Below, one piece after another: positions 1 through 64,000 of a DNA stretch of 64,000 bases. Below the pieces are notes generated by a model. It had not been told where the DNA came from. It did no database searches and was given only the letters and a program-made list of their open reading frames with translations. Origin of the DNA: an uncultured Candidatus Cloacimonadota bacterium. Its GTDB lineage: Bacteria; Cloacimonadota; Cloacimonadia; Cloacimonadales; WRIO01. Location: contig CAZNKI010000010.1 in assembly GCA_964573665.1 (NCBI GenBank), positions 1,883 through 65,882 on the forward strand. The letters are read 5' to 3'. The translations under genes were made by a program, and so were the position numbers. Position 1 is the first letter of the stretch. The number at the start of each line of letters is the position of its first letter.

Positions 1-1
1 G

Positions 2-493
2 CTGTTATGGGCAACACAAGGTCTAAAAGAGACCTTATTTGACGGCCGAATGACCAAAAGAACAGTTCCATCAGGCGGATCCAGGCATCCCTTTGAGACT
101 TATCTTTCCATAAATCGTGTGGAAGGATTAAAAGAAGGGATCTACCGTTATCAGGTGATGTCACATCAATTAGTGTATCTTTTTGATATCGAAGATCGTC
201 AGAAAAAAGTTGCGGAAGCATCATTAGGACAGGAATTTGCAGGAGATTGTGCCGTATGCTTTATCTGGACGGCTATACCATATCGATGTGAATGGCGTTA
301 TATGCTGGAAAGCAAAAAACTCATTCTTCAGGATAGCGGTCATCTTTGTCAAAACTTGTATCTTGCCTGTGAAGCATTGAAATTAGGGACATGTGCCATC
401 GGGGCATACGATCAGGATTTGTTTGATCAGTTGCTGAACTTGAACACAGAAGAAGAATTGACGGTTTATGTGGCTCCTGTAGGGCATATTTGA
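2..493 (+). CDS. Nitroreductase-fold protein (SagB/ThcOx-like dehydrogenase family), 5'-truncated by window edge
   Basis: The frame of the listed 50..493 ORF stays open back to nt 2 (LLWATQGLKETLFDGR precedes the listed Met). PSGGSRHPFETYL and CAIGAYDQ-type motifs are typical of the nitroreductase/SagB fold. Stop TGA at 491-493. Confidence 0.6.
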   Translation: MLWATQGLKETLFDGRMTKRTVPSGGSRHPFETYLSINRVEGLKEGIYRYQVMSHQLVYLFDIEDRQKKVAEASLGQEFAGDCAVCFIWTAIPYRCEWRYMLESKKLILQDSGHLCQNLYLACEALKLGTCAIGAYDQDLFDQLLNLNTEEELTVYVAPVGHI

Positions 494-506
494 TATTTTT
501 GCCATT

Positions 507-534
507 GCAACCAAGATGTCAGGACTAGCGCTGT
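507..534. repeat. Solitary copy of the 28-bp unit that occurs in triplicate at 31784-31911
   Basis: GCAACCAAGATGTCAGGACTAGCG matches GCTACCAAGATGTCAGGACTACG, with 21 of the first 22 nt identical. It lies between convergent gene ends (493 and 571). Confidence 0.6.
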
Positions 535-570
535 ATAAGCGGGAAACAAAATAAAGATGACGATTGAGTA

Positions 571-3078
571 TTATTGGAGGTTTTGAGTCATTAGTTCAAG
601 ATCCTGAACAACATCAGCCACTTGATTCTCTAATAGATTATAGAGTTCCATGGCTTGATCAAGAGAAGCATTTTTCCCGAGTAATTCGAGGGATTGAGCA
701 GTTTCATGAGCTAATTTTACCCAGAAGGTTTTTAAGGTACCTTTAAGTGTATGCGCCGATTTATTGAGCATTTCGCTGTTTTTTTGGAGAATCGCTTCCC
801 TGATGTTATCGAGATACTGAGGGACGACTTTGATAAACATTTCCGCAAGTTCGATCATAAACTCATTATCATTGCACTGATGTCGATTAAACTCGTTGTA
901 ATCAAAGCTCTTATATTCGATGATTTTTGTTTCTTGTTGATGTATTTCAAACTCATCAGTTTTCACAATCTCCTCAGAATCAGCATCTTCTGAGTGCTTT
1001 GTCAGTTCTTCAATTTTTTGATAGATCAATGAGATATTGATGGGTTTTGTGACATAAGTGTCCATGCCACATTTGAGGCATTTATCCAGCTCTTCCTGCA
1101 ATGCATAAGCAGTCAAAGCGATAATTGGTGTATGAATGCCACTGAATAATTCAATCTCTCTGATTTTTTTACACGCATCAATACCGTTCATTTCTGGCAT
1201 TTGTATATCCATTAGTATCAGATCAAAATGAGACTTCTGATATTTATCAACAGCTTCCAAACCATTCACAGCAATTGTAATCTGATGCCCTTCTTTAGTG
1301 AGTAAACTCTCAGCAAATCTCCGATTAATTGCCTCGTCTTCGACTAAAAGAATATTGAGTTTTCGTATGCTCTTTCGTTTTTGATTGGGGCTTAGGCTTA
1401 GTTTAATGGCATTGTCTTTGTACAGGTTTAGCAACATTGATTTTAACTCTTGCTCAGTAATGGGTTTTTTAAGAACATAATCGATCCCAAATTGTTTAGC
1501 ATAGTCAGGGACATTATATTCGCTAAGTCCTGTGATAATAATTGTTTTTATGTTACTCAAAATCTTGTCTTGATGAATATAGTTCACTATCTGCCAGCCT
1601 TCGCTATCTTTGAGTGTCAGATCAATGAGAGCTATATCATACACTTTTTGTGATTGTTTGCAGAGATCTAAAAATTTAAAGCTCTCATGTTCGGATTCTG
1701 CAGTATCCACAATCATTCCGTAGCGATTGAGCAGGTTTCGGAGATACTTTCTTAAACCTGAACTATCATCCACGACAAGTACACGTTTATTTGTCAAAAT
1801 ATCTGTCTCATTCAAGGGAGATTCCTGTGCTTGTCTAAATTCAGTTTCAATGGTAAATGAAAATGTGGATCCTTTGCCTAATTCACTTTCGACCCAGATA
1901 TGCCCATTCATGAGCATCACCAATTGTTTACAAATCGCTAAACCTAATCCCGAACCGGCATACTTCTTGGTCCTTTGTTCTTCGATTTGATAGAAGGGTT
2001 CAAAGATATTTTCCAACAACTCTTCTGAGATCCCAATACCACTATCTTTGACTGAGAATTGAAGTATGGCGTGATGTTGATCAATAATTTTCTTAAGTTT
2101 CACATGAACTTTAATTTCTCCTCTTTCAGTGAACTTAATAGAATTTCCAACAAGGTTAATCAGCAGTTGATTGATTCTTGCATGATCACCATAGATTTGA
2201 TCAGGGACATGAGTGTCCTGTTCATATATTAACTCAATACCCTTTTGATGGGCTTTAACCGTAAGTGTTTTCAACATTTTAACGATTTTTTCATTCAAAG
2301 AAAAGTCTTCATTTCTCAGCGTCATTTTACCAGCGTCAATTCTGGAATAGTCAAGAATGTCATTAATCAGATTTAAGAGGTTTTCTGAAGAAGTATTAAT
2401 TAAATCAACAAATTCTTTTTGTTCATTATTTAATGATGTTTCAGCAAGCAGATGGATGATTCCGAGAATCCCATTTAAAGGAGTACGCATTTCATGACTC
2501 ATATTTGCCAAAAAGTTACTTTGTGTAATTTTGCTTAGTTCTGCTACAAGGGTCATCTGATTAGACTGTTCTATAGATTGTTCAAGTTGTTTATTTAGAC
2601 TGTCCAACTGATGTTTCGTAGTTTCAAGTTCTTTATGATTTGTATAGAAACGATTTAAAATGATGCATTTACTGATTGCTAACTTAATTCTAAACTTCAA
2701 TTCATTGATGCTGTTGTAATTGAAAACAATATCAGTGGGAGAATATTTCCCTAACTGATCTTCAATCCCTTCAATCACTTGCGTAATTACAATAATCGTC
2801 GGAACTTTGAAAAAAAGTAAATTGAGTTGTTTTTTTATATTAGCGGGTAAAATTAAGAATATTTCAGAGTCAATAAAAAGAAGATCGATGCTGTATTTTG
2901 TAATGAATTGATCAACACGATGTGTTAAATGATCCATTTTCTGATTATCATTGATCTGTAACAGTTCGTTTTGATATTCATAATAGTTAAAAGATTGTGT
3001 TATACAATCAATCATGGCACATTTTTCTCTGATCAAATCCAACGACTTGTAAATCTCAATAATACCTATATTTATCAT
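571..3078 (-). CDS. Soluble hybrid sensor histidine kinase / response regulator with Hpt domain
   Basis: H-box MSHEMRTPLNGILG. HATPase_c boxes LINLVGNSIKFT, DSGIGI, GSGLGLAICK. Two receivers (VLVVDDSSG...ALIDLTL; ILLVEDEAINR...LILMDIQMPEMNG). C-terminal Hpt SAHTLKGTLKTF. Receiver-like N-terminus (IDLLFIDSE...VPTIIVIT) and no TM segment. ATG at 3078 is preceded by AGAGG; the listed start at 3135 is a TTG and less likely. Confidence 0.85.
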   Translation of the reverse strand: MINIGIIEIYKSLDLIREKCAMIDCITQSFNYYEYQNELLQINDNQKMDHLTHRVDQFITKYSIDLLFIDSEIFLILPANIKKQLNLLFFKVPTIIVITQVIEGIEDQLGKYSPTDIVFNYNSINELKFRIKLAISKCIILNRFYTNHKELETTKHQLDSLNKQLEQSIEQSNQMTLVAELSKITQSNFLANMSHEMRTPLNGILGIIHLLAETSLNNEQKEFVDLINTSSENLLNLINDILDYSRIDAGKMTLRNEDFSLNEKIVKMLKTLTVKAHQKGIELIYEQDTHVPDQIYGDHARINQLLINLVGNSIKFTERGEIKVHVKLKKIIDQHHAILQFSVKDSGIGISEELLENIFEPFYQIEEQRTKKYAGSGLGLAICKQLVMLMNGHIWVESELGKGSTFSFTIETEFRQAQESPLNETDILTNKRVLVVDDSSGLRKYLRNLLNRYGMIVDTAESEHESFKFLDLCKQSQKVYDIALIDLTLKDSEGWQIVNYIHQDKILSNIKTIIITGLSEYNVPDYAKQFGIDYVLKKPITEQELKSMLLNLYKDNAIKLSLSPNQKRKSIRKLNILLVEDEAINRRFAESLLTKEGHQITIAVNGLEAVDKYQKSHFDLILMDIQMPEMNGIDACKKIREIELFSGIHTPIIALTAYALQEELDKCLKCGMDTYVTKPINISLIYQKIEELTKHSEDADSEEIVKTDEFEIHQQETKIIEYKSFDYNEFNRHQCNDNEFMIELAEMFIKVVPQYLDNIREAILQKNSEMLNKSAHTLKGTLKTFWVKLAHETAQSLELLGKNASLDQAMELYNLLENQVADVVQDLELMTQNLQ

Positions 3079-3161
3079 AAAACCTCTGAAATATTTCAAA
3101 CTCTTTAAATATAAGTGTAAAACGACTTTTGTCAAATACTATTTCAGATTCTTTTGAAAAT

Positions 3162-3965
3162 TTAAAATTGAATGCTTAAATGAATCATCCTTGTATTACG
3201 ATCATTATTTTTTTCATGCAGTTTGGGGATCAATAATCCAATACCAGCACCCAAAGCAGAACCGCAGAGAATATCTGTAGGGAAGTGCTTGCCTGCATGA
3301 TATCTTAAATAGGCAATACTGCCTGCATTAATGACTAATCCAGCATTAATCCAGTTTTTATACTTCTTATAATCTTGTGTTTCATTCATGATCTGATAGG
3401 CAAACATTGCAGACAAAAATGCATGACTACTATGCCCCGAAACAAAAGAATACTGACTTTCCTGATCCAATCTTTGTTTATTACTTAAGTTTTGATTGTA
3501 AACATAAGGTCTTTTTCTTTTAAAGGCGAATTTTGTACTGCTGGTCAAAAAATGATTTATTACAAAGGCTTGAGAGTATAAGAGCATTTCAGTTTTTTTT
3601 TGATCTGAAGAAGAAGTCAGACTAATAACATAAGGAGCGATCACTTGAGCGGTTAGCAGATAATCACTGATTTTTGAAGCTGTGGGTGACCAGTTATCCA
3701 AAGCTGATTGATCAAAAGTGTTTATGTCTGATGACAAAGTCACCAGATTTGTATTGATCGAATCCGTATAAATCGCTTTATTTAGAAAGATAGAGGCGGC
3801 TACACATGAATTGAGAATTAAATAATCTTCTGGTTCATTCCAATGATAATCAGCAAACAATGATAGATTGACGGAGATTAAGCAGAGACATAAAACAATG
3901 CTTTTAAAAAAATTAAAGTACCACTGATGAAGTGGTACTCTAAAATTATAGTTATGATAAGACAT
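3162..3965 (-). CDS. PAP2-family membrane phosphatase
   Basis: PAP2 signature KRKRPYV ... SFVSGHSSHAF ... RYHAGKHFPTD (KxxxxxxRP / SGH / R..H...D), plus hydrophobic segments. Confidence 0.75.
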   Translation of the reverse strand: MSYHNYNFRVPLHQWYFNFFKSIVLCLCLISVNLSLFADYHWNEPEDYLILNSCVAASIFLNKAIYTDSINTNLVTLSSDINTFDQSALDNWSPTASKISDYLLTAQVIAPYVISLTSSSDQKKTEMLLYSQAFVINHFLTSSTKFAFKRKRPYVYNQNLSNKQRLDQESQYSFVSGHSSHAFLSAMFAYQIMNETQDYKKYKNWINAGLVINAGSIAYLRYHAGKHFPTDILCGSALGAGIGLLIPKLHEKNNDRNTRMIHLSIQF

Positions 3966-3968
3966 GAT

Positions 3969-5648
3969 TTATAATATTTCTGGTTTTGCGTGTTCTTTGA
4001 TTTGATAAATGAAATTATGTGTTCCTGCTTTGACAATGTTTTTGAGTTTATCTGCAATGACTTCAACCATGTCAATGTAATCAATCATGTTGATACCGCT
4101 AACAGCATCACATTCCGCATTTTGAATCATATCCAGCACTTTTCTTCTCATATCTTGATGATATTGGTTGATTCTTCCTTCAAGTTCGATGATCATATAG
4201 GAATGTTTTTGATCAAAATGTTTCATATATTCAAGTGATAAATCTATCATATAGACGATTTTTTTATGTAATTCGTCGATTTCTTTCATGAAATCACTAA
4301 AGAAAGGTGTTTTTTGACATAGAATTTGATTATTCAAAATTTCACTCACCTGAAGTGCATGATCACCGAGTTTTTCAAGGTCATTGACTGTATGCAGTAA
4401 AGATGGGATTTTTTTAGTGATCACATCGGAGTTTGATTTTTCGCTAATTGAGACTAAATATAAGGTGATTTCTTTTTGCAGATTATCTGTTGCATTTTCA
4501 ATTTTCTCAATTTTATCCATTTTCCGATAGTTCTTTTCTAAAAACAGATGCATTGACATTCCAATGGACAGCTTGACCAATCGAAGCATCTCACGCATTT
4601 CTGCAATAGATTGTTCAATAGCTAATTCGGGTGAATTGATTAAATGATAGTCTAAATGTCGAGGTTCACCCATTGAAATACTTTCAGTTGTATCGCCGGG
4701 AATAATCTTACAAGCTAATTTGGCTAATAAACCAGCAAAAGGAAGGAAAATGATTGTATTAAGGACATTAAAAAATGTGTGGGCATTAGCGATATGACGT
4801 GCAATGTTTTCACCAGCAAGTATGTTGCCAGGTGTTATTTTATTAATGAACAATGTATATATACCAATATAAGTCAGAAAACCAAATACAATAGTACCAA
4901 AGACATTGAAAAGAGTATGGATCATTGCTACACGTTTTGAGGTACGATTAACAGATAAAGCAGCTAACCATGCAGTAATTGTGGTACCGATATTATCACC
5001 AAAAACTAAGTATAAAGCACCTTCGTAAGGGATTAAATGATTCGTAGCCAAGACAATCACAATACCAATAGAAGCTGAAGAACTCTGAATAATCATCGTA
5101 AAAATTGTTCCTGCTAAGATACCCATAAATGGATTACTGGTAAGATTAACTAAGATATCTTTTGCCATTTGAGAATTCTGGAGAGGTTTGACAGCATCAG
5201 ACATGACGTTTAATCCGATGAATAATAAACCAAATCCAAGAATCACCATACTCCATTTTTCCATGATTCTATTTTTTCTTGCAAACAAGAGAATTACACC
5301 AATAATCACAAATAAATATGCATAATTCCCTATTTTAAAGGCTATTAGTTGAGCAGTGACTGTAGTTCCAATATTTGCACCCATAATCACACCAACTGCC
5401 TGACTTAAAGCCATAATACCAGCATTGACCAAACCGATCAGCATTACAGTAGTCGCACTACTACTTTGAATAATGCTGGTAACTGCTAAACCGACAATCA
5501 CGCCTTTTAGCGGTGTATTTGTCAGTTTTTTCAGGATTCGTTTCATTTCATTACCAGCAGCAGCTTGTAAGTTATCTGACATGATATTCATCCCAAATAA
5601 AAACAGAGCTAAGCCGCCGATCATGTTAAGAAAGATTAAAAAACTCAT
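3969..5648 (-). CDS. Na+/phosphate cotransporter family protein with C-terminal PhoU-like region
   Basis: Duplicated Na/Pi-cotransporter motifs (IQSSSATTVMLIGL and IQSSSASIGIVIVL), multiple TM helices, and a helical PhoU-like C-terminal half. Confidence 0.8.
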   Translation of the reverse strand: MSFLIFLNMIGGLALFLFGMNIMSDNLQAAAGNEMKRILKKLTNTPLKGVIVGLAVTSIIQSSSATTVMLIGLVNAGIMALSQAVGVIMGANIGTTVTAQLIAFKIGNYAYLFVIIGVILLFARKNRIMEKWSMVILGFGLLFIGLNVMSDAVKPLQNSQMAKDILVNLTSNPFMGILAGTIFTMIIQSSSASIGIVIVLATNHLIPYEGALYLVFGDNIGTTITAWLAALSVNRTSKRVAMIHTLFNVFGTIVFGFLTYIGIYTLFINKITPGNILAGENIARHIANAHTFFNVLNTIIFLPFAGLLAKLACKIIPGDTTESISMGEPRHLDYHLINSPELAIEQSIAEMREMLRLVKLSIGMSMHLFLEKNYRKMDKIEKIENATDNLQKEITLYLVSISEKSNSDVITKKIPSLLHTVNDLEKLGDHALQVSEILNNQILCQKTPFFSDFMKEIDELHKKIVYMIDLSLEYMKHFDQKHSYMIIELEGRINQYHQDMRRKVLDMIQNAECDAVSGINMIDYIDMVEVIADKLKNIVKAGTHNFIYQIKEHAKPEIL

Positions 5649-5673
5649 TCAAATCTCCATTTTTTTATTATTG

Positions 5674-5703
5674 CAAAAAAAAAGCGGAGACAAATGCTCC
5701 GCC
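5674..5703 (-). terminator. Rho-independent terminator downstream of lysS
   Basis: GCGGAG (5684-5689) / CTCCGC (5697-5702) stem. On the minus strand it is followed by a run of 9 T (A-run 5675-5683 on plus). Confidence 0.75.
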
Positions 5704-5711
5704 ATATAATA

Positions 5712-7205
5712 TCAATCATTTTTCATTTGAGGAAATAAGATCACTTCTTTTATGGAAGTATTGTTGGTGAAAAACATGATCAGGCGGTCAATCCCGATCC
5801 CTAATCCACCCATCGGAGGCATTGCATAGTCCAAAGCTTCCAGGAAATCTTCATCCACAACATTCGCTTCATCGTCACCCATTTCACGCATGTGCGCCTG
5901 ATGTTCAAGTCTTTTTCTTTGTTCAAGCGGATTATTCAATTCTGTAAAGGCATTGCCATATTCAGCACCAAGCATGAACAACTCAAAGCGTTCTACTAAA
6001 TTCGGATTATCTGGATGATTTTTTGCCAAAGGAGAGATTTCAAGAGGATAATCGATAACGAAAGTCGGTTGGATCAACTTATCTTCTACGAAAGCATCAA
6101 AGATTTCAGCGATCAATTTACCTGGTCCGTCATGTTCTTCCACTTCAATTTTGCTCTTTTTGCAAAAAGCTTTAAGTCTCTCTTTATCAAAATCAGAAAA
6201 ATCTTCTCCAGTTTGTTCTTTAATCAGTTCAAGCATTGATGCTCTTCTCCAAGGTTTTTGAAGATTGATTTCTTTTCCCTGGAAATTGATAGTTTGAGTA
6301 CCAAAAATATCTTGAGCCAGACTGCTGATCATATCTTCTGTGAGTTCAATCATACCATCTAGATCAGTGTAAGCCTGATACAATTCAATGGCAGTAAATT
6401 CTGGATTATGGGTACGATCCATTCCTTCGTTACGGAAGTTTTTGCCAATTTCATAGACACGCTCAAAACCACCGACAATAAGTCTTTTGAGATATAATTC
6501 TGTAGCAATTCTCAGATACAAGGTCATATCCAGAGTATTATGATGCGTGGTAAATGGACGAGCATTTGCACCACCGTATAAAGGCTGAAGAATAGGTGTT
6601 TCAACTTCCAAAAAGGCACGGTCATTGAGGAAATTCCGAATCCCCTGAATGATCTTTGAGCGCAATTCAAAGGTCTTACGATTATCTGGATTCAATAATA
6701 AATCCAGGTATCTTTTTCTGTATCTTAATTCAGTATCAGAAAACTCGTCGTAACGGACAATTTTTCCATCGACTTCTTTTTCTTTAACTGTTGGAATAGG
6801 GCGTATATTTTTAGATAATAAAGTCAGTTTTTTGGCAAGAACTGAGTATTCACCTGTTTGTGTGTGAATTGTCTTACCATCGACTTGTACAAAATCTCCT
6901 AAATCAAGTAATTTAAATAATTCATAATTGTCGTCACCCAGCTCATCCTGTCGGACAAAAATCTGGATTTTACCACTGATGTCCTGAATGTTAACAAAGC
7001 CAATTTTTCCTTGTCTGCGCTTTGCGGTAAGTCTGCCGACGATACTGCAAACCTGTTCATTCTCAGAAAACTGAGCTTCATTCTTCCATAACTCTTCAAT
7101 ACGGTGTGATCGTTGACAACGCGGAGGATAGGGATCTATTCCCATCTCGATCAATTTATCGAGTTTCTCTCTTCGCTGTTTTAAGAGTTGCGATTCATTA
7201 TCCAT
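5712..7205 (-). CDS. lysS: Lysine--tRNA ligase (class II)
   Basis: Full-length 497 aa. N-terminal OB anticodon-binding region and class II motifs (FRNEGMDRTHNPEFT, ELFMLGAEYGNAFTELNNP, GGLGIGIDRLIMF). RBS AAGGGAG. Confidence 0.95.
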   Translation of the reverse strand: MDNESQLLKQRREKLDKLIEMGIDPYPPRCQRSHRIEELWKNEAQFSENEQVCSIVGRLTAKRRQGKIGFVNIQDISGKIQIFVRQDELGDDNYELFKLLDLGDFVQVDGKTIHTQTGEYSVLAKKLTLLSKNIRPIPTVKEKEVDGKIVRYDEFSDTELRYRKRYLDLLLNPDNRKTFELRSKIIQGIRNFLNDRAFLEVETPILQPLYGGANARPFTTHHNTLDMTLYLRIATELYLKRLIVGGFERVYEIGKNFRNEGMDRTHNPEFTAIELYQAYTDLDGMIELTEDMISSLAQDIFGTQTINFQGKEINLQKPWRRASMLELIKEQTGEDFSDFDKERLKAFCKKSKIEVEEHDGPGKLIAEIFDAFVEDKLIQPTFVIDYPLEISPLAKNHPDNPNLVERFELFMLGAEYGNAFTELNNPLEQRKRLEHQAHMREMGDDEANVVDEDFLEALDYAMPPMGGLGIGIDRLIMFFTNNTSIKEVILFPQMKND

Positions 7206-7318
7206 TATAACTCCCTTTATTAAAATACAATTCCAAGTTCTTTATCTAATTGATATTGTCAAGATTTATGAATAAAATTTAATCAGATAAGCACTTGGCG
7301 CATTCAAAGGGATTATGT

Positions 7319-10300
7319 TTACTTCAATAAAATGAGTTTCTTAATCGATTGATTTTGAGAAGTTTTTAGTATGCAGAAGTAAATTCCAGAGGGCATATCA
7401 TGTTTACGGTCGTTTTTCCCATCCCATATCATCAGATGATCCCCTGAACTTTGATTTTCTGAAAGGAGATTTCTGATTTTTTGACCTTTGATATTGTAGA
7501 TACTCAATTCCACATGATCCGTCTCATTGAGATGGTACTGGATTTTTGTTGAAGGGTTAAATGGATTGGGATAAACAGAAGAGATTTGAGTGCTTAGTGG
7601 TTTTATTTCAGAGGAATAAGACAGATGATTATTAATCTGAAAAACACTGCTTTCATTAGGTTCAAAAGAAGATTTACCTTTTAGTAAAATACCATTTAAC
7701 ACCAACTCCTGTTGAGAGTTTTTTTGATATGCTCTGATAGATATATTATTCCCAGGAATGTATCCATTAATATTCTGTGTTTGATCAGTTTGGCTAGCAA
7801 TTAGATTAATGATGTTTTGGTTTGGATCATAACAAGTCGTTGCGACGCAATAATTGCCATCAAAAATGGCAACTTCGTCGCCTTGAGAAAGCAAGTCTGA
7901 CAGATACGCATCGTTGAGAAGATAGATATTGCAGTGCTTATAACCATTATTCCCCCATATTTTATGATAATAAGAGGGATTAAAAGTCTTTTCTTTTGAT
8001 AATGCTAAAGGTTCATGATTTAGAGTCTGATAAATAAAAGGGAAATTTAAAGTTAAATTCTGATTCACTTTAATCATATAGCCCTCACCAGGAATCAACT
8101 GATTAATTGAATTGATCCAACCAATTCCATTGATGTATTCGATACTTTGACCGCTTTCATTGATCATTTTGATCAATTGATTATTGTCTATCATAGGCTG
8201 AATCACAGTCATTGCTGAGACACTATTCTGATAGGGGACAGGCAGGTAATTCCAACCCACAGTTAGATTTACAGAACAGGGGATAGCTACAGGAGCTCCT
8301 ATGAGTGATAAAGATGTGTTCGCATTAGTTTTTAAATAATAAGCTTCTGTATTTTGCATATTGCCAATGTTATTAATCCATTGATTGAGAATACTTAGAT
8401 ATTCAAATGACTGACCGCTTTCATTCTGTACCTTGACTAATTGTCCCTGGTTGATCAAATCCTGTAAAATGACATTCATATTGCTATTATCTGGGATTAC
8501 ATTGAAGGATACAACATTCCAGCCATTACTCAGGCTAACATTTTGTGTTAAAGCGTTGATAATTTCAATATCGATATCGGTTGTTACATCGGGGATGAAA
8601 CTCGTTTGTCCATTTGGAATCGTAACGTTAATCAGATAATTTGGAATTTCATTTTGTTGCGTGGATTGCCAAATCCTAAAACTAATCGGATTTCCATCTA
8701 TGAATCCATCAATTTGAGGAGTATTCGGATGATCTTTAGAAGTGACAATTGAATAATTATCACGACCTGTCAGATACATCATACTACCAACACAATTTAA
8801 ACCATCGTATATGGCAATTTCATCTCCAATATTTAAACCCAGATTAAGTAAAGTTGTATCTGAAAAATTAAAAATCATTGGCTGATATGCTTCGCCTGTC
8901 CAGATCGGAGTGAAATAACTATTAATGCCTCCCGTTATTTGAATCTGGATTTGAGGATGCTGCGTATCATTTGTAGTTATCGTAATGACTCCATCATAAT
9001 ATTGTAAACTCAGTGGAGAAAAATATATATTAAAATCATGATAAGAGTTTGCTGAAATGGTATATGCAAGAGTTGTCTGATTCTCGACGTTGATATAAAA
9101 AGCAGTGGGGACACTCACTTGTCCAGTAAGAGGAGCATTTCCAATATTGTAAAGTCTGATCGTCCTTTGAGAGGCTTGATTGCCAAAATCAATAGGGGTT
9201 TGATCAATATAAGCATAAGCGCTTTGTGTTCCAGAATCATTATCTCCTGGAAGAATTACCTGATCCAGCCAAGCGCAATCTGATCCGCTGATCTCACTGC
9301 CATCTTTACTGTACACCCATTTAAAAGTATGATTTCCCGCGGATACTGGGTATTCTGCCTGAGACCAATCTACTGTTCCTGACCATGAGCCTGTAAGTGT
9401 ATTATCAACGTAAAACTTGAAATAGTCGTATCCTGATTCACTACTTACTTTGTATTTAAACTTTATAACAGATGCATTACTACATTGATTGATGACACTT
9501 AACTGTGTACTGTTGCTGTGACCAATGGCACCTGTTTTGGCACTTTTTGAACCATGAATAGCGTTAGTATTGTCGATCGTCCATGGGATTGAACTTGTAT
9601 TTGTCCATGGAAAGGCATTAAAGTTTGCATTTTCAAAGCTATCAATTTTTAAACCCATCGTATATTGGATATTATACTGAAGGACAAAATAAGTAAAATC
9701 AATTGTAAGACCTAACAAGAAAGTGTTTGTAGGACAATTGGCTGAAATTATTGCTTGAATATTTAAATTCTGTGAAGATCCTGAATTTATAGAAGGTAAG
9801 TCAAACTCAGTCTGTGGTAAGCTAATAAATGGATTGTTGCTGTTTAAATGTGCAATTGTCGTTAAACTTGCCATCAAACCCGTATTCGTTAAAGGGATAT
9901 TAAGCATCACCGTCTCTCCAGCATCTGGATTAAGATTGTTGTTGCCTGAGTTATCCGTGATGACAATATTCCCAACACTAATTACAGGAGCTTTTAAAAG
10001 TATCACAAAAGGATAGATCCATTGATGTCCCTGATTGTCTGAAATAGTAATTTGCATGGTGGCATCTGTATTGTTTGGACAATTTAAAGCGCTTTGTATA
10101 GATATTTGACTCATCACAGATACCGATTGCCCGATGATCATCTGATTCAGTTGATAAGATCCATTGATAACACTGATATAAGGGCTTTGAGAACTGATAT
10201 TTACATTCAGATTGTTTAAATTTGTTGTTCCAATATTCTCAAGTTGAAAATTCAAGAATGACTGAGTATTAGTATTGATTGACAAATTGCCATTTGAAGC

Positions 10301-12319
10301 AACAATAATATTGTTTGCGACGACATAAGCACTTTGATTAGGGATAATCGATACATCTTTGATAAATGTCACAGCATTAGGAGCTGTTACCGTTAATTTT
10401 ATCGTTTGAACCTGAGAAAAAGGAGTAAAATTGAGTGTCACACTTCCTGCTTGATTACAGTTTCCCGAAGCAATAATCTGATTATTGACCGGATCATAGA
10501 GACACACTTTTGCATAGGCAATATTACTTGTTACAGAATAAGAATTTGCACCAATGAAGATATTGTCTGATGAAGTAACTGTTTGAAGAAGAGGTGTTTT
10601 GTTTCTTACCTGTAAGGATGCATCACCAAAGATATGCCATGTTTTTATCGTTTTTACTGAATTATTGTTATTATTATAAGCATCTAACATTCCAGAACTA
10701 CCATTAAATGCTATTGCTGCAAATGAATACTTTGTGTTTGCTGCCATGAGATCTGTAATCAAATCCTGACCGCGCATCGGTTCATTCCAAGGTTGATTTA
10801 CTGTGGACATGTATGTACCAATAGCACCTGTAGGAGCTCCTGTATTTGGATTCTTCGCTCTAAGCCAGGCTTCTGCAAAACAGGTGGTACTGGTGAAGTT
10901 GCCATTTACACAAGCAACGGAGAAAATAAAAGGCAATTTATAATCATTGCTTAGCGCATTCACATGAGTGTTTGAAAATGATGAGGTGACCCATGTAGTA
11001 TTTGAACCATGGCCGACATAGTTAATCAAACCACGACCCTGATTGAAGTTGGCACTCAATGTTGCGGCTGTAATTGATGGTGCATAAGCCTGATCAACCG
11101 AAGTGTATCCATAATTTAAAAGATCTGTTCTGATGAGATTCATGTGAGTGATATCTGATTCGCCCATGTCACCCGTACTGCCACCACCTTCATTCGATGC
11201 AATTCCTGTTGCTTGTTTGATCCAAGCACCATCACTTGCTGCGATATCTCTTTCATACCAGATACTGCGAAGTACCTGAGTTTCAACGTCTGCTACACTT
11301 TCAGCAGAAAATCTGCCAATCAGTAAATCAGGGTAATTGTCATTGCCTAAAAGCATGACATAGGATGGATCTGAACCACCTGCTTCATATGTTAAAGTTG
11401 CTATTTGCGCCGCATCACCGACCAGTTGAACAAATGATAACTCTGGATGAGCTGAGAAGTAATTTTGGATAAAGGTTTTTATTGCACTATTACTTGTGCC
11501 AGTCTCTGTTGTACTAACCAGCGTTGTGGGTATACCCTTCTGCCTTTTCCAGTTGATATAGGGTTGGATCGCTGAAGAATAATTTGGATGCGTAATAACC
11601 AAGATTGACCCATCTTCAAGAATTGGCGTATAACGATCATAGATGTAATCATAGTTAAGAAAATGTTGTTGGTATAATGGCATAAAATCAGCATTAATTC
11701 TATTTCTTTGAGCGCTTAATATATTCCGATGGTCAAAGCCATTTGCTTCTACCTTGATTTTCATCTTATAATATACTCTTAGTATCTTTTTTACAGGATT
11801 GTACTGAAAAGGTGTTAAAGAAATCGTAATGCCTCTATAATCTCTAAGGATATATGGATCACCTAAACTTGCCAATTTTCCCGGAAAAAATTCATCTTTT
11901 TGATATACTTCTGAAAAGGTGAAAGGGACGTCATCAGGATTAACATCTCTGAGAAGGCTTCCCTTTGAGGGCATGACATTCATCTGATAATCAATATATT
12001 CTGATTCTATGACACTGACTTCCATCTTCGCATCATTAGGAATAATAATACTTCTACCGATATGTGGTAACTGAGGTGCTCCTTTATCTAAAAGAAGACC
12101 TTCATTAGACAAGCTGATATTCTCATAAGTTTCATTGTTGATTTTGATGGTTTCTTTATTAAAAGTGCTAAGTGTAAGTTCAATCTCAATCTCATCTTTT
12201 GAAGAACTCATAAGTTTTACTATTTGATCTGTATTGAATTGATCATTGATGATTACCTGATCAGCCCAAATGAAAACAAATAGAGCAAACAGTAGAAAGA
12301 ATAATATGGATTTTTTCAT
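7319..12319 (-). CDS. Giant secreted peptidase C25 (gingipain-like) family protein with T9SS C-terminal sorting domain
   Basis: ATG at 12319 gives the signal peptide MKKSILFFLLFALFVFIWA and avoids overlap with glsA. Gingipain-type catalytic region (ILVITHPNYSSAIQPYINWKRQKG, YVGHGS, FSVACVNG). Internal duplicated modules. C-terminal VYPNPFNPSTKIQY...KKLILLK sorting domain. Confidence 0.8.
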   Translation of the reverse strand: MKKSILFFLLFALFVFIWADQVIINDQFNTDQIVKLMSSSKDEIEIELTLSTFNKETIKINNETYENISLSNEGLLLDKGAPQLPHIGRSIIIPNDAKMEVSVIESEYIDYQMNVMPSKGSLLRDVNPDDVPFTFSEVYQKDEFFPGKLASLGDPYILRDYRGITISLTPFQYNPVKKILRVYYKMKIKVEANGFDHRNILSAQRNRINADFMPLYQQHFLNYDYIYDRYTPILEDGSILVITHPNYSSAIQPYINWKRQKGIPTTLVSTTETGTSNSAIKTFIQNYFSAHPELSFVQLVGDAAQIATLTYEAGGSDPSYVMLLGNDNYPDLLIGRFSAESVADVETQVLRSIWYERDIAASDGAWIKQATGIASNEGGGSTGDMGESDITHMNLIRTDLLNYGYTSVDQAYAPSITAATLSANFNQGRGLINYVGHGSNTTWVTSSFSNTHVNALSNDYKLPFIFSVACVNGNFTSTTCFAEAWLRAKNPNTGAPTGAIGTYMSTVNQPWNEPMRGQDLITDLMAANTKYSFAAIAFNGSSGMLDAYNNNNNSVKTIKTWHIFGDASLQVRNKTPLLQTVTSSDNIFIGANSYSVTSNIAYAKVCLYDPVNNQIIASGNCNQAGSVTLNFTPFSQVQTIKLTVTAPNAVTFIKDVSIIPNQSAYVVANNIIVASNGNLSINTNTQSFLNFQLENIGTTNLNNLNVNISSQSPYISVINGSYQLNQMIIGQSVSVMSQISIQSALNCPNNTDATMQITISDNQGHQWIYPFVILLKAPVISVGNIVITDNSGNNNLNPDAGETVMLNIPLTNTGLMASLTTIAHLNSNNPFISLPQTEFDLPSINSGSSQNLNIQAIISANCPTNTFLLGLTIDFTYFVLQYNIQYTMGLKIDSFENANFNAFPWTNTSSIPWTIDNTNAIHGSKSAKTGAIGHSNSTQLSVINQCSNASVIKFKYKVSSESGYDYFKFYVDNTLTGSWSGTVDWSQAEYPVSAGNHTFKWVYSKDGSEISGSDCAWLDQVILPGDNDSGTQSAYAYIDQTPIDFGNQASQRTIRLYNIGNAPLTGQVSVPTAFYINVENQTTLAYTISANSYHDFNIYFSPLSLQYYDGVITITTNDTQHPQIQIQITGGINSYFTPIWTGEAYQPMIFNFSDTTLLNLGLNIGDEIAIYDGLNCVGSMMYLTGRDNYSIVTSKDHPNTPQIDGFIDGNPISFRIWQSTQQNEIPNYLINVTIPNGQTSFIPDVTTDIDIEIINALTQNVSLSNGWNVVSFNVIPDNSNMNVILQDLINQGQLVKVQNESGQSFEYLSILNQWINNIGNMQNTEAYYLKTNANTSLSLIGAPVAIPCSVNLTVGWNYLPVPYQNSVSAMTVIQPMIDNNQLIKMINESGQSIEYINGIGWINSINQLIPGEGYMIKVNQNLTLNFPFIYQTLNHEPLALSKEKTFNPSYYHKIWGNNGYKHCNIYLLNDAYLSDLLSQGDEVAIFDGNYCVATTCYDPNQNIINLIASQTDQTQNINGYIPGNNISIRAYQKNSQQELVLNGILLKGKSSFEPNESSVFQINNHLSYSSEIKPLSTQISSVYPNPFNPSTKIQYHLNETDHVELSIYNIKGQKIRNLLSENQSSGDHLMIWDGKNDRKHDMPSGIYFCILKTSQNQSIKKLILLK

Positions 12320-12329
12320 AATCGTCCTT

Positions 12330-13244
12330 TTAGAATATTGAACGTTTTGTATAGGTAGTAAATAGTTCAAGTGCTTTTATACCAACAAATGAGTTACCAT
12401 TTTTATTTAATTCAGGCGCCCATACAGTGATCACTAATTCTCCTGGAATCACTGCAACAATACCACCACCGACTCCTGATTTTCCTGGCAAACCTACTCT
12501 CCAGGCAAAATTACCCACTTCATTATATAAACCGCAAGTCATCATGAGTGAGTTGACTTTTTTTGTATGTCTGAAATTTAATATTTCTCGTTCCTGATCT
12601 AAACTCATTCCTCTGTTGGCGAGAAACAAACAGGCTTTGCTTAAATCATTACAACTCATTTCAATAGCACATTGAGAGAAATAAACATCAAGCACTTTGT
12701 CTATGGGTTGTTTTAAATTATCACAACTCTTTAAAAAGTTTGCCAAAGCAGCATTTCTGTATCCATGATCAGCTTCAGAGGATGCCACTTCCTCATTATA
12801 GGCGATATTAGGATTTTTACATAATTTTCGAATATAATTAATAATATGAAGTTTAGGACCCACTTCTAATTCACAGATCATATCAGTAAGTACAAGAGCT
12901 CCAGCATTGATAAAAGGATTGCGTGGAATACCATGATCATATTCGAGTTCGATTAAAGAATTAAACTGATTGCTCGAGGGTTCTCTTCCGACTCTTGTCC
13001 AAATTTTTGATCCCAATCGATTCAAAACATCAGTAAGCGTGAAAATCTTAGAAATACTTTGAATCGAAAAAGCTTCATCAACATCTCCAATATGATAGGA
13101 TTCGTTTCTAACAGTCAGTACAGATATAGCAAACTTGCGAGGGTTCACTTTTGCTAAAGCTGGGATATAACTTGCAACCTTTCCTTTACCAAAATAGGGT
13201 TGTATTTCCTTATAAATTTTGTCGAGAACTCTTTGATAGTTCAT
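12330..13244 (-). CDS. glsA: Glutaminase A
   Basis: 304 aa. QSISKIFTL Ser-Lys motif and PGKSGVGGGIVAV, characteristic of the glutaminase family. The start overlaps the mlaF stop by 1 nt (TAATG). Confidence 0.9.
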   Translation of the reverse strand: MNYQRVLDKIYKEIQPYFGKGKVASYIPALAKVNPRKFAISVLTVRNESYHIGDVDEAFSIQSISKIFTLTDVLNRLGSKIWTRVGREPSSNQFNSLIELEYDHGIPRNPFINAGALVLTDMICELEVGPKLHIINYIRKLCKNPNIAYNEEVASSEADHGYRNAALANFLKSCDNLKQPIDKVLDVYFSQCAIEMSCNDLSKACLFLANRGMSLDQEREILNFRHTKKVNSLMMTCGLYNEVGNFAWRVGLPGKSGVGGGIVAVIPGELVITVWAPELNKNGNSFVGIKALELFTTYTKRSIF

Positions 13245-13990
13245 TATTCAAATCTCCCCACTCTAAAAAATTCTTGAATATTTTCATTTTCAGATGCTTT
13301 TGCTTCATCTAAAGTCCCATGAAATATTAGTTTGCCTTTATGCAAGAAAATGATTCTATCAGCAATTCGGTGAATACTGGCGAGTTCATGGGTAACGACT
13401 ACAATTGATATATTTAATAAATTCTTTAAATTCAAAATCAGTTCGTCTAATTGTGCAGATGTAATCGGATCAAGACCTGCTGAAGGTTCATCAAAAAACA
13501 ATATTTCTGGGTCAAGTGCGATTGCTCTTGCGAGAGCTGCTCGCTTTTTCATACCTCCAGACAGCTCAGAAGGGAGTAGATATAAAGCATGAGAGAGATT
13601 TACCAGCTCAAGTTTTTTTCTGATCATACGTTCGATAATATTTTTAGGTAATTTTGTATGTTGTTCTAAAGGGATGCTTAGATTTTCATAAATATCAATT
13701 GAATTTAACAATGCACCATTTTGAAAAAGCATGCCCACACGTTTGATGATGGCAGTAAATTGTTCTTCATCCATGTGTGTCACTTCTTCTCCAAAGATCT
13801 TTACAGAACCAGCTGCAGGCTCATTTAGACGAATGATGTTTTTTAATAGTGTCGTTTTACCTCCACCACTTGATCCCAGGATCACGGTGACTTCTCCCCT
13901 GTAGAAATCTACAGAAACATCATCGAGAATGACTCTGTCCCCATACTTTGCAATCAGATTTCTTACTTCAATTATCGCTTGAGTCATCAT
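13244..13990 (-). CDS. mlaF: Mla/Mce-type ABC transporter ATP-binding subunit
   Basis: Walker A GSSGGGKTT, signature LSGGMKKRAALARA, Walker B ILFFDEPSAGLD. Positioned after an MlaE-type permease. Confidence 0.85.
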   Translation of the reverse strand: MMTQAIIEVRNLIAKYGDRVILDDVSVDFYRGEVTVILGSSGGGKTTLLKNIIRLNEPAAGSVKIFGEEVTHMDEEQFTAIIKRVGMLFQNGALLNSIDIYENLSIPLEQHTKLPKNIIERMIRKKLELVNLSHALYLLPSELSGGMKKRAALARAIALDPEILFFDEPSAGLDPITSAQLDELILNLKNLLNISIVVVTHELASIHRIADRIIFLHKGKLIFHGTLDEAKASENENIQEFFRVGRFE

Positions 13991-13994
13991 AACC

Positions 13995-15071
13995 TCAGAT
14001 CATATAGAATAACGAAAATAGAGCATCCATAAGGATAACAGAAAATATTGAGATGACCACAGAGATTGTGGTTGCTTTACCGACACCTTCAGCGCCACCC
14101 GTGACCTGAAAACCATAATGACTGCCGATAATAACGATTTGCCAGGCAAAAACAATACTTTTAGCAAGCGAAATAATCACATCTTTCAATGCGGTCACTT
14201 CAATACATGAATTGACAAAAGCAATTACACTTAAATCAAGGTAGTAAACGCCAATCAGTAAACCACCAAAAGTGCCGATCAACACCGAAAATAGAACCAA
14301 AATCGGCATACAAAAAGTCACTGCATGAAATTTAGGTACGACAATAAATCTGATGGGATTGAGGGCCATCATTTTTAATGCATCAATTTCTTCTGTCACT
14401 TTCATCGTTGCTATTTCAGAGGCTATGGCAGAGCCACTACGCCCAGCGACAATGATAGCTGTTACTAATGGTCCTAATTCCCGGAGCATACTTATAGCAA
14501 TCAAATTGGCTAAAAAATTGTTTGCACCGAATTGTTTTAACTGTGTTGCTGACTGTAATGAAATAATCAAACCAATAATAAAAGAAAGTAACGCAACGAT
14601 TCCTAAAGCTTCAACGCCTATTAGGACACCTTGCTGAATAAGACTGCCTTTTCTTTGTCCTTTTTTATCCCACAAGCCAATAATTGACCAGTAAATAATA
14701 TCTGTTGTAAGGATGAGCATTTCAAACAATTCTTGAGACAGATTGATAATCTGTTGTCCTAATTGCTCAAATATCCCCTTTTTAAGAGGCTTAATGCTTT
14801 CGGGAAGATCTTGAGAGTTAAAAACGGTATATGTATTTCTTACCGATTCATTCATGTCGAGTAATTCAGCTTTTTGACTCATTGAAGAGATAATTTCGTT
14901 GATGCATGATACTCCAGCACTATCGATTTCAGTTAAATCTGTAAAATAGATACTCTTAATCTCTTTTAATTTTTTATCTTTAACTATAGCAGAAAACAGG
15001 CTGTCTGCTGTCTGTTTATCTAAAATTCCTGATAAATAAAGCCGTCCGCTTTCAATACGATAATCAGCCAT
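13995..15071 (-). CDS. mlaE: MlaE-family ABC permease with fused N-terminal STAS (MlaB-like) domain
   Basis: C-terminal ~250 aa is permease (LRELGPLVTAIIVAGRSGSAIASEIATMKVTEEIDAL). N-terminal ~100 aa is STAS-like (YLSGILD...LTEIDSAGVSCINEI). Confidence 0.8.
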   Translation of the reverse strand: MADYRIESGRLYLSGILDKQTADSLFSAIVKDKKLKEIKSIYFTDLTEIDSAGVSCINEIISSMSQKAELLDMNESVRNTYTVFNSQDLPESIKPLKKGIFEQLGQQIINLSQELFEMLILTTDIIYWSIIGLWDKKGQRKGSLIQQGVLIGVEALGIVALLSFIIGLIISLQSATQLKQFGANNFLANLIAISMLRELGPLVTAIIVAGRSGSAIASEIATMKVTEEIDALKMMALNPIRFIVVPKFHAVTFCMPILVLFSVLIGTFGGLLIGVYYLDLSVIAFVNSCIEVTALKDVIISLAKSIVFAWQIVIIGSHYGFQVTGGAEGVGKATTISVVISIFSVILMDALFSLFYMI

Positions 15072-15081
15072 TATGAGTGCC

Positions 15082-17175
15082 TTACCTTGATAATATCATA
15101 GTAAATCTTATGAAAGCTGAACTATCCAATACAATATAATCTTTTATATCTTTATTGTAAGTCATGTTTAAGCGATAATCCAAAGAAATAAATCGAAAAA
15201 TTGGCAAATTGAAGGTGTTTTCCCAGTCCATATTGATTGACTGATCCTGATCGATTGGCTTGAGAAAATCAAAATTTGTCGTCCATGTGAGTTTGTTATC
15301 CGAAATAAAAAGAGGGATTGGAATGTTGCCATAAACAGATGCTTCATAGCCCATTTGTCGAACAGAGGGCAGTTCTTTGTAATAATAATATCCATTGAGT
15401 TCTTTATCGAAGATATAGTAATCTCTATTCAAATCATGTCTTAAACCAAAGCCTGTTCGAAATCCAAGATTGTTGCTGATTCTAAAATTAAAACCTGCAC
15501 CAGTTTTACTAATTAATGGGAATAAGGAATTTTTGATTTTGAGTTTTTTTGTTGAAAGAGAATCGCTAATGCCGTCTTTATCTGTGATAATATAATTTCT
15601 TTCTTCTTTCTCAATCAGGTATTCTGGCCACAAATGGGTGTTGATATCCTGTCGAGCATAGAGACCAAAGAAACTGATGATGGTATAGACGTAAGTGTTT
15701 TTTAAATCTAGTTTATCGAGTGAGATTTTCAGATCTGTTCCGCTGGATTTGCTTACACCTTGTTCAATGAGCGTTTTCATTGAAAAATAATGAGGATGAG
15801 AATCATAGATGAGTTTATGATCTCCTTGCACATTAAGCACTGATGAGACATCAAATTTATTCTTTTTGACGTCATTATTAAAATTCACATTTGCGTTTAT
15901 ATGAAGCAGAAGATTGTTTTTTAAGTTATTCTTATAGAAAAGTTCATCTTCTAACGCTTTTCCAGCACCTAATAAGCGATTGGTTTCAGAATCTACTACA
16001 ACGATCATCTGAACTAATTGTGCCTCTTTGACTTCGATCGTAGCAAAATCAGTATATGTATTAAAGGGATAATTGTTTAATACGATTTTGTAAAAACCAG
16101 GCTTAAGTACCCAAGTCTGAAGTTTTTGTCCCAATCCTTCCTGAATACCCATCCCAAAACCGTAAGATTCTGTCGTTTGAAGATCAAACAATTCATATCT
16201 GCTATCGATCTGATTTCTGTTTTCATCTACTATATTGATTGAGAGCCAACCCCATTCGGGCTTAACAACATGACGATAACGGGGCAGAATTTCAATATTT
16301 GTTTCAATCTTCTCATTATTACCGATTTTTAATATATAAGATCCTGGTTCTAAAAGAACATCTTCGCCCATTTTATAAGATTCAATAAACTTGTCAGATT
16401 TGCTGTAAACGGAAAAAGACGGTTCATAATCAGAATCTGTTTTTGAAGGCACAAACAATCTTCCTAAAGAAGAGAAGTCAGCTTCGTATTCATCAAGAGC
16501 AAAATACGAACTATCAACGACAACTTGACTACTGTCCGATCCGGCAATTTCATCAACTGTCGTTGCAGGATTATTTAAAAACTGAAGACTTTTACTGATA
16601 AACATATCTGTTTCATCAAGAATCATGTCATTGATGGTTTGGACATAATGTTCCATACGTCGGTCATAAAGTTCAATATTTTTGTCTGAGTAGTGTCTGA
16701 AAACAAACTGATTACTCTTTGTGTCTCTAAGATAAATTTCAATATTCAGATGAGCAGCCCACTTGGTACTATAATCAACATACTCAATCGTATTGATCTT
16801 GGTCACAATTTCATAATCTGCTTTTTGTTGAAAATCCTGTGTCACCTGTTTAAAAACATTATAACGATTAAGACGAGTAGCAATCAGGTTTGCAATGCTG
16901 GGGTTTAAGCGTTCAGCCCATAAATTATTATAATCATATTCAATCATATTATCTGAACTTTTAATGACGATTTGCTTGCGATCGTAGATTCTTGGCATTT
17001 CTGCATCAATGACTCTGACATTATAATTCAGTGGTTTTTTCTGGATGAGTGATTTGTTTTCCTTTACAGGTTTATATTCAAGAATGAAATATTTCTTTGT
17101 TTGGATCATTGTGGTGCTACATGCACTTAATAAGAAAAGCAGACTTAATAATAGCAGAAGAATTAATTTTTTCAT
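15082..17175 (-). CDS. Large lipoprotein: ABC-transport auxiliary (PqiC/DUF330-like) N-terminal module plus ~490-aa uncharacterised C-terminal region
   Basis: Lipobox LLSAC. The first ~200 aa resemble Mce-associated auxiliary lipoproteins (KKYFILEY...NLWAERL...). The remainder looks beta-rich and I recognise no motif. RBS AGAGGA. Confidence 0.5.
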   Translation of the reverse strand: MKKLILLLLLSLLFLLSACSTTMIQTKKYFILEYKPVKENKSLIQKKPLNYNVRVIDAEMPRIYDRKQIVIKSSDNMIEYDYNNLWAERLNPSIANLIATRLNRYNVFKQVTQDFQQKADYEIVTKINTIEYVDYSTKWAAHLNIEIYLRDTKSNQFVFRHYSDKNIELYDRRMEHYVQTINDMILDETDMFISKSLQFLNNPATTVDEIAGSDSSQVVVDSSYFALDEYEADFSSLGRLFVPSKTDSDYEPSFSVYSKSDKFIESYKMGEDVLLEPGSYILKIGNNEKIETNIEILPRYRHVVKPEWGWLSINIVDENRNQIDSRYELFDLQTTESYGFGMGIQEGLGQKLQTWVLKPGFYKIVLNNYPFNTYTDFATIEVKEAQLVQMIVVVDSETNRLLGAGKALEDELFYKNNLKNNLLLHINANVNFNNDVKKNKFDVSSVLNVQGDHKLIYDSHPHYFSMKTLIEQGVSKSSGTDLKISLDKLDLKNTYVYTIISFFGLYARQDINTHLWPEYLIEKEERNYIITDKDGISDSLSTKKLKIKNSLFPLISKTGAGFNFRISNNLGFRTGFGLRHDLNRDYYIFDKELNGYYYYKELPSVRQMGYEASVYGNIPIPLFISDNKLTWTTNFDFLKPIDQDQSINMDWENTFNLPIFRFISLDYRLNMTYNKDIKDYIVLDSSAFIRFTMILSR

Positions 17176-17184
17176 AGTAATCCT

Positions 17185-18156
17185 CTATGGGTTAGTTGTT
17201 TGTTTCTTTGAACCAAAGTTGATCAGTATACTTGGATCATCTGAAATCATACGAGAAAACTCGTTGAGATTATCCAGAGTTTCACGAAGGGTTTCTATTG
17301 AAGAAGTGATATCTGGGCTGTTTTTCTGAACCAGAGCATCAATTCGGGACATGAGAATATTTGCTTTATTAACAGTTTCATTCAGATTCTTTGTTGTTTC
17401 CAATAAATCTTTTTCGATACGCTTTGTGTCGATATCAGCAATATTTTTTGTGATTTTCTCACTGTTTGTAAGAATGTGGTCAATTTTTTCTGATTGAGCA
17501 ATGGTATTAAGTCGATGAACCAGTTTGTTAGCTTCCTGAGTTGTTTTTACCAATTCATAAGTTAAAGAATCTACATTGTTTAAGGCATTGTTTATTGGCT
17601 CTTTTGATTGATTGCTGATTTCTCTGAGATCCTTAAGGAGGAGACGAAGATTTTCCTGATTTTCCTTATTGGTTAATTCAATAACATTCGCCAGTGCAAT
17701 ATCCACTTTATCAGCAATTGACGCAGCCTTGTCTCCAATATTGTCAAAAAGCGACATGCCTGCTTTAATTCTTGATTTAGGAGGCAATGTTTTGGCATTA
17801 TTCGTACCGCCTGTGAGTTCGATCTGTTTTAACCCTGTAATGCCGACTATTGCTAAACTAGCTTCTGTATCTTCTTTAATGGGCGTATCTTTTTTGATAC
17901 TGATATTGACTTTTACTCTTGCGATGTTCTCCTGATCAATACTGATATCCTCTACTCGACCGATGCGGATACCATTATACATGACTTGACCGCCAACTTG
18001 TAAGCCATTAACAGATACATTGTCGTAAAGAATATAATAATAATCCCGTTTTTCCATTAGCTTTGAACCAGCAATACTGATTAACAAAATCAGCAAGAAA
18101 CATGCTCCACTAATTAGAAATATGCCTAATCGGACTTTCTGTGCTTTACTAACCAT
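17185..18156 (-). CDS. mlaD: MlaD/Mce-domain protein with long helical C-terminus
   Basis: N-terminal TM helix, Mce/MlaD core (VSVNGLQVGGQVMYNGIRIGRVEDISID), and a long coiled-coil-like tail. First gene of the packed minus-strand string. Confidence 0.8.
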   Translation of the reverse strand: MVSKAQKVRLGIFLISGACFLLILLISIAGSKLMEKRDYYYILYDNVSVNGLQVGGQVMYNGIRIGRVEDISIDQENIARVKVNISIKKDTPIKEDTEASLAIVGITGLKQIELTGGTNNAKTLPPKSRIKAGMSLFDNIGDKAASIADKVDIALANVIELTNKENQENLRLLLKDLREISNQSKEPINNALNNVDSLTYELVKTTQEANKLVHRLNTIAQSEKIDHILTNSEKITKNIADIDTKRIEKDLLETTKNLNETVNKANILMSRIDALVQKNSPDITSSIETLRETLDNLNEFSRMISDDPSILINFGSKKQTTNP

Positions 18157-18485
18157 AATACCTCACTAAGGTCTTATTTCAGATTAAAAAGATCATCATT
18201 GATTCGCAAAGTCTTGTCAAGCAAAATATTAAATGTATTGTTTTTTTAAGCGCTTGATTATATGTGAACATTAGAGTTTATACACAATATTTTTCTTTGA
18301 TGATGATGTTAATTCTTGAGCAGTAAGCAGAGTAAGTCACCCGCTTGCCAATATTCTTGGGCAGACACACAGGTCAGCCCCTACGGTTTTTCTAATCTAC
18401 AAAAAAATAGTTGATATCAAATATCTCCAAGTGTGATTTTTGGGTTAATAGACACGCATTTTTGCTTATTCACCACAGGTATACG

Positions 18486-18518
18486 CTCGGTTCCGCCTCA
18501 GTTCACCCTCGGTTCAGC
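18486..18518 (+). repeat. Three tandem 11-bp direct repeats
   Basis: CTCGGTTCCGC / CTCAGTTCACC / CTCGGTTCAGC at 18486, 18497 and 18508. GC-rich relative to its surroundings. Confidence 0.8.
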
Positions 18519-18714
18519 TATTTGCTTTATAGTTAATAGATATTTATTGCTGGTTTTCAGAAATAAAAGTATCAACTTTTAATGATTATATGAATGATGT
18601 TTTAAGATTTAGCTGTATGTTTTTAATCATCATTGCTTGTACAAAGATAAAAATATGCAATCAGGTAGATGACGTTAAAAAGTTTAGACAAAGTTGTTCG
18701 CAACATGACGAGTA

Positions 18715-18776
18715 AAAATACTTGATATCAACTAAGACAGCAGGTAGAGGACACGTAAGGGGCACGTAGAGAGTTA
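18715..18776. repeat. Left copy of inverted-repeat element (TTGATATCAA palindrome plus 11-bp-phased GTAGAGG-type units)
   Basis: 18715-18766 is the reverse complement of 39341-39392 at 47/52 positions (manual alignment). Units GTAGAGGACAC / GTAAGGGGCAC / GTAGAGAGTTA at 18744, 18755 and 18766. Confidence 0.85.
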
Positions 18777-19111
18777 ACTATAAAATATTAATAATAATTA
18801 GAGCTTAATTTGGTGAAATAACACTATATGAAGTTTTCTTTATCTTTCTTATTATTTATCATCTGTTTATATATCTGAAAATTACAAAATCAAATTCGTA
18901 AACAGAAAATAAGAGATTTTGCAACCACCTATATTACAGACTTTAAGACACATATTTTGCCTACTTTTTAAAATACTTTATAGAAAAAGGGGAACCCTAT
19001 ATATATAGAGGGGGGATTAAAAAAATATTAAATAACTGATAAGCCATTGATCAATTTATAAAAGACTAATCAGTGAGAAGATTAATTATAATTAGTCGTA
19101 TATAAATTAAT

Positions 19112-22100
19112 ATATCACAACCAATATAGTCTGATTAAAAGAATTATACCGTGAGGGTAAGGGCATCTTTGCAGGTGCGTTTCAATTCCAATATGGTCTG
19201 ATTAAAAGTTTATCGGTCTGCCACCTTCTCGAAAATTCTTAGCAATGTTTCAATTCCAATATGGTCTGATTAAAAGAAACGCACAGGGAGAATTCGCAAT
19301 TGAAGTACCAATGTTTCAATTCCAATATGGTCTGATAAAAAGATAGGAATCCCAAACGCTTGCTTAATGGTTCTTTTAGTTTCAATTCCAATATGGTCTG
19401 ATTAAAAGAACCCATGCCCCAAGATTTTTATCCCACATTACTTTGTTTCAATTCCAATATGGTCTGATTAAAAGCATAGGGCAAGTCAAATCAAATAGTC
19501 TAATAAATGCGTTTCAATTCCAATATGGTCTGATTAAAAGTTCATACTGCAAGACATACATTTGCTACAATGTGCTGTTTCAATTCCAATATGGTCTGAT
19601 TAAAAGCTCCATCCCCGATACATACGAGCCTTATCCAGAAGAGTTTCAATTCCAATATGGTCTGATTAAAAGCACTTACACTCAATTATTTGAAATTTTA
19701 TACTCTAGTTTCAATTCCAATATGGTCTGATTAAAAGAAGCAGGGGAAAAATAAAGAGATGTGAATCTGATGTTTCAATTCCAATATGGTCTGATTAAAA
19801 GCCTGCTTACGAATTGCAGGTTTTGCATTATCTGATTGGTTTCAATTCCAATATGGTCTGATTAAAAGTTTAAAGTAGCAAGATCATTGCTTGTGTTTAT
19901 CGGTGTTTCAATTCCAATATGGTCTGATTAAAAGATAATAGTTTTCACAGTGAAAACGAAGTGAAAACAAAGTTTCAATTCCAATATGGTCTGATTAAAA
20001 GATCTCTGGTCGAATTGTAGGTGTATTATATAACTTTGTTTCAATTCCAATATGGTCTGATTAAAAGCGTAAATGGTTATTTTGTAGGGATAGAGATAAA
20101 ACTGTTTCAATTCCAATATGGTCTGATTAAAAGAAAAAGGTGGTACGGAGAACAAAAAACAAATATGAGTTTCAATTCCAATATGGTCTGATTAAAAGTT
20201 CTGAAGGAACATCATGGAAAGAAGACTCTTGTTGGTTTCAATTCCAATATGGTCTGATTAAAAGGAGAAGAAGATGATGAATCATACCAAGGCTATTGTC
20301 TGTTTCAATTCCAATATGGTCTGATTAAAAGGGGAATCCCGTTGGACTTGATATTGAAGTTATTGACAGTTTCAATTCCAATATGGTCTGATTAAAAGCT
20401 GGAACTTATCAACCTCAATAATCTACACAAACAAGTTTCAATTCCAATATGGTCTGATTAAAAGATCATCTGGCTTTAAAAACGATCTTAAGAAATACGG
20501 GTTTCAATTCCAATATGGTCTGATTAAAAGCCGCGCCGCTTCGCGGCTCGTCGCTTGCCGCGCACGTTTCAATTCCAATATGGTCTGATTAAAAGTTAAG
20601 GGGGTTGACATGCTGATGATTAATGATATAATGTTTCAATTCCAATATGGTCTGATTAAAAGCTAAAAATCAATATAGACAATAGATTACGGTCTAATGT
20701 TTCAATTCCAATATGGTCTGATTAAAAGTGCAGTGAGCGTAAGATAGAAGTCCTTGGAAATATTCAGTTTCAATTCCAATATGGTCTGATTAAAAGTCCG
20801 CGCCGCTTCGCGGCTCGTCGCTTGCCGCGCACGTTTCAATTCCAATATGGTCTGATTAAAAGTTGCTATGCTCGAAAATATGTCTATCCGCGAATCACGT
20901 TTCAATTCCAATATGGTCTGATTAAAAGATGTATGAAATTAATTTGGCAATAAAAAAATTGCAAAAGTTTCAATTCCAATATGGTCTGATTAAAAGAAAA
21001 GTAGTTTATATGCATAAACTTTTTTTAAATTCGTTTCAATTCCAATATGGTCTGATTAAAAGAATCGCATGCTATTGTCATGCCATTTGGCTTATTTAAG
21101 TTTCAATTCCAATATGGTCTGATTAAAAGTCCTATAAAATTGACACAGATCCGGTCTAAACTATGTTTCAATTCCAATATGGTCTGATTAAAAGCTTGCT
21201 CCGATTTGCGTCAATTTGTCGTATTCATATGTTTCAATTCCAATATGGTCTGATTAAAAGCAAATATCATTTCCCCTCCAATTTGTTAAAATATTGTTTC
21301 AATTCCAATATGGTCTGATTAAAAGGCTGGAGCGCTACGATGAGCGCCCCAAAAATACGGTGTTTCAATTCCAATATGGTCTGATTAAAAGAAATAATGA
21401 TTAAAGCACATGGTTTATATGTTACCTGGTTTCAATTCCAATATGGTCTGATTAAAAGGGATTAAAATCAGAATTGATAAAGAAACATTTTATCTGTTTC
21501 AATTCCAATATGGTCTGATTAAAAGCTTTTCAGCATACATCAGAAAGAATTATTTAAAACAGTTTCAATTCCAATATGGTCTGATTAAAAGATTACAAAT
21601 GGGATTTTGACACAATTAAAGAGTTGTAGTTTCAATTCCAATATGGTCTGATTAAAAGTTTTTATTTTAGTAGGCATATTATAAGCCATCATTTAGTTTC
21701 AATTCCAATATGGTCTGATTAAAAGTGCAAATGACATTCAGGTCAATCTTTATGATAAGGTGTTTCAATTCCAATATGGTCTGATTAAAAGCTAGTAGTT
21801 TTATTCTTATTGGTGAGAAAATAGACTAGTTTCAATTCCAATATGGTCTGATTAAAAGGTAAAGTTTGTGGTGGGGAATTTAAATATACATCCAGGTTTC
21901 AATTCCAATATGGTCTGATTAAAAGAATAGATGTAAATATGTCAATGCTACCATAGTCTTAGTTTCAATTCCAATATGGTCTGATTAAAAGAGTAAATTG
22001 CAATCTTTGAATTAAGCAAACTCTTATGTTTCAATTCCAATATGGTCTGATTAAAAGGCTATAATTTTATACAAAAAAAACCCGCTGGAAGGAGGTTTCA

Positions 22101-23244
22101 ATTCCAATATGGTCTGATTAAAAGAGTCGCATAAACAATAAGTACTACCAATTCTGTCGTGTTTCAATTCCAATATGGTCTGATTAAAAGGGTGACCTAC
22201 GGATAGTTTAAATGTGGATGTATCTAGTTTCAATTCCAATATGGTCTGATTAAAAGTAAAGTTTGTGGTGGGGAATTTAAATATACATCCAGGTTTCAAT
22301 TCCAATATGGTCTGATTAAAAGTGTATCGTTTGTAACCAAGAAAAAGGAGTTCTATAAGTTTCAATTCCAATATGGTCTGATTAAAAGGGAGTGATGAAT
22401 AATGAAAATGAACGAGATATATAAGTTTCAATTCCAATATGGTCTGATTAAAAGATTATTTGAACTATACCTGTTGATGTACCACTTTTAAGTTTCAATT
22501 CCAATATGGTCTGATTAAAAGATAAACAAACTATATCAAGGTAATTGCCTTGATGTAAGTTTCAATTCCAATATGGTCTGATTAAAAGATTAGATGCTGT
22601 TGTCAAATCTAAATTAACAGCCGTTTCAATTCCAATATGGTCTGATTAAAAGTGAAGTTCCACCCCCAATAATACCTGTATGGATACAGTTTCAATTCCA
22701 ATATGGTCTGATTAAAAGTGACAAAGAATTTATTAGAAATAGAATGAAAGAAAGTTTCAATTCCAATATGGTCTGATTAAAAGGAATTTGTGAGAGAGAT
22801 TCTCTGGCAGGTGCTTAACAAGTTTCAATTCCAATATGGTCTGATTAAAAGTGTTATCAAGTTTAATCATTCTTTCAACAATTACTGTTTCAATTCCAAT
22901 ATGGTCTGATTAAAAGAGGTTCTGAAATAGAGTTTATAGAGGCTAAAAACAAGTTTCAATTCCAATATGGTCTGATTAAAAGATTTGTGTATCAGTAACA
23001 AATCTACTTGAACTATCCGTTTCAATTCCAATATGGTCTGATTAAAAGTAAGTGCCATAATATTAAATATACAAGCAGATGCGGTTTCAATTCCAATATG
23101 GTCTGATTAAAAGCCTTACACTTTCAGTTAAGCGAAAGTAAAGGGCAATGTTTCAATTCCAATATGGTCTGATTAAAAGTTTAATAGAAGTTATTATAAT
23201 AAATCGGCTGATCTGTTTCAATTCCAATATGGTCTGATTAAAAG
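19112..23244 (-). CRISPR. Type I-B CRISPR array: 62 full repeats plus 1 degenerate terminal repeat, 62 spacers
   Basis: 30-bp repeat GTTTCAATTCCAATATGGTCTGATTAAAAG, first full copy at 19179 and last at 23215. Degenerate copy at 19112-19141. The third full repeat carries T to A at 19337. Spacers are 34-38 bp. The reverse complement ends in ATTGAAAC (I-B 5' handle), so transcription runs on the minus strand from the cas2-proximal leader. Confidence 0.97.
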
Positions 23245-23503
23245 CCTCACACTATATTGGGCAAATTACTGATTGATAATTATAATGTCAATCAAAATTT
23301 CAATGTTTTTTGCGTCGATCATAAATGATGCAAAAACCCCATACTATCGACGATTAGCTATCTGTAGCTAAATACATCGTCATTTGCCAGTTTTATTCTC
23401 ACTCTATGATGATGTGAAGATCACTATAAAAGAATAATCGACGATGTTAATCATTTTGAGTATCATTGAAAATCATTTATTTCTATCTATACTCAACAAA
23501 TAA
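23245..23503 (-). promoter_or_regulatory. CRISPR leader
   Basis: AT-rich 259-bp non-coding stretch between the cas2 stop and the first (newest) repeat. Repeat decay at the opposite end of the array fixes the polarity. Contains three ATCGACG(AT) motifs. Confidence 0.7.
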
Positions 23504-23767
23504 TTATATAATATTATCAAAGGGATTGAAACTCTTACCTACAAATACTTTCTTAAATTTTGCATTGTAAGAAAATTCAAAGAATAAAACAGAATCTATA
23601 TCCGAATCGATGATGTCTCTCACTTCATTTTTAAGCCTTGTAAGTGCAGCCTCATTGATATCTCCTTCAAAGACACTCAGTTGAATCCATGTAAGATATT
23701 TGCGAAATATTTTGAGCACCTTACCAACTCTTTTTTCATTTATATCATACATCGCGATTACATGCAT
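23504..23767 (-). CDS. cas2: CRISPR-associated endoribonuclease Cas2
   Basis: ~87 aa from ATG 23767 (MHVIAMYDINEKRVGKV...). Typical Cas2 N-terminal beta-strand with Asp. Immediately follows cas1. The listed start at 23779 is a TTG. Confidence 0.85.
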   Translation of the reverse strand: MHVIAMYDINEKRVGKVLKIFRKYLTWIQLSVFEGDINEAALTRLKNEVRDIIDSDIDSVLFFEFSYNAKFKKVFVGKSFNPFDNII

Positions 23768-23769
23768 TG

Positions 23770-24762
23770 TTACCACCAAATCCTAAATGCTTTATATTCA
23801 TTATTTTCAATTAAGTATTTAATTAATTTATAACATTCCAGTCTGATTAGATGTCGATAAGATACATTCCTATTCAGTGTTCGATGTTTAATAGTTGTAT
23901 TTAGTTGATCATCAAATTCTTTAATGAGAATTTTCTTTGCTTTATCTTTCATAAAACAAAAGTTTAGTTCTGTGTCAAAATCACTTTCTGTAATCATGTT
24001 TTTATTTAAAACTCTGAATATAATTCTATCAACAAGAATCGGTTTAAAGATTTCAGAAATATCCAATGCTAATGAATATCTTCTATATCCAGGTTTATGT
24101 AAAAAGGATATTGTTGGATTAAGCTGTGTTTGATAAATTTGAGATATGGTTGAAGTATATAATAATGAATTGCCAAAAGAAATTAAAGTGTTAATCATAT
24201 TATCGGGTGGTCTTTTAACTCTTTTATTGAAGTTGATTTCTTGATTGATTATTATGTTAAAAGTTGAATAATAAGTTTGGCGGATTTGACCTTCAATACC
24301 CATGATCTCTTCTACTGAATTACACTCAGGTAGTTTTGATTTTAATTTCTTGATTTCATTTAAAAATTCTTCTAATTCTTTGCCTCTTGATTGATAATAT
24401 AGAAGATTTTTAATAATATTATTAACTGCAGCATCAATGGTTTCTCTTGCAATTACAAGCTGTTTTTTAGAATTTGTGAACGCTTTTACTTGCTCAACTA
24501 AAACAAAACCAGATAGTAAACTCTCTTTGGGATAATAACTTCCAGAATAAAATCCATAATAGTTGAATATATGAAGAACAATTTCATTTTGCGACAAGAA
24601 GTTTAATAGTTTTGTGTTTAAACTGATCTCTCCAAATAAAAATAGAGATCTAATAGTTTCAATGGGGATTACTTTTTTTTCGTTAGCTTCATTGATGATA
24701 AAAATAGTATTATCCTGTCTTTTCATTGATCCACTAGAACATATAAAATAGTCTCTTTTCAT
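23770..24762 (-). CDS. cas1: CRISPR-associated endonuclease Cas1
   Basis: 330 aa. Conserved Cas1 blocks NTLISFGNSLLYT and LHKPGYRRYSLALDISEIFKP. Lies between cas4 and cas2. Confidence 0.93.
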   Translation of the reverse strand: MKRDYFICSSGSMKRQDNTIFIINEANEKKVIPIETIRSLFLFGEISLNTKLLNFLSQNEIVLHIFNYYGFYSGSYYPKESLLSGFVLVEQVKAFTNSKKQLVIARETIDAAVNNIIKNLLYYQSRGKELEEFLNEIKKLKSKLPECNSVEEIMGIEGQIRQTYYSTFNIIINQEINFNKRVKRPPDNMINTLISFGNSLLYTSTISQIYQTQLNPTISFLHKPGYRRYSLALDISEIFKPILVDRIIFRVLNKNMITESDFDTELNFCFMKDKAKKILIKEFDDQLNTTIKHRTLNRNVSYRHLIRLECYKLIKYLIENNEYKAFRIWW

Positions 24763-24768
24763 ATCACC

Positions 24769-25278
24769 TCATTCTATATAACATAGTTCATAGTAGCTAC
24801 ATTGTTCACAAAAGGACTTATTAATCTGCTTAGGAATATTATCATTAATAATAATTGCTTTTATTTTTATAATATGGTTTTCAAGATCGTCAATATCTTT
24901 ATCAGAAAGATATACAGTTTTTTTTTTACGCAATTTTGGATAATCTAATTCTCCTATAAGGTTATCAATGCCAAGATTTCTCAAATAATAAATATAATAC
25001 TTTAATTGCCAAATATGTGCTTTTTCCATTTTAGGTGATTTTTTTATTTCATGTATGATCCCTTCGTTATCAAAGAAATCAATTTTTATTGGACCAATTT
25101 CAATCTCTTTTTTCTCTCTTTGATATGAATCTTCATGAAGAATCTTACCTAGTTCAACAAGCTCTGAGTTGCTTTCCATATTAATTTGATGAGCAAAATA
25201 CCATAATTCACGATGACAAGTGAAATAATAATTTAACATTGTGCCAGTAATAAAGAGGTTTTCATTTAAACTCATCAT
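24769..25278 (-). CDS. cas4: CRISPR-associated exonuclease Cas4 (RecB-like, 4-Cys cluster)
   Basis: 169 aa. N-terminal Cys (FTCHRELWY) plus C-terminal CEQCSYYELC. PD-(D/E)xK core (IDFFD...IHEIKKS). Confidence 0.9.
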   Translation of the reverse strand: MMSLNENLFITGTMLNYYFTCHRELWYFAHQINMESNSELVELGKILHEDSYQREKKEIEIGPIKIDFFDNEGIIHEIKKSPKMEKAHIWQLKYYIYYLRNLGIDNLIGELDYPKLRKKKTVYLSDKDIDDLENHIIKIKAIIINDNIPKQINKSFCEQCSYYELCYIE

Positions 25279-27572
25279 TAGAATATCTCTCCCGCAATAT
25301 CTGTATTAATAACTTCTTTTAGTAATCCTAACTCGGCATTATATTCCAATTTAGCTGTAATTGTTTTAATAACTTTGTCATTAGTCAAATCTACTGTACT
25401 GTGGCTAGAAATCAAATTTTTATTTCTATAATATCCATAGGTGTTTTTATGTATTGAGACAAATAATCCTTCTGCTTCGATATAATGATGATTGTTTATT
25501 AATTCTTCCCACTCTTTAATAAAACAGAAAGGGAGTATTTCAACATTAGTAAATTGCTCATAAAATTGTTCTTCGGTAGTTGAAGAATCTTGGTAGGGTT
25601 TTAATGAGTAAATTGCTTGATTGAAAAAATGAGAAGTATCATCAAATTTCTTTTTTTCTTCTGGTTCCCAATCAGGATATACTAGGTCGATTAATGATTG
25701 TATTGTTGATTCGGAGAGAGTATCAATATCTTTTAACACATCTAGTGTTTTCTTTACTATAGCAGTGGGGTAGATGAAATGATCGTTTTTCCCCGATATA
25801 GTACAGATTTTTACTGTGCATATTCCTTTTTTTCTTTCACGATTAATTCGTCCAAACCGTTGAAGTAGCGCATCAATAGGTGCAGGTTCGGAATATAAAA
25901 CATCGTAGTCTATATTTAAACTTACCTCAATAGCCTGAGTTCCAATGAGTAATCGGGTTTTAGGATCAAGTGCTTTTTCTTCTTTTTTCTGTCTATCTTT
26001 ATATGTGAATCGTGAGTGTAAAAGACATATTTCATCTTGTTGATATTGTTCATTACAAAAATATTGAAAGATTTTTTGCGCATTATTTACCGTATTACAG
26101 ACAACTAAAACTCGTTTCCCTTGCGATAAATCATAATTAATACGATCAATCTGATTTTCAATGTTAGATTCTACTAATTGGATTTTGTGCCTTGTAAAAA
26201 TTTTAAGCAGATCTTGATCAGCCTCAATTATTTGTGATGATTCTAACTGAAGAACCTCAGATATTATTTTTTTTATAAAGCTTGGTAAGGTCGCGGTCAT
26301 AACAAAGATATCTGCTTTTAATGAATTTGTTAAAAATTTCATTACTTCAAGTATTTGCGCAAAAGTAATCGAATCATAGGCATGGATCTCATCAAAGATC
26401 ATTTTACATCCAGCTAATTCTATCAATCCCATCTCAAAATGCTTCACTCCATAGAAATGTTTAAGGAATTGAAAAGGCGTTGTTATCTTTATAGGATTGA
26501 TCATTTTTAAGAATTCTTCTTTATCATTTCTGATCAGCTCATGAACATTATGAGTTTCTGATTGTGAATATTGTGAATAAAGAAATTGATTTAATCGAGA
26601 GTGATGTAAACCAACCTTGTCTTCAAAAATTAGTTTTAATCTTAGGTACATGGCATTGATTGAAGCAGTATAGGGCAATACATAAAATGATCGCCCTTGT
26701 TTGATTGAAAGTTGTGTTTGTAACCAGAGTAAAGCTGCTTCAGTTTTTCCTGAACCAGTAGGAGCTGATAATTGAACAGATCCTTTTGATTTACTGGCTT
26801 TTAATTGATGGTTATAGAAATCCATTCCTTTTTCAAGAAGAGTTGATCGCATTTGATCAAGAGGAGAAAAATCATTATCTATTAGCATTTTTAATGATTT
26901 AACTCCAGCAGAAGCATAATGATCACAAGTTTTTAATCCTCCCCATATTAATAAGTTTTGCATGGAGCCTTCATTTTCCCATTCTTTTCTTAAATATGGG
27001 ATCGCGTATTGTTTAACTGGGTGTATGATGCCATCTAAATTTATCGATTTCAATTCAATTGCTTTTCCATAAACTCTTTGATAAATTTGAGGGAACACAT
27101 GGAAAAACTGTTTAAGATATTCGGATATCATTTTTGTTTTGATATTTGCTTCAAAATTATTATCTTGATCATAGTATCCTAAAGCTTCTTCAAATGTCTT
27201 GTGATGCGATAATATGGTGTACTTTATACATTTAAGCGTGTTTTCTGGACAAGCAATCTTATCAACAAAGGGTAAAGAATAAAACTCATGCCTTTGGTTG
27301 TTCCAATGATTGTTTTGACCTTGTAATAATTTCTGAAACTCTCTATGAACTTTTCCTAAATCATGAAAGCAAATTATAATGAATAATGATTCCCAATAAG
27401 AGAATGGCTGGAAATAGTATTGGATTATGTCATTTAGTTGAGGAATGGATTCTACCATAGAATTCAAGATATTAAAGCATTCGGTGATATGTTCATCCAG
27501 ACTTTTCCCATCTGATTTAGCTAAGACCGATTGATCTATATCAAGAAGCATTTTCCTTAAATCCCCAGACAT
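25278..27572 (-). CDS. cas3: CRISPR-associated helicase/nuclease Cas3 (HD domain plus SF2 helicase)
   Basis: HD region (FHDLGKV, ILSHHK). Helicase motif I APTGSGKTEA, motif II FDEIH, motif VI LQRFGRINR. Start is uncertain: ATG at 27572 or 27551; the listed 27581 is a TTG. Confidence 0.9.
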   Translation of the reverse strand: MSGDLRKMLLDIDQSVLAKSDGKSLDEHITECFNILNSMVESIPQLNDIIQYYFQPFSYWESLFIIICFHDLGKVHREFQKLLQGQNNHWNNQRHEFYSLPFVDKIACPENTLKCIKYTILSHHKTFEEALGYYDQDNNFEANIKTKMISEYLKQFFHVFPQIYQRVYGKAIELKSINLDGIIHPVKQYAIPYLRKEWENEGSMQNLLIWGGLKTCDHYASAGVKSLKMLIDNDFSPLDQMRSTLLEKGMDFYNHQLKASKSKGSVQLSAPTGSGKTEAALLWLQTQLSIKQGRSFYVLPYTASINAMYLRLKLIFEDKVGLHHSRLNQFLYSQYSQSETHNVHELIRNDKEEFLKMINPIKITTPFQFLKHFYGVKHFEMGLIELAGCKMIFDEIHAYDSITFAQILEVMKFLTNSLKADIFVMTATLPSFIKKIISEVLQLESSQIIEADQDLLKIFTRHKIQLVESNIENQIDRINYDLSQGKRVLVVCNTVNNAQKIFQYFCNEQYQQDEICLLHSRFTYKDRQKKEEKALDPKTRLLIGTQAIEVSLNIDYDVLYSEPAPIDALLQRFGRINRERKKGICTVKICTISGKNDHFIYPTAIVKKTLDVLKDIDTLSESTIQSLIDLVYPDWEPEEKKKFDDTSHFFNQAIYSLKPYQDSSTTEEQFYEQFTNVEILPFCFIKEWEELINNHHYIEAEGLFVSIHKNTYGYYRNKNLISSHSTVDLTNDKVIKTITAKLEYNAELGLLKEVINTDIAGEIF

Positions 27573-28231
27573 TCTTGCCAATATATATCAATAGATGATT
27601 TACTGAAGTTACTAATTAATTCTGGATCATTTATTCCTTTGCTTTTTAATTGAACTCCTTTTTTTATATGAGAATCTACGATGTAAAAGGGGATTGTTTG
27701 TTGAGATTTTCGAGGTATTTCATCAGAAAAGCATATGGGTAAAGCTTGAATTGGCGCAGGAATCTGATGTTTTTTAAAGGGGATTATTGTCCCCCTTATA
27801 TTGGAAAGGACATCAATTTCATCGGTTTCCATTTCTGTGATTTTATCAACTCTTGCCAAATCACCGCTTCTACCTAAAAGCAATGGAAATACTGGATTTT
27901 TGAAGTAATCTGAGACTTCTTTTGTATTAGTATATAAATATAGTTGGCAATAAAAGAAGAGTTCTCTTTTTACAATATTGGAATTACCACTATTTGTTTG
28001 GTGCTCTTTTTGATAAATTGTCTCAACATCCCAAGCGGAGGTATCATAGTTAAAATAATAACCTAATTTTAACATTTCATCAGGATGATATAGATCACCC
28101 TTAGCAGCAGAGATTAACCCAAATATTGTTGAGAGAGGAGGAGCTTTTAAAGAAGGCTGGACTCCACTGACAATATTCGGATATCTAAATGAAGCCGTCC
28201 AGCTACTCAGTGATATTTTATATATTCGCAT
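27557..28231 (-). CDS. cas5: Cas5 (type I-B RAMP)
   Basis: 224 aa. N-terminal SLSSWTASFRYPN...PPLSTIFGLISAA pattern typical of Cas5. Positioned between cas7 and cas3. Confidence 0.8.
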   Translation of the reverse strand: MRIYKISLSSWTASFRYPNIVSGVQPSLKAPPLSTIFGLISAAKGDLYHPDEMLKLGYYFNYDTSAWDVETIYQKEHQTNSGNSNIVKRELFFYCQLYLYTNTKEVSDYFKNPVFPLLLGRSGDLARVDKITEMETDEIDVLSNIRGTIIPFKKHQIPAPIQALPICFSDEIPRKSQQTIPFYIVDSHIKKGVQLKSKGINDPELISNFSKSSIDIYWQECLGI

Positions 28232-28234
28232 TTT

Positions 28235-29245
28235 TTAATCCATTATATCAAGTACTGATTGAGTAAATGAGTCAATAATTCTATTAACAGGTCCAAATAC
28301 TATTTTCCCTTCATCATTCATTTTTTTCAGCTCTTCATTGAGTTCGTCCATAAAGCCTTCTCTTTTACCAATATATACATTTTCCTTAAAGAAATCATGA
28401 TACTCAAAGATAATTTCTTCTAAAGCCTTTATTGAGAAAACAGGTTTATCTAATTTTTCTTTAATGATATGTGAAAAGGGGTGATTGGCACTTTTCATTT
28501 TTACTAAGACAATAAGCTTTGGTGTTACATCAGCATAGTTTGTAGTCAATTTTGCTCCTCCACTTATTACTTTAAGCGCTTTTAGCGTATCTTCAATTCT
28601 CTTTTTTCTTATCTCAATAGGGAGTCTAAAGAGTTTAGTTGTTTTTTCTGAATTATATGGATCTTGAATTTCTATTGCTCCATTTTCTTTTGCTTTTTTA
28701 ATAAGAGCTTCGTTGATGTTTTTGTAACCAGTACGATTAGAGTCAGAAAATGTTCCTATTTGATCTGCTGAAAGAGAAAACAAACCTTTTAGTACTGCTG
28801 AATATTCATCTTTTCCATAAGGTACAGGATCTCCATCGCTTCTTCCCATAACTGAAAAATTATGAGCGATTGGATTGTATCCTACTCCAATAAGAGCAGA
28901 ATTTTTTAGAGGAGAATTCCTTGTTAATGTACCACCTTCAGCTGCTTTTGCAGCTCGCATATAACCAAAAATGTCATCATCTGAGTATTCTATAGGATCT
29001 GCTTTAGTATAAGCAATCTTGCTATCTCTTGTTATTGGTGATAATTTCCATTTGAAAGAATTTTCTAGTGTTTCTCTCCACCAATATCTCCAAGCCTGGC
29101 CTGAAATGTAAGGATATTGTTTTCCATTTCTTCTAATTTTCTTGGTAACAGTAGCATTGTCAGATACTGCAGTTTTTTCACTTCCTGCATTATTTAAGGC
29201 AGCAACATCAACATCAATTACAACTAATCCTTGAATATTTAGCAT
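28235..29245 (-). CDS. cas7: Cas7 (type I-B backbone subunit, Cst2/Csh2-like)
   Basis: 336 aa. N-terminal VVIDVDVAALNNAGSE motif typical of Cas7. Position in the operon. Confidence 0.8.
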   Translation of the reverse strand: MLNIQGLVVIDVDVAALNNAGSEKTAVSDNATVTKKIRRNGKQYPYISGQAWRYWWRETLENSFKWKLSPITRDSKIAYTKADPIEYSDDDIFGYMRAAKAAEGGTLTRNSPLKNSALIGVGYNPIAHNFSVMGRSDGDPVPYGKDEYSAVLKGLFSLSADQIGTFSDSNRTGYKNINEALIKKAKENGAIEIQDPYNSEKTTKLFRLPIEIRKKRIEDTLKALKVISGGAKLTTNYADVTPKLIVLVKMKSANHPFSHIIKEKLDKPVFSIKALEEIIFEYHDFFKENVYIGKREGFMDELNEELKKMNDEGKIVFGPVNRIIDSFTQSVLDIMD

Positions 29246-29253
29246 TTCTCCTC

Positions 29254-30657
29254 CTAATATTCTTTCACTTCTTGTTCATCTGGTATCTCGATATCATTAT
29301 TATCAATTTCAATTCTTAAATTTTCTTCATGCATTTTTTCATAGAGATAAATAAGCATTAAGTCTCGAATTTCTGACCAGTATTGCCCATCTGGAAATAA
29401 ATAATTCACATAATCATCCAGCGTAATTAAAGGATCCTGATTCCCTTTTTGATAATTTTTTTTGATCAATAAGAGAATGACTCTTCTTAATTCATGAGCT
29501 GTTTTTGTTGATTCTAACTGGGTTAATACTCTTTTTTGGTCATTGTTTTCTTGCATCATTACAAAAATACTGTTAGTAATTGCTTTGAGTATGTTTATGG
29601 TTTTTGTTTGCATATCTAATACCTCCGTAATATATAGATAGATAATTTCGCTTTTTAATACTGATTTTTTGTTTTGATATTGATGTTTTGCATCATTTCG
29701 AATATAGGATAAGATACTTTTTTCATTTATAAGATTATGAATTATAGTGTTATAAGAGTTTTCGATAATCTCTTCAGATATTTTTATTTGTCTTTTATCC
29801 ACCCAATTATTATTTTCATTATTCCATGTGGCTTTTGATACTTTATAATATTTATAAATGAATTGATTCCAATCGCTTCTTAACTTTGCTTTTGACATTT
29901 TGTATAAGAATGTATATATATTTGAAGGGAGATTGATGATATCAATTTGAGGAGATGTGGCAAAGTTTGAAAAACTATTTATTGTTATATTTTCTGTTGG
30001 ATTTTCTTTGTCAGTATCTATAAATAAATCGATTAATTCTCCAGCTACTTTAATAATCGCATTATTTGGATTTTTGATTGCAGGAGAGAGAAAACCACCT
30101 TTCAGGTTTGTTCCAAAATATTTATTATAATTGTTTGAAATAATTTTATTTTTTATATAAATTCTTATGCCTTCGCTATTGGGTTGTAGAAGAATCAAAT
30201 TTTTACCCTGATATGTTGCCAAAGGTGCGAGAAATATTGCAGTAAGACAATCAGCACATAGCATAAATCCCTTTTCCAGAGCATGGTGGAAATTAACATA
30301 AGTATTCGAACCGCATAAACAATAATTATCTCTTCCCGTAGGGCTTAGATGTTTCATTTGACCACAAATTCTGCAATAACCACTTTCTAACATTGAGTTA
30401 TAGATTGTCTCCGTATAGTATGTTATTGTTTTACTTGTTTTTTTTTCAACAGTATTGTTAGTCTTATGAGTTATTGTAGAATTAAGAAAAAAGCTATGAA
30501 GTTTGCCTTCCCAATTTACTACATACACTTTAGTCACCATAGTAATAAGTTCATTGAGCGATTTATTTGGGTTTTTCTCTTGAAGAAATTCGAGAACTAA
30601 GCGACCATTATCAACAAAGGGATCACCTGTTACATGATCATTATAATTATTTTTCAT
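29254..30657 (-). CDS. cas8b: Cas8b-like large subunit (type I-B)
   Basis: 467 aa. Sits between cas6 and cas7 as expected for the I-B large subunit. Cys-rich segment CRICGQ...CLCGS...CADC. Assignment rests mainly on position. Confidence 0.65.
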   Translation of the reverse strand: MKNNYNDHVTGDPFVDNGRLVLEFLQEKNPNKSLNELITMVTKVYVVNWEGKLHSFFLNSTITHKTNNTVEKKTSKTITYYTETIYNSMLESGYCRICGQMKHLSPTGRDNYCLCGSNTYVNFHHALEKGFMLCADCLTAIFLAPLATYQGKNLILLQPNSEGIRIYIKNKIISNNYNKYFGTNLKGGFLSPAIKNPNNAIIKVAGELIDLFIDTDKENPTENITINSFSNFATSPQIDIINLPSNIYTFLYKMSKAKLRSDWNQFIYKYYKVSKATWNNENNNWVDKRQIKISEEIIENSYNTIIHNLINEKSILSYIRNDAKHQYQNKKSVLKSEIIYLYITEVLDMQTKTINILKAITNSIFVMMQENNDQKRVLTQLESTKTAHELRRVILLLIKKNYQKGNQDPLITLDDYVNYLFPDGQYWSEIRDLMLIYLYEKMHEENLRIEIDNNDIEIPDEQEVKEY

Positions 30658-31459
30658 CTTGTCTCCTTAATAAGTCAACGCATCCCATTCCAGCACTATT
30701 TTTGTCTCCAAAACCACATTCATAGCCAATTTTAATCAATTCAGGATAAGTCTCAATTGTAAAAGGTCCTTCAAAACATTTAATCTTTTCATTATTTTTA
30801 AAGTGAATCAATTTGCTAATTCTCCCACCGGCTTTAACAATATAATTTGGATCAAATGAAAAGTTAAAGAGGATTGGCTGATTCCAGTTTTCAGAGAAAA
30901 TCGTCTTATATTTTTGACAAAGATTATTATAGAGATTAATCTTAAAATGATCTCTTTCTTCAGGATTCATATAATCTAAAAAGTGTTGCTGAAGCTTTCC
31001 ATCGATTTCTTGCATAGTGGACATTGAAATAGGAGAAAGGCATGAAAATGTCATACGGTTTTGATATTCAATTTCTGGCAGTACTTCTACTTCGCTGATC
31101 ATCATTTTTAAAGTATGAGTTTTAAAATTTAAAACTAATATATTGTCTGTAAAAATTCCAAGAACAATATTTTCAAATATTCTATCAACATTGGTAGATA
31201 AAATAAGAGATGCTTTTTTTACATTTCGAAAACCATGCTGATCTTTATGAATTGTAGTAAAGTTATCAAGAAGTAGCTTTGAAAAGGTGAAAAATTTAAA
31301 AACTCTTAAATCGTTATGATATCCCTCATTATGAAGAAAATCTGAGAATAGTGGCTCTGCTTTATTTAAGGTGTTGTATATAGCAGAATGTAATTGATAA
31401 TTATAATTGTATGGAATAAATGACTTGTCTTGAAGAAGAAAATTAATTTTTAATCTCAT
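30647..31459 (-). CDS. cas6: Cas6 crRNA endoribonuclease
   Basis: ATG 31459 (MRLKINFLL) is preceded by AGAGG; the listed 31486 start is a TTG. C-terminal Gly-rich loop GFGDKNSAGMG typical of Cas6. Confidence 0.8.
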   Translation of the reverse strand: MRLKINFLLQDKSFIPYNYNYQLHSAIYNTLNKAEPLFSDFLHNEGYHNDLRVFKFFTFSKLLLDNFTTIHKDQHGFRNVKKASLILSTNVDRIFENIVLGIFTDNILVLNFKTHTLKMMISEVEVLPEIEYQNRMTFSCLSPISMSTMQEIDGKLQQHFLDYMNPEERDHFKINLYNNLCQKYKTIFSENWNQPILFNFSFDPNYIVKAGGRISKLIHFKNNEKIKCFEGPFTIETYPELIKIGYECGFGDKNSAGMGCVDLLRRQDEK

Positions 31460-31525
31460 AAAAACCTCTTGCTGTAAAAACTTCAATGTTTTTCAAAAAA
31501 TAAGACTTTTTTATACACATCGTCA

Positions 31526-31554
31526 TTTTTATTCTAAGCTTTTTTAATTGTCAA
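31526..31554 (-). promoter_or_regulatory. Candidate sigma70-type promoter for the cas operon
   Basis: On the minus strand: TTGACA (31554-31549), 17-nt spacer, TAAAAA (31531-31526), ~65 nt upstream of the cas6 ATG. Weak -10; the host promoter consensus is unknown. Confidence 0.25.
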
Positions 31555-31633
31555 GTTTTTTTATAAAAATATCAGTATTTTATATTATTTTTTTCATTAT
31601 TATATGATTGTTCCTATAAATATCTCCCTACCT

Positions 31634-31724
31634 GCGGGGCTTATGATTTAGGGGTGTCTTTACTGTAAACTGCTCTATACTTGTTTACTGTTGCAATTCT
31701 TATATTCTCAAGCCCCGCTTGGGG
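31634..31724. repeat. GC-rich nested inverted repeat / possible structured element upstream of cas6
   Basis: GCGGGGCTT (31634-31642) is complementary to AAGCCCCGC (31710-31718). Inner GTAAAC (31665-31670) pairs with GTTTAC (31683-31688). A competing local hairpin CCCC-GCTT-GGGG lies at 31713-31724. Confidence 0.6.
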
Positions 31725-31783
31725 TGAAAGAAAAAACGCCATCGGGTAGATTTTACTAAATATTACGCAAGACCACACTGTCA

Positions 31784-31911
31784 GCTACCAAGATGTCAGG
31801 ACTACGTCCCTAAAATATTGAAAATTTGATATAGCTACCAAGATGTCAGGACTACGTCCCTAGATAAGGAATGATTATTCATTGCTATTAAGATGTCAGG
31901 ACTACGTCCCT
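31784..31911. repeat. Mini-array: 3 x 28-bp direct repeat with an exact 50-bp period and 22-bp unique spacers
   Basis: GCTACCAAGATGTCAGGACTACGTCCCT at 31784 and 31834; GCTATTAAGATGTCAGGACTACGTCCCT at 31884. Spacers are AAAATATTGAAAATTTGATATA and AGATAAGGAATGATTATTCATT. Confidence 0.9.
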
Positions 31912-32002
31912 TTCTTTTTCAATTAAGTAAGCAGGGATACTTGCTTAACAATAATCGTATCTTTGATAGTTGTAAAGATGTAGAAATATGGTGGGTTTAA
32001 AA

Positions 32003-32032
32003 GTAAAAAACCCGGCGTGAAGCCGGGTTTTT
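32003..32032 (-). terminator. Rho-independent terminator downstream of the DEAD-box helicase gene
   Basis: CCCGGC (32011-32016) / GCCGGG (32022-32027) stem flanked by A6 and T5. On the minus strand the stem is followed by TTTTTT. Confidence 0.8.
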
Positions 32033-32037
32033 GATAT

Positions 32038-33987
32038 TTATTCAGAATCAGTTTTCTTTTTAAAACGTCGATTTGGTGGATTTGAGTCTCTGTCTCTATC
32101 GCGATAACTCGGTTTTTTCTGAGATGGATCTTTAGTTTTGTCCGAATAACTTCTTTTTATTGGTTCTGCATCACCTGATGAAGAGTTTCTATAATCAGAA
32201 TAGTTTCTTTTTCTTGGTTCAGCATCGTTTGATGATGAGTTTCTTGAATCAGAATAGTTTCTTCTTCTTGGTTCAGCATCGTTTGATGATGAGTTTCTTG
32301 AATCAGAATAACGATTGTCACGTCTTCTTGGGGCTTGATCATCATCTCTTCGTGAACGGTAGCCATCTCTTTTTGAGCGTGATTGGTCACGAGGATCATC
32401 CTGAGAAATTTCAACATGGATTCTTCTGCCTTGATATTCTTTCCCCTTGAAAGAATCGAGAAGTGTTGGTGTAAAATTCTGATCAATTTCAAAGAATGAG
32501 AAATATTGTAAAATCTTAATCTTACCAATAGGAATTGAGCGTTGTTGTGTATATTCATTGATTAGTGAGATCAAATCAGGAGGAGTTAAATCGTCTTTTC
32601 TGCCAAGATTGATAAACATTCTTTCATACTTTTGCACAGAATTTTTTGCTGAGTGATCAAAGGCATTAATATCTTTTGAATCTTTATAATAATCAAGAAA
32701 ACGATTAAACTCAATAGATACGAATTTTTTGATCAGTTCTTCACGATCAAGCCATTCCAATTTTTTATAGATCATTGGAAGGAAAGAATCAATCTCTGTT
32801 TCATTAACGTCGATTTTTTCAATACGATCAATCTGGTGGAAAAGTTGTTTTTCACATACTTCTCTTCCAGTGGGTACTTTTTTAAAAGTGAACTGTTTTT
32901 TGATCTGTTGTTCAATGATCTGGATTTTTCTTTTTTCTTTCAGGTGGGCAATAACAATTGATATTCCCTTTTTACCAGCACGACCTGTTCTACCGCTTCT
33001 GTGCGTATAAACTTCAAGTTCATCTGGGATATTATAATTGATAATATGTGTAAGATTGTCCACATCAATACCACGAGCAGCCACATCTGTTGCAACAAGT
33101 AAGCTAAGGTGACCACTACGGAATTTTCCCATGACGTGATCTCTTTGATTTTGAGAGAGGTCTCCATGAAGTGCATCAGCATTGTAAGAGTCTTTCATTA
33201 ACTGTTCTGCGATATCCTGTGTTTCCTGGCGAGTACGGCAAAAAACAATACCGTAAATATTGGGATAATAATCCACGATGCGCTTTAATGCTGAATAACG
33301 ATCACGCGCCTGAACCATATAGCATTCATGACTAATACCTTCAGCGCCAGAATTCTTTGTGCCGATACCGATCTGTTGGAACGATTTTAAATATTTACGA
33401 GCTATTTCAAGCACTTCATTTGGCATGGTCGCAGAAAACATCAGGGTTTTCTTTGATTCTGGAGTGTCGGCTAAAATAATTTCAAGATCTTCTCTAAAAC
33501 CCATTGCCAGCATTTCATCTGCTTCATCAAGTACTAAAGTGGTAATCTTTGAAAGATTAACTTCTTTACGATTCATAAGGTCGATCAGACGTCCTGGAGT
33601 AGCGACAACGATTTGTGCTCCTTCTTTTATCACTCTGATCTGACGTTCAATGTTTGCACCGCCGAAGATTGCAGCGACTTTGATTCCATTGACAAATTTG
33701 GAATAGGTAGAGATATCATCTGCTACCTGTAAACACAATTCACGCGTTGGACACATGATCAGATGCTGAATCATTCTCTTGTGAGTGTCCGTATTTTCAA
33801 TAATTGGAAAACCAAAAGAAGCTGTTTTCCCTGTTCCTGTCTGTGAAGTGACAATCAAATCTCCTTCACTTTGCCCTAATAAGTGAGGAATAACCTTTTC
33901 TTGCACAGGCGTAGGTTCGACAAAACCTAATTCATCTATGGCTTTTAAGATTTCCTCTCTTAAGTTCATTTCGTTAAAACTTAACAT
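32038..33987 (-). CDS. deaD: DEAD-box ATP-dependent RNA helicase (DeaD/CsdA-like) with DbpA-type RNA-binding domain and R/S/D-rich repeat tail
   Basis: Q-motif (FVEPTPVQ), motif I SQTGTGKT, motif II DEAD (VLDEADEM), SAT, motif VI HRSGRTGRAG. C-terminal DbpA-like region. Low-complexity tail with 18-aa repeats. Confidence 0.9.
   Translation of the reverse strand: MLSFNEMNLREEILKAIDELGFVEPTPVQEKVIPHLLGQSEGDLIVTSQTGTGKTASFGFPIIENTDTHKRMIQHLIMCPTRELCLQVADDISTYSKFVNGIKVAAIFGGANIERQIRVIKEGAQIVVATPGRLIDLMNRKEVNLSKITTLVLDEADEMLAMGFREDLEIILADTPESKKTLMFSATMPNEVLEIARKYLKSFQQIGIGTKNSGAEGISHECYMVQARDRYSALKRIVDYYPNIYGIVFCRTRQETQDIAEQLMKDSYNADALHGDLSQNQRDHVMGKFRSGHLSLLVATDVAARGIDVDNLTHIINYNIPDELEVYTHRSGRTGRAGKKGISIVIAHLKEKRKIQIIEQQIKKQFTFKKVPTGREVCEKQLFHQIDRIEKIDVNETEIDSFLPMIYKKLEWLDREELIKKFVSIEFNRFLDYYKDSKDINAFDHSAKNSVQKYERMFINLGRKDDLTPPDLISLINEYTQQRSIPIGKIKILQYFSFFEIDQNFTPTLLDSFKGKEYQGRRIHVEISQDDPRDQSRSKRDGYRSRRDDDQAPRRRDNRYSDSRNSSSNDAEPRRRNYSDSRNSSSNDAEPRKRNYSDYRNSSSGDAEPIKRSYSDKTKDPSQKKPSYRDRDRDSNPPNRRFKKKTDSE
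32162..32323 (-). repeat. Three tandem 54-bp coding repeats in the helicase tail
   Basis: Units begin at 32162, 32216 and 32270 (GGTTCAGCATCGTTTGATGATGAGTTTCTTGAATCAGAATAGTTTCTTCTTCTT). They encode RRNYSDSRNSSSNDAEPR-type 18-aa repeats. Confidence 0.9.
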
Positions 33988-34201
33988 TTTTTCTCTTTCA
34001 CACTTTTTATTTTATAGAGTGATTCAAACACTCTTTGTCAGGCATCAGCAACTGCTAATGCATACCGGTAAAGGTTTTTACCGAAGTTTTCAAACGATTT
34101 AAACCACACAAAGGTTGATTTAAAAAAGTATTTGAAAATCTCTACAATTGATTTAAGTGACGATTATTTAAACAGTTCCGATTCGTCAATAAATATATTA
34201 T

Positions 34202-37174
34202 TTATTTCCCAATTAAGGCGATACCATGTTTCCCGTCCATCTTTATGATCAATGGATGATCAAATCGGCAATGCACACAATATGACTTTTTCTCGAAAAT
34301 AGTTTGTTCTTTGAGCCAATCCCAGTCAATAAACTCATCAGTGTCTGTTTGTGAGTATTTCACATTGAAATAGCCAATATTCATTGCAACAAGATTGTGG
34401 AAGAAGTGCGTACCCTGAGAAGCATCGATGGCAAAATCTTTAATACCAAACTCTACAATAGCTTTGGCAAAATTGATATTTGACCATTTCACAGGAATCC
34501 CCAAGAAGCGGTCACGCGTACCCCATCTTCCTGGACCTAACAAGATATATGGTCTGTTTTGTTGTCTCAATTGATGGTTAAAATAATCAATTTCATTCTG
34601 TATCTCAATGGTTTGGGTCTTATCAAAAAGAATTGGGTCAACATAAACCACATCATAAACATCATCAATCACACCATTTCCCATGCCTTGATTGGTATAA
34701 AGCATCAGATCTTTTTTGTTGATCAGATCCGCATCAATATAGTAGGATACAGGATTTACTGACAAGGGTCGTATCTGTAAGATATTAAAAGTTGGTCTTT
34801 CTTTTTTTATCTCATTTTTACTAAGATCAAGAGCAAATTCGAGTTCCACCGGGATACCTAATGACACTTCGCCAATCTGCATCAGTTCTTCAAGTATTTT
34901 TGCCAGAGGAAAATACTTGTATTTGAGAATGCTGGCAAATGTCAAAACCTTCATCCCTGTCTCATAATAGCCATCGATCATCATTTTATTTTCATAATCC
35001 CATACAGAAACAAGTTGATTCAAGGTTTGATGCTTTTCAGAGGACTTTAAACCAAGTTTGATCAATGTCGCATCTTCGCCTTTCAGGAGGTCAAATTCAT
35101 TTTGATTCAAGTCAATGGCATAAAAATCTTTCTGAGAATTTCTAATAATTTCTTCTGCTGTCAGCAGATCCGTTTCGGGGTATTTTGGGCAAAAACGGTA
35201 ATTATATTTTCCTTCAACGACAGCTTTCCCCAGTCCGAGCGCGATAGTCGCAATCCCATCATCATGCTCCATGTACGAAGTGGGATAAAAGTTGTAAGAT
35301 TGAGCCACACCTGACACATGAGGGTAGTAATAACCCTCTCCATGATTTTTCCCCACCACTTCCTGAATTATGACTGCCATTTTTTCTTCTTCAGTTTTAT
35401 ATGAAAGCGCTTCAATATAATTTCGTGTTTCCTGAAGATAAACAGAAGCAAAAACCAATTTAATTGCATTCATCAATTGCTCGAGTCTTACTTCAAAGCG
35501 CTGATGATTATTGGGAAGCATGAAAGTGCGATAAATGCCAGCAAAGGGTTGAAGTTGTGAATCTTCGAGTAAAGAAGATGATCGTACAGCAATCGGATAA
35601 TCAATTTCCATAAGATAGATACTCAACTTATTGATCAAATCATCACTTAGGGCACAAGAAATAAAAATCTCATCAATTTCAATATCGCTTTTGTTTTTGA
35701 TTAATTCTCCAATATGATGTTTTTCCACGAACAGATCAAATTCGTTAGTGCCAATAATGGCAGTACTGGGTAATGATATATTTACATTTTCAAAACGTTT
35801 TTCAAACTCCATCGAGCTGAGTAAAGCATTTAAAAAAGCAAGTCCTCTGCCTTTTCCACCAAGAGAACCTTCAGCAAGTCTTACAATTTGATTGACTTCG
35901 CTTAGATTTCGCGTTTCAAAGTTAATAATCTTGCCTTTGTACTTCATTTTTCGGACATTTTCAAATACGTCTTTGATAAAATCTCTTAATTCGCTTAAAT
36001 CTTTAAAATCTTCAACTTTGACTGTCCTGATTTTATTAGCAATCTGCACTTCTCCATGGGCGATCAGCCAGTTTGAGAAATGATTGCTTCGGCTATGAAA
36101 TAAGAGGGATTCATCAGGGATATCATCGATCATTTTTTGAAAATCAGCCAATGATTTTGCTTCACAGATCACATTCATTTGGGAATCTTTGAATACAAAA
36201 TTTCCGAAACCCAAATGATCAATGAAGAATCGGCGAAGTTTAGCGAGTAGTTGATCAGAGTTTTTGTCGAGAAATGTGACATTTATCGAATCTGCAATAA
36301 GTTGATTTTCTGATTCGGCAGATTGAAGTATGACAGGCATATCTGGCATTTCACTGCGAATCTTCTTGATGAGTTTAAAACCTGCATGTGGGTCTTCTAT
36401 TCCTGCTCTCTCAAATCGAACATCAGAGATGACGCAGAGCAGATACTCTTTATATTTTTCATAAATCTTAACGGCTTCTTCAAAATTTCTAGCAAGGATT
36501 ATTTTGGGGCGCACTCTCATTCTGAGCCTTCTACCCAGATCATTAAGCTCTTCTTCGATCAGACGTTGCGTTTGCCGCATCACCACCGAATACAAAAGAG
36601 GCATATAGAGAGAATAGTAGTTGATAGAATCTTCTACCAGAAGAATAACGCGGACTAAGCCTCTTTGTGTGTCTAGCTCCATATTCATCATATCTTCAAT
36701 ATTTTTCACCATAGCAAGAAAGAGCTTTGTGTCGGCAGACCAGAGATAAGTATTGTCGATATATTTCATTTCATCTTTATATTTTTCGATTAGTGCAAAA
36801 TCAGCTTTGTTGTTAAGTAAAAGCAGAACAGGCAAGTTGGCGTAATTTTGTTTAACGTATCTTGCAAGTTGAAAGGGTGTCATGTCTCCAATGCGCATCA
36901 TCGTAATGACCAGATCATATTGTCTTTCTTTCAGCGCTTTTATCGCTTCACTGGCAGTGGGAACACTATTGATGCGTGGAGCAGTTGTGAGATTTAATTG
37001 TTTATAATCGCCATAAATCAAGTCATTGAGTTGACCATCCTGTTCAAAAATAAACGCATCGTAGAATGTGGAAACCAAAAGGATATCTCTGATTCTGTGT
37101 TGCATCAACTGATAAAATATATCATCACCATATTTAAAGCGATTGTAATAATGATTGAGTTCTTTGATATTCAT
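34202..37174 (-). CDS. Receiver-domain / PEP-pyruvate-binding (PPDK_N ATP-grasp) fusion protein
   Basis: ATG 37174 (MNIKELNHYY) is preceded by AGGGAG. A pseudo-receiver (DLVITM in place of the acceptor Asp). A second receiver (ILLVEDS...LLCVISDVRF...MPVILQS). PPDK_N-type motifs SLGGKGRGLAFLN and VRSSSLLEDSQLQPFAGIYRTF. I recognised no phosphohistidine swivel domain. Confidence 0.65.
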   Translation of the reverse strand: MNIKELNHYYNRFKYGDDIFYQLMQHRIRDILLVSTFYDAFIFEQDGQLNDLIYGDYKQLNLTTAPRINSVPTASEAIKALKERQYDLVITMMRIGDMTPFQLARYVKQNYANLPVLLLLNNKADFALIEKYKDEMKYIDNTYLWSADTKLFLAMVKNIEDMMNMELDTQRGLVRVILLVEDSINYYSLYMPLLYSVVMRQTQRLIEEELNDLGRRLRMRVRPKIILARNFEEAVKIYEKYKEYLLCVISDVRFERAGIEDPHAGFKLIKKIRSEMPDMPVILQSAESENQLIADSINVTFLDKNSDQLLAKLRRFFIDHLGFGNFVFKDSQMNVICEAKSLADFQKMIDDIPDESLLFHSRSNHFSNWLIAHGEVQIANKIRTVKVEDFKDLSELRDFIKDVFENVRKMKYKGKIINFETRNLSEVNQIVRLAEGSLGGKGRGLAFLNALLSSMEFEKRFENVNISLPSTAIIGTNEFDLFVEKHHIGELIKNKSDIEIDEIFISCALSDDLINKLSIYLMEIDYPIAVRSSSLLEDSQLQPFAGIYRTFMLPNNHQRFEVRLEQLMNAIKLVFASVYLQETRNYIEALSYKTEEEKMAVIIQEVVGKNHGEGYYYPHVSGVAQSYNFYPTSYMEHDDGIATIALGLGKAVVEGKYNYRFCPKYPETDLLTAEEIIRNSQKDFYAIDLNQNEFDLLKGEDATLIKLGLKSSEKHQTLNQLVSVWDYENKMMIDGYYETGMKVLTFASILKYKYFPLAKILEELMQIGEVSLGIPVELEFALDLSKNEIKKERPTFNILQIRPLSVNPVSYYIDADLINKKDLMLYTNQGMGNGVIDDVYDVVYVDPILFDKTQTIEIQNEIDYFNHQLRQQNRPYILLGPGRWGTRDRFLGIPVKWSNINFAKAIVEFGIKDFAIDASQGTHFFHNLVAMNIGYFNVKYSQTDTDEFIDWDWLKEQTIFEKKSYCVHCRFDHPLIIKMDGKHGIALIGK

Positions 37175-37568
37175 AGAATGCTCCCTATCCACCTTTTGTA
37201 ATAGAATAATATGTTTTTTACTGAAAGTCAATAAGTATATTAAAAAATGAAATTCTAAGGTGAAATTTTTGTTTTCTGTTATGATGATTTTGTTGTTTAA
37301 CTTTTTGACTTTAGTTTTTTGATATCTGCAAAACGAGAGCTTTAAATTAGAATAATAACTGATAATTTTTATTGAATCACTTTCTGAATAGCAAGTTATC
37401 ATCACTCGAAAAATGAAATGGCTCGCACCTATAGCGCTTGTAATGCAGGTTGAAACCATGTATTTACATATGATGCTGATCATGAGTATTTTTAGTTAAG
37501 AGATTAATGGAGATTTTTTATTATGAATAGATTCGAGCAAAGCACTCTTTGTGTGATGACAATTACTA

Positions 37569-37597
37569 TTGACAAGATTATAAGTACATATTATCTT
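37569..37597 (+). promoter_or_regulatory. Candidate sigma70-type promoter for the ATPase gene
   Basis: TTGACA (37569-37574), 17-nt spacer, TATCTT (37592-37597), ~35 nt upstream of the ATG at 37632, which has an AAGGAG RBS. Confidence 0.3.
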
Positions 37598-37631
37598 GGG
37601 AAAAGAAGAATTGTTCATAAAGGAGCGAATA

Positions 37632-39242
37632 ATGAAGTTCTTTAATACTGCCGGACCTGTTAATCAGCCAGAACATTATAAGGTTGATCCCTTACATCGA
37701 TGGGACCTTGATGAGATACTTTTACTCATTAAACAAAAGAAGTATTTTATTCTTCATGCTCCCCGACAAACTGGAAAAACAAGCTCCTTGCTCGCATTGC
37801 AGGAATACCTCAATAAAAGAGGAGAATATCTGGCAGTTTATACTAATTTCGAAGTAGGACAGGCCAGTAGAAACGATATAAAATCATCTATCAAAGCGAT
37901 AGTGACGGAATTATTAAATAATGTTAAAGCCCTATTGAAAGAAGAAATAGATTTTAATAAAGCTTTAGACTTATTCAATCAAATTGATGCAGAAAATGGA
38001 TTAAATTCTGTATTATCATATATTACTGAAACTGCAAAAAAACCTCTTGTACTCTTTATCGATGAAATAGATTCACTGGTTGGTGATTCTTTAATCTCCG
38101 TACTTAGGCAGCTACGAACAGGATATCCAAAGCGCCCCGATTCCTTTCCTTCTACAATCATTTTGTGTGGGGTAAGGGATATCAAAGATTACCGTATTCA
38201 GACCAGTGGAAAAGATATTATTACGGGAGGCTCTGCCTTTAATATTAAGGCAAAATCATTGAGATTAGGCAACTTTTCAAAACAAGATGTCATTAATCTT
38301 TATACGCAACATACAAAAGAAACAGGTCAAAAATTTGATGAAGCTTGCTATGATCTGGTGATGGATTATACCGATGGTCAACCCTGGCTGGTGAATGCAC
38401 TTGCGCATGAAGTCACTTATGAAATAGCAGAAAACAGAGATCCCTCGATTTCAATTACACCTCAAATGCTGGAAATTGCCAAAGAGAGACTCATTTTATC
38501 CAGACAAACACATCTTGACCAGCTGGCAGATAAACTTAAAGAAGATAGAGTGAGAAGGATTTTATTGCCAATGATCACTGGTGATCAATCAATAGCGAAT
38601 GTTGATGATAAAGACTATTGCTTTGATTTGGGATTGATCAAATATACGGTTACAGGAGTAGAAATTGCAAATCAAATCTATAAAGAAATTCTCCCTCGTG
38701 AACTCAGTAAAGAGCATCAGGAAAATTTCCTTTCTCTTTTCAGACCTGTTTGGGTAAATAATGATGGCAGTATCAATGTCAAGACTCTACTCACGCTTTT
38801 TAAGGACTTCTGGAATGAAAACACAGGTATTTGGGGCAGTAACATTGCCGGGTATCAGGAAGCGGCACCGCAACTAGTGACTCAGGCATTTCTTCAGAGA
38901 GTGGCGAATGGTAACGGTTTTATCAATCGAGAATATGGGCTTTCCAAAAAAAGAACCGATCTGATGCTTAAATGGCAATATGAGAAAGAAGGCCAGTTCT
39001 GTATTCAAAATGTCGTCATTGAACTGAAAATCGTCCATCAAAAACTGAACTATCCGAAAGTATTGAAAGAGGCTATAGAGCAAACAAGCGCTTATGCAAA
39101 AATCTGTGGTGTCAAAGAAGCCAATATTCTGATTTTTGATCGTGATAAAAGTCAAAACTGGTCAGCCGATGAACCTAATGAAATCATCGAATATGAAGGC
39201 GTAACACTGGAAATTTGGAAGTTAGGCAATGCCGAGTGGTGA
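37632..39242 (+). CDS. AAA+/P-loop ATPase with C-terminal PD-(D/E)xK-like nuclease motif
   Basis: ATG 37632 (MKFFNTAGPVNQPEHY) with RBS AAGGAG; the listed 37596 start is a TTG. Walker A HAPRQTGKTSSL, Walker B LVLFIDEIDSL. C-terminal RTDLMLKW...VVIELKIV resembles a D...ExK nuclease core. Confidence 0.6.
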   Translation: MKFFNTAGPVNQPEHYKVDPLHRWDLDEILLLIKQKKYFILHAPRQTGKTSSLLALQEYLNKRGEYLAVYTNFEVGQASRNDIKSSIKAIVTELLNNVKALLKEEIDFNKALDLFNQIDAENGLNSVLSYITETAKKPLVLFIDEIDSLVGDSLISVLRQLRTGYPKRPDSFPSTIILCGVRDIKDYRIQTSGKDIITGGSAFNIKAKSLRLGNFSKQDVINLYTQHTKETGQKFDEACYDLVMDYTDGQPWLVNALAHEVTYEIAENRDPSISITPQMLEIAKERLILSRQTHLDQLADKLKEDRVRRILLPMITGDQSIANVDDKDYCFDLGLIKYTVTGVEIANQIYKEILPRELSKEHQENFLSLFRPVWVNNDGSINVKTLLTLFKDFWNENTGIWGSNIAGYQEAAPQLVTQAFLQRVANGNGFINREYGLSKKRTDLMLKWQYEKEGQFCIQNVVIELKIVHQKLNYPKVLKEAIEQTSAYAKICGVKEANILIFDRDKSQNWSADEPNEIIEYEGVTLEIWKLGNAEW

Positions 39243-39333
39243 TTTTTAGATCCTGCACTTTGAAAAAAATATCATTTCACCCATACAATAAGATAAATTA
39301 TTGAACAAATTTTTATCAATATTTTATATTTTA

Positions 39334-39392
39334 CGCTCTTAGTGCCCCTTACTTGCCCTCTACTTGCCGTCTTAGTTGATATCAAGTATTTT
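39334..39392. repeat. Right copy of inverted-repeat element (inverted relative to 18715-18776)
   Basis: AGTGCCCCTTACTTGCCCTCTACTTGCCGTCTTAGTTGATATCAAGTATTTT. Its reverse complement matches 18715-18766 at 47/52 positions. Confidence 0.85.
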
Positions 39393-39484
39393 CTTGAGAA
39401 TGATATGATGTAGCAAGGGATAATTTTCATCAAACAAATGTCAGATTAAAGAATCTAATGAAAAACACCACAAAATTAATTATA

Positions 39485-39512
39485 TTGACAAAAAAATGCT
39501 ACTTTTTAAAAT
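39485..39512 (+). promoter_or_regulatory. Candidate promoter placing the rsmG start codon at or next to the transcription start (leaderless)
   Basis: TTGACA (39485-39490), 16-nt spacer, TAAAAT (39507-39512). The ATG at 39519 lies only 6 nt after the -10. No Shine-Dalgarno-like sequence upstream. Confidence 0.35.
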
Positions 39513-39518
39513 TCTCTT

Positions 39519-40132
39519 ATGAAAACAAAAGAAGCTTTTATCGAATATTTACAAAAAATTGACAAGGCTCAGCCTGGAATTATCGCTCAGTTTGAAAAAT
39601 ACTATGATCTTCTTGTTGATGAAAATCAAAAGATCAATTTATTTTCCAGAAAGATGCCTTCCGAAGAGATCTGGACCGTTCATTTTTTAGATTCAATAAC
39701 ACTCGCAGAAGTTTATAAAGAAATCAAAGGCGAACGAATTTTAGATTTTGGATCTGGTGGCGGATTACCTGGTATTCCTTTGAGCATCATTTTTCCTGAA
39801 AATGAAACCATTTTTCTTGACTCAATACACAAAAAAGTACAATCAATTAAAAATTTTTGCAAAATGCTTGACTTAAAATCAACAGATTTTGTATGTTCAC
39901 GAATAGAAGATTTAAATAGAGTGCATAACGCATCGTTCGATCGAATTGTTTGTCGGTCTGTTCGTATTCTGCCTGAATTTAAAGATCATTTACTCAGATT
40001 GCTCAAACCAGGTGGAACCATCAATTTATACAAAGCAGTACGCTTGGAAGATGCAGAACTTTTTGACAAAGCTCATGTTTTTGATGTTTCAAAAACAATT
40101 TTAGGTGAAAGAAAGATAGTAGAGATTAAAAA

Positions 40133-40136
<4 letters not shown>
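39519..40136 (+). CDS. rsmG: 16S rRNA (guanine527-N7)-methyltransferase RsmG (GidB)
   Basis: 205 aa. SAM-binding motif ILDFGSGGGLPGIPL. Conserved rsmG-parA-parB synteny. Confidence 0.85.
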
Positions 40137-40887
<751 letters not shown>

Positions 40888-40891
<4 letters not shown>

Positions 40892-41748
40892 CAAGATTAG
40901 GAAAAGGATTATCAGCTCTTATCAAAGAAGACAGTGGTCATGAACACTCACATGGCAATATTACCCATGTTGATATAAATTTAATCAAACCCAATGAATA
41001 TCAACCAAGAAAGATCTTTGATCCTGAAAAATTACAGGATCTATCTCAATCAATCAAAGAAAATGGCTTGATTCAGCCCATTATTATCTCTCCTCTTGGA
41101 GATCAAACCTATGAACTAATCGCTGGCGAACGTCGTCTTGAAGCATCAAAAATGGCGGGGTTAAAAGAAATACCTGTTGTGATCCGCGAGGTGAGTTCTC
41201 GAGAAAAACTTGTTTTTGCCATTATTGAAAATGTGCAAAGAGAAGATCTGACTCCGATGGAAGAAGCAAAAGCTTATCAGCAACTGATTGATGAATTTGG
41301 ATTTACTCATGCCGATGTTTCCAACATAATGGGCAAAGATCGTGCAACCATTACCAATACGCTAAGACTTATGAAGCTCCCTGAATCTGTTAAAGAAATG
41401 ATCGATAAAAAACAAATCACTGCAGGTCATGCCCGAGCAATTCTACAAGTAGAAGAAGCCCATCAGGAAGAGTTTGCACAGGTGATTATTAAAAATGCTC
41501 TTTCTGTTAGAAAATCAGAAGAACAAGCCGCAAAATTTCATAAAAGCAAACCAGTCAAAGCCAACAAAAAACCTGTGTTTGACTCCGAAATGATTGGCTA
41601 TTATGAAAAAAGTTTAAAATCCAAATTTGGAAAAAATGTAAAAATTAAAACGAAGAGTAAAGATAAAGGCGAATTAATGATTCCTTTTAAAAACAAGGAA
41701 GAATTAGAAGCTATCATTCACTTGCTGGGTATTCAGAAAGAATCTTAA
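40888..41748 (+). CDS. parB: Chromosome partitioning protein ParB/Spo0J
   Basis: ParB box LIAGERRLEASKMAG, QPRK motif, HTH region (ADVSNIMGKDRATITNTLRL). Confidence 0.92.
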
Positions 41749-41800
41749 ATATCGAATAGATAAATCCTCGCTTTTTACTTTAAGCGAAAAAGGAGCCCTA

Positions 41801-42208
41801 ATGGCTTTTGGAGAAAAGATTAAACAGATCAGTTTTCCTACAGTGATCAGTAAAGAAACTGAAATCATTGGCGATTTAAAACTGAAAGATAATCTCTGGG
41901 TTGAAGGAAAAATTTCTGGCTGTGTGGAAAGCCAACAAATGATCCACATTGCTCAACAAGCAACCATCAAAGGAGATGTAAAAGCTTCCGATATGTTTGT
42001 CGCTGGACAGATTAAAGGTAACATCAGCATAACGGGCACTCTTGAACTTGACCGCGAAAGCAAAATAGAAGGCGATATATTTGCCCGAAATATCAAAATT
42101 CATTTAGGTGCTGTGATCAACGGGCATCTTGAAATGAAGCAGGAAAAACAGAAACTACAGAATGAATCTCAAATTCAAGATCCTGATGAATCTTCTGGAC
42201 ATTCATGA
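41801..42208 (+). CDS. Bactofilin (polymer-forming cytoskeletal protein, DUF583)
   Basis: 135 aa. Repetitive beta-helix pattern (IIGDLKLKDNLWVEGKISG...IKGDVKASDMFVAGQIKGNISITG...IEGDIFARNIKI). Its stop overlaps the next start (ATGA at 42205-42208). Confidence 0.8.
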   Translation: MAFGEKIKQISFPTVISKETEIIGDLKLKDNLWVEGKISGCVESQQMIHIAQQATIKGDVKASDMFVAGQIKGNISITGTLELDRESKIEGDIFARNIKIHLGAVINGHLEMKQEKQKLQNESQIQDPDESSGHS

Positions 42209-42468
42209 AAAAGCAAAACTTGTTCTCTCATCTTGATATCAATTACAAAGCAGATACAGGATTATTGTCTGCTTTAACACTACTGATGCAGGTGGGGTTG
42301 GTGATGATCGGCTCTGTATTAATCTGGATATTAATTTTCTTCTTTATTCGCCGTTATTTTTCATTGAGTCATTACTTTCTGATTATCGGGGTTATATTTG
42401 GATTATGCTCAGGTTTTATTGCTGATTATCATCTTTTAAAACGATATTTGAAACGACAAGGGAAATGA
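42205..42468 (+). CDS. Small two-TM membrane protein, AtpZ/AtpI-like
   Basis: 87 aa with two hydrophobic helices, immediately upstream of atpI/atpB. Assignment rests on position and topology only. Confidence 0.4.
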   Translation: MKKQNLFSHLDINYKADTGLLSALTLLMQVGLVMIGSVLIWILIFFFIRRYFSLSHYFLIIGVIFGLCSGFIADYHLLKRYLKRQGK

Positions 42469-42867
42469 ATGCATAATAAAAAATTTATGAAGCGAATTCT
42501 GTTTATAATTTTCTTGACAAACCTACCTTTGCTAATTATATTACCAATATTCTACAAAGAAGTCATAGGGTGGTTGTGCGGATCAATCGCAAGCGCAGGG
42601 AATTTTTACTGGCTATTCCGACAAGTTAACTCATTGAATATTTATGATGATAAGGATAGTTCTAAACGCGCTGGAGCAGGTTTTTATACCCGATATTTAA
42701 GTATTGTTGTATGGTCTTTTGCTGTGATGATATTACTGAAACCTAACGTAATTCTTTTTGGATTAGGTTTGTTTTCAGCACAAATTTCCATATATATCAA
42801 CGAGGCTTATGAATTTTTAAAAAAGGGCCCATGGGGCAAATATTATAGAGGTGACCAAGATGAATAA
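42469..42867 (+). CDS. atpI: ATP synthase protein I-like membrane protein
   Basis: 132 aa with four hydrophobic segments. Canonical position directly before atpB. Weak sequence evidence. Confidence 0.5.
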   Translation: MHNKKFMKRILFIIFLTNLPLLIILPIFYKEVIGWLCGSIASAGNFYWLFRQVNSLNIYDDKDSSKRAGAGFYTRYLSIVVWSFAVMILLKPNVILFGLGLFSAQISIYINEAYEFLKKGPWGKYYRGDQDE

Positions 42868-43768
42868 AAAAATGTCTTTGAAGATGATTTTGTTAATCTT
42901 TTTTATTGTTGAGCTTTTTATCGCATTTCTGTTTTTAGGTAAAACACTGCATATTGGGACTCATCCTGAAACTGGCCAAAAAATATGGCTTGAAGAAAAA
43001 CATGAAAAAATGACCCATGAAATTGATAAAGATATTCAGCCAGACCTCTATGTAATTGAAGAGAATATTACAGAACCATGGGAATTTACCTATGGCAGTA
43101 AAGCACTTTATGATTTATTTAAAAGCAAGTTCCCCAAAACAGCTATCCTAAACTTCCGATTATATAGAATGGTCTTGTTTCTTGATATTTTTGTGCTTTT
43201 GCTTGCAATCTTTATTCGCATGAAATCCTCAAAACTTCCCTCAAAAGTTCAATTGATGTTTGAAATGTTTTATAAATTCTTTGATGATTTAGTAGGAGAA
43301 ACATTAGGTGAAAATAGAAAGAATTATACAAAATTCTTCTTTACAATTTTCTTCTTTATCTGGTTAAGCAATTGGTCTTCTTTACTTCCAATTCCAGGAA
43401 TTTCTGAGCCAACTAGAAATCTTAATGTCCCTTTAGGTATGGGGTTGATGTCCATTGGTCTCGTTCATTTTATGGCTTTGAGAAAAAAAGGGATTGTTGA
43501 ATATGTTAAAGGCTTTTGTGAGCCTGTGTTTTTCTTAGCTCCTTTAAACATTGTCGGCGAATTATCAAAAATCATATCGATCTCTTTCCGTTTGTTTGGC
43601 AATATTTTTGGTGGAGCAATAATCACACTTGTTGTGTCAAATTTAACAAAGTTTGTTTTGGTGCCTGTGGGCTTGAATATGTTTTTCACTATGTTTGCGG
43701 GAACAGTTCAGGCATTCGTATTCACCATGTTATCATTAACATATTTATCCATGGAAATTGCAGATTAA
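42860..43768 (+). CDS. atpB: F-type ATP synthase subunit a
   Basis: Conserved SFRLFGNIFGG (essential Arg) and C-terminal helices. ATG 42860 is preceded by AGAGGTGA; the listed 42851 start is a GTG. Long hydrophilic insertion after the first TM helix. Confidence 0.85.
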   Translation: MNKKMSLKMILLIFFIVELFIAFLFLGKTLHIGTHPETGQKIWLEEKHEKMTHEIDKDIQPDLYVIEENITEPWEFTYGSKALYDLFKSKFPKTAILNFRLYRMVLFLDIFVLLLAIFIRMKSSKLPSKVQLMFEMFYKFFDDLVGETLGENRKNYTKFFFTIFFFIWLSNWSSLLPIPGISEPTRNLNVPLGMGLMSIGLVHFMALRKKGIVEYVKGFCEPVFFLAPLNIVGELSKIISISFRLFGNIFGGAIITLVVSNLTKFVLVPVGLNMFFTMFAGTVQAFVFTMLSLTYLSMEIAD

Positions 43769-43786
43769 AGGATTGAGGTTAAATAT

Positions 43787-44539
43787 ATGATTTTACAATC
43801 AGACTTAGCAGAAATTTTATTATACGCTGGCGCTGCTTTAAGTACAGGAATTGCATCATTAAGTGCTGGATTTGGTGAAGGATACACTGCCGGTGCTGCA
43901 GCAAAGGCAGTCATGCGTCAACCTAAAGCCAATGAGACAATCTTGCGTTCGATGCTGATCAGTCAGGCGGTCACCGAATCTGGAGCAATTTTTGCGCTTG
44001 TTGTATCAATGCTCTTGATTTTTGGTGGTGCTGCCGAAATGGGCATTGACTGGGCAAAATCATTTAGTTATTTAGGAGCTGGTTTAGCTATGGGTTTAGG
44101 ATGTACCGGACCAAATTTTGGTTCAGGTTATTCAGGAGCCATTGCCATTGATGGGATTAGCCGTAATCCTTCGAAAAGTGGCAGAATTACTGCAAATATG
44201 CTTATTGGTCAGGCATTATCTCAAACCTCAGCGATCTTCGCTCTGGTGGTCTCACTATTACTGATTTATATGGTTCCAACTCAGATGGTAGAACCCACTT
44301 TAAGTAAAGTGATTGTCAAATCATGTGCCTATGTTGCGGCAGGATTAACTATTGGATTTGGTACTTTAGGACCTGGTGCAGGTATCGGGTTTGTTGCAGG
44401 AAAAGCCAATATGATGCTGTCAAAATATTCAAAAGATCAGTCGGTGATCACACGAACCATGTTTTTAGGGGCAGCTGTTTCTGAATCTACATCAATTTAC
44501 GCATTAGTTGTCGCTTTCTTATTAATCTTTGTATCATAA
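43787..44539 (+). CDS. Fused three-hairpin (triplicated) F-type ATP synthase c subunit
   Basis: Three tandem c-hairpins: SAGFGEGYTAG...RQP...SQAVTESGAIFALV; TGPNFGSGYSGA...RNP...GQALSQTSAIFALV; LGPGAGIGFVAG...GAAVSESTSIYALV. Ion-site residues are E64, Q146 and E233. Confidence 0.8.
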   Translation: MILQSDLAEILLYAGAALSTGIASLSAGFGEGYTAGAAAKAVMRQPKANETILRSMLISQAVTESGAIFALVVSMLLIFGGAAEMGIDWAKSFSYLGAGLAMGLGCTGPNFGSGYSGAIAIDGISRNPSKSGRITANMLIGQALSQTSAIFALVVSLLLIYMVPTQMVEPTLSKVIVKSCAYVAAGLTIGFGTLGPGAGIGFVAGKANMMLSKYSKDQSVITRTMFLGAAVSESTSIYALVVAFLLIFVS

Positions 44540-44565
44540 GATAAAAAAAATAAAAAACCAAATAA

Positions 44566-44841
<276 letters not shown>

Positions 44842-44881
44842 TAAAGCTCCCAAAGCTAAATAATTAGATAAAGGAGTTTAT

Positions 44882-45361
44882 ATGACTGTAGATTTCACCC
44901 TCGTATTGGTCATTCTGAATTTTATTCTGCTGATGATCGTTTTAAATCAGATTCTTTACAAACCCTTAAAGATGTTTTTAAGCGATCGTCAAAAACAGAT
45001 TCTTGCGGATATTGACGAAGCTAAAGAATCGATTAAAAAAGCTGAAGCTTTAGCCAAACAAAGAGAAGAAGAACTTAAATTAGCAATGGATGAAGCACGT
45101 AAGCTGAAAGAAAGTATCAAAGTTGATGCAGAAAAGCAAGCAGAGAAAATTCTGGAAATTGCTAAAAATCAAGAAAAAGAAGTGCTTAAACAAACTGAAA
45201 TTCGAATTCAGCAGGAAATGAAGCATGCGGTTCATGAATTACAAAGCCAGATATCTGAAATGGTTGCTGATTTATCTGCACAATTCATTCAATCAAAGAT
45301 TGATAAAGATTCAGATAAATTAATCATTGAGAAGATGATTCAGGATCGGAGTCAATCGTGA
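44882..45361 (+). CDS. atpF: F-type ATP synthase subunit b
   Basis: 159 aa. A single N-terminal TM helix then a long charged helix. Position in the operon. Confidence 0.8.
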   Translation: MTVDFTLVLVILNFILLMIVLNQILYKPLKMFLSDRQKQILADIDEAKESIKKAEALAKQREEELKLAMDEARKLKESIKVDAEKQAEKILEIAKNQEKEVLKQTEIRIQQEMKHAVHELQSQISEMVADLSAQFIQSKIDKDSDKLIIEKMIQDRSQS

Positions 45362-45903
45362 AAGATTTGATTATTGCGAAGCGATATGCCAAATCAGCGA
45401 TTTGTAATATTCCCGCAGCGTCACTAAATATCTTCTTAGAAGAGACACAATCTCTTTTAGAAATATTAAACACGAATAAAGACCTGTTTGACATATTACG
45501 GTCAAAAATTGTGCTCACCAGCAATAAGCTTGATTTTCTTGAGTCAATTATTGCTGATTATCAGTTAAACGAATTTTGGCACTCATTTTTTTTGTTGTTG
45601 ACCTCAAAAAAACGAGAAGATAATTTGATCCAGATTCTTTCTGAGATTATCAATCAGATTCATTTAGATAATAATAGTAAAGAAATTGATTTGATTCTTG
45701 CTTTTGAACACTCAGAAGAAGTGCTTAAATCAATTATTTCTTTACTTGAGAGAAAAATGGGTCATAAAATAGTGTATCATGTCAAAATTGATAAAGATAT
45801 TATTGGCGGTTTTATTGCCAGACGCGAAGATTTTTATATGGACGCTTCGGTTAAAGGCAATTTAAAACAATTTGTTCAACAATCTTTCTTAAATAAACAA
45901 TGA
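45358..45903 (+). CDS. atpH: F-type ATP synthase subunit delta (OSCP)
   Basis: 181 aa. Lies between atpF and atpA. C-terminal [21 protein letters not shown] pattern typical of delta. Confidence 0.75.
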
Positions 45904-45910
45904 GGAATAT

Positions 45911-47413
45911 ATGAGTATTCATCCTGATGAGATAAGCTCAATCATTAGAAATAAGATTGACAATTTCCAGTTTGATATTGATATCAAAGAAACTGGAAAA
46001 GTCGTTCAGGTCGGTGATGGTATTGCCCGTGTTTATGGTCTCGAAAAAGTAATGGCAGGCGAAATGGTGCTTTTCCCTAATGATATTTTTGGTATGGCAC
46101 TTAACCTTGAACAGGAAAATGTTGGCTGTATTATTTTCGGAGACAGTAAATACATTAAAGAAGGTGATACTGTTAAACGAACAGGACGTATTTTAGAGGT
46201 ACCGGTTGGAGAAGCAATGCTCGGAAGAGTAGTCAATTCTCTCGGTCAACCAATTGATGGAAAGGGTGAGATCAAAACAGATATCTTTTACCCCATCGAA
46301 CGTAAAGCGCTTGGCGTGATTGATCGCCAACCTGTAAAGGAACCTTTACAAACAGGGATCAAACCGATCGACTCAATGATTCCAATCGGACGTGGTCAAC
46401 GTGAATTAATCATTGGCGATCGTCAAACAGGAAAAACAGCAATAGCTCTTGATACAATTATTAATCAAAAAGGAAAAGATGTCATTTGCGTGTACGTTGC
46501 TGTAGGTCAAAAAAGATCAACTGTAGCAAAACTCGTAGATACATTAGAGAAGAATGGCGCAATGAGTTATACGATTGTCGTTTGCGCGAGTGCTTCTGAT
46601 ACTCCTTCAATGCTCTATGTCGCTCCTTATGCAGGATGTAGCATGGGCGAATTCTTTAGAGATAAAGGACAGCATGCACTGATTATATATGATGATTTAT
46701 CAAAACATGCTGCGGCTTACCGTGAAATATCTTTACTCTTACGTCGTCCACCAGGACGTGAAGCATATCCTGGTGATGTATTCTATTTACATTCACGCTT
46801 ACTTGAACGCGCATCCAAACTGAGTGATAAATTAGGCGGTGGCTCTCTAACAGCCCTCCCAATTATTGAAACTAAAGCAGAAGATATTTCAGCTTATATT
46901 CCGACAAATGTGATCTCGATTACAGACGGTCAGATTTATCTGAGTTCAAGACTCTTCTACTCTGGTATTCGTCCTGCAATTAATCCGGGATTATCAGTCT
47001 CTCGTGTGGGTGGTAGTGCGCAAATTAAAGCGATGAAATCAGTCGTTGGTCAGTTACGTCTCGACCTGGCTCAATATAATGAACTTGAAGCCTTTTCAAA
47101 GTTCGGCTCTGACCTGGATAAAGCGACACAGGCTCAGCTTCGCAGAGGCGAAAGATTGATTGAAATCTTAAAACAAGACTTGTATAATCCACTCCCTGTA
47201 AAAAAACAGATATTCATTATATTTATGGCAAATGAAGGCTATTTGGATGATATCGAACTTGATAAGATTTTACAGGTTGAAAAAGACTTGTTCACATTGA
47301 TCGATTCAAAGTATTCTGATTTTGTTGAGGAGATGATTAAAGATAAAATCACAGACTCAATGAAGGAAAAAATGCATGACATCTGTAAAGAAATTGTTGC
47401 TAATTACAAATAA
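45911..47413 (+). CDS. atpA: F-type ATP synthase subunit alpha
   Basis: 500 aa. Walker [10 protein letters not shown]. Highly conserved blocks ([46 protein letters not shown]). Confidence 0.97.
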
Positions 47414-47433
47414 ATCACAAACGGGAGATCTCA

Positions 47434-48291
47434 ATGGCTAATTTAAGAGATTTGAGAACTCGAATCAACTCCATCAAGAATACTAAGCAAATCACAAATG
47501 CGATGAAGATGGTCGCTGCTGCAAAATTGAGAAAATCACAAGATGCCGTAGTAAAATCTCGTCCTTATTCTGATTATGTAGATAAGATGTTACGCTTGTT
47601 ACAAAAGAAAAATAACACTAATCCACATCCAATGTTGATTTCTCCAAATAAGAATGGGAAAGTATTATTACTCATCGTTACTGGTGACAGAGGCTTATGC
47701 GGTTCTTTCAATTCGAGTATTACCCGATATGCAAATCATTACATCAAAGATAATCCAAACGTTTCTTTTGATGTTTTTTGTATTGGCCGAAAAGGCTATG
47801 ATTCTTTCAAAAGAAAAGTGACTGTGATGAATCATTTTAGCGGTATTGGCGAAAATGTTAGTTTTGATGTAATTGACCCCATTCGAGAATCATTGTTACA
47901 GGTCTATTCATCTGGAGATTATGCTCGGGTAGAAGTGATCTTTAACGAATTTAAATCAGCAATTCAGCAAGACTTGGTGTGCAAACAACTTTTACCTGTT
48001 GTTCCATCTGAAACTGAAGATATCTCTATGGTTGATTTTATTTATGAACCTGATGAAAATTCTCTGATTGAAGAACTTTGTATCAAGTACATTAATGTGG
48101 AACTTTGGCGTGTTCTTTTAGAATCAAATGCAGCGGAACAAGGCGCTCGTATGACAGCTATGGATAATGCTACCAATAATGCCAGCGATTTAATCAATCA
48201 GTTAAGTTTACAATACAATCGTGAGCGTCAAGCTCAAATTACGACAGAAATTATCGAAGTTGCTTCAGGCGCTGAAGCAATCAAACAATAA
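47434..48291 (+). CDS. atpG: F-type ATP synthase subunit gamma
   Basis: 285 aa. N-terminal LRDLRTRINSIKNTKQITNAMKMVAAAKLRK and C-terminal NRERQAQITTEIIEVASGAEA. Confidence 0.93.
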   Translation: MANLRDLRTRINSIKNTKQITNAMKMVAAAKLRKSQDAVVKSRPYSDYVDKMLRLLQKKNNTNPHPMLISPNKNGKVLLLIVTGDRGLCGSFNSSITRYANHYIKDNPNVSFDVFCIGRKGYDSFKRKVTVMNHFSGIGENVSFDVIDPIRESLLQVYSSGDYARVEVIFNEFKSAIQQDLVCKQLLPVVPSETEDISMVDFIYEPDENSLIEELCIKYINVELWRVLLESNAAEQGARMTAMDNATNNASDLINQLSLQYNRERQAQITTEIIEVASGAEAIKQ

Positions 48292-48323
48292 TTATTAATG
48301 GATCGCAGATTATTCTGCGATGA

Positions 48324-49736
<1,413 letters not shown>

Positions 49737-49749
49737 AATGGAATGATCT

Positions 49750-50148
49750 ATGAGTAATATACATGTTGAAATCGTACAACCAACGGGTGTTAAGCTCGAT
49801 TTGATGATAGATTCGATTATCCTGCCCGGTATAGATGGCGATTTTGAGGTACTTGCGGATCATACACCATTTATTACCAAGCTTAGACCAGGGACTCTTT
49901 TCATCCAGAAAGAGGATCAGGAAATTAAATATGCCATTCATGACGGATTTGTTACTGTCGAGAATAATCGTATTATTGTTATTTCTGATACAGTAGAGTC
50001 TTCATCTGAAATCGATATCAAGCGTGCCGAAGCTGCAAAAGAAAGAGCAGAAAAACGTCTGTTTTCAGAAAATAAAGAATCAGTTGATTTTAGACGGGCT
50101 GAGATTGCACTTCATCGTGCAATTGCTCGAATTAATACAATTTCCTAA
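49750..50148 (+). CDS. atpC: F-type ATP synthase subunit epsilon
   Basis: 132 aa. N-terminal beta-sandwich and a C-terminal helical hairpin (IDIKRAEAAKERAEKRL). Last gene of the operon. Confidence 0.9.
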   Translation: MSNIHVEIVQPTGVKLDLMIDSIILPGIDGDFEVLADHTPFITKLRPGTLFIQKEDQEIKYAIHDGFVTVENNRIIVISDTVESSSEIDIKRAEAAKERAEKRLFSENKESVDFRRAEIALHRAIARINTIS

Positions 50149-50155
50149 TTATTTG

Positions 50156-50192
50156 TAGCACTATGTTTACGAACATAGTGCTATCTGTTTTC
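50156..50192 (+). terminator. Rho-independent terminator of the atp operon
   Basis: Perfect 12-bp stem TAGCACTATGTT (50156-50167) / AACATAGTGCTA (50172-50183) with loop TACG, followed by TCTGTTTTCTT. Confidence 0.85.
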
Positions 50193-50194
50193 TT

Positions 50195-51235
50195 ATGAAT
50201 CATTCAATAAAGGACTTAAATTATTCTACTATTGACATGATGAAATTCATCGCTTCAATATTAGTCATTTGTATTCACACCCATCCATTATTTCATATTC
50301 AAAAAGATGTTAACTATTTCTTTGTTCATTTAATTACACGAATTGCAGTACCGTTTTTCTTTATAAGTTCAGGTTTTTTCTTTTATAAAAAAATTAATAA
50401 AGAAGGTTATCAGATTAAGTTTCTCTTCAAATATTTAAAAAGATTATGTTTTATCTTTGGAATATGGTTTTTGATTTACTTTCCTTTTTCATTTATTTTT
50501 CCATATCTAAAATTGCAGCATCATCAAAACCAAATGATCCAAAAATATCTGTTTTCAATCATCTACATAGGCAGTTTTAGCCATCTATGGTTTTTTCCTG
50601 CTTTGATTCTCTCAATTACCTTACTGTTCTTTTTGTCTCAATGGATCAAGTTGCGAATCCTTCTTTTATTGTCAGTTGCCTTGTACTTATTTGGTACTTT
50701 AGGAGATACTTATTACCAGCTTCAAACGATCAAAACGATTGAAATCATACATACCTGGATCAGAAGTGAGTTTTGGACAAGTCGAAATGGCTTGTTTTTT
50801 GGTTTACCTTTTGTGACTATTGGTGCAATAATATCATGCTTAAAAATTAACGCTATCTCAAAAAAGATGATTGATCTTGGGGTGTTATTTTCTTCACTAC
50901 TTTTGCTTGCGGAATTTATTTTCATAAAAGAAAATCAATGGGCGATTGACTATAATATGTATATTATGTTGATGCCATTTAGTTTTTTCTTCTTTTTATA
51001 CCTGATTACTTCAAAAAGAGTATATACTAATAGCTCTATGTTAAGAGATTTTTCTTTGCTGATATACGGATTCCATTACATACCTGTAGCATTAATACGA
51101 GTTCTTCAGGATTATCATGTGATAGGGAGTGTATACAATCATTATACATTCTTGATTTCTTTAAGTTCTTCTCTTCTATTCTCCTATGTTTTCATTAGAC
51201 TTACAACAAAAAAACCCGACCTAAGTCGGGTTTAA
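50195..51235 (+). CDS. Acyltransferase family 3 (OafA-like) integral membrane protein
   Basis: 346 aa, ~10 TM helices. N-terminal MKFIASILVICIHTHP and RIAVPFFFISSGFF motifs typical of acyltransferase_3. Confidence 0.7.
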   Translation: MNHSIKDLNYSTIDMMKFIASILVICIHTHPLFHIQKDVNYFFVHLITRIAVPFFFISSGFFFYKKINKEGYQIKFLFKYLKRLCFIFGIWFLIYFPFSFIFPYLKLQHHQNQMIQKYLFSIIYIGSFSHLWFFPALILSITLLFFLSQWIKLRILLLLSVALYLFGTLGDTYYQLQTIKTIEIIHTWIRSEFWTSRNGLFFGLPFVTIGAIISCLKINAISKKMIDLGVLFSSLLLLAEFIFIKENQWAIDYNMYIMLMPFSFFFFLYLITSKRVYTNSSMLRDFSLLIYGFHYIPVALIRVLQDYHVIGSVYNHYTFLISLSSSLLFSYVFIRLTTKKPDLSRV

Positions 51236-51236
51236 A
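51206..51236. terminator. Bidirectional hairpin terminator between convergent genes
   Basis: AAACCCGAC (51212-51220) / GTCGGGTTT (51225-51233), loop CTAA. The A-run on the plus side gives a T-run for the minus-strand ppiD-like gene. Overlaps the last codons of the acyltransferase gene. Confidence 0.7.
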
Positions 51237-51254
51237 ATGCTAGATATCTATTTA

Positions 51255-53039
51255 TTAATAGTATAAGTAACGTAAGTCTTCAACTTTTGCTTCTTCCATA
51301 ACTTTTCTATACCAGTCAGAGTAGAATGCATTTTGTTTTTTCATTTTATATTCTTCGATTAACTTTACTTTATCTCGGTTCCAAACATTCATATCAGGTT
51401 TAATTCTCTCGCTTGCAAATGCGATAAATATACCGTTTTCTGTTTTAATCACTTTTGAATACTGATTTGGATTGAGTGCAAGAATTGCAATGTTTAAATC
51501 TTTGTTTAATCCAATTTCTGGTAAACTTGTTTCATTATTGATTTGTGCAAAATCGATAACTCTCCAGCCTTCTGCTTCGGCATTGGCAAAATATTGCTCT
51601 GGAGCTGATTTTTTTGCGAATTCTTCAGCTAAAGCATTTGCTTTAGCTAATCTTTTTTCTTTATCTAATTTAAAACGAATCGCATCTTTGACCATATTGA
51701 AATCTTCAAAATGTTTACCTTTTTTTTCAGATAATTCACAAACAACATAAGAACCATTGTAGATTTTTAATGGTTTTTCAAGATAACCGACATTCTTTTT
51801 AAATGCTAATTTAATTAAATGAGGATATCTGCCGATTGATGGAATTGCCTGTGCTTTTTCATCAAATGGCATTGTCTCATCAATTTTTAATTTCATAGCT
51901 TCTGCTGCTTTTACAATACCTTTATCTTCTGCAAGTGCATGGAACTCATCAGCTTTGTCTCTGACGTCCATTTTAGTTTTTTCACTGGCTTTAATTGAGA
52001 TGAGAATATGACTTGCCTGAACTTCTGGTTCGCCTTTATCGTTTTTCTTCTGACCAGTCACTTTAACAATGTGCCAACCAAAATTGGTTTTAAATGGCTG
52101 ACTATATTGACCAACTGGAGTTGAAAAAGCTGCATTAGCAAATTCAGGTACCATTGAACCTTTACCAAAGAATCCAAGGTCTCCGCCTCTTGAAGCTGAT
52201 CCTGGGTCTTGTGAATATGATTTTGCTAATTCTGCAAAATCCTGTCCACTTTGTAAGTCCTGATAAATACGATCTATTTCTTCTTTCGCAATTGATATGT
52301 CTTCTTTGCTTGGGTTCAAGTCAAATCTAACAAACTTAAATTTTGCTGATGATTCTTTTTTGTAATCTTTTTCTTTATTTTTTTCGTAGTATGCTTTTAA
52401 TTCATCATCTTTGATTTCTTCTGTTGGTACTTTATTGTAATCAAAATAAATCAAACGGCCACTTGCAAAATCATTCTTGGCAATATATTCAATTCTTGCA
52501 GAATCATCAACGATTTTTGCTGTTGATTTTACCTTTTTTTCTAATAGTTCATAAGGTAAAGATGAGCGGAAATAAGTTTCAAGTTCATTAGCAAATTGCT
52601 CATTGCTGGTTAAAAGTGTCATATACTTCTGCTTATCAAAAACACCGTTTGTCTGGAATTGTGGGTAAGACATCAATTCAGCTGGTGGTTCATTTTGTAG
52701 TTTATTTAATACATCAGAGTCTGTCACTTTGACGTTATAACGTTTTAACTGTTTTTCCATAATTTTTTGGGTTACGAATCTCTGCCAGTATTCATCACTC
52801 ATACGTTGATAAGTCTGATCATCGATTTCCATATCAGGATTTTGTGCCTGTTGTTGAGAAATATATTGTCTTAATGCCTTGTCATAGTCTTGAAACAATA
52901 TTTTCTTGCCATATATTTTACCGACATATGGTTTTGGGTAAAATATCTCGGATATTCCCATTACTGCCATACCAAGTATAAATACAACGGCAATAAACCA
53001 AATAATCCACTTTTGATTTTTTCTTAAGCTCTCTAGCAT
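51255..53039 (-). CDS. PpiD/SurA-like periplasmic chaperone with parvulin-type PPIase domain
   Basis: ATG 53039 (MLESLRKNQKW...) is preceded by GGAGGA. N-terminal TM anchor. Parvulin motif GGDLGFFGKGSMVPEFANAAF...FGWHIVKV. Confidence 0.75.
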   Translation of the reverse strand: MLESLRKNQKWIIWFIAVVFILGMAVMGISEIFYPKPYVGKIYGKKILFQDYDKALRQYISQQQAQNPDMEIDDQTYQRMSDEYWQRFVTQKIMEKQLKRYNVKVTDSDVLNKLQNEPPAELMSYPQFQTNGVFDKQKYMTLLTSNEQFANELETYFRSSLPYELLEKKVKSTAKIVDDSARIEYIAKNDFASGRLIYFDYNKVPTEEIKDDELKAYYEKNKEKDYKKESSAKFKFVRFDLNPSKEDISIAKEEIDRIYQDLQSGQDFAELAKSYSQDPGSASRGGDLGFFGKGSMVPEFANAAFSTPVGQYSQPFKTNFGWHIVKVTGQKKNDKGEPEVQASHILISIKASEKTKMDVRDKADEFHALAEDKGIVKAAEAMKLKIDETMPFDEKAQAIPSIGRYPHLIKLAFKKNVGYLEKPLKIYNGSYVVCELSEKKGKHFEDFNMVKDAIRFKLDKEKRLAKANALAEEFAKKSAPEQYFANAEAEGWRVIDFAQINNETSLPEIGLNKDLNIAILALNPNQYSKVIKTENGIFIAFASERIKPDMNVWNRDKVKLIEEYKMKKQNAFYSDWYRKVMEEAKVEDLRYLYY

Positions 53040-53200
53040 CGCTTTCCTCCAAAGAATATAAATTCTCAATATAATAGATACAAAATTAAACTATCGTAAA
53101 TCAGTCAAGTAAAAAAGTGCTTTTAAACCATTTATCCATAAAATAGAGTTTTATTCATCATTTTCATTCTATCAAAACAAGAAAACATATACGTTAACAA

Positions 53201-53236
53201 CTAAAAAAAAGGATAAGAGCTGCCGAAACAGCTCTT
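53201..53236 (-). terminator. Rho-independent terminator downstream of the 53244..55229 gene
   Basis: AAGAGCTG (53215-53222) / CAGCTCTT (53229-53236) stem. On the minus strand it is followed by ATCC and a T8 run. Confidence 0.7.
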
Positions 53237-53243
53237 CATAATT

Positions 53244-55229
53244 TTATTCTTGAATTTCAAAAATCAATGAAGGAATCATCGACTGATATTCTTCACCAGA
53301 TATATCAAGTAGTTGATTATAAAATGATTTATCTTTCTTGATTTTATTAAAGGATCGTGTCTGAGCTATGATGATCTTGTTGTTTTCTACTGTATTTGTT
53401 GATTTGTAAAAACCAAAATCATTTTCTACAAAATGGTTTGACAACTTGTTATTGAATTTCCAGTTCTCAGGATATGAAATGCTTATGTTTTTAATGTATT
53501 CAAACTTCTGATCTACTGAAATTGGATTTTGTCTTTCATCTGTCTTGATTTTATACGTACTTATTGAGGCTGGGGATAGTAATCCATTGGTTTGGAATAT
53601 TACTTCATCAGGCATAACACTCACCAAGTTATCAATTGAATATTGAATGATTAGTTTTAATGGAAGGTGATTATTCTTCAAATTCTCAAATCGATATGAG
53701 ATGAGATTAATGTTCGCGTCATAAAATGTTAAAACTTTTCTGATATACTTATCGATCTCTTCTTTGTTGCTTTCCGATAAATTTGCTCTATAAGCAGATG
53801 CAATATCCTTATTAAACTCCATTGTTTCATTGACAGTAATCATTCCTTCTGAATCTACTATAATATCATAATCTTCTTTTATTCGAATCGGATCTATGGA
53901 ATCTTGCGGTAAATCTATGATCTGACCAAGTTTACTGGTATTTTCGGATTGATATGATTTGTAAACAAAGGGTTTATCTAAGATTAATGCCTTTTGACCG
54001 ATATACTTACTTGGGACATAACTGATATGATTATATTTATTCCATGGGAAAACAATATAATTTGTTGAATCAATCGTGATCAAAATCCCTGGATCTGTAA
54101 ATTGAGTGTATGAAATGTAATCCGGATCAAATGTCCCATCATTGATTGAGTGGCAGATTACAACCTGAGATTCAATCTCTGCTTCCTTTAAAAGTCTATT
54201 GGTTAAACCTGTAATTTTTAATGGATCACCCTTTTTTGAACTAATGAGTGAATTGTATGTGACATTGGTTAAATGATCTGCGACGATAAAGTTATTCTGC
54301 ACATATGTGACAATACTATCTGCTTTTTCATAGGCAGTAGTGCAATTTTTTGTAATTTCCTTAGCTGTTTTCAGGGATTTATTGCCAAAGAAAGATTGAT
54401 CGCTTAAGCAGTAGTCTGCAAAATCATCAAACAAATCATGCCAGTTTTTTGGTGCATCAAAATATATTGGGGATGCCATATTGTTAATGGTAATCTTCTT
54501 TAGATGAATTTCTAAATACTGATCCATTTCTTCAAGACTTGGAGCGTAAGATTCATTTTTAAAACCTGGGAGATTCTTTGCTGAGTATGTGATCATGCTT
54601 CTTTTACTTAGACTGTCGCTCGATGTCTTAACATTGTTTTTACTTACTTCATTTTGCTTGATTTGAGAGATCCACTCAGTTGGGTATTTGAAAACAAAAT
54701 CATAGTTTAAGGTAGGTATATTGAATTGAAGTGGAATCGTATGAAATTGACTGTTATAATATTTTGAGTATTCGATACTTTCCTGAATAATGCATCCTTG
54801 TGTGATATTCGGATAAGCAATCTTATATGTGGTTTCATTGGATGAGTTGGTCTCAGAATGACAGTCCGAAAGTGTATATTCCAGATATTCATTGTTAGGA
54901 TAGAATACTCTGAGATTTATGTTGAGTATTTTATTTGAAGGATGACTGACAGCTTTAAAGGTAGTGTATCTTTCTGAATTTGGATTAATAATCAGGTAGC
55001 TTGTATAATCTATGGTTTTCTTCTCCCAGTATGACGGATAACAATGCTCAATGTAAAATTGCTTATCTAATATCACAGCATCATAGCTTTTGTGATCTGA
55101 TAATAATTGCTTTTTCTGATCTTCACTGATTTCTGGGATTGTAGGTACTTTATATATAATCGTTGGCTTGTAAGTTGTACAGGAACTGATCAGTACTGCT
55201 ACAATGAGTATAATAAACAAATTTTTCAT
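53244..55229 (-). CDS. Lipoprotein, transglutaminase-like paralogue lacking the catalytic Cys
   Basis: Lipobox LISSC. The region KKGDPLKITGLTNRLLKEAEIESQVV aligns to SYGDCKDFSYLIKTLAKQCNVEVELAL of the upstream gene, with Cys replaced by Pro. Confidence 0.5.
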   Translation of the reverse strand: MKNLFIILIVAVLISSCTTYKPTIIYKVPTIPEISEDQKKQLLSDHKSYDAVILDKQFYIEHCYPSYWEKKTIDYTSYLIINPNSERYTTFKAVSHPSNKILNINLRVFYPNNEYLEYTLSDCHSETNSSNETTYKIAYPNITQGCIIQESIEYSKYYNSQFHTIPLQFNIPTLNYDFVFKYPTEWISQIKQNEVSKNNVKTSSDSLSKRSMITYSAKNLPGFKNESYAPSLEEMDQYLEIHLKKITINNMASPIYFDAPKNWHDLFDDFADYCLSDQSFFGNKSLKTAKEITKNCTTAYEKADSIVTYVQNNFIVADHLTNVTYNSLISSKKGDPLKITGLTNRLLKEAEIESQVVICHSINDGTFDPDYISYTQFTDPGILITIDSTNYIVFPWNKYNHISYVPSKYIGQKALILDKPFVYKSYQSENTSKLGQIIDLPQDSIDPIRIKEDYDIIVDSEGMITVNETMEFNKDIASAYRANLSESNKEEIDKYIRKVLTFYDANINLISYRFENLKNNHLPLKLIIQYSIDNLVSVMPDEVIFQTNGLLSPASISTYKIKTDERQNPISVDQKFEYIKNISISYPENWKFNNKLSNHFVENDFGFYKSTNTVENNKIIIAQTRSFNKIKKDKSFYNQLLDISGEEYQSMIPSLIFEIQE

Positions 55230-57185
55230 TTATTCTCCTTTTTTAAATATATACATATCTTTTTTTTGATTAATTAGTTTCTCAAAGAGACTCAGTATCT
55301 CTGTTTTCTCTTGTTGTTTATAAATCTTTGGTTGAATCTGGAGCTTATAACTTAAAACATTTTCTTCTCCGTGATGTTCAAGCTTTGAATGATAATAAAA
55401 ACTCTGATGTTCAATGATATCTGATTGATCATCAAACAGATTCAATTTCTTAGGTAAGGTCATTGTAAGATGGATATCGATTGGCATTTTTATGAATAAG
55501 CCATACTGATCATCTCTTCTTTTCAAAATTTCATTGCTCGTGACGATGAACGCCTGTTTACGTATATATGTCTTTTTGTCAGATTGAATAAAGAATTTTG
55601 ATAAATCAACATCACTTTCAATTATGACTAAACTATCTGATACACTGCTTTTCTTGAAATTCTTAAAGCTTAAATGCGCAAAATTACTTGAAGTTATTTC
55701 TGAAAGGAAGTTGTTCGTTGTTATGTCATCCATTGAAGTCTGATTGAACATGAATGATGATTTAAGCGCACGTCTGAATTCTATCTTTGCGGTTCCGCTG
55801 TTGGGTATCTCTTCACTGCATTGGATGCTGATATACATTTCAGATTGACCTTCAATTGGAGGAAAGTATTCTATCTCTTTTTGATTAGGATTAAGAATCA
55901 AGTAAGGTAAATTGTAAAAATCTCGAGGTACTTCTCCAAAATTACAATACTGATCAGTAGCATCCATATAATACACCTGATCATTGCTTTTATAAACAGC
56001 AATCATATGATTAAATGCTTCGAGACTTATTGGATTTAATAAAGGTATGATTTGGGTGTTTAACAGCGCTAATTCAACCTCTACGTTACATTGTTTTGCT
56101 AATGTTTTTATGAGATAAGAAAAGTCCTTGCAATCTCCGTATGAGTTTTGCAAAACTTCAATTGGATTATGTGGATAAATGGTGTAGATTGAATCTGATT
56201 TGCTAATATATCGGATATTTTTTTGTACAAAGTTAAAGATCACTTGCAGTTTTTCAAGATCATTGCTTTTTGTATTTGTTGTATTGATCAGATCCAACAA
56301 TCTGCTTTTTAAGACAGGGGTAGTTCCGATCGCCTTAAAGTACACATATTTTTTTTGCTTTTCAGTGATGTTCTTGTCGGTTAGAACGCTATCCAGGATG
56401 ATTGTTTCATTTCCAGGAAACTTTGTGAGCATGTCAATATAAAGCTTAAAATCGTTAGGGTATTCTGGAAATTTCTCAAGATATTTTTGGATGAGATCTG
56501 AGGGCTGAGATGGATTGAGAATCTGCCCATCCTTTGAAATTTCAATATGTAGATAGGCAAAATTATTGGAATTATTAAAATACTCTGTAGAATTGAGGTA
56601 ATTGAGAGAATCGAAAATGACACTCACATAGTCTGCTTTATTAATGATTCTGTGTGATAGAGAATCTTCTATAAATATTGGCGTGACTTTTACTTTTAAT
56701 TCTTTAGGAAAGTAGATTTCAAAATTCATCCTTTTCAATGATTTCCTGCGAGGGATATTGATGAATACCATATCTTTAATTGATTTAAATTCGTATTGCT
56801 GTTTGATTGTAAAAACATCCCCAATTTTCTGATCATTCTTTAACTGAACATAATGAATTTTCTGGTCTGACTGAAAACTGTTGTCATCGCTATAGTATTC
56901 CCAGTATCGATATGGAAATGTTGTGAAATTATTGATTGAAAATGAAGTGTTTAGCAGTTTGCCTTCTGGATCTTCAAAAAATGAAAATTTCTTCATCTGT
57001 TCTGATTGCTTCGTCATATAGGTATAGCTATAAATATGCTCAAGATTAAAAGAATATTCTTTGCTGTTGAAACCTTTAAATAATCTTAGTGAGTAGTATT
57101 GAGAAACATCAAAGTCATTTTCAGCATAAAGAATACTAAAATATAAACAAAATAACACAAAGATGGTACATGTAAGTTTTTTCAT
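55230..57185 (-). CDS. Transglutaminase-like domain protein (DUF3857/DUF3858-type architecture)
   Basis: Signal peptide. Putative Cys-His-Asp triad context GDCKDFS ... FNHMIAVY ... YYMDATD. Its stop abuts the next start (TAAATG). Confidence 0.65.
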   Translation of the reverse strand: MKKLTCTIFVLFCLYFSILYAENDFDVSQYYSLRLFKGFNSKEYSFNLEHIYSYTYMTKQSEQMKKFSFFEDPEGKLLNTSFSINNFTTFPYRYWEYYSDDNSFQSDQKIHYVQLKNDQKIGDVFTIKQQYEFKSIKDMVFINIPRRKSLKRMNFEIYFPKELKVKVTPIFIEDSLSHRIINKADYVSVIFDSLNYLNSTEYFNNSNNFAYLHIEISKDGQILNPSQPSDLIQKYLEKFPEYPNDFKLYIDMLTKFPGNETIILDSVLTDKNITEKQKKYVYFKAIGTTPVLKSRLLDLINTTNTKSNDLEKLQVIFNFVQKNIRYISKSDSIYTIYPHNPIEVLQNSYGDCKDFSYLIKTLAKQCNVEVELALLNTQIIPLLNPISLEAFNHMIAVYKSNDQVYYMDATDQYCNFGEVPRDFYNLPYLILNPNQKEIEYFPPIEGQSEMYISIQCSEEIPNSGTAKIEFRRALKSSFMFNQTSMDDITTNNFLSEITSSNFAHLSFKNFKKSSVSDSLVIIESDVDLSKFFIQSDKKTYIRKQAFIVTSNEILKRRDDQYGLFIKMPIDIHLTMTLPKKLNLFDDQSDIIEHQSFYYHSKLEHHGEENVLSYKLQIQPKIYKQQEKTEILSLFEKLINQKKDMYIFKKGE

Positions 57186-57319
57186 ACAGTTTCCTTTAAA
57201 ATTTTTTATAAAAGTTATATAATAGAAAATATTGTCAAGAACTTTTTGAAAAAATGTTGGCTGTTTCAGAGCTTTGCTTGATTAAAAGTGATAAAAATTA
57301 CTTATTGAGTCTTAATCTA

Positions 57320-57997
57320 TTAAATCATTGAAACAAATTTTGAATATTGAGGTATAAAAGCAGATAATTGATATTGTTCATAGAAATGATATGCACTAAA
57401 CATAAGCAATCCAAATATCAAAGCTGTACTCAAAAAAGGCATAATTCTCTGTAAGAATTGTGTGAAATTATTACCAAAGTTTTCTACAGAATGAATAATG
57501 ATCACCCAAACAAGGACTGCTCCAAATACTAAACCACTCACAATCCAAAAAATCGAATACATGCTATTACTGCTTTGACTGATTTGTAATATATTAAAAA
57601 GCATTAAAAATGTGAGAATAGTTGATGGATTGCTTAAACAAAGCAGTAATGATTTTTTGTACTCTTTCTTGCGAGAGATTTTTCTTTTAGATATCACTTG
57701 AGAGAAATCAAGTCTTTTGATTTTAAAGTACTGAACAAAAAGAAATATACTTAAAAAGAGGATGTTAATGATGCTGATAAATAACTGATGTTGTCTGATC
57801 AGTAGATTTACCTGACTAAAACCCAACGTAATTAAAAGCGCAAAGATCAGATCTGCTGTAATAATCCCCATTCCAGCAGGAATCCCAGCTCTCTTTCCAT
57901 GTAGTAGCGTCTTTTCTACCGCTCTTAAACTCACAGGTCCTGTCGGTGCTGCGACGATGATACCTGCTATTGCGCCTTTAATAATCAGATCTAACAT
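57320..57997 (-). CDS. LysE/RhtB-type amino-acid exporter family membrane protein
   Basis: 225 aa, ~6 TM helices. The N-terminal GPVSLRAVEKTL...GIPAGMGIITADLIF pattern resembles LysE-family translocators. Confidence 0.55.
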   Translation of the reverse strand: MLDLIIKGAIAGIIVAAPTGPVSLRAVEKTLLHGKRAGIPAGMGIITADLIFALLITLGFSQVNLLIRQHQLFISIINILFLSIFLFVQYFKIKRLDFSQVISKRKISRKKEYKKSLLLCLSNPSTILTFLMLFNILQISQSSNSMYSIFWIVSGLVFGAVLVWVIIIHSVENFGNNFTQFLQRIMPFLSTALIFGLLMFSAYHFYEQYQLSAFIPQYSKFVSMI

Positions 57998-58171
57998 TTT
58001 TACCTCAGAGGCTATAAAATTAAGTGTATTGAACTTGTAAAGGAAAATTTTTAATTCTTAATTTTATTGAACTCCTATACCATTATTTCTCATAGATATT
58101 TTATAGTTTTATGATCTTGATTTTAACAAAATATCCCTCATTTCTGTTATTTACATTGCTTAAATATGTGA

Positions 58172-58215
58172 GTAGAGGGCAAGGGAGAGGCAAGAGAGAG
58201 ACAAGTGAGAAAGAA
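58172..58215 (+). repeat. Four tandem 11-bp purine-rich repeats, related to the units in the 18.7/39.3-kb inverted repeats
   Basis: GTAGAGGGCAA / GGGAGAGGCAA / GAGAGAGACAA / GTGAGAAAGAA at 58172, 58183, 58194 and 58205. The first unit is identical to the reverse complement of 39353-39363. A TTGATATAAA half-palindrome follows at 58256. Confidence 0.8.
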
Positions 58216-58284
58216 ATCTGTGAAAAGTAAAGAATAATCTTACCATTAACATCAGTTGATATAAAGTAGATCTGTACAAATATT

Positions 58285-58329
58285 TGAGGTAGCTATCTTT
58301 ATACTGTCAGGAAATTGACAGCTACCTCA
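58285..58329 (-). terminator. Compound hairpin downstream of the GLUG-repeat gene (possible terminator)
   Basis: TGAGGTAGC (58285-58293) / GCTACCTCA (58321-58329), enclosing CTGTCA/TGACAG. Only a weak T-tract follows on the minus strand. Confidence 0.4.
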
Positions 58330-58357
58330 TATTTAAAAAATATCGATTTAGTTATTA

Positions 58358-61300
58358 CTATTTCAATAATATCATTTTATGTGTTTTAACAAAATTGCTG
58401 CCTAAAAGTCGATAAAAATAAACACCAGATGAGCAATTATTGTTTTGTTGATCGCTTCCGTCCCATTCAAATTTATGATAACCAGCTGATTGATAGCCAT
58501 GTACGATTGATTTGACCTTTTTACCTTTGATATCAAATATACTTAATTCTACATCTTGTCCTTTATCTAGTTCAAAACTAATTGTGGTTCTCGGATTAAA
58601 TGGATTAGGATATGCAGCATAAGTGATAATATTAGGTTTTGACACTTCTTGATTAGGATCATTTCCTTGAACAACATTAGCTTTAAACTCAATATCATTT
58701 CCATATGCAATTCCATTTGAATTCTCAGCAAAAGCTCTGTAATAATAAGTATCGTTTGTTATCAGTCCACTGATTAGATAATTGAATTCTCCAACTTGTG
58801 GGTTGGATTGTAAAATGATGAGAGTATCACTAAGTGTTGGATATTTATTCCTACTTAAACAAAATCCATAACGAATTATTGCTTCATTTTCTAAATCTCT
58901 AAAACGGCCGATTAACTTAGTTGTACTGCTTGATATATAATCTGGGATATGACTGATGATTGATGGAAGGTTTTTATTTAATAAATGAGGATATGTTCCT
59001 CCTTCCATAGTCCAGTCATTATCAAAATCCCACCCTTTATCAATAAAATAACTTTGAGTGAGCATTTGGCTGTTCATTAATCCTGTTGCATATTCACCTG
59101 GAGCACCTCCTGTGGTATTTTGCAAGGAAGTGTTAATGTTCCAAAAATTATCATTCAAGTGAAAGCAGTCATAAGCAAAAGCAAAACTGCATACAAATCC
59201 TAAATTTGTTGAGTCAAATACTCGGCTATTTGAGTAACATTTTTCAATCACACTTTGATATTCAACTTGTCCAATAAAACCTGCATATCTATAGTATGAA
59301 TAATTCTGTCCAGCATTAACATTTCCTGTACAATAAGAATTAAATATTGTTCCAAAATTTGAACCAACAAATCCTCCTGTGATATCTTTTCCTGATACAT
59401 CACAAGTACTATAACAATTTTCTATGAATCCTTGGGTAAAATTGCTTGCAACGAAGCCCCCAAAATTGATTGTATAAGCATACTGATCTTGTCCAAACTC
59501 ATTATAGTTTGATACAGCATTTACATCCCCTGAAACATAACAATTCTTTATTAATCCATTGTTCTTTCCAATAAATCCAGCTACATAATTCATCCCTCTA
59601 ACCCATATATTCACAACACCTAAATCTTTTATGAGACTATTCTGAGTTACTCCAAACAATGCTACATTGTTTTGCATTGGAGTATTGATCGTTAAATTAT
59701 TAATTGTGTGATTGTTGCCGTTATATGATCCTGAAAAGGGTGTGTTTGAGTTTCCAATTGGAGTGAAACTGGTTTGCCCATTTGCATCTATATCAGCTGT
59801 TTGAAGAAAATGTTTATCCCAGAATTGAGAATGTTGTGTCAGATATTCTAGGTTTTCATAAGAATTAATGATATAAGGATCATTTACTGTTCCTGTTCCA
59901 ATAAATGGAGGGATTGGATGGGTTGTAAAACTAATTTGATCACTATAACTAGTAGCATTTGCTATTTGCAAAAAAGCTCTTACATAATATGTAGTATTAG
60001 GAGTTAGAGATGATATTGATATTGAATAATTATCGTTTTCGTATGGTTCACTCACTATTATTGAATTATTTACTGTGGGATACTGTGAGATTGAAAGGCA
60101 AAATCCGTATTCAAGAACACTTAATCCATTTGTTAATAAGTTTGCACTCAAAGTGACAGAATGATCGCTTATATTTTGTGGATTAAGAATTGTGACTATT
60201 GGCAAGTCTATTAATCTTAAGATCGGGAATCCATTATTAATCTGTGTATTAATAGACCAAACTCCATCAAAATTCCATCCTCGTTCTAAAAAATAATTTA
60301 CATCTTGCATTTGTAGAGTGTTTAACCCTGATAATGAGTAACTATCATAGTCGCCTGAATTACTTGTCGATTGACCAGAGGTTTCTGTATTCCATATGTT
60401 TCCGAAGAAATGAATGAAAGGTGGAGGTGATCCATAGTGGAAAACTCCTGTGAACCCTAAATTTGTTGGGTGAGGAGCTATTTGCCAGTACACAGAACCT
60501 GTAGCGTAACAATTTTTAGCACTACTTCCGATTTCTGCAGAAAAGTTACCAAAATTTGTTGAACCTCCACTCAATCTATACACATCTCCTGTGCTGTAAC
60601 AATTTTCAAGGTTATACGAAAATCCTGAAAATCCTCCGCAATAATCATTGCTATAAACGGTACAATTGGAATAGCATGATTGAATTGCATCTCCGATCCC
60701 GACAAATCCTCCAGTCATAGTATTTCCTCTAACAGTTCCCTGACTAAAAGAATTTTTGATAATCCCACAATTTTCACCAACAAAACCGCCACATAACGAA
60801 AACGAGTCATTTGATAAAACATTTACATTAGAATTAGAATTGCAAAAGTTTATTAGATAACCAAAATTTTGCCCGACAAAACCTCCAATATACTGATTAC
60901 CATATACAGTGCAATTTGATTGAGAATTCTTGATTGAATAACTTCCATTATATCCAATAAATCCACCAATCATACTTTCAGAAGCAAGGGATTTAATAAC
61001 TCCTGATACACTACAATTATCAATTATTGAATATTCGGAATAGCCTATTAAACCTCCAACATAATATACATTAGTTTTTAGAGTTATATTCAAAATATTG
61101 ATATTATATAAGTTAGCATTATATGCAGAGCTGATAAATCCGATACTACCATTATCAGAAGTAAATCTATTAAGATAGATATTCGATATAGAAAAATTAT
61201 TTCCATTGTATGTGCCACTGAATGTATTCTGTTCGTTTTGATCAATAAAATATCCTATTGGTATCCATCCTTTTGCAGAATCTGGTGTGTTTGGATCGTT

Positions 61301-61528
61301 ATCATGATCACTAACAAACCAATTCGCTGTTGGACTAGCATCAATATTAGCAGTTTGGACAAAATGTTTGTCCCATGAATTATTATTGATACTGATCCAA
61401 TATAAATTCTCTAAACTACCGATTTGATAAGGTGATTCAACCGTACCTGAACCTATAGGTGCTATAGCAGTTTGACAATAAACAATTAAAGGAATTAACA
61501 TAATAATAATAAAATAAATATTTCTCAT
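58358..61528 (-). CDS. Secreted GLUG-motif repeat protein with T9SS C-terminal sorting domain
   Basis: Signal peptide MRNIYFIIIMLIPLIVYC. Many GGF(V/I)G-type GLUG-like repeats. Two homologous halves. C-terminal AYPNPFNPRTTISF...HKMILLK sorting domain. Confidence 0.7.
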   Translation of the reverse strand: MRNIYFIIIMLIPLIVYCQTAIAPIGSGTVESPYQIGSLENLYWISINNNSWDKHFVQTANIDASPTANWFVSDHDNDPNTPDSAKGWIPIGYFIDQNEQNTFSGTYNGNNFSISNIYLNRFTSDNGSIGFISSAYNANLYNINILNITLKTNVYYVGGLIGYSEYSIIDNCSVSGVIKSLASESMIGGFIGYNGSYSIKNSQSNCTVYGNQYIGGFVGQNFGYLINFCNSNSNVNVLSNDSFSLCGGFVGENCGIIKNSFSQGTVRGNTMTGGFVGIGDAIQSCYSNCTVYSNDYCGGFSGFSYNLENCYSTGDVYRLSGGSTNFGNFSAEIGSSAKNCYATGSVYWQIAPHPTNLGFTGVFHYGSPPPFIHFFGNIWNTETSGQSTSNSGDYDSYSLSGLNTLQMQDVNYFLERGWNFDGVWSINTQINNGFPILRLIDLPIVTILNPQNISDHSVTLSANLLTNGLSVLEYGFCLSISQYPTVNNSIIVSEPYENDNYSISISSLTPNTTYYVRAFLQIANATSYSDQISFTTHPIPPFIGTGTVNDPYIINSYENLEYLTQHSQFWDKHFLQTADIDANGQTSFTPIGNSNTPFSGSYNGNNHTINNLTINTPMQNNVALFGVTQNSLIKDLGVVNIWVRGMNYVAGFIGKNNGLIKNCYVSGDVNAVSNYNEFGQDQYAYTINFGGFVASNFTQGFIENCYSTCDVSGKDITGGFVGSNFGTIFNSYCTGNVNAGQNYSYYRYAGFIGQVEYQSVIEKCYSNSRVFDSTNLGFVCSFAFAYDCFHLNDNFWNINTSLQNTTGGAPGEYATGLMNSQMLTQSYFIDKGWDFDNDWTMEGGTYPHLLNKNLPSIISHIPDYISSSTTKLIGRFRDLENEAIIRYGFCLSRNKYPTLSDTLIILQSNPQVGEFNYLISGLITNDTYYYRAFAENSNGIAYGNDIEFKANVVQGNDPNQEVSKPNIITYAAYPNPFNPRTTISFELDKGQDVELSIFDIKGKKVKSIVHGYQSAGYHKFEWDGSDQQNNNCSSGVYFYRLLGSNFVKTHKMILLK

Positions 61529-61683
61529 TTCTCCTCCATTAAACTAAATCAATATTGATCAATAATAGAACACTTGTCAATAAAAATTTTTACAGTTAAT
61601 AAAAAAATCTATTATTTAGTAAATTTTTTGTAGCCTTTTCGAATTTTTTATACTAATAGTAAAAAAGAAGAAGGGAGAACATC

Positions 61684-62202
61684 ATGATGGATGAAAAATC
61701 TGATCTTGCTGAAGAATTCAGCTCTTTACTCTGCAAGCATGCTTCTATTATCAAAAAGATGATATTCCTGTATGCTGATGATGAATCCGATCGTGCTGAT
61801 CTTGAACAGGAAATCTGCTTACAGTTATGGAAATCATATCCAAATTTTAAGTCTTTATCAAAATTTGAAACCTGGATGTATCGAGTCTCACTCAATACAG
61901 CACTAATACATGTTAAGAGAAAAAAATCATTTTTTAGATTGCAAAACAAAATCAAAGCGAATGCAAATATCTTTGATTATTGCGAAGCAGATGAATATGA
62001 AATTCCTTTAACAATAGTAAAGCAATGCATTGGACAATTAAAAAATATTGAAAAAGCTTTGTTAAACTTTTACTTCGAAAAGAAAACCTATGCTGAAATT
62101 GCCGAAATAATGGGGTTCAGCACAAAGAATATCAACGTAAGAATGTGTCGTATCAGAAAAAAACTTAAAAACTTAATTGAGTTAAAACTCAGGGAGGAAT
62201 AA
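61684..62202 (+). CDS. ECF-type RNA polymerase sigma-70 family factor
   Basis: 172 aa. Region 2 (DLEQEICLQLWKSYPNFKSLSKFETWMYRVSLNTAL) and region 4 HTH (YAEIAEIMGFSTKNINVRMCRIRKKL). RBS AAGGGAG. Confidence 0.85.
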   Translation: MMDEKSDLAEEFSSLLCKHASIIKKMIFLYADDESDRADLEQEICLQLWKSYPNFKSLSKFETWMYRVSLNTALIHVKRKKSFFRLQNKIKANANIFDYCEADEYEIPLTIVKQCIGQLKNIEKALLNFYFEKKTYAEIAEIMGFSTKNINVRMCRIRKKLKNLIELKLREE

Positions 62203-62861
62203 TGCTGTCTCATGAAATTGAATTGAAAAAAAAAATTAAACAAGTCATACAAAACACCACTCATTCAGAAATGTCATATTTCAAAAAAGATAACTATATT
62301 TATCTTATATTTTGTCTCATTGATCTAATTTTATTTGGACTGATGGCATTTACATTCAGAAATAACAATCTGATGCTTATCTTGTCAGTCAGTATTTTTT
62401 TTATTCTTTTGCTGTTTTCCGCTTATACACTTTGGCTTTTCCAAAAATTTAATAGGATTCATACTTTTGATGATACCACAGATAAAGTAATCGAAAAACA
62501 TATCAGCTTTTATAACAAAGAATATGCACTTTACTTGCTGATAAAACCACTGATTATTATTGCTGGCGCTTTTGCAATTACTGCGATGACCGATCAGATC
62601 AATGGGCATTACGTAATTTATAACCCACTGATATTTACGATGATTTATATTGTTGTTTACTTTATTATCTATATACTTAACCGCTACTTTAGCCTGTATT
62701 ACTCTGAAACTTATATCATTCATCTAAGAGGACTGAAAAGTGAATTGGAAGAAGATTACGATGATATTAAAAATCCTAATCAAATGAAAATTCTTATTCT
62801 CATCCTCATGCTCATTCTTTTATTAACAGTCGGCTTTACATTTCGTTTTCTCTTGACATAA
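62202..62861 (+). CDS. Multi-pass membrane protein translationally coupled to the ECF sigma (possible anti-sigma partner)
   Basis: The start overlaps the sigma stop by 1 nt (TAATG). Several TM helices. No recognisable anti-sigma zinc motif, so the function is inferred from position only. Confidence 0.35.
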   Translation: MLSHEIELKKKIKQVIQNTTHSEMSYFKKDNYIYLIFCLIDLILFGLMAFTFRNNNLMLILSVSIFFILLLFSAYTLWLFQKFNRIHTFDDTTDKVIEKHISFYNKEYALYLLIKPLIIIAGAFAITAMTDQINGHYVIYNPLIFTMIYIVVYFIIYILNRYFSLYYSETYIIHLRGLKSELEEDYDDIKNPNQMKILILILMLILLLTVGFTFRFLLT

Positions 62862-62902
62862 ACTGCATATCCTGTAATGTAAAGAAAATTTAAGGAGGAA
62901 TC

Positions 62903-63223
62903 ATGATTATTACAACAACAAACACGGTTGAAGGAAAAGAAATTAGAGAATACAAAGGCTTGGTTTTCGGTGAAGTGATTGCCGGAGTAAATATTGTAAA
63001 AGACCTTTTTGCTGGCATCACAGATATCTTTGGTGGAAGATCAGGAACTTATGAAAATGAACTCATTCATGCCAGAGAAGAAGCGCTTTCAGAGATGAAA
63101 CAACGCGCTTACTCAATGGGAGCAAATGCAATTGTTGGCGTAGATGTAGATTATGAAGTCTTAGGACAAAATGGCAGTATGTTGATGGTTTCTGTATCCG
63201 GAACCGCAGTTGTCGCTGAATAA
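62903..63223 (+). CDS. ybjQ: YbjQ/UPF0145 family protein
   Basis: 106 aa. [24 protein letters not shown]... and the [13 protein letters not shown] pattern are characteristic of the family. RBS AAGGAGG. Confidence 0.85.
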
Positions 63224-63242
63224 AAAATTCTTACAATAAATT

Positions 63243-63285
63243 GAGAAATATGATCTGTTGATTCAGATGATATTTCTCTTTTCTT
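63243..63285 (+). terminator. Rho-independent terminator downstream of ybjQ
   Basis: GAGAAATATGATCTG (63243-63257) pairs with CAGATGATATTTCTC (63264-63278) with one mismatch, followed by TTTTCTT. Confidence 0.65.
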
Positions 63286-63440
63286 ATATAGTTATGATAT
63301 AAAAGCATATCATATTTTAAGTTTATATCATATCAAAATGTCCTTGTCTTACTATTTTTGAGTAATATTCAATTTTAAAAATTATGGCATTTACATTGCA
63401 TATTCTATTAATATCTAAGTTTAAGTAAAAGGGGAGAAAA

Positions 63441-64000
63441 ATGAGGAAATCCTTAATAATTATGCTTTTCTTGGTTCTGTGTTTCATTACCTTGAATGCA
63501 GAGATCAAGTATAGTTTGGTAAAAGTGTATTGCCCAAGTGATTTAGAATTAAAACAATTATTAAAAGACGGTTTTGATGTTCTAACTCAAAAGGGGATCA
63601 AAAACAATCAGGTTGAAGTGGTAGCCCATCAGGATGATTTAAAAAAATTAACAGATCGGGCTTATTCTTATGAAATAGTTTATGAAGATTTTTCTGCATT
63701 TCAGAGATCTCGTTTAACCCAACCAAGAACTCCAACGATTCAGATCGGTCAAGGTTCTTTAGGCGGATATTTTACTTATCCCGAAATGATGTCTTTTGTA
63801 GATTCCTTACACAACGCTTATCCAAGTATCATGTCTAATCTTCAAGTTATTGGTCAAACAGTTGAAGGGCTGGATATCAAAGCTTACAAATTATCTGATA
63901 ATCCTAATTCTGAAGAGAATGAACCAAGAACTTTGATTACTGGATTGCATCATGCACGTGAACCGATGTCGATTGTTGCTCCTTTGTACTATACTCAGTG
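63441..64000 (+). CDS. Peptidase M14 (zinc carboxypeptidase) family protein, 3'-truncated by window edge
   Basis: Not in the ORF track because no stop falls inside the window. ATG 63441 follows GGGGAG. Signal peptide MRKSLIIMLFLVLCFITLNA. The frame is open to nt 64000. ITGLHHAREP contains the M14 HxxE zinc motif. Confidence 0.7.
   Translation, partial: MRKSLIIMLFLVLCFITLNAEIKYSLVKVYCPSDLELKQLLKDGFDVLTQKGIKNNQVEVVAHQDDLKKLTDRAYSYEIVYEDFSAFQRSRLTQPRTPTIQIGQGSLGGYFTYPEMMSFVDSLHNAYPSIMSNLQVIGQTVEGLDIKAYKLSDNPNSEENEPRTLITGLHHAREPMSIVAPLYYTQ

Follow-up and report, generated by a model that had tools for sequence, protein, structure and literature searches.

Three phased copies of a 28-bp repeat beside a type I-B CRISPR-Cas operon in a Cloacimonadota bacterium, tentatively interpreted as recognition sites for a host factor

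Results

The deaD-cas6 intergenic region

The window analysed here, a stretch of 64,000 nt from an uncultured Candidatus Cloacimonadota bacterium (GCA_964573665.1 CAZNKI010000010.1:1883-65882), carries three closely related 28-bp units between deaD and a type I-B CRISPR-Cas locus. The flanks are as the preliminary description gave them, with the deaD terminator on one side and cas6 on the other, the latter heading a type I-B operon (cas6-cas8b-cas7-cas5-cas3-cas4-cas1-cas2) that is followed by a leader and then by a CRISPR array on the minus strand. The array comprises 63 repeats and 62 spacers of 34-38 bp (mode 36), with a cognate repeat of 30 bp (CTTTTAATCAGACCATATTGGAATTGAAAC on the transcribed strand); its terminal degenerate repeat (19141-19112) is followed by about 870 nt of non-coding DNA and then by mlaD. 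The features of the intergenic region, in minus-strand order, are:

33987-32038, minus strand: deaD, at the upstream end of the minus-strand order
32006-32032, no strand: bidirectional intrinsic terminator of deaD, 11-bp stem, conserved in a relative (contig L004)
31884-31911, no strand: unit C (TT type), 26/28 identical to the 28-mer, with two changes CC->TT
31862-31883, no strand: linker B-C, 22 nt, containing the breakpoint of a CRISPR-less allele
31834-31861, no strand: unit B (CC type), 28-mer with 0 mismatches
31812-31833, no strand: linker A-B, 22 nt, 9% G+C, unrelated to linker B-C
31784-31811, no strand: unit A (CC type), 28-mer with 0 mismatches
31525-31554, minus strand: best cas6 promoter-like site (TTGACA, 18 nt, AAAAAT; 10/12)
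30647-31459, minus strand: cas6, 270 aa from the ATG at 31459, with Cas6 domains

The spacer from the terminator to cas6 measures 546 nt in minus-strand order. A distance of 95 bp separates the triple from the terminator, the cas6 promoter-like site follows 230-357 bp downstream of the triple, and the unit edges are 127-254 nt past the deaD stop codon; promoter-like sites are no commoner in the deaD-cas6 region than in shuffled sequences. The Cas proteins lack close relatives (identity drops to 41% for the next Cas8b and to 38% for the next Cas6 among GTDB genomes), and exact-protein look-ups with DeaD and with the TTG-start form of Cas6 returned nothing. Named homologues of DeaD and Cas8b are suggestive of a Cloacimonadota host. 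The CRISPR-Cas block was examined for a candidate gene of a DNA-binding protein, and only cas genes were identified. GC skew across the window was uninformative.

Conserved units and unrelated linkers

The 28-mer (GCTACCAAGATGTCAGGACTACGTCCCT), of which 0 copies are expected in dinucleotide shuffles of the window, was found at 31784, 31834 and 31884 with 0, 0 and 2 mismatches, respectively, in agreement with the three copies originally reported. The reported 50-bp period was recovered by TRF (period 50, 2.6 copies) and is undisturbed by any indel across the triple. The sequences between the copies are unique, as had been claimed: the linkers match at only 9/21 and 6/21 positions, which is the background level for such AT-rich DNA, and their G+C content is 9-23%, compared to 54% in the units. 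Identity between units A and B extends to 30 nt (31783-31812 = 31833-31862) and unit C matches over 28 nt only, such that the linker length is 22 bp, or 20 bp with the unit counted as 30 bp; the extra identical base on either side of units A and B may be due to chance in AT-rich DNA. Given that 50 bp correspond to 4.8 helical turns (at 10.5 bp per turn), the unit sites lie only roughly on one face of the helix. On its two sides the triple is accompanied by half-copies and by partial duplications that look like slippage products (ACCACACTGTCAG at 31772, ATAGTTGTAAAGATGT at 31966). An independent Logan contig (L001) is identical to the window across the whole deaD-cas6 spacer, including the triple, which is therefore not an assembly artefact.

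A solo copy of the motif at a second locus

The preliminary description placed a fourth copy 31 kb away, and this copy is real:

507-527, no strand: solo copy, matching the unit at 20/21 positions over its first 21 nt, between convergent nitroreductase and hybrid histidine-kinase genes

Beyond position 527 the similarity is lost, and within the copy a 17-nt core is exact, compared to an expectation of 0.07. The solo copy has the same sense as the triple units, and its distance from the neighbouring stop codons is 14 nt on the nitroreductase side and 44 nt on the kinase side; in minus-strand terms, each motif locus is situated just 3' of a gene (the kinase gene and deaD, respectively). The convergent spacer was searched for an intrinsic terminator, and none was detected. 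Scanning the window at up to 8 mismatches revealed no copies other than the triple and the solo copy, and the similarity of a degenerate relative previously listed at 18373-18386 turned out to be at chance level. In the roughly 72 kb of sequence that is readable for this species, there are two motif loci only. Samples containing the species include SRR10083293-96, SRR15311598, SRR29554093 and SRR27460537. The exact 21-nt pattern of the motif (GCWAYYAAGATGTCAGGACTA) had 0 matches in the GTDB reference genomes (596 Gb) and one match in the JGI metagenomes, which falls inside a coding region and is probably due to chance. The core and both linkers had no exact match in IMG/VR, and a BLAST search of the triple region against phage and plasmid collections produced no match; a missing viral or plasmid match is common even for genuine spacers.

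The solo locus is identical to the window in three other contigs of the same species. In a relative with an 84% identical kinase (contigs L090 and L091), the orthologous spacer reads AAGATATCAAGGCTA, which matches 12/15 positions of the solo core (513-527); the site differs by 3 substitutions and an 18-nt gap that removes the GCAACCA part. Because the relative retains 12/15 of the core at the orthologous place, the motif is host-chromosomal and not a foreign CRISPR sequence. From this alignment, the solo copy is vertically inherited in part, its core being vertically transmitted host sequence and not an insertion, and, judging from the match itself, the triple units and the solo copy share ancestry or constraint. 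The drift of the solo site in this relative, which lacks the block, against 20/21 identity here suggests, from a single comparison, that the units and the solo copy are under joint constraint. An apparent homology of the solo locus to the whole 50-nt units looked suggestive and was rejected after shuffle tests (p = 0.15 and p = 0.05).

The units are unrelated to the CRISPR repeat

The loose resemblance of the 28-mer to the cognate repeat that had been pointed out did not hold up: the best local alignment (CCAAGATG against CCAATATG) is unremarkable relative to shuffles (p = 0.38), and 74% of random 28-mers from the window score equally. For crRNA-like mini-arrays, the published criterion is at least 16 nt matching the cognate repeat in BLASTN (Shmakov et al., PMC10120712); with the published parameters, the 28-mer units yielded no match to that repeat. 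The handle is not conserved, as the preliminary description noted, with 4/8 matches between the 8 nt that close the unit on the transcribed strand (TTGGTAGC) and the cognate handle (ATTGAAAC), and the linkers are indeed shorter than cognate spacers (20-22 bp vs. 34-38 bp in 62/62 spacers).

It had also been proposed that the units give rise to repeat-derived RNAs of the CreA/CreR type, in which case the 28-mers would be processed by Cas6 and the 22-nt linkers would guide Cascade to the cas6 promoter or another promoter. The location is typical, and type I-B mini-arrays targeting the cas6 promoter have been described (PMC10120712). In CreA/CreR-type mini-arrays, the upstream pseudo-repeat retains the 8-nt 5' handle, and the pseudo-spacer shows partial complementarity, starting with the seed, to the promoter of a cas or toxin gene beside a PAM. 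Linker A-B is complementary at 17/21 positions to 31562-31582, just upstream of the cas6 -35 box, and linker B-C matches 15/16 positions at 27378-27393. However, these matches are AT-rich, no complementarity to the cas6 or other promoters exceeds chance, the linker A-B target has seed mismatches, and the best matches of this linker in the window are at chance level; equally good linker matches occur in coding DNA. Together with the missing repeat similarity, the 4/8 handle, the linker length and a better candidate next to the triple (31624-31719; see below), these results make a CreA/CreR-type origin of the triple highly improbable.

Comparison of the 62 spacers with the 28-mer and with the solo site for self-targeting revealed nothing beyond chance. 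We also considered the upstream spacer as a decayed second CRISPR array and rejected this possibility, repeat-like k-mers not being enriched (p = 0.07-0.18). Among 80 distant I-B loci, the search for arrays like the triple upstream of cas6 recovered nothing but tandem repeats of the ordinary kind, conserved over their full length. The CRISPR interpretation of the triple is therefore wrong, and it is no array of the CRISPR type. Identical repeats separated by unique spacers beside cas genes are insufficient to call CRISPR derivation; in the present case, ordinary host sequence makes up the repeat, and it is the adjacent element to which the published Cre criteria point.

The adjacent structured element

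This element adjoins the triple and is not part of it. Its components are:

31620-31725, no strand: structured element, 9-10-bp outer stem (GCGGGGCTT / AAGCCCCGC) around an inner hairpin
31719-31690, minus strand: psiR1, pseudo-repeat with handle ATTGCAAC
31689-31654, minus strand: psiS, pseudo-spacer of 36 nt
31653-31624, minus strand: psiR2, second pseudo-repeat

The element is enclosed by a perfect 9-bp stem and folds far better than shuffled sequences on both strands (z = -4.6, 0/200 shuffles). BLASTN identified only two repeat-like pieces in the deaD-cas6 spacer, namely, 31985-32003 (16/19), which abuts the terminator and is missing in the relative L004, and 31690-31709 (15/20), which on the transcribed strand reads ...GAATTGCAAC and matches the handle at 7/8 positions. 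Exactly 36 nt after psiR1 follows CCCTAAATCATA, which matches the repeat start at 8/12 positions, and the psiR1-psiS-psiR2 arrangement ranks among the top 8 of the 596,290 position/gap combinations in the window. The seed of psiS has an 11/15 match within the cas6 promoter, directly after the -35 box (at 31548, flanked by ACA; p about 0.04), with mismatches at seed positions 2 and 7. The case is post hoc and marginal; even at that, 31624-31719 (minus strand) agrees with more of the Cre criteria than the 28-mers do and is a weak but better candidate for a CreR-like mini-CRISPR.

RNA structure and coding potential of the triple

A small hairpin (GGAC-TAC-GTCC) previously assigned to the unit does not withstand comparison to shuffles. 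The stem is only 4-5 bp, with minimum free energies of -3.5 and -4.6 kcal/mol, and the z-scores of the unit and of the 150-nt triple on either strand are -0.07, +0.23, -0.69 and +0.06, the first two being those of the unit; the solo copy lacks the hairpin, and the unit is non-palindromic, without dyad symmetry. Because neither the unit nor the triple folds better than shuffled sequences, a structured RNA is excluded. Even at E <= 10, no Rfam family matched the triple region apart from terminator look-alikes. The longer segment 31740-32040 gives z = -3.5 on the plus strand, largely due to the terminator, and z = -1.9 on the minus strand. A Csr/Rsm-type sponge, with GAUGU-CAGGACU-ACGUC forming a hairpin with a GGA loop, was rejected given that no Rfam family matched, that the fold pairs GGAC with GUCC and that the solo copy keeps neither hairpin.

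Every unit contains ATG TCA GGA CTA; in units A and B this reads MSGLRP-stop, and in unit C it starts a frame of 35 aa, which stops 5 nt short of the terminator. A coding role was rejected in the face of a missing ribosome-binding site and of a 50-bp period that is not divisible by three. Likewise, a type III toxin-antitoxin system (ToxI-like) was rejected, with only 28/50 nt conserved and with cas6 as the downstream gene instead of a toxin endoribonuclease.

Gain and loss of the CRISPR-Cas block

Two contigs without the CRISPR-Cas block define the following segments of the window:

~18245-31998, no strand: CRISPR-Cas block absent from contig L004, comprising the triple, the cas operon, the array and the ~870 nt of trailing non-coding DNA
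18605-31872, no strand: segment missing in the CRISPR-less allele L095, which has lost units B and A, the cas operon and the array and has kept unit C

In the closest relative that we found (Logan contig L004, with a 93% identical DeaD), deaD is followed by 196 nt and then by mlaD. Homology to the window stops just past the terminator (about 31999), which is the last sequence that the two have in common on the deaD side (32006-32032), and resumes at about 18244; thus, the whole CRISPR-Cas block, including the triple, is lineage-specific. The G+C content of the block is 0.29-0.31 vs. 0.35. The central part of the L004 spacer has no significant homology to the sequence on either side of the block, and the deaD-side junction was accordingly set right after the terminator.

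The second contig (L095) belongs to the same species, is seen in 4 samples and retains, of the three units, unit C alone. It starts with exactly 30 nt that consist of the tail of unit C and the first 10 nt of linker B-C, continues with a 6-nt filler and rejoins the window at about 18604, from where it runs on into mlaD, which puts the breakpoint between 31873 and 31872, after the tenth base of linker B-C on the minus strand. Since 30 nt is the k-1 overlap of a k = 31 assembly graph, the start of the contig would be a branch point. The spacing from C to B equals that from B to A exactly, indicating that the three-unit state came first, and on this sequence comparison L095 most plausibly arose by deletion. 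That unit C survives in this allele is by itself no proof of a cas-independent function. The absence of the block in a 93% identical relative, combined with a deletion allele within the species, should be useful for studies of CRISPR-Cas gain and loss.

The 13.3-kb variable segment was considered as a transposon or integrated element and rejected (no terminal inverted repeats and no significant flanking direct repeats), as was an apparent degenerate unit at its right boundary (p = 0.05; 11% of random tiles score equally). A transposon end of the Tn7/Mu type was similarly rejected: the ends show no inverted or direct similarity above chance, only cas genes are present, the breakpoint separates unit C from unit B, and beyond the triple there is further sequence of repeat-like and hairpin character.

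Interpretation of the triple

The triple may be classed as a tandem recognition-site array or a short interspersed repeat. For units to be alike at an indel-free period, with linkers at background identity, sequence and spacing must both be constrained, or else the insertion process must work with a ruler. The interpretation that we prefer, tentatively and with a probability of about one in three (0.35), is that the three phased units are recognised by a host factor acting in trans, for which a DNA-binding protein is the likeliest candidate. A protein that binds DNA is the first choice because the spacing is conserved and the linker sequence is not; the constraint on spacing, as far as the sequence goes, points to cooperative DNA binding. 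Under this interpretation, one sequence-specific host factor would recognise both the triple units and the solo site; the protein would occupy the three phased sites together and would separate deaD from the cas operon as a platform or insulator, and the solo site would serve the same factor at a second locus. One of the readings in the preliminary description, a repeated operator, would in a version of this kind fit the strict phasing and the freely drifting linkers. Selection, rather than recent copying, would keep the units alike, even though recent copying could also yield the identity of A and B; the factor would be a protein that recognises DNA, and it might affect the transcription of cas6 or deaD. 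The triple is a small, lineage-specific and probably functional motif array. Several observations run against this assignment: full identity over 28 nt exceeds a typical operator and comes without dyad symmetry, the solo site lies between convergent genes, with no promoter there to regulate, the block encodes no candidate binding protein, the sites share a face of the helix only roughly, promoter-like sites are no commoner than in shuffles, and the triple was not found in any related genome. The units were also compared to dif/Xer, attC and Ter-like sites, which were rejected as no dyad arms or core motifs are present.

Should the triple serve as a binding platform or for RNA pairing, the upstream margin of a type I-B CRISPR-Cas locus would have a further, uncharacterised level of control or insulation, and this in the poorly studied phylum Cloacimonadota.

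The alternative that fares best, although it is unlikely, places the triple at the RNA level, as a pairing or sponge platform in which the three unstructured 28-mers would be single-stranded sites of a non-coding RNA, either a plus-strand RNA of ~420 nt that is divergent from cas6 and ends at the terminator, or a long minus-strand leader. Such an RNA would pair with the transcript in which the solo sequence is present as its complement (a plus-strand RNA with the kinase 3'UTR, a minus-strand RNA with the nitroreductase 3'UTR), or else would act as a decoy of the solo site and titrate the RNA or RNA-binding protein that recognises it. The 20/21 identity suits base-pairing better than a protein site, the solo site is close to both stop codons, and the CC->TT changes of unit C would maintain G-U pairing if a plus-strand RNA is active. 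The unstructured repeats are situated between the structured 5' domain (31620-31725), a hairpin and the plus-strand terminator with its U-run, and weak plus-strand promoter-like sites are present at 31560-31608; however, promoter matches are at background level, and the stronger plus-strand folding of 31740-32040 comes mostly from the terminator. Exactly equal linkers are needless for an RNA sponge, no Rfam family (CsrB, Rsm and others) was matched, GGA is in a stem and not in a loop, and neither candidate hairpin is kept in the solo copy. If true, this explanation would tie the CRISPR-Cas block to the locus of a host two-component kinase.

Rather less credible is an inert, low-copy interspersed repeat or recombination by-product, that is, a host sequence that was copied to a few intergenic sites and amplified locally, with no role in CRISPR, in which case the cluster would be at most a recombination-prone spot. 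The presence of the motif at two unrelated loci, both just downstream of minus-strand genes, the flanking half-copies, the breakpoint of the CRISPR-less allele inside the cluster and the failure to find the motif in the relatives and public collections searched are all compatible with such an origin. On the other hand, neutral tandem duplication should leave the linkers as alike as the units, which they are not; the ends of the variable segment have no flanking or terminal inverted repeats above chance, and the solo core is vertically inherited, with no insertion. A REP-like dispersed element, one of the readings offered in the preliminary description, is borne out in part: the solo copy is located in a spacer unrelated to cas and is partly vertical, and copy C persists in the CRISPR-less allele, whereas the motif is neither palindromic nor structured, forms no stable hairpin and is confined to two loci in ~72 kb, with 0 matches in 596 Gb.

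We give little credence to a broader proposal in which the adaptation module, or an integrase with a 28-30/20-22 ruler, built a non-cognate CRISPR-like array, or in which a cas-linked RNA platform pairs with a host 3'UTR; either of these would add a new type of accessory element to the margin of a type I-B locus.

It is very unlikely that the triple arose as a neo-CRISPR array, by off-target integration of Cas1-Cas2(-Cas4) beside a host 28-mer, each event duplicating a repeat-length stretch. Hallmarks of CRISPR are present in that the repeats are identical, the spacers are unrelated but constant in length and the period is exact, the 30-nt identity of A and B equals the cognate repeat length exactly, the outermost unit C is degenerate like the distal end of real arrays, and the same locus contains an active-looking adaptation module and a 62-spacer array; off-target integration that spawns arrays has been reported in E. 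coli, as far as the account in bioRxiv 10.1101/148544 goes (citing Nivala et al. 2018). However, the inserts are 20-22 bp vs. 34-38 bp, and the Cas1-Cas2 ruler should stay fixed; the linkers have no match in the IMG/VR, phage and plasmid collections, no correctly oriented leader-like motif was recognised by eye beside unit A, and the 30-nt identity depends on the two extra A/B bases, which may be fortuitous.

Comparison with known systems

Like CreA/CreR and the crRNA-like mini-arrays (bioRxiv 10.1101/2023.03.10.532045; PMC10120712), the triple is located upstream of cas6 in a I-B locus and combines short repeats with short unique sequences, and its linkers fall within the 15-60 bp spacing that the published mini-array pipeline accepts (bioRxiv 10.1101/2023.03.10.532045; PMC10120712). 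It differs from CreA/CreR in that it has three equal copies instead of one good and one degraded repeat, and linkers of 20-22 nt instead of about 36, with no seed-plus-PAM target above chance; furthermore, its 'repeat' also occurs as ordinary host sequence elsewhere. With neo-CRISPR arrays, as these are presented in bioRxiv 10.1101/148544 (citing Nivala et al. 2018), the triple shares inserts of fixed length and the position next to an adaptation module, and perhaps the duplication of a repeat-length stretch (30 nt for units A and B), and it departs from that account in its 20-22 bp inserts without a leader-like anchor or a matched source. The several GGA motifs (UCAGGAC) upstream of a plus-strand intrinsic terminator are reminiscent of Csr/Rsm sponges, from which the triple is distinguished by the lack of an Rfam match, by GGA in a stem and by a conserved unit that far exceeds a CsrA site.

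The dRS3/NIME arrays of Neisseria consist of conserved short repeats that alternate with non-conserved sequence. As with REP/BIME and dRS3/NIME elements, the motif is extragenic, lies downstream of genes, occurs at more than one locus and coincides with a recombination breakpoint, and the cluster is NIME-like. Unlike those elements, the motif has no palindrome or stable stem-loop, all copies are direct, the copy number is very low, and no associated transposase or integrase is visible.

Tandem arrays of protein sites with a conserved core and free linkers include the 43-bp sopC repeats of plasmid F, iterons and the three spaced TnsB sites at the left end of Tn7. Although no partition, replication or transposition gene is found near the triple, no inverted set is present at the other end of the block and the allele breakpoint is within the set of sites and not outside it, the triple resembles these arrays in its direct, non-palindromic cores of ~20-30 bp, in its fixed spacing and variable linkers, and in the arrangement of three sites over ~150 bp.

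Structured element near the cas6 promoter

We identified a structured element on the cas6 side of the triple (the 28-mer units A, B and C, 31784-31911), within which a pseudo-repeat (psiR1), a pseudo-spacer (psiS) and a second pseudo-repeat (psiR2) can be delimited:

31620-31725, 106 nt: strongly structured element that separates the triple from the cas6 promoter
31719-31690, minus strand: psiR1 of a candidate mini-CRISPR
31689-31654, minus strand: psiS of the same candidate
31653-31624, minus strand: psiR2 of the same candidate

The element folds into an inner hairpin inside a perfect 9-bp outer stem (arms GCGGGGCTT / AAGCCCCGC), with a folding z-score of -4.6 on both strands, and none of the 200 shuffled sequences was as stable. 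On sequence grounds, 31620-31725 is also readable as a degenerate mini-CRISPR. The psiR1 handle, ATTGCAAC, matches the crRNA handle at 7 of 8 positions, psiS has the modal spacer length of the array (36 nt), the piece of psiR2 downstream of psiS matches the repeat at 8 of 12 positions, and the psiS seed has an 11/15 match within the cas6 promoter, adjoining ACA; the mini-CRISPR statistics of the element each reach only p ~0.04 and are post hoc.

A motif shared by the leader and the cas6 5' region, and a repeat-like piece at the block edge

The CRISPR leader and the cas6 5' region have a motif in common:

23310-23286, minus strand: AAAAACATTGAA(A/G)TTTT motif in the CRISPR leader
31493-31477, minus strand: the same motif in the cas6 5' region

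The two copies agree over 17 nt with one mismatch and include ATTGAA, with which the crRNA handle begins. The leader copy lies immediately upstream of the leader TTGACA box, and the second copy falls within the cas6 5' untranslated region, where 31480-31514 gives a sub-threshold match to Rfam CRISPR-DR65. This motif may represent a shared regulatory site or what is left of a repeat. A repeat-like piece, AATATGGTGGGTTTAAAAG at 31985-32003 (16/19 match to CRISPR repeat positions 12-30), lies at the CRISPR-Cas block junction, directly adjoining the terminator of deaD. L004, the closest relative found, which lacks the block, does not have this piece, possibly a remnant of a repeat at the block edge; over the whole deaD-cas6 spacer, repeat-like k-mers showed no enrichment.

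Presence and absence of the CRISPR-Cas block

CRISPR-Cas presence or absence is polymorphic at two depths, corresponding to ~18245-31998 in comparison with L004 and ~18605-31872 in comparison with L095, a CRISPR-less allele of the same species. In L004 (DeaD 93% identical) the entire block is absent, and L095, with contigs from four samples, carries a 13.3-kb internal deletion with a 6-nt filler. The following stretch lies past the array:

18245-19112, ~870 nt: AT-rich, between the array's degenerate terminal repeat and the mlaD promoter

It contains no ORF of >=50 aa and no Rfam match, and its proximal ~360 nt are nearly unchanged in L095.

Reading frames, solo-copy spacer and deaD tail

31893-32000, plus strand: 35-codon frame MSGLRPFLFQLSKQGYLLNNNRIFDSCKDVEIWWV, with its ATG within unit C
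494-570, 77 nt: spacer separating the convergent genes for the nitroreductase and the hybrid histidine kinase
32144-32310: tandem repeat (54-nt unit, 3.1 copies, 90% matches) inside the deaD 3' end

The 35-codon frame ends 5 nt short of the plus-strand terminator and is probably not translated, because it has no Shine-Dalgarno sequence. Units A and B have the same ATG, followed by a stop after 6 codons, and the frame of the solo copy spans 12 codons. Compared with the sister species, the spacer holding the solo copy contains 18 inserted nucleotides, and no intrinsic terminator was found in it on either strand. The tandem repeat encodes the repetitive C-terminal tail of DeaD, which is probably why an exact-protein look-up returned no other gene with exactly this product.

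Comparison with distant I-B loci

In Poribacteria and other distant I-B loci (L010-L089), the repeats are very similar (e.g., CTTTTAATCGAACCATTGTGGAATTGAAAC), with Cas6 identity of only 31-39%. Where the array lies inside the fetched stretch (e.g., L010, L013, L026, L076 and L089), cas6 adjoins it. In L080, a sequence resembling the repeat (23/30) lies 33 nt upstream of cas6.

Follow-up and report, generated by a model that had tools for sequence, protein, structure and literature searches.

A three-hairpin c subunit gene in the F-type ATP synthase operon of Cloacimonadota, and its possible place in a hybrid rotor

The number of ion sites in the c-ring of an ATP synthase sets the ion/ATP ratio, and with it the ATP yield per ion or the steepness of the gradient raised per ATP. 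Within a 64,000-nucleotide stretch of DNA from an uncultured Cloacimonadota bacterium (the window), an F-type operon carries, immediately ahead of a gene for a single-hairpin c subunit, a second and much longer c-like open reading frame, here termed c3x. An original prediction, made from the DNA letters and their open reading frames without database searches, took its product for three c hairpins fused in tandem, the middle one lacking the ion-binding carboxylate. The locus raises the question of whether such a gene is genuine and, if so, whether its product would be built into the same ring as the single c subunit and would alter the ion/ATP ratio of the enzyme.

The fused gene and its operon

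The c3x gene (43787..44539, + strand) encodes 250 aa and starts with ATG; 8 nt upstream of this codon is a Shine-Dalgarno-like GAGG. A Pfam profile search matched PF00137 to three stretches of the protein (135 bits, E 1e-39, cut-off 24), and AlphaFold2 (AF2), supplied with a 96-sequence alignment (pLDDT 92.3, pTM 0.87), placed helices at residues 5-44, 46-79, 89-126, 128-161, 172-213 and 215-248, corresponding to three hairpins and six TM helices, each hairpin with the helix-loop-helix form and short polar loop of a c subunit. Three ATP-synt_C matches and six TM helices were what the original prediction had set as the check on its three tandem hairpins, and both were found. Kyte-Doolittle hydropathy gave a strong signal for the three outer helices only; the inner helices are weak in this measure because they are Gly/Ala-rich, and AF2 secondary structure was therefore used as the TM evidence. 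The loops of hairpins 1, 2 and 3 read RQP, RNP and KYS, the third without RxP, in agreement with what had been claimed for them; most c3x homologues, unlike the source genome, have RFP/RYP in the third loop. Pairwise identity among the three hairpins is only about 40%, and they are therefore not recent tandem copies. By both sequence and structure, the best PDB matches of c3x are to c1 of Acetobacterium woodii (4bem_J).

Pfam searches on all neighbours identified a complete F-type operon in the order atpZ-I-B-c3x-c-F-H-A-G-D-C, bearing out the canonical operon with an adjacent single-hairpin c that had been described; all of its genes lie on the + strand. The first encodes an atpZ-like small membrane protein (42205..42468; PF09527 ATPase_gene1, E 1.4e-5), whose 25.5 bits are slightly below the 26.6 cut-off; an atpZ-like gene is also called in syntenic loci. 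It is followed by atpI, of the c-ring assembly factor family (42469..42867; PF03899, 30.5 bits, cut-off 25.1), and by atpB, encoding the stator subunit a of Fo (42851..43768; PF00119, 154 bits, residues 113-300), which has the conserved Arg within ...ISISFRLFGN... and about 110 aa N-terminal to the Pfam domain; in identical contigs its start is called 3 codons further on, giving 302 aa. Downstream of c3x are the 87-aa single-hairpin c (44578..44841; PF00137, 65 bits), whose gene has a strong AGGAGG Shine-Dalgarno, and the genes for subunits b (atpF, 44882..45361; PF00430, 71 bits), delta or OSCP (atpH, 45358..45903; PF00213, 92 bits), alpha (atpA, 45911..47413; PF00006, PF00306, PF02874), gamma (atpG, 47434..48291; PF00231, 319 bits), beta (atpD, 48339..49736; PF00006, PF02874) and epsilon (atpC, 49750..50148; PF02823, PF00401). 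The c3x gene is presumably co-transcribed with that of the single c. For the rest of the window (CRISPR-Cas, helicase, PPDK-like protein, parAB, bactofilin), no functional tie to the ATP synthase was found.

Other family assignments were ruled out. The F0F1 c equivalog models NF005521, NF009998 and NF009999 scored 144-158 bits on the whole of c3x and 50-63 bits per hairpin, and when the thirds were taken one by one, F0F1 subunit c NCBIfam models gave 58-63 bits and V-type K models much less. A V/A-type identity can be dismissed, as V-type K models reached at most 54 bits against cut-offs of 101-211 and the genes for a, b, delta and epsilon mark the operon as F-type. An N-ATPase (atpDCQRBEFAG, no delta) is excluded by the canonical order I-B-E-F-H-A-G-D-C with delta/OSCP; the N-ATPase-type c model TIGR03322 gave 128 bits for all three hairpins taken jointly, short of its cut-off of 130.85, and 47-54 bits for single hairpins.

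Ion-site residues and the interfaces between hairpins

Ion-site residues are numbered here after positions 32, 63, 65, 66, 67 and 70 of Ilyobacter tartaricus c, with which, together with the neighbouring single c, the c3x hairpins align without gaps in the functional core. Hairpin 1 (43787..44038, +; aa 1-84) has E31 at position 32 and the carboxylate E64 (GAA, 43976-43978), and reads E / V,E,S,G,F over positions 32 / 63,65,66,67,70, its own residues at 66, 67 and 70 (S,G,F) being degenerate. Hairpin 2 (44039..44278, +; aa 85-164) is without a carboxylate, with S114 at position 32 and Q146 (CAA, 44222-44224) at position 65, and reads S / L,Q,T,S,F. Hairpin 3 (44279..44539, +; aa 165-250) has the carboxylate E233 (GAA, 44483-44485) and I200 at position 32, and reads I / V,E,S,T,Y, with S234, T235 and Y238 all intact. 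The essential carboxylate, midway along the C-terminal helix, is present in hairpins 1 and 3 and absent from hairpin 2, so that this hallmark holds for the protein taken whole but fails for one of its hairpins. The Glu, Gln, Glu series of the original prediction is upheld by the codons and by the alignment, in which Q146 stands opposite the ion-site Glu, and none of the outcomes that had been listed in advance as refuting the prediction, a displaced Q146 among them, was encountered. In a phmmer alignment with A. woodii c1 (4bem_J), Q146 lies opposite the Glu that binds Na+ in the first c1 hairpin, and E233 opposite the Gln of the second.

At the level of sequence, the full Na+ ligand set (Q/E32, V63 backbone, E65, S66, T67, Y70) is met by the single c subunit, which reads E / V,E,S,T,Y, and is divided in c3x between E31/E64 of hairpin 1 and V,S,T,Y of hairpin 3. 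The single c is not of the Q...ES/T type: its Glu at position 32 is that of the two-carboxylate motif of Fusobacterium nucleatum. This E32/E65/S66/T67/Y70 motif binds Na+ in the crystallographic work on F. nucleatum c (PMC3692424). The F. nucleatum subunit (3ZK1) shares Glu32, Val63, Glu65, Ser66, Thr67 and Tyr70 with the single c of the c3x operon and the Glu32 and Glu65 pair with c3x hairpin 1, but it builds a homomeric c11 ring of single hairpins. Na+ coupling of the ring would fit the presence of this motif in the single c and in hairpin 1, the ion specificity being inferred.

Each ion site of a c-ring lies between two adjacent hairpins, with the carboxylate and the helix-1 ligand from one and the position-63 backbone carbonyl, Ser66, Thr67 and Tyr70 from the hairpin that precedes it. 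The structural report assigns Glu65 and Gln32 to subunit A and Ser66 and Val63 to subunit B (PMC3692424), and in the fused NtpK of Enterococcus hirae the role of subunit B is played by the preceding hairpin (PMC2359735). We took the site geometry from published structures and from a residue-association test, not from AF2 coordinates. With such two-hairpin interfaces, c3x is expected to give three kinds of site. Hairpin 1 (E31/E64) would make a complete two-carboxylate Na+ site with the V-S-T-Y face of the subunit before it, whichever that is, and it is the only hairpin of c3x that looks like a full Na+ site; hairpin 2 (S114/Q146) would be blank; and the predicted site of E233 in hairpin 3 is atypical, with Ile at the Gln32/Glu32 helix-1 ligand position and T147/S148/F151 of hairpin 2 facing it, Phe thus taking the place of Tyr70. 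Poor Na+ binding would be expected of the E233 site, which may carry H+ or remain protonated. The predicted loss of Na+ binding with Ile at position 32 draws on work with a cQ32I mutant of P. modestum, reportedly described by Kaim et al. in 1997. With so atypical a third site, a count of two equivalent Na+ sites in c3x is probably too high. The intact V-S-T-Y face of hairpin 3 would in turn complete the Na+ site of the following subunit.

The association test, covering 225 distinct multi-hairpin c proteins without correction for shared ancestry, bears on these interfaces. Among internal hairpins, the S/T66-S/T67-Y70 set is present in 48/48 of those that precede a carboxylate hairpin vs 0/424 of those that precede a Gln hairpin (Fisher p 2e-27, again uncorrected for ancestry). 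The last hairpin has the set in 221/225 proteins, including 62 of the 63 whose own carboxylate is Gln, and the first hairpin has E32 with E65 in 188/225. As judged from these residues, the Ser/Thr/Tyr ligands persist only where the next hairpin or the next subunit has a carboxylate, a pattern that fits incorporation in a ring.

Relationship to other multi-hairpin c subunits

The closest known parallel is c1 of A. woodii and Clostridium aceticum (4BEM), a multi-hairpin c whose gene likewise follows atpB and precedes one or more single-hairpin c genes in an F-type operon, and which likewise has Glu replaced by Gln in one hairpin of a Na+-motif enzyme, fewer ion sites than hairpins being expected. 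Two sources describe the A. woodii F/V-hybrid rotor, with a multi-hairpin c1 beside single-hairpin c (PMC7911925, PMC9171764), and the published figure for this enzyme is 3.3 Na+/ATP. As a criterion for the A. woodii type, we asked for a multi-hairpin c in which one or more hairpins lack the carboxylate, beside a single-hairpin c in an F-type operon, and c3x meets it. However, c1 is V-type-like at 16-18 kDa, with two hairpins and four TM helices, whereas c3x has three hairpins and six helices with the middle hairpin blank; c1 has the motif Q...ET, whereas c3x has a two-carboxylate site (E32) and, besides it, an unusual carboxylate site in which position 32 is Ile. Orthology of the two was ruled out: the c1 hairpins are 33-40% identical to Cloacimonadota hairpins and 71-72% identical to A. 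woodii c2, and they form one clade with A. woodii c2, I. tartaricus c and F. nucleatum c, apart from the Cloacimonadota hairpins, in 99/100 bootstraps. The fused c subunit of Cloacimonadota therefore arose independently of A. woodii c1. The invocation of c1 as a precedent in the original prediction is thus sound as to the hybrid-rotor design and fails only if read as descent, the two being analogous.

Three hairpins, or six TM helices, in one chain are also found in the proteolipid of Methanocaldococcus jannaschii. This protein is said by Ruppert et al. 1999 to have two carboxylates and one hairpin without. The hairpin lacking the carboxylate is the first and not the middle one. Unlike c3x, which scores 54 bits with V/A-type K models vs 158 bits with F-type models, it belongs to an archaeal A-type enzyme and has no known single-hairpin partner. 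The triplication of this A1AO proteolipid is recorded in PMC2359735 and PMC9171764. The V-type 16-kDa proteolipids (E. hirae NtpK, eukaryotic Vo c) resemble c3x in their fused hairpins (TM 0.76-0.85 over two hairpins) and have one carboxylate per two hairpins, but they are of V-type lineage, have four helices and form rings of the fused subunit only. In NtpK, the ligands of a single ion are supplied by two consecutive hairpins of one chain (PMC2359735).

Fused c subunits with four or five hairpins (4x and 5x) occur in many Desulfobacterota, cultured species included, and are annotated merely as 'ATP synthase F0 subunit C'. In Desulfatibacillum alkenivorans DSM 16219, Desulfosarcina variabilis and Desulfocarbo indianensis, they occupy the same slot as c3x, atpI-atpB-c(n)x-c1x-b; their single c, 74% identical to that of Cloacimonadota, has the two-carboxylate motif, and in the fused protein the first hairpin is E/E, the middle S/Q, and the last keeps S-T-Y. 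Unlike c3x, they have only 1-2 carboxylates in their 4 or 5 hairpins (EQQE, EQQQ, EQQQE, EQQQQ), and their Fo genes often lie apart from the F1 genes. Mean identities between the Cloacimonadota 3x and Desulfobacterota 4x/5x proteins are 45-46% for the two first hairpins, 44-47% for hairpin 2 and the middle hairpins, and 45% for hairpin 3 and the last; common descent with positional orthology gained neighbour-joining bootstraps of only 34, 9 and 1 of 100. Within Desulfobacterota, derivation of 5x from 4x by duplication of hairpin 2 appears moderately supported by the hairpin sequences (76/100 bootstraps). A full-text literature search found no publication on these 4x/5x subunits.

Fused c subunits have also been made as laboratory constructs (E. 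coli c2/c3, Bacillus PS3 c2-c10), as opposed to the natural c3x gene. In the work of Jones and Fillingame (1998, E. coli) and of Mitome et al. (2004, Bacillus PS3), hairpins were reportedly linked, some with mutated carboxylates, and still gave working F-type rings.

Rival readings and the proposed rotor

The window is probably metagenome-derived, and it is possible a priori that three tandem c genes, as in atpE1-E2-E3 of A. woodii, were merged in c3x through missed stops or frameshifts. Nothing beyond that general possibility speaks for an assembly or annotation artefact, and we give it practically no credence. The exact c3x protein is encoded on 7 independently assembled contigs, the 4 of these that are shown coming from 4 different sequencing runs and having the same operon, and it has 1059 homologues, the top ones about 250 aa long, 52-98% identical and named Cloacimonadota. 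An uninterrupted three-hairpin open reading frame is present in >100 clusters at 52-98% identity, the 250-aa architecture being kept in >100 Cloacimonadota homologues, and the 4x/5x genes occur in the isolates D. alkenivorans DSM 16219 and D. variabilis. The search for orthologues in related genomes that the original prediction had proposed thus yielded many. In the closest pair, c3x with L088, dN/dS is about 0.06 overall, 0.03 in hairpin 2 (the lowest of the three) and 0.04 in the single c; these values are rough, as dS is saturated (>1.2) and more distant pairs are saturated or undefined, but their direction is safe. All c3x hairpins are under purifying selection, E31/E64 and E233 strongly so, and the divergence of the hairpins from one another also speaks against an artefact. 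Independent assemblies, homologues and dN/dS together rule it out, and c3x is confirmed as a real gene, kept by selection, whose product is an F-type c subunit with three hairpins and six helices. In the Cloacimonadota loci examined, an F-type operon with a fused c is the rule. A single c gene follows the fused gene in 4/4 exact-match loci, in 27/31 metagenome loci (in the remaining 4 the fused gene reaches or nears the contig end) and in the variant loci L121 and L122. Orthologous syntenic operons have EQE, QQE, EQQ, EEE and even QQQ versions, requiring at least 8 E/Q switches on the family tree.

The product of a genuine gene might still form rings of its own, for example a (c3x)4 ring of 12 hairpins beside c11, so that one operon would furnish two enzyme populations with different ion/ATP ratios. 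Boundary-residue conservation does not separate an all-c3x ring from a hybrid one, as the V-S-T-Y face of hairpin 3 and the E/E pair of hairpin 1 would complement each other between two c3x copies too. Engineered E. coli c-dimers and c-trimers, moreover, reportedly form functional rings in the work of Jones and Fillingame 1998. Because the boundary pattern suits both arrangements equally, the hybrid ring is favoured only by the constant pairing with a single c gene and by the A. woodii analogy. We nonetheless consider separate rings unlikely: wherever a locus offered enough sequence to judge, the two genes were adjacent and nothing pointed to their being regulated separately; a homomeric ring of the five-hairpin EQQQQ or three-hairpin QQQ type would have 0-2 carboxylates per turn and be energetically implausible or dead; and the only experimentally studied precedent, that of A. 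woodii, is a hybrid ring of 9 single-hairpin c and 1 c1 (PMC9171764). Alternatively, c3x could be missing from the mature enzyme and act as an assembly template, a nucleator or a regulator of c-ring formation, as might be suggested by AtpI, a ring-assembly factor, in the same operon and by the QQQ variant without a carboxylate anywhere. Such a role is very unlikely, as conserved ion ligands on the boundary faces and strong purifying selection on E31/E64 and E233 would be unexpected for a mere template, and in A. woodii c1 truly belongs to the ring.

Our preferred reading, to which we assign a probability of roughly 0.7, is that c3x is real and maintained and most likely sits in the same rotor ring as the single c subunit, as c1 does in A. 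woodii. What has been observed is the architecture and its conservation, the residues at the sites, the operon and the pattern of boundary ligands. Incorporation in the ring, copy number, ring size, which ion each site takes and the physiological direction are inferences only. On the hybrid-ring reading, each copy of c3x would remove at least one and probably two Na+ sites, and at constant ring size the Na+/ATP ratio would fall; a ring of 11 hairpins, a size assumed from other Na+ rings, would with one c3x copy have 3.0-3.3 Na+/ATP vs 3.67. The enzyme could either make ATP from a Na+ gradient raised by Rnf or spend ATP to build up a higher Na+ potential. Both the joint ring of c3x and single c and the drop in the ion/ATP ratio are inferred, with support from boundary-residue conservation and without expression, proteomic, biochemical or structural data for c3x.

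As to novelty, the original prediction had no knowledge of a three-hairpin c subunit in a bacterial operon of this kind. A full-text literature search likewise found no publication on a bacterial F-type c with at least three hairpins, although the review by Brandt and Muller 2015 (PMID 25838297) could list such genes. The gene itself is not singular, being standard in the examined Cloacimonadota loci, with 4x/5x counterparts in Desulfobacterota. We regard c3x as a real new variant of the hybrid-rotor principle whose ring composition and stoichiometry are untested. A broader and distinctly tentative proposal is that these proteins form a large and apparently undescribed 'gear-setting' class, in which fused blocks of 3, 4 or 5 hairpins are set among Na+-binding c subunits and evolution has adjusted the number and kind of their sites (in Cloacimonadota 0-3 carboxylates per block, in Desulfobacterota down to 1 in 5). 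If this were true, the Cloacimonadota ring would mix complete Na+ sites with two carboxylates, a blank and an E/I site, hydrophobic, for H+ or nothing, giving a rotor of mixed specificity and irregular torque, and an EQQQQ rotor would pass up to four ion-less hairpins in a row, about 130 degrees of an 11-hairpin ring, which current models of torque generation do not explain.

Decoupling of hairpin number from site number in natural F-type enzymes was earlier known only from the two-hairpin c1 of A. woodii and C. aceticum. Here the principle has a separate origin and reaches 3, 4 and 5 hairpins with 0-3 sites; going by the loci examined, the fused subunit is the norm throughout a candidate phylum that is abundant in anaerobic digesters, and it is also common among Desulfobacterota. 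Rotation past one or more hairpins without an ion, the means by which stoichiometry is set and the existence of mixed Na+/H+ rotors have become testable questions. The ion/ATP ratio is critical for syntrophs, fermenters and sulfate reducers near the thermodynamic limit, and c3x probably changes the Na+ count per ATP; metabolic models of these Cloacimonadota and Desulfobacterota should not presume a standard Na+/ATP ratio.

A fused three-hairpin c subunit in an F-type operon

The original prediction of three c-subunit hairpins in one open reading frame at 43787-44539 (+) held up in both domain searches and structure modelling. The frame, which is preceded by a GAGG ribosome-binding motif, encodes a 250-aa protein (c3x) that PF00137 (ATP-synt_C) matches in three stretches (total 135 bits; Pfam cut-off 24), and its thirds, taken singly, score 50-63 bits with the NCBIfam F0F1 subunit c equivalogs, well over their V-type K model scores. 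In an AlphaFold2 model based on a 96-sequence alignment (pLDDT 92.3, pTM 0.87), six long helices are predicted to form three hairpins; the top PDB match to this model in Foldseek is c1, the two-hairpin c subunit of the Acetobacterium woodii hybrid rotor (PDB 4BEM), with V-type proteolipids next, and every match spans just two of the three hairpins. The surrounding operon, predicted to be canonical F-type, indeed comprises the complete gene set by Pfam, in the order atpZ-like, atpI, atpB, c3x, c (an 87-aa single-hairpin subunit), atpF, atpH (delta), atpA, atpG, atpD and atpC. An N-ATPase or V/A-type identity was ruled out by gene content, gene order and model scores. Subunit a (42851-43768) is 302-305 aa long, with ~110 residues ahead of the PF00119 domain; the extension keeps its length in other Cloacimonadota loci, where subunit a measures 296-303 aa.

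The three hairpins, the single c and Ilyobacter tartaricus c are colinear across both helices in a five-sequence alignment. At I. tartaricus positions 32 / 63, 65, 66, 67 and 70, hairpin 1 has E / V E S G F, hairpin 2 has S / L Q T S F, hairpin 3 has I / V E S T Y and the single c has E / V E S T Y. Position 65 is encoded by GAA (43976-78) in hairpin 1, CAA (44222-24) in hairpin 2 and GAA (44483-85) in hairpin 3, all on the plus strand. In a phmmer alignment with A. woodii c1 (4bem_J; E 1.8e-25), Q146 lies opposite the Na+-binding Glu of c1 and thus occupies the ion-site position, as had been proposed, and E233 lies opposite the c1 Gln. The c-subunit cytoplasmic loop faces gamma/epsilon in known enzymes; in hairpin 3 (residues 212-217, 44420-44437) it reads S-K-Y-S-K-D, without R-x-P, and across the family it carries RFP or RYP in 62/96 and KYS in only 2/96.

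The fused gene is real and widespread. Seven contigs assembled independently of one another encode the identical 250-aa protein, and the four displayed come from four separate sequencing runs with the same neighbour genes in each. Among 5.8 billion proteins searched, 1059 relatives were found, the best 120 of which include 95 three-hairpin proteins (242-257 aa, 52-98% identity), the named ones all assigned to Candidatus Cloacimonadota, Cloacimonetes or Cloacimonadales. Relative to the closest homologue with available DNA (L088, 85% aa identity), dN/dS is 0.06 for c3x overall, 0.06/0.03/0.09 for hairpins 1/2/3 and 0.04 for the single c; these figures are upper bounds, since dS is saturated. The hairpin lacking the carboxylate, hairpin 2, is the most constrained of the three. 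The hairpins are mutually only ~38-43% identical, which argues that the fusion is old.

Elsewhere in the window, a large CRISPR array and cas region (19100-23300 and 23770-31486) holds the 30-nt repeat GTTTCAATTCCAATATGGTCTGATTAAAAG in ~63 copies, separated by ~36-nt spacers, beside minus-strand type I cas genes for Cas1, a Cas3 helicase, a Cas7/DevR-like protein and Cas6. At 34202-37483 (-), a 1092-aa protein joins a response-regulator receiver domain to a PPDK_N (pyruvate phosphate dikinase-type ATP-binding) domain, an uncommon pairing.

Inferred ion sites within and between subunits

In 4/4 exact-match loci, 27/31 metagenome loci and two variant loci (L121 and L122), the fused gene is followed by a single c bearing the E32/E65/S66/T67/Y70 motif; in the remaining 4/31, the fused gene lies at or near a contig end. 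The same residues make up the two-carboxylate Na+ site in the Fusobacterium nucleatum structure (PMC3692424). The c-ring ion lies between neighbouring hairpins: one subunit supplies Glu65 and Gln/Glu32, its neighbour supplies the Val63 carbonyl and Ser66, and Thr67 and Tyr70 belong to the same network (PMC3692424, PMC2359735). In E. hirae NtpK, a natural fusion, the preceding hairpin plays the neighbour's part with Leu61 and Thr64, and the following one supplies Gln110 and Glu139 (PMC2359735).

We checked this sharing rule on 225 distinct multi-hairpin proteins. Internal hairpins carry S/T66-S/T67-Y70 in 48/48 cases where a carboxylate hairpin comes next vs 0/424 where the next one has Gln (Fisher p 2e-27; counts without phylogenetic correction). 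The triad is present in the last hairpin of 221/225 proteins, including 62/63 that have Gln in place of their own carboxylate, and E32 plus E65 in the first hairpin of 188/225. This boundary-ligand pattern, which recurs in two phyla and three architectures, implies that both outward sides of the fused subunit are maintained as half-sites shared with neighbouring subunits, as would be expected from sequence if it sits in a ring, for which there are no experimental data.

By this rule, c3x hairpin 1 would form a complete Na+ site, hairpin 2 would be blank, and hairpin 3 would have an atypical site composed of E233, Ile200 replacing Gln/Glu32, and T147/S148/F151 supplied by hairpin 2. Ile or Val at position 32 is conserved in 138/150 non-E/E carboxylate hairpins of the Cloacimonadota family, and the P. 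modestum cQ32I mutant is reported to lose Na+ coupling and to keep H+/Li+ coupling (Kaim et al. 1997). On these two grounds, and without ion-specificity data, the hairpin-3 site is probably not a normal Na+ site.

The carboxylates themselves vary among orthologous, syntenic Cloacimonadota operons. Read hairpin by hairpin, 96 representatives comprise EQE 59 (c3x included), QQE 23, EQQ 8, EEE 5 and QQQ 1, with EQE 15 and EEE 13-14 added from metagenome loci. On a tree computed with the site columns removed, Fitch parsimony gives a minimum of one E/Q switch in hairpin 1, three in hairpin 2 and four in hairpin 3, and carboxylate number looks like a tuned character. The orthologues at L121:5808-6560 (P0096) and L122:7001-7756 (P0108), whose operons are complete and syntenic, have QQQ (zero carboxylates) or QQE (one, in the last hairpin). 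Evidently, although functional data are lacking, the fused subunit is able to act as a pure spacer.

Other multi-hairpin c subunits and relation to known rotors

The same homologue search revealed ~325-aa and ~405-aa relatives with four and five hairpins. A GTDB scan with one genome per species gave at least 471 confirmed stretches, the best 80 of which are all from Desulfobacterota (Desulfarculia, Desulfobacterales; loci L008-L087, e.g. L037:5986-7245, L043 and L008). Further such genes lie at L005:8001-9563 and L006:8001-9575. Carriers include the cultured species Desulfocarbo indianensis, Dethiosulfatarculus sandiegensis, Desulfatitalea alkaliphila, Desulfatibacillum alkenivorans DSM 16219 and Desulfosarcina variabilis. 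Among the matches listed, the patterns are EQQE 22, EQQQ 24, EQQQE 15 and EQQQQ ~15, with up to four successive hairpins lacking the carboxylate. The clusters read atpI-atpB-c(n)x-c-b'-b; the single c that comes after each fused gene has the two-carboxylate motif and is 74% identical to its Cloacimonadota counterpart, and the adjoining subunit a is only 223-239 aa long.

A 434-aa five-hairpin c at L007:5566-7164 (EEEEE, Ile/Leu at position 32) precedes a single c within a full F-type operon, and its hairpins are closest to that single c (58-72%), which suggests, on sequence, a separate and more recent multiplication; this unrelated-looking protein may be a third origin, with weak support (44/100). 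At L120:6270-7966 (P0199; GCA_964495945.1), a 321-aa four-hairpin c with the pattern E-Q-E-D, representing 24 clusters at 50% identity, lies directly 3' of an F-type a subunit and is followed by a glycosyltransferase; its surroundings lack genes for a single c, b, delta or F1, leaving an orphan a + c4 pair. Exhaustive phmmer against 1.84 billion representatives returned proteins of 2 to 15 hairpins within the top 150 matches. Giant proteolipids with 7, 8, 10, 12, 13 and 15 hairpins (P0206, P0215, P0224, P0253, P0272, P0297; L119:7001-10420) are whole-ring fusions with a carboxylate in every hairpin; the 15-hairpin one (1139 aa) adjoins a V_ATPase_I gene and is therefore A/V-type, not F-type, resembling Methanopyrus kandleri.

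Among known systems, the A. woodii and C. aceticum hybrid rotor comes closest to c3x, which differs in architecture, with three hairpins and the blank in the middle. The c1 hairpins share 71-72% identity with A. woodii c2 and cluster with I. tartaricus and F. nucleatum in 99/100 bootstraps, whereas the Cloacimonadota hairpins cluster with each other in 0/100 and never with A. woodii, and this separate grouping indicates an independent invention. In the reviews available, proteolipid triplication is confined to archaeal A-type enzymes (PMC2359735, PMC9171764) and F-type c subunits are single hairpins of <100 aa (PMC2359735). No description of a bacterial F-type c with at least three hairpins was found in the literature, itself accessible only in part and not covering Matthies 2014 or Brandt and Muller 2015 on hybrid-rotor distribution, and database entries for multi-hairpin c proteins read simply 'ATP synthase F0 subunit C'. 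On this basis we rate c3x as a new form of the already known hybrid rotor with ion-less hairpins, in the absence of experimental data on ring incorporation, stoichiometry or ion specificity.

Possible energetic consequences

Every c3x copy in the ring would take away one to two Na+ sites. The rings of I. tartaricus, F. nucleatum and A. woodii have 11 hairpins, and our estimates assume this size: one copy would leave 9-10 sites, or 3.0-3.3 ions per ATP vs 3.67, and two copies 7-9 sites. With the phosphorylation potential set at 50 kJ/mol, we calculate that the equilibrium ion potential increases from ~141 mV (n = 3.67) to ~173 mV (n = 3.0). Two readings are possible for c3x: fewer sites may raise the ATP yield per ion when the phosphorylation potential is low, which is how the A. 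woodii rotor has been interpreted, or may allow the hydrolysis of each ATP to support a higher Na+ potential, something syntrophs could use for reverse electron flow.
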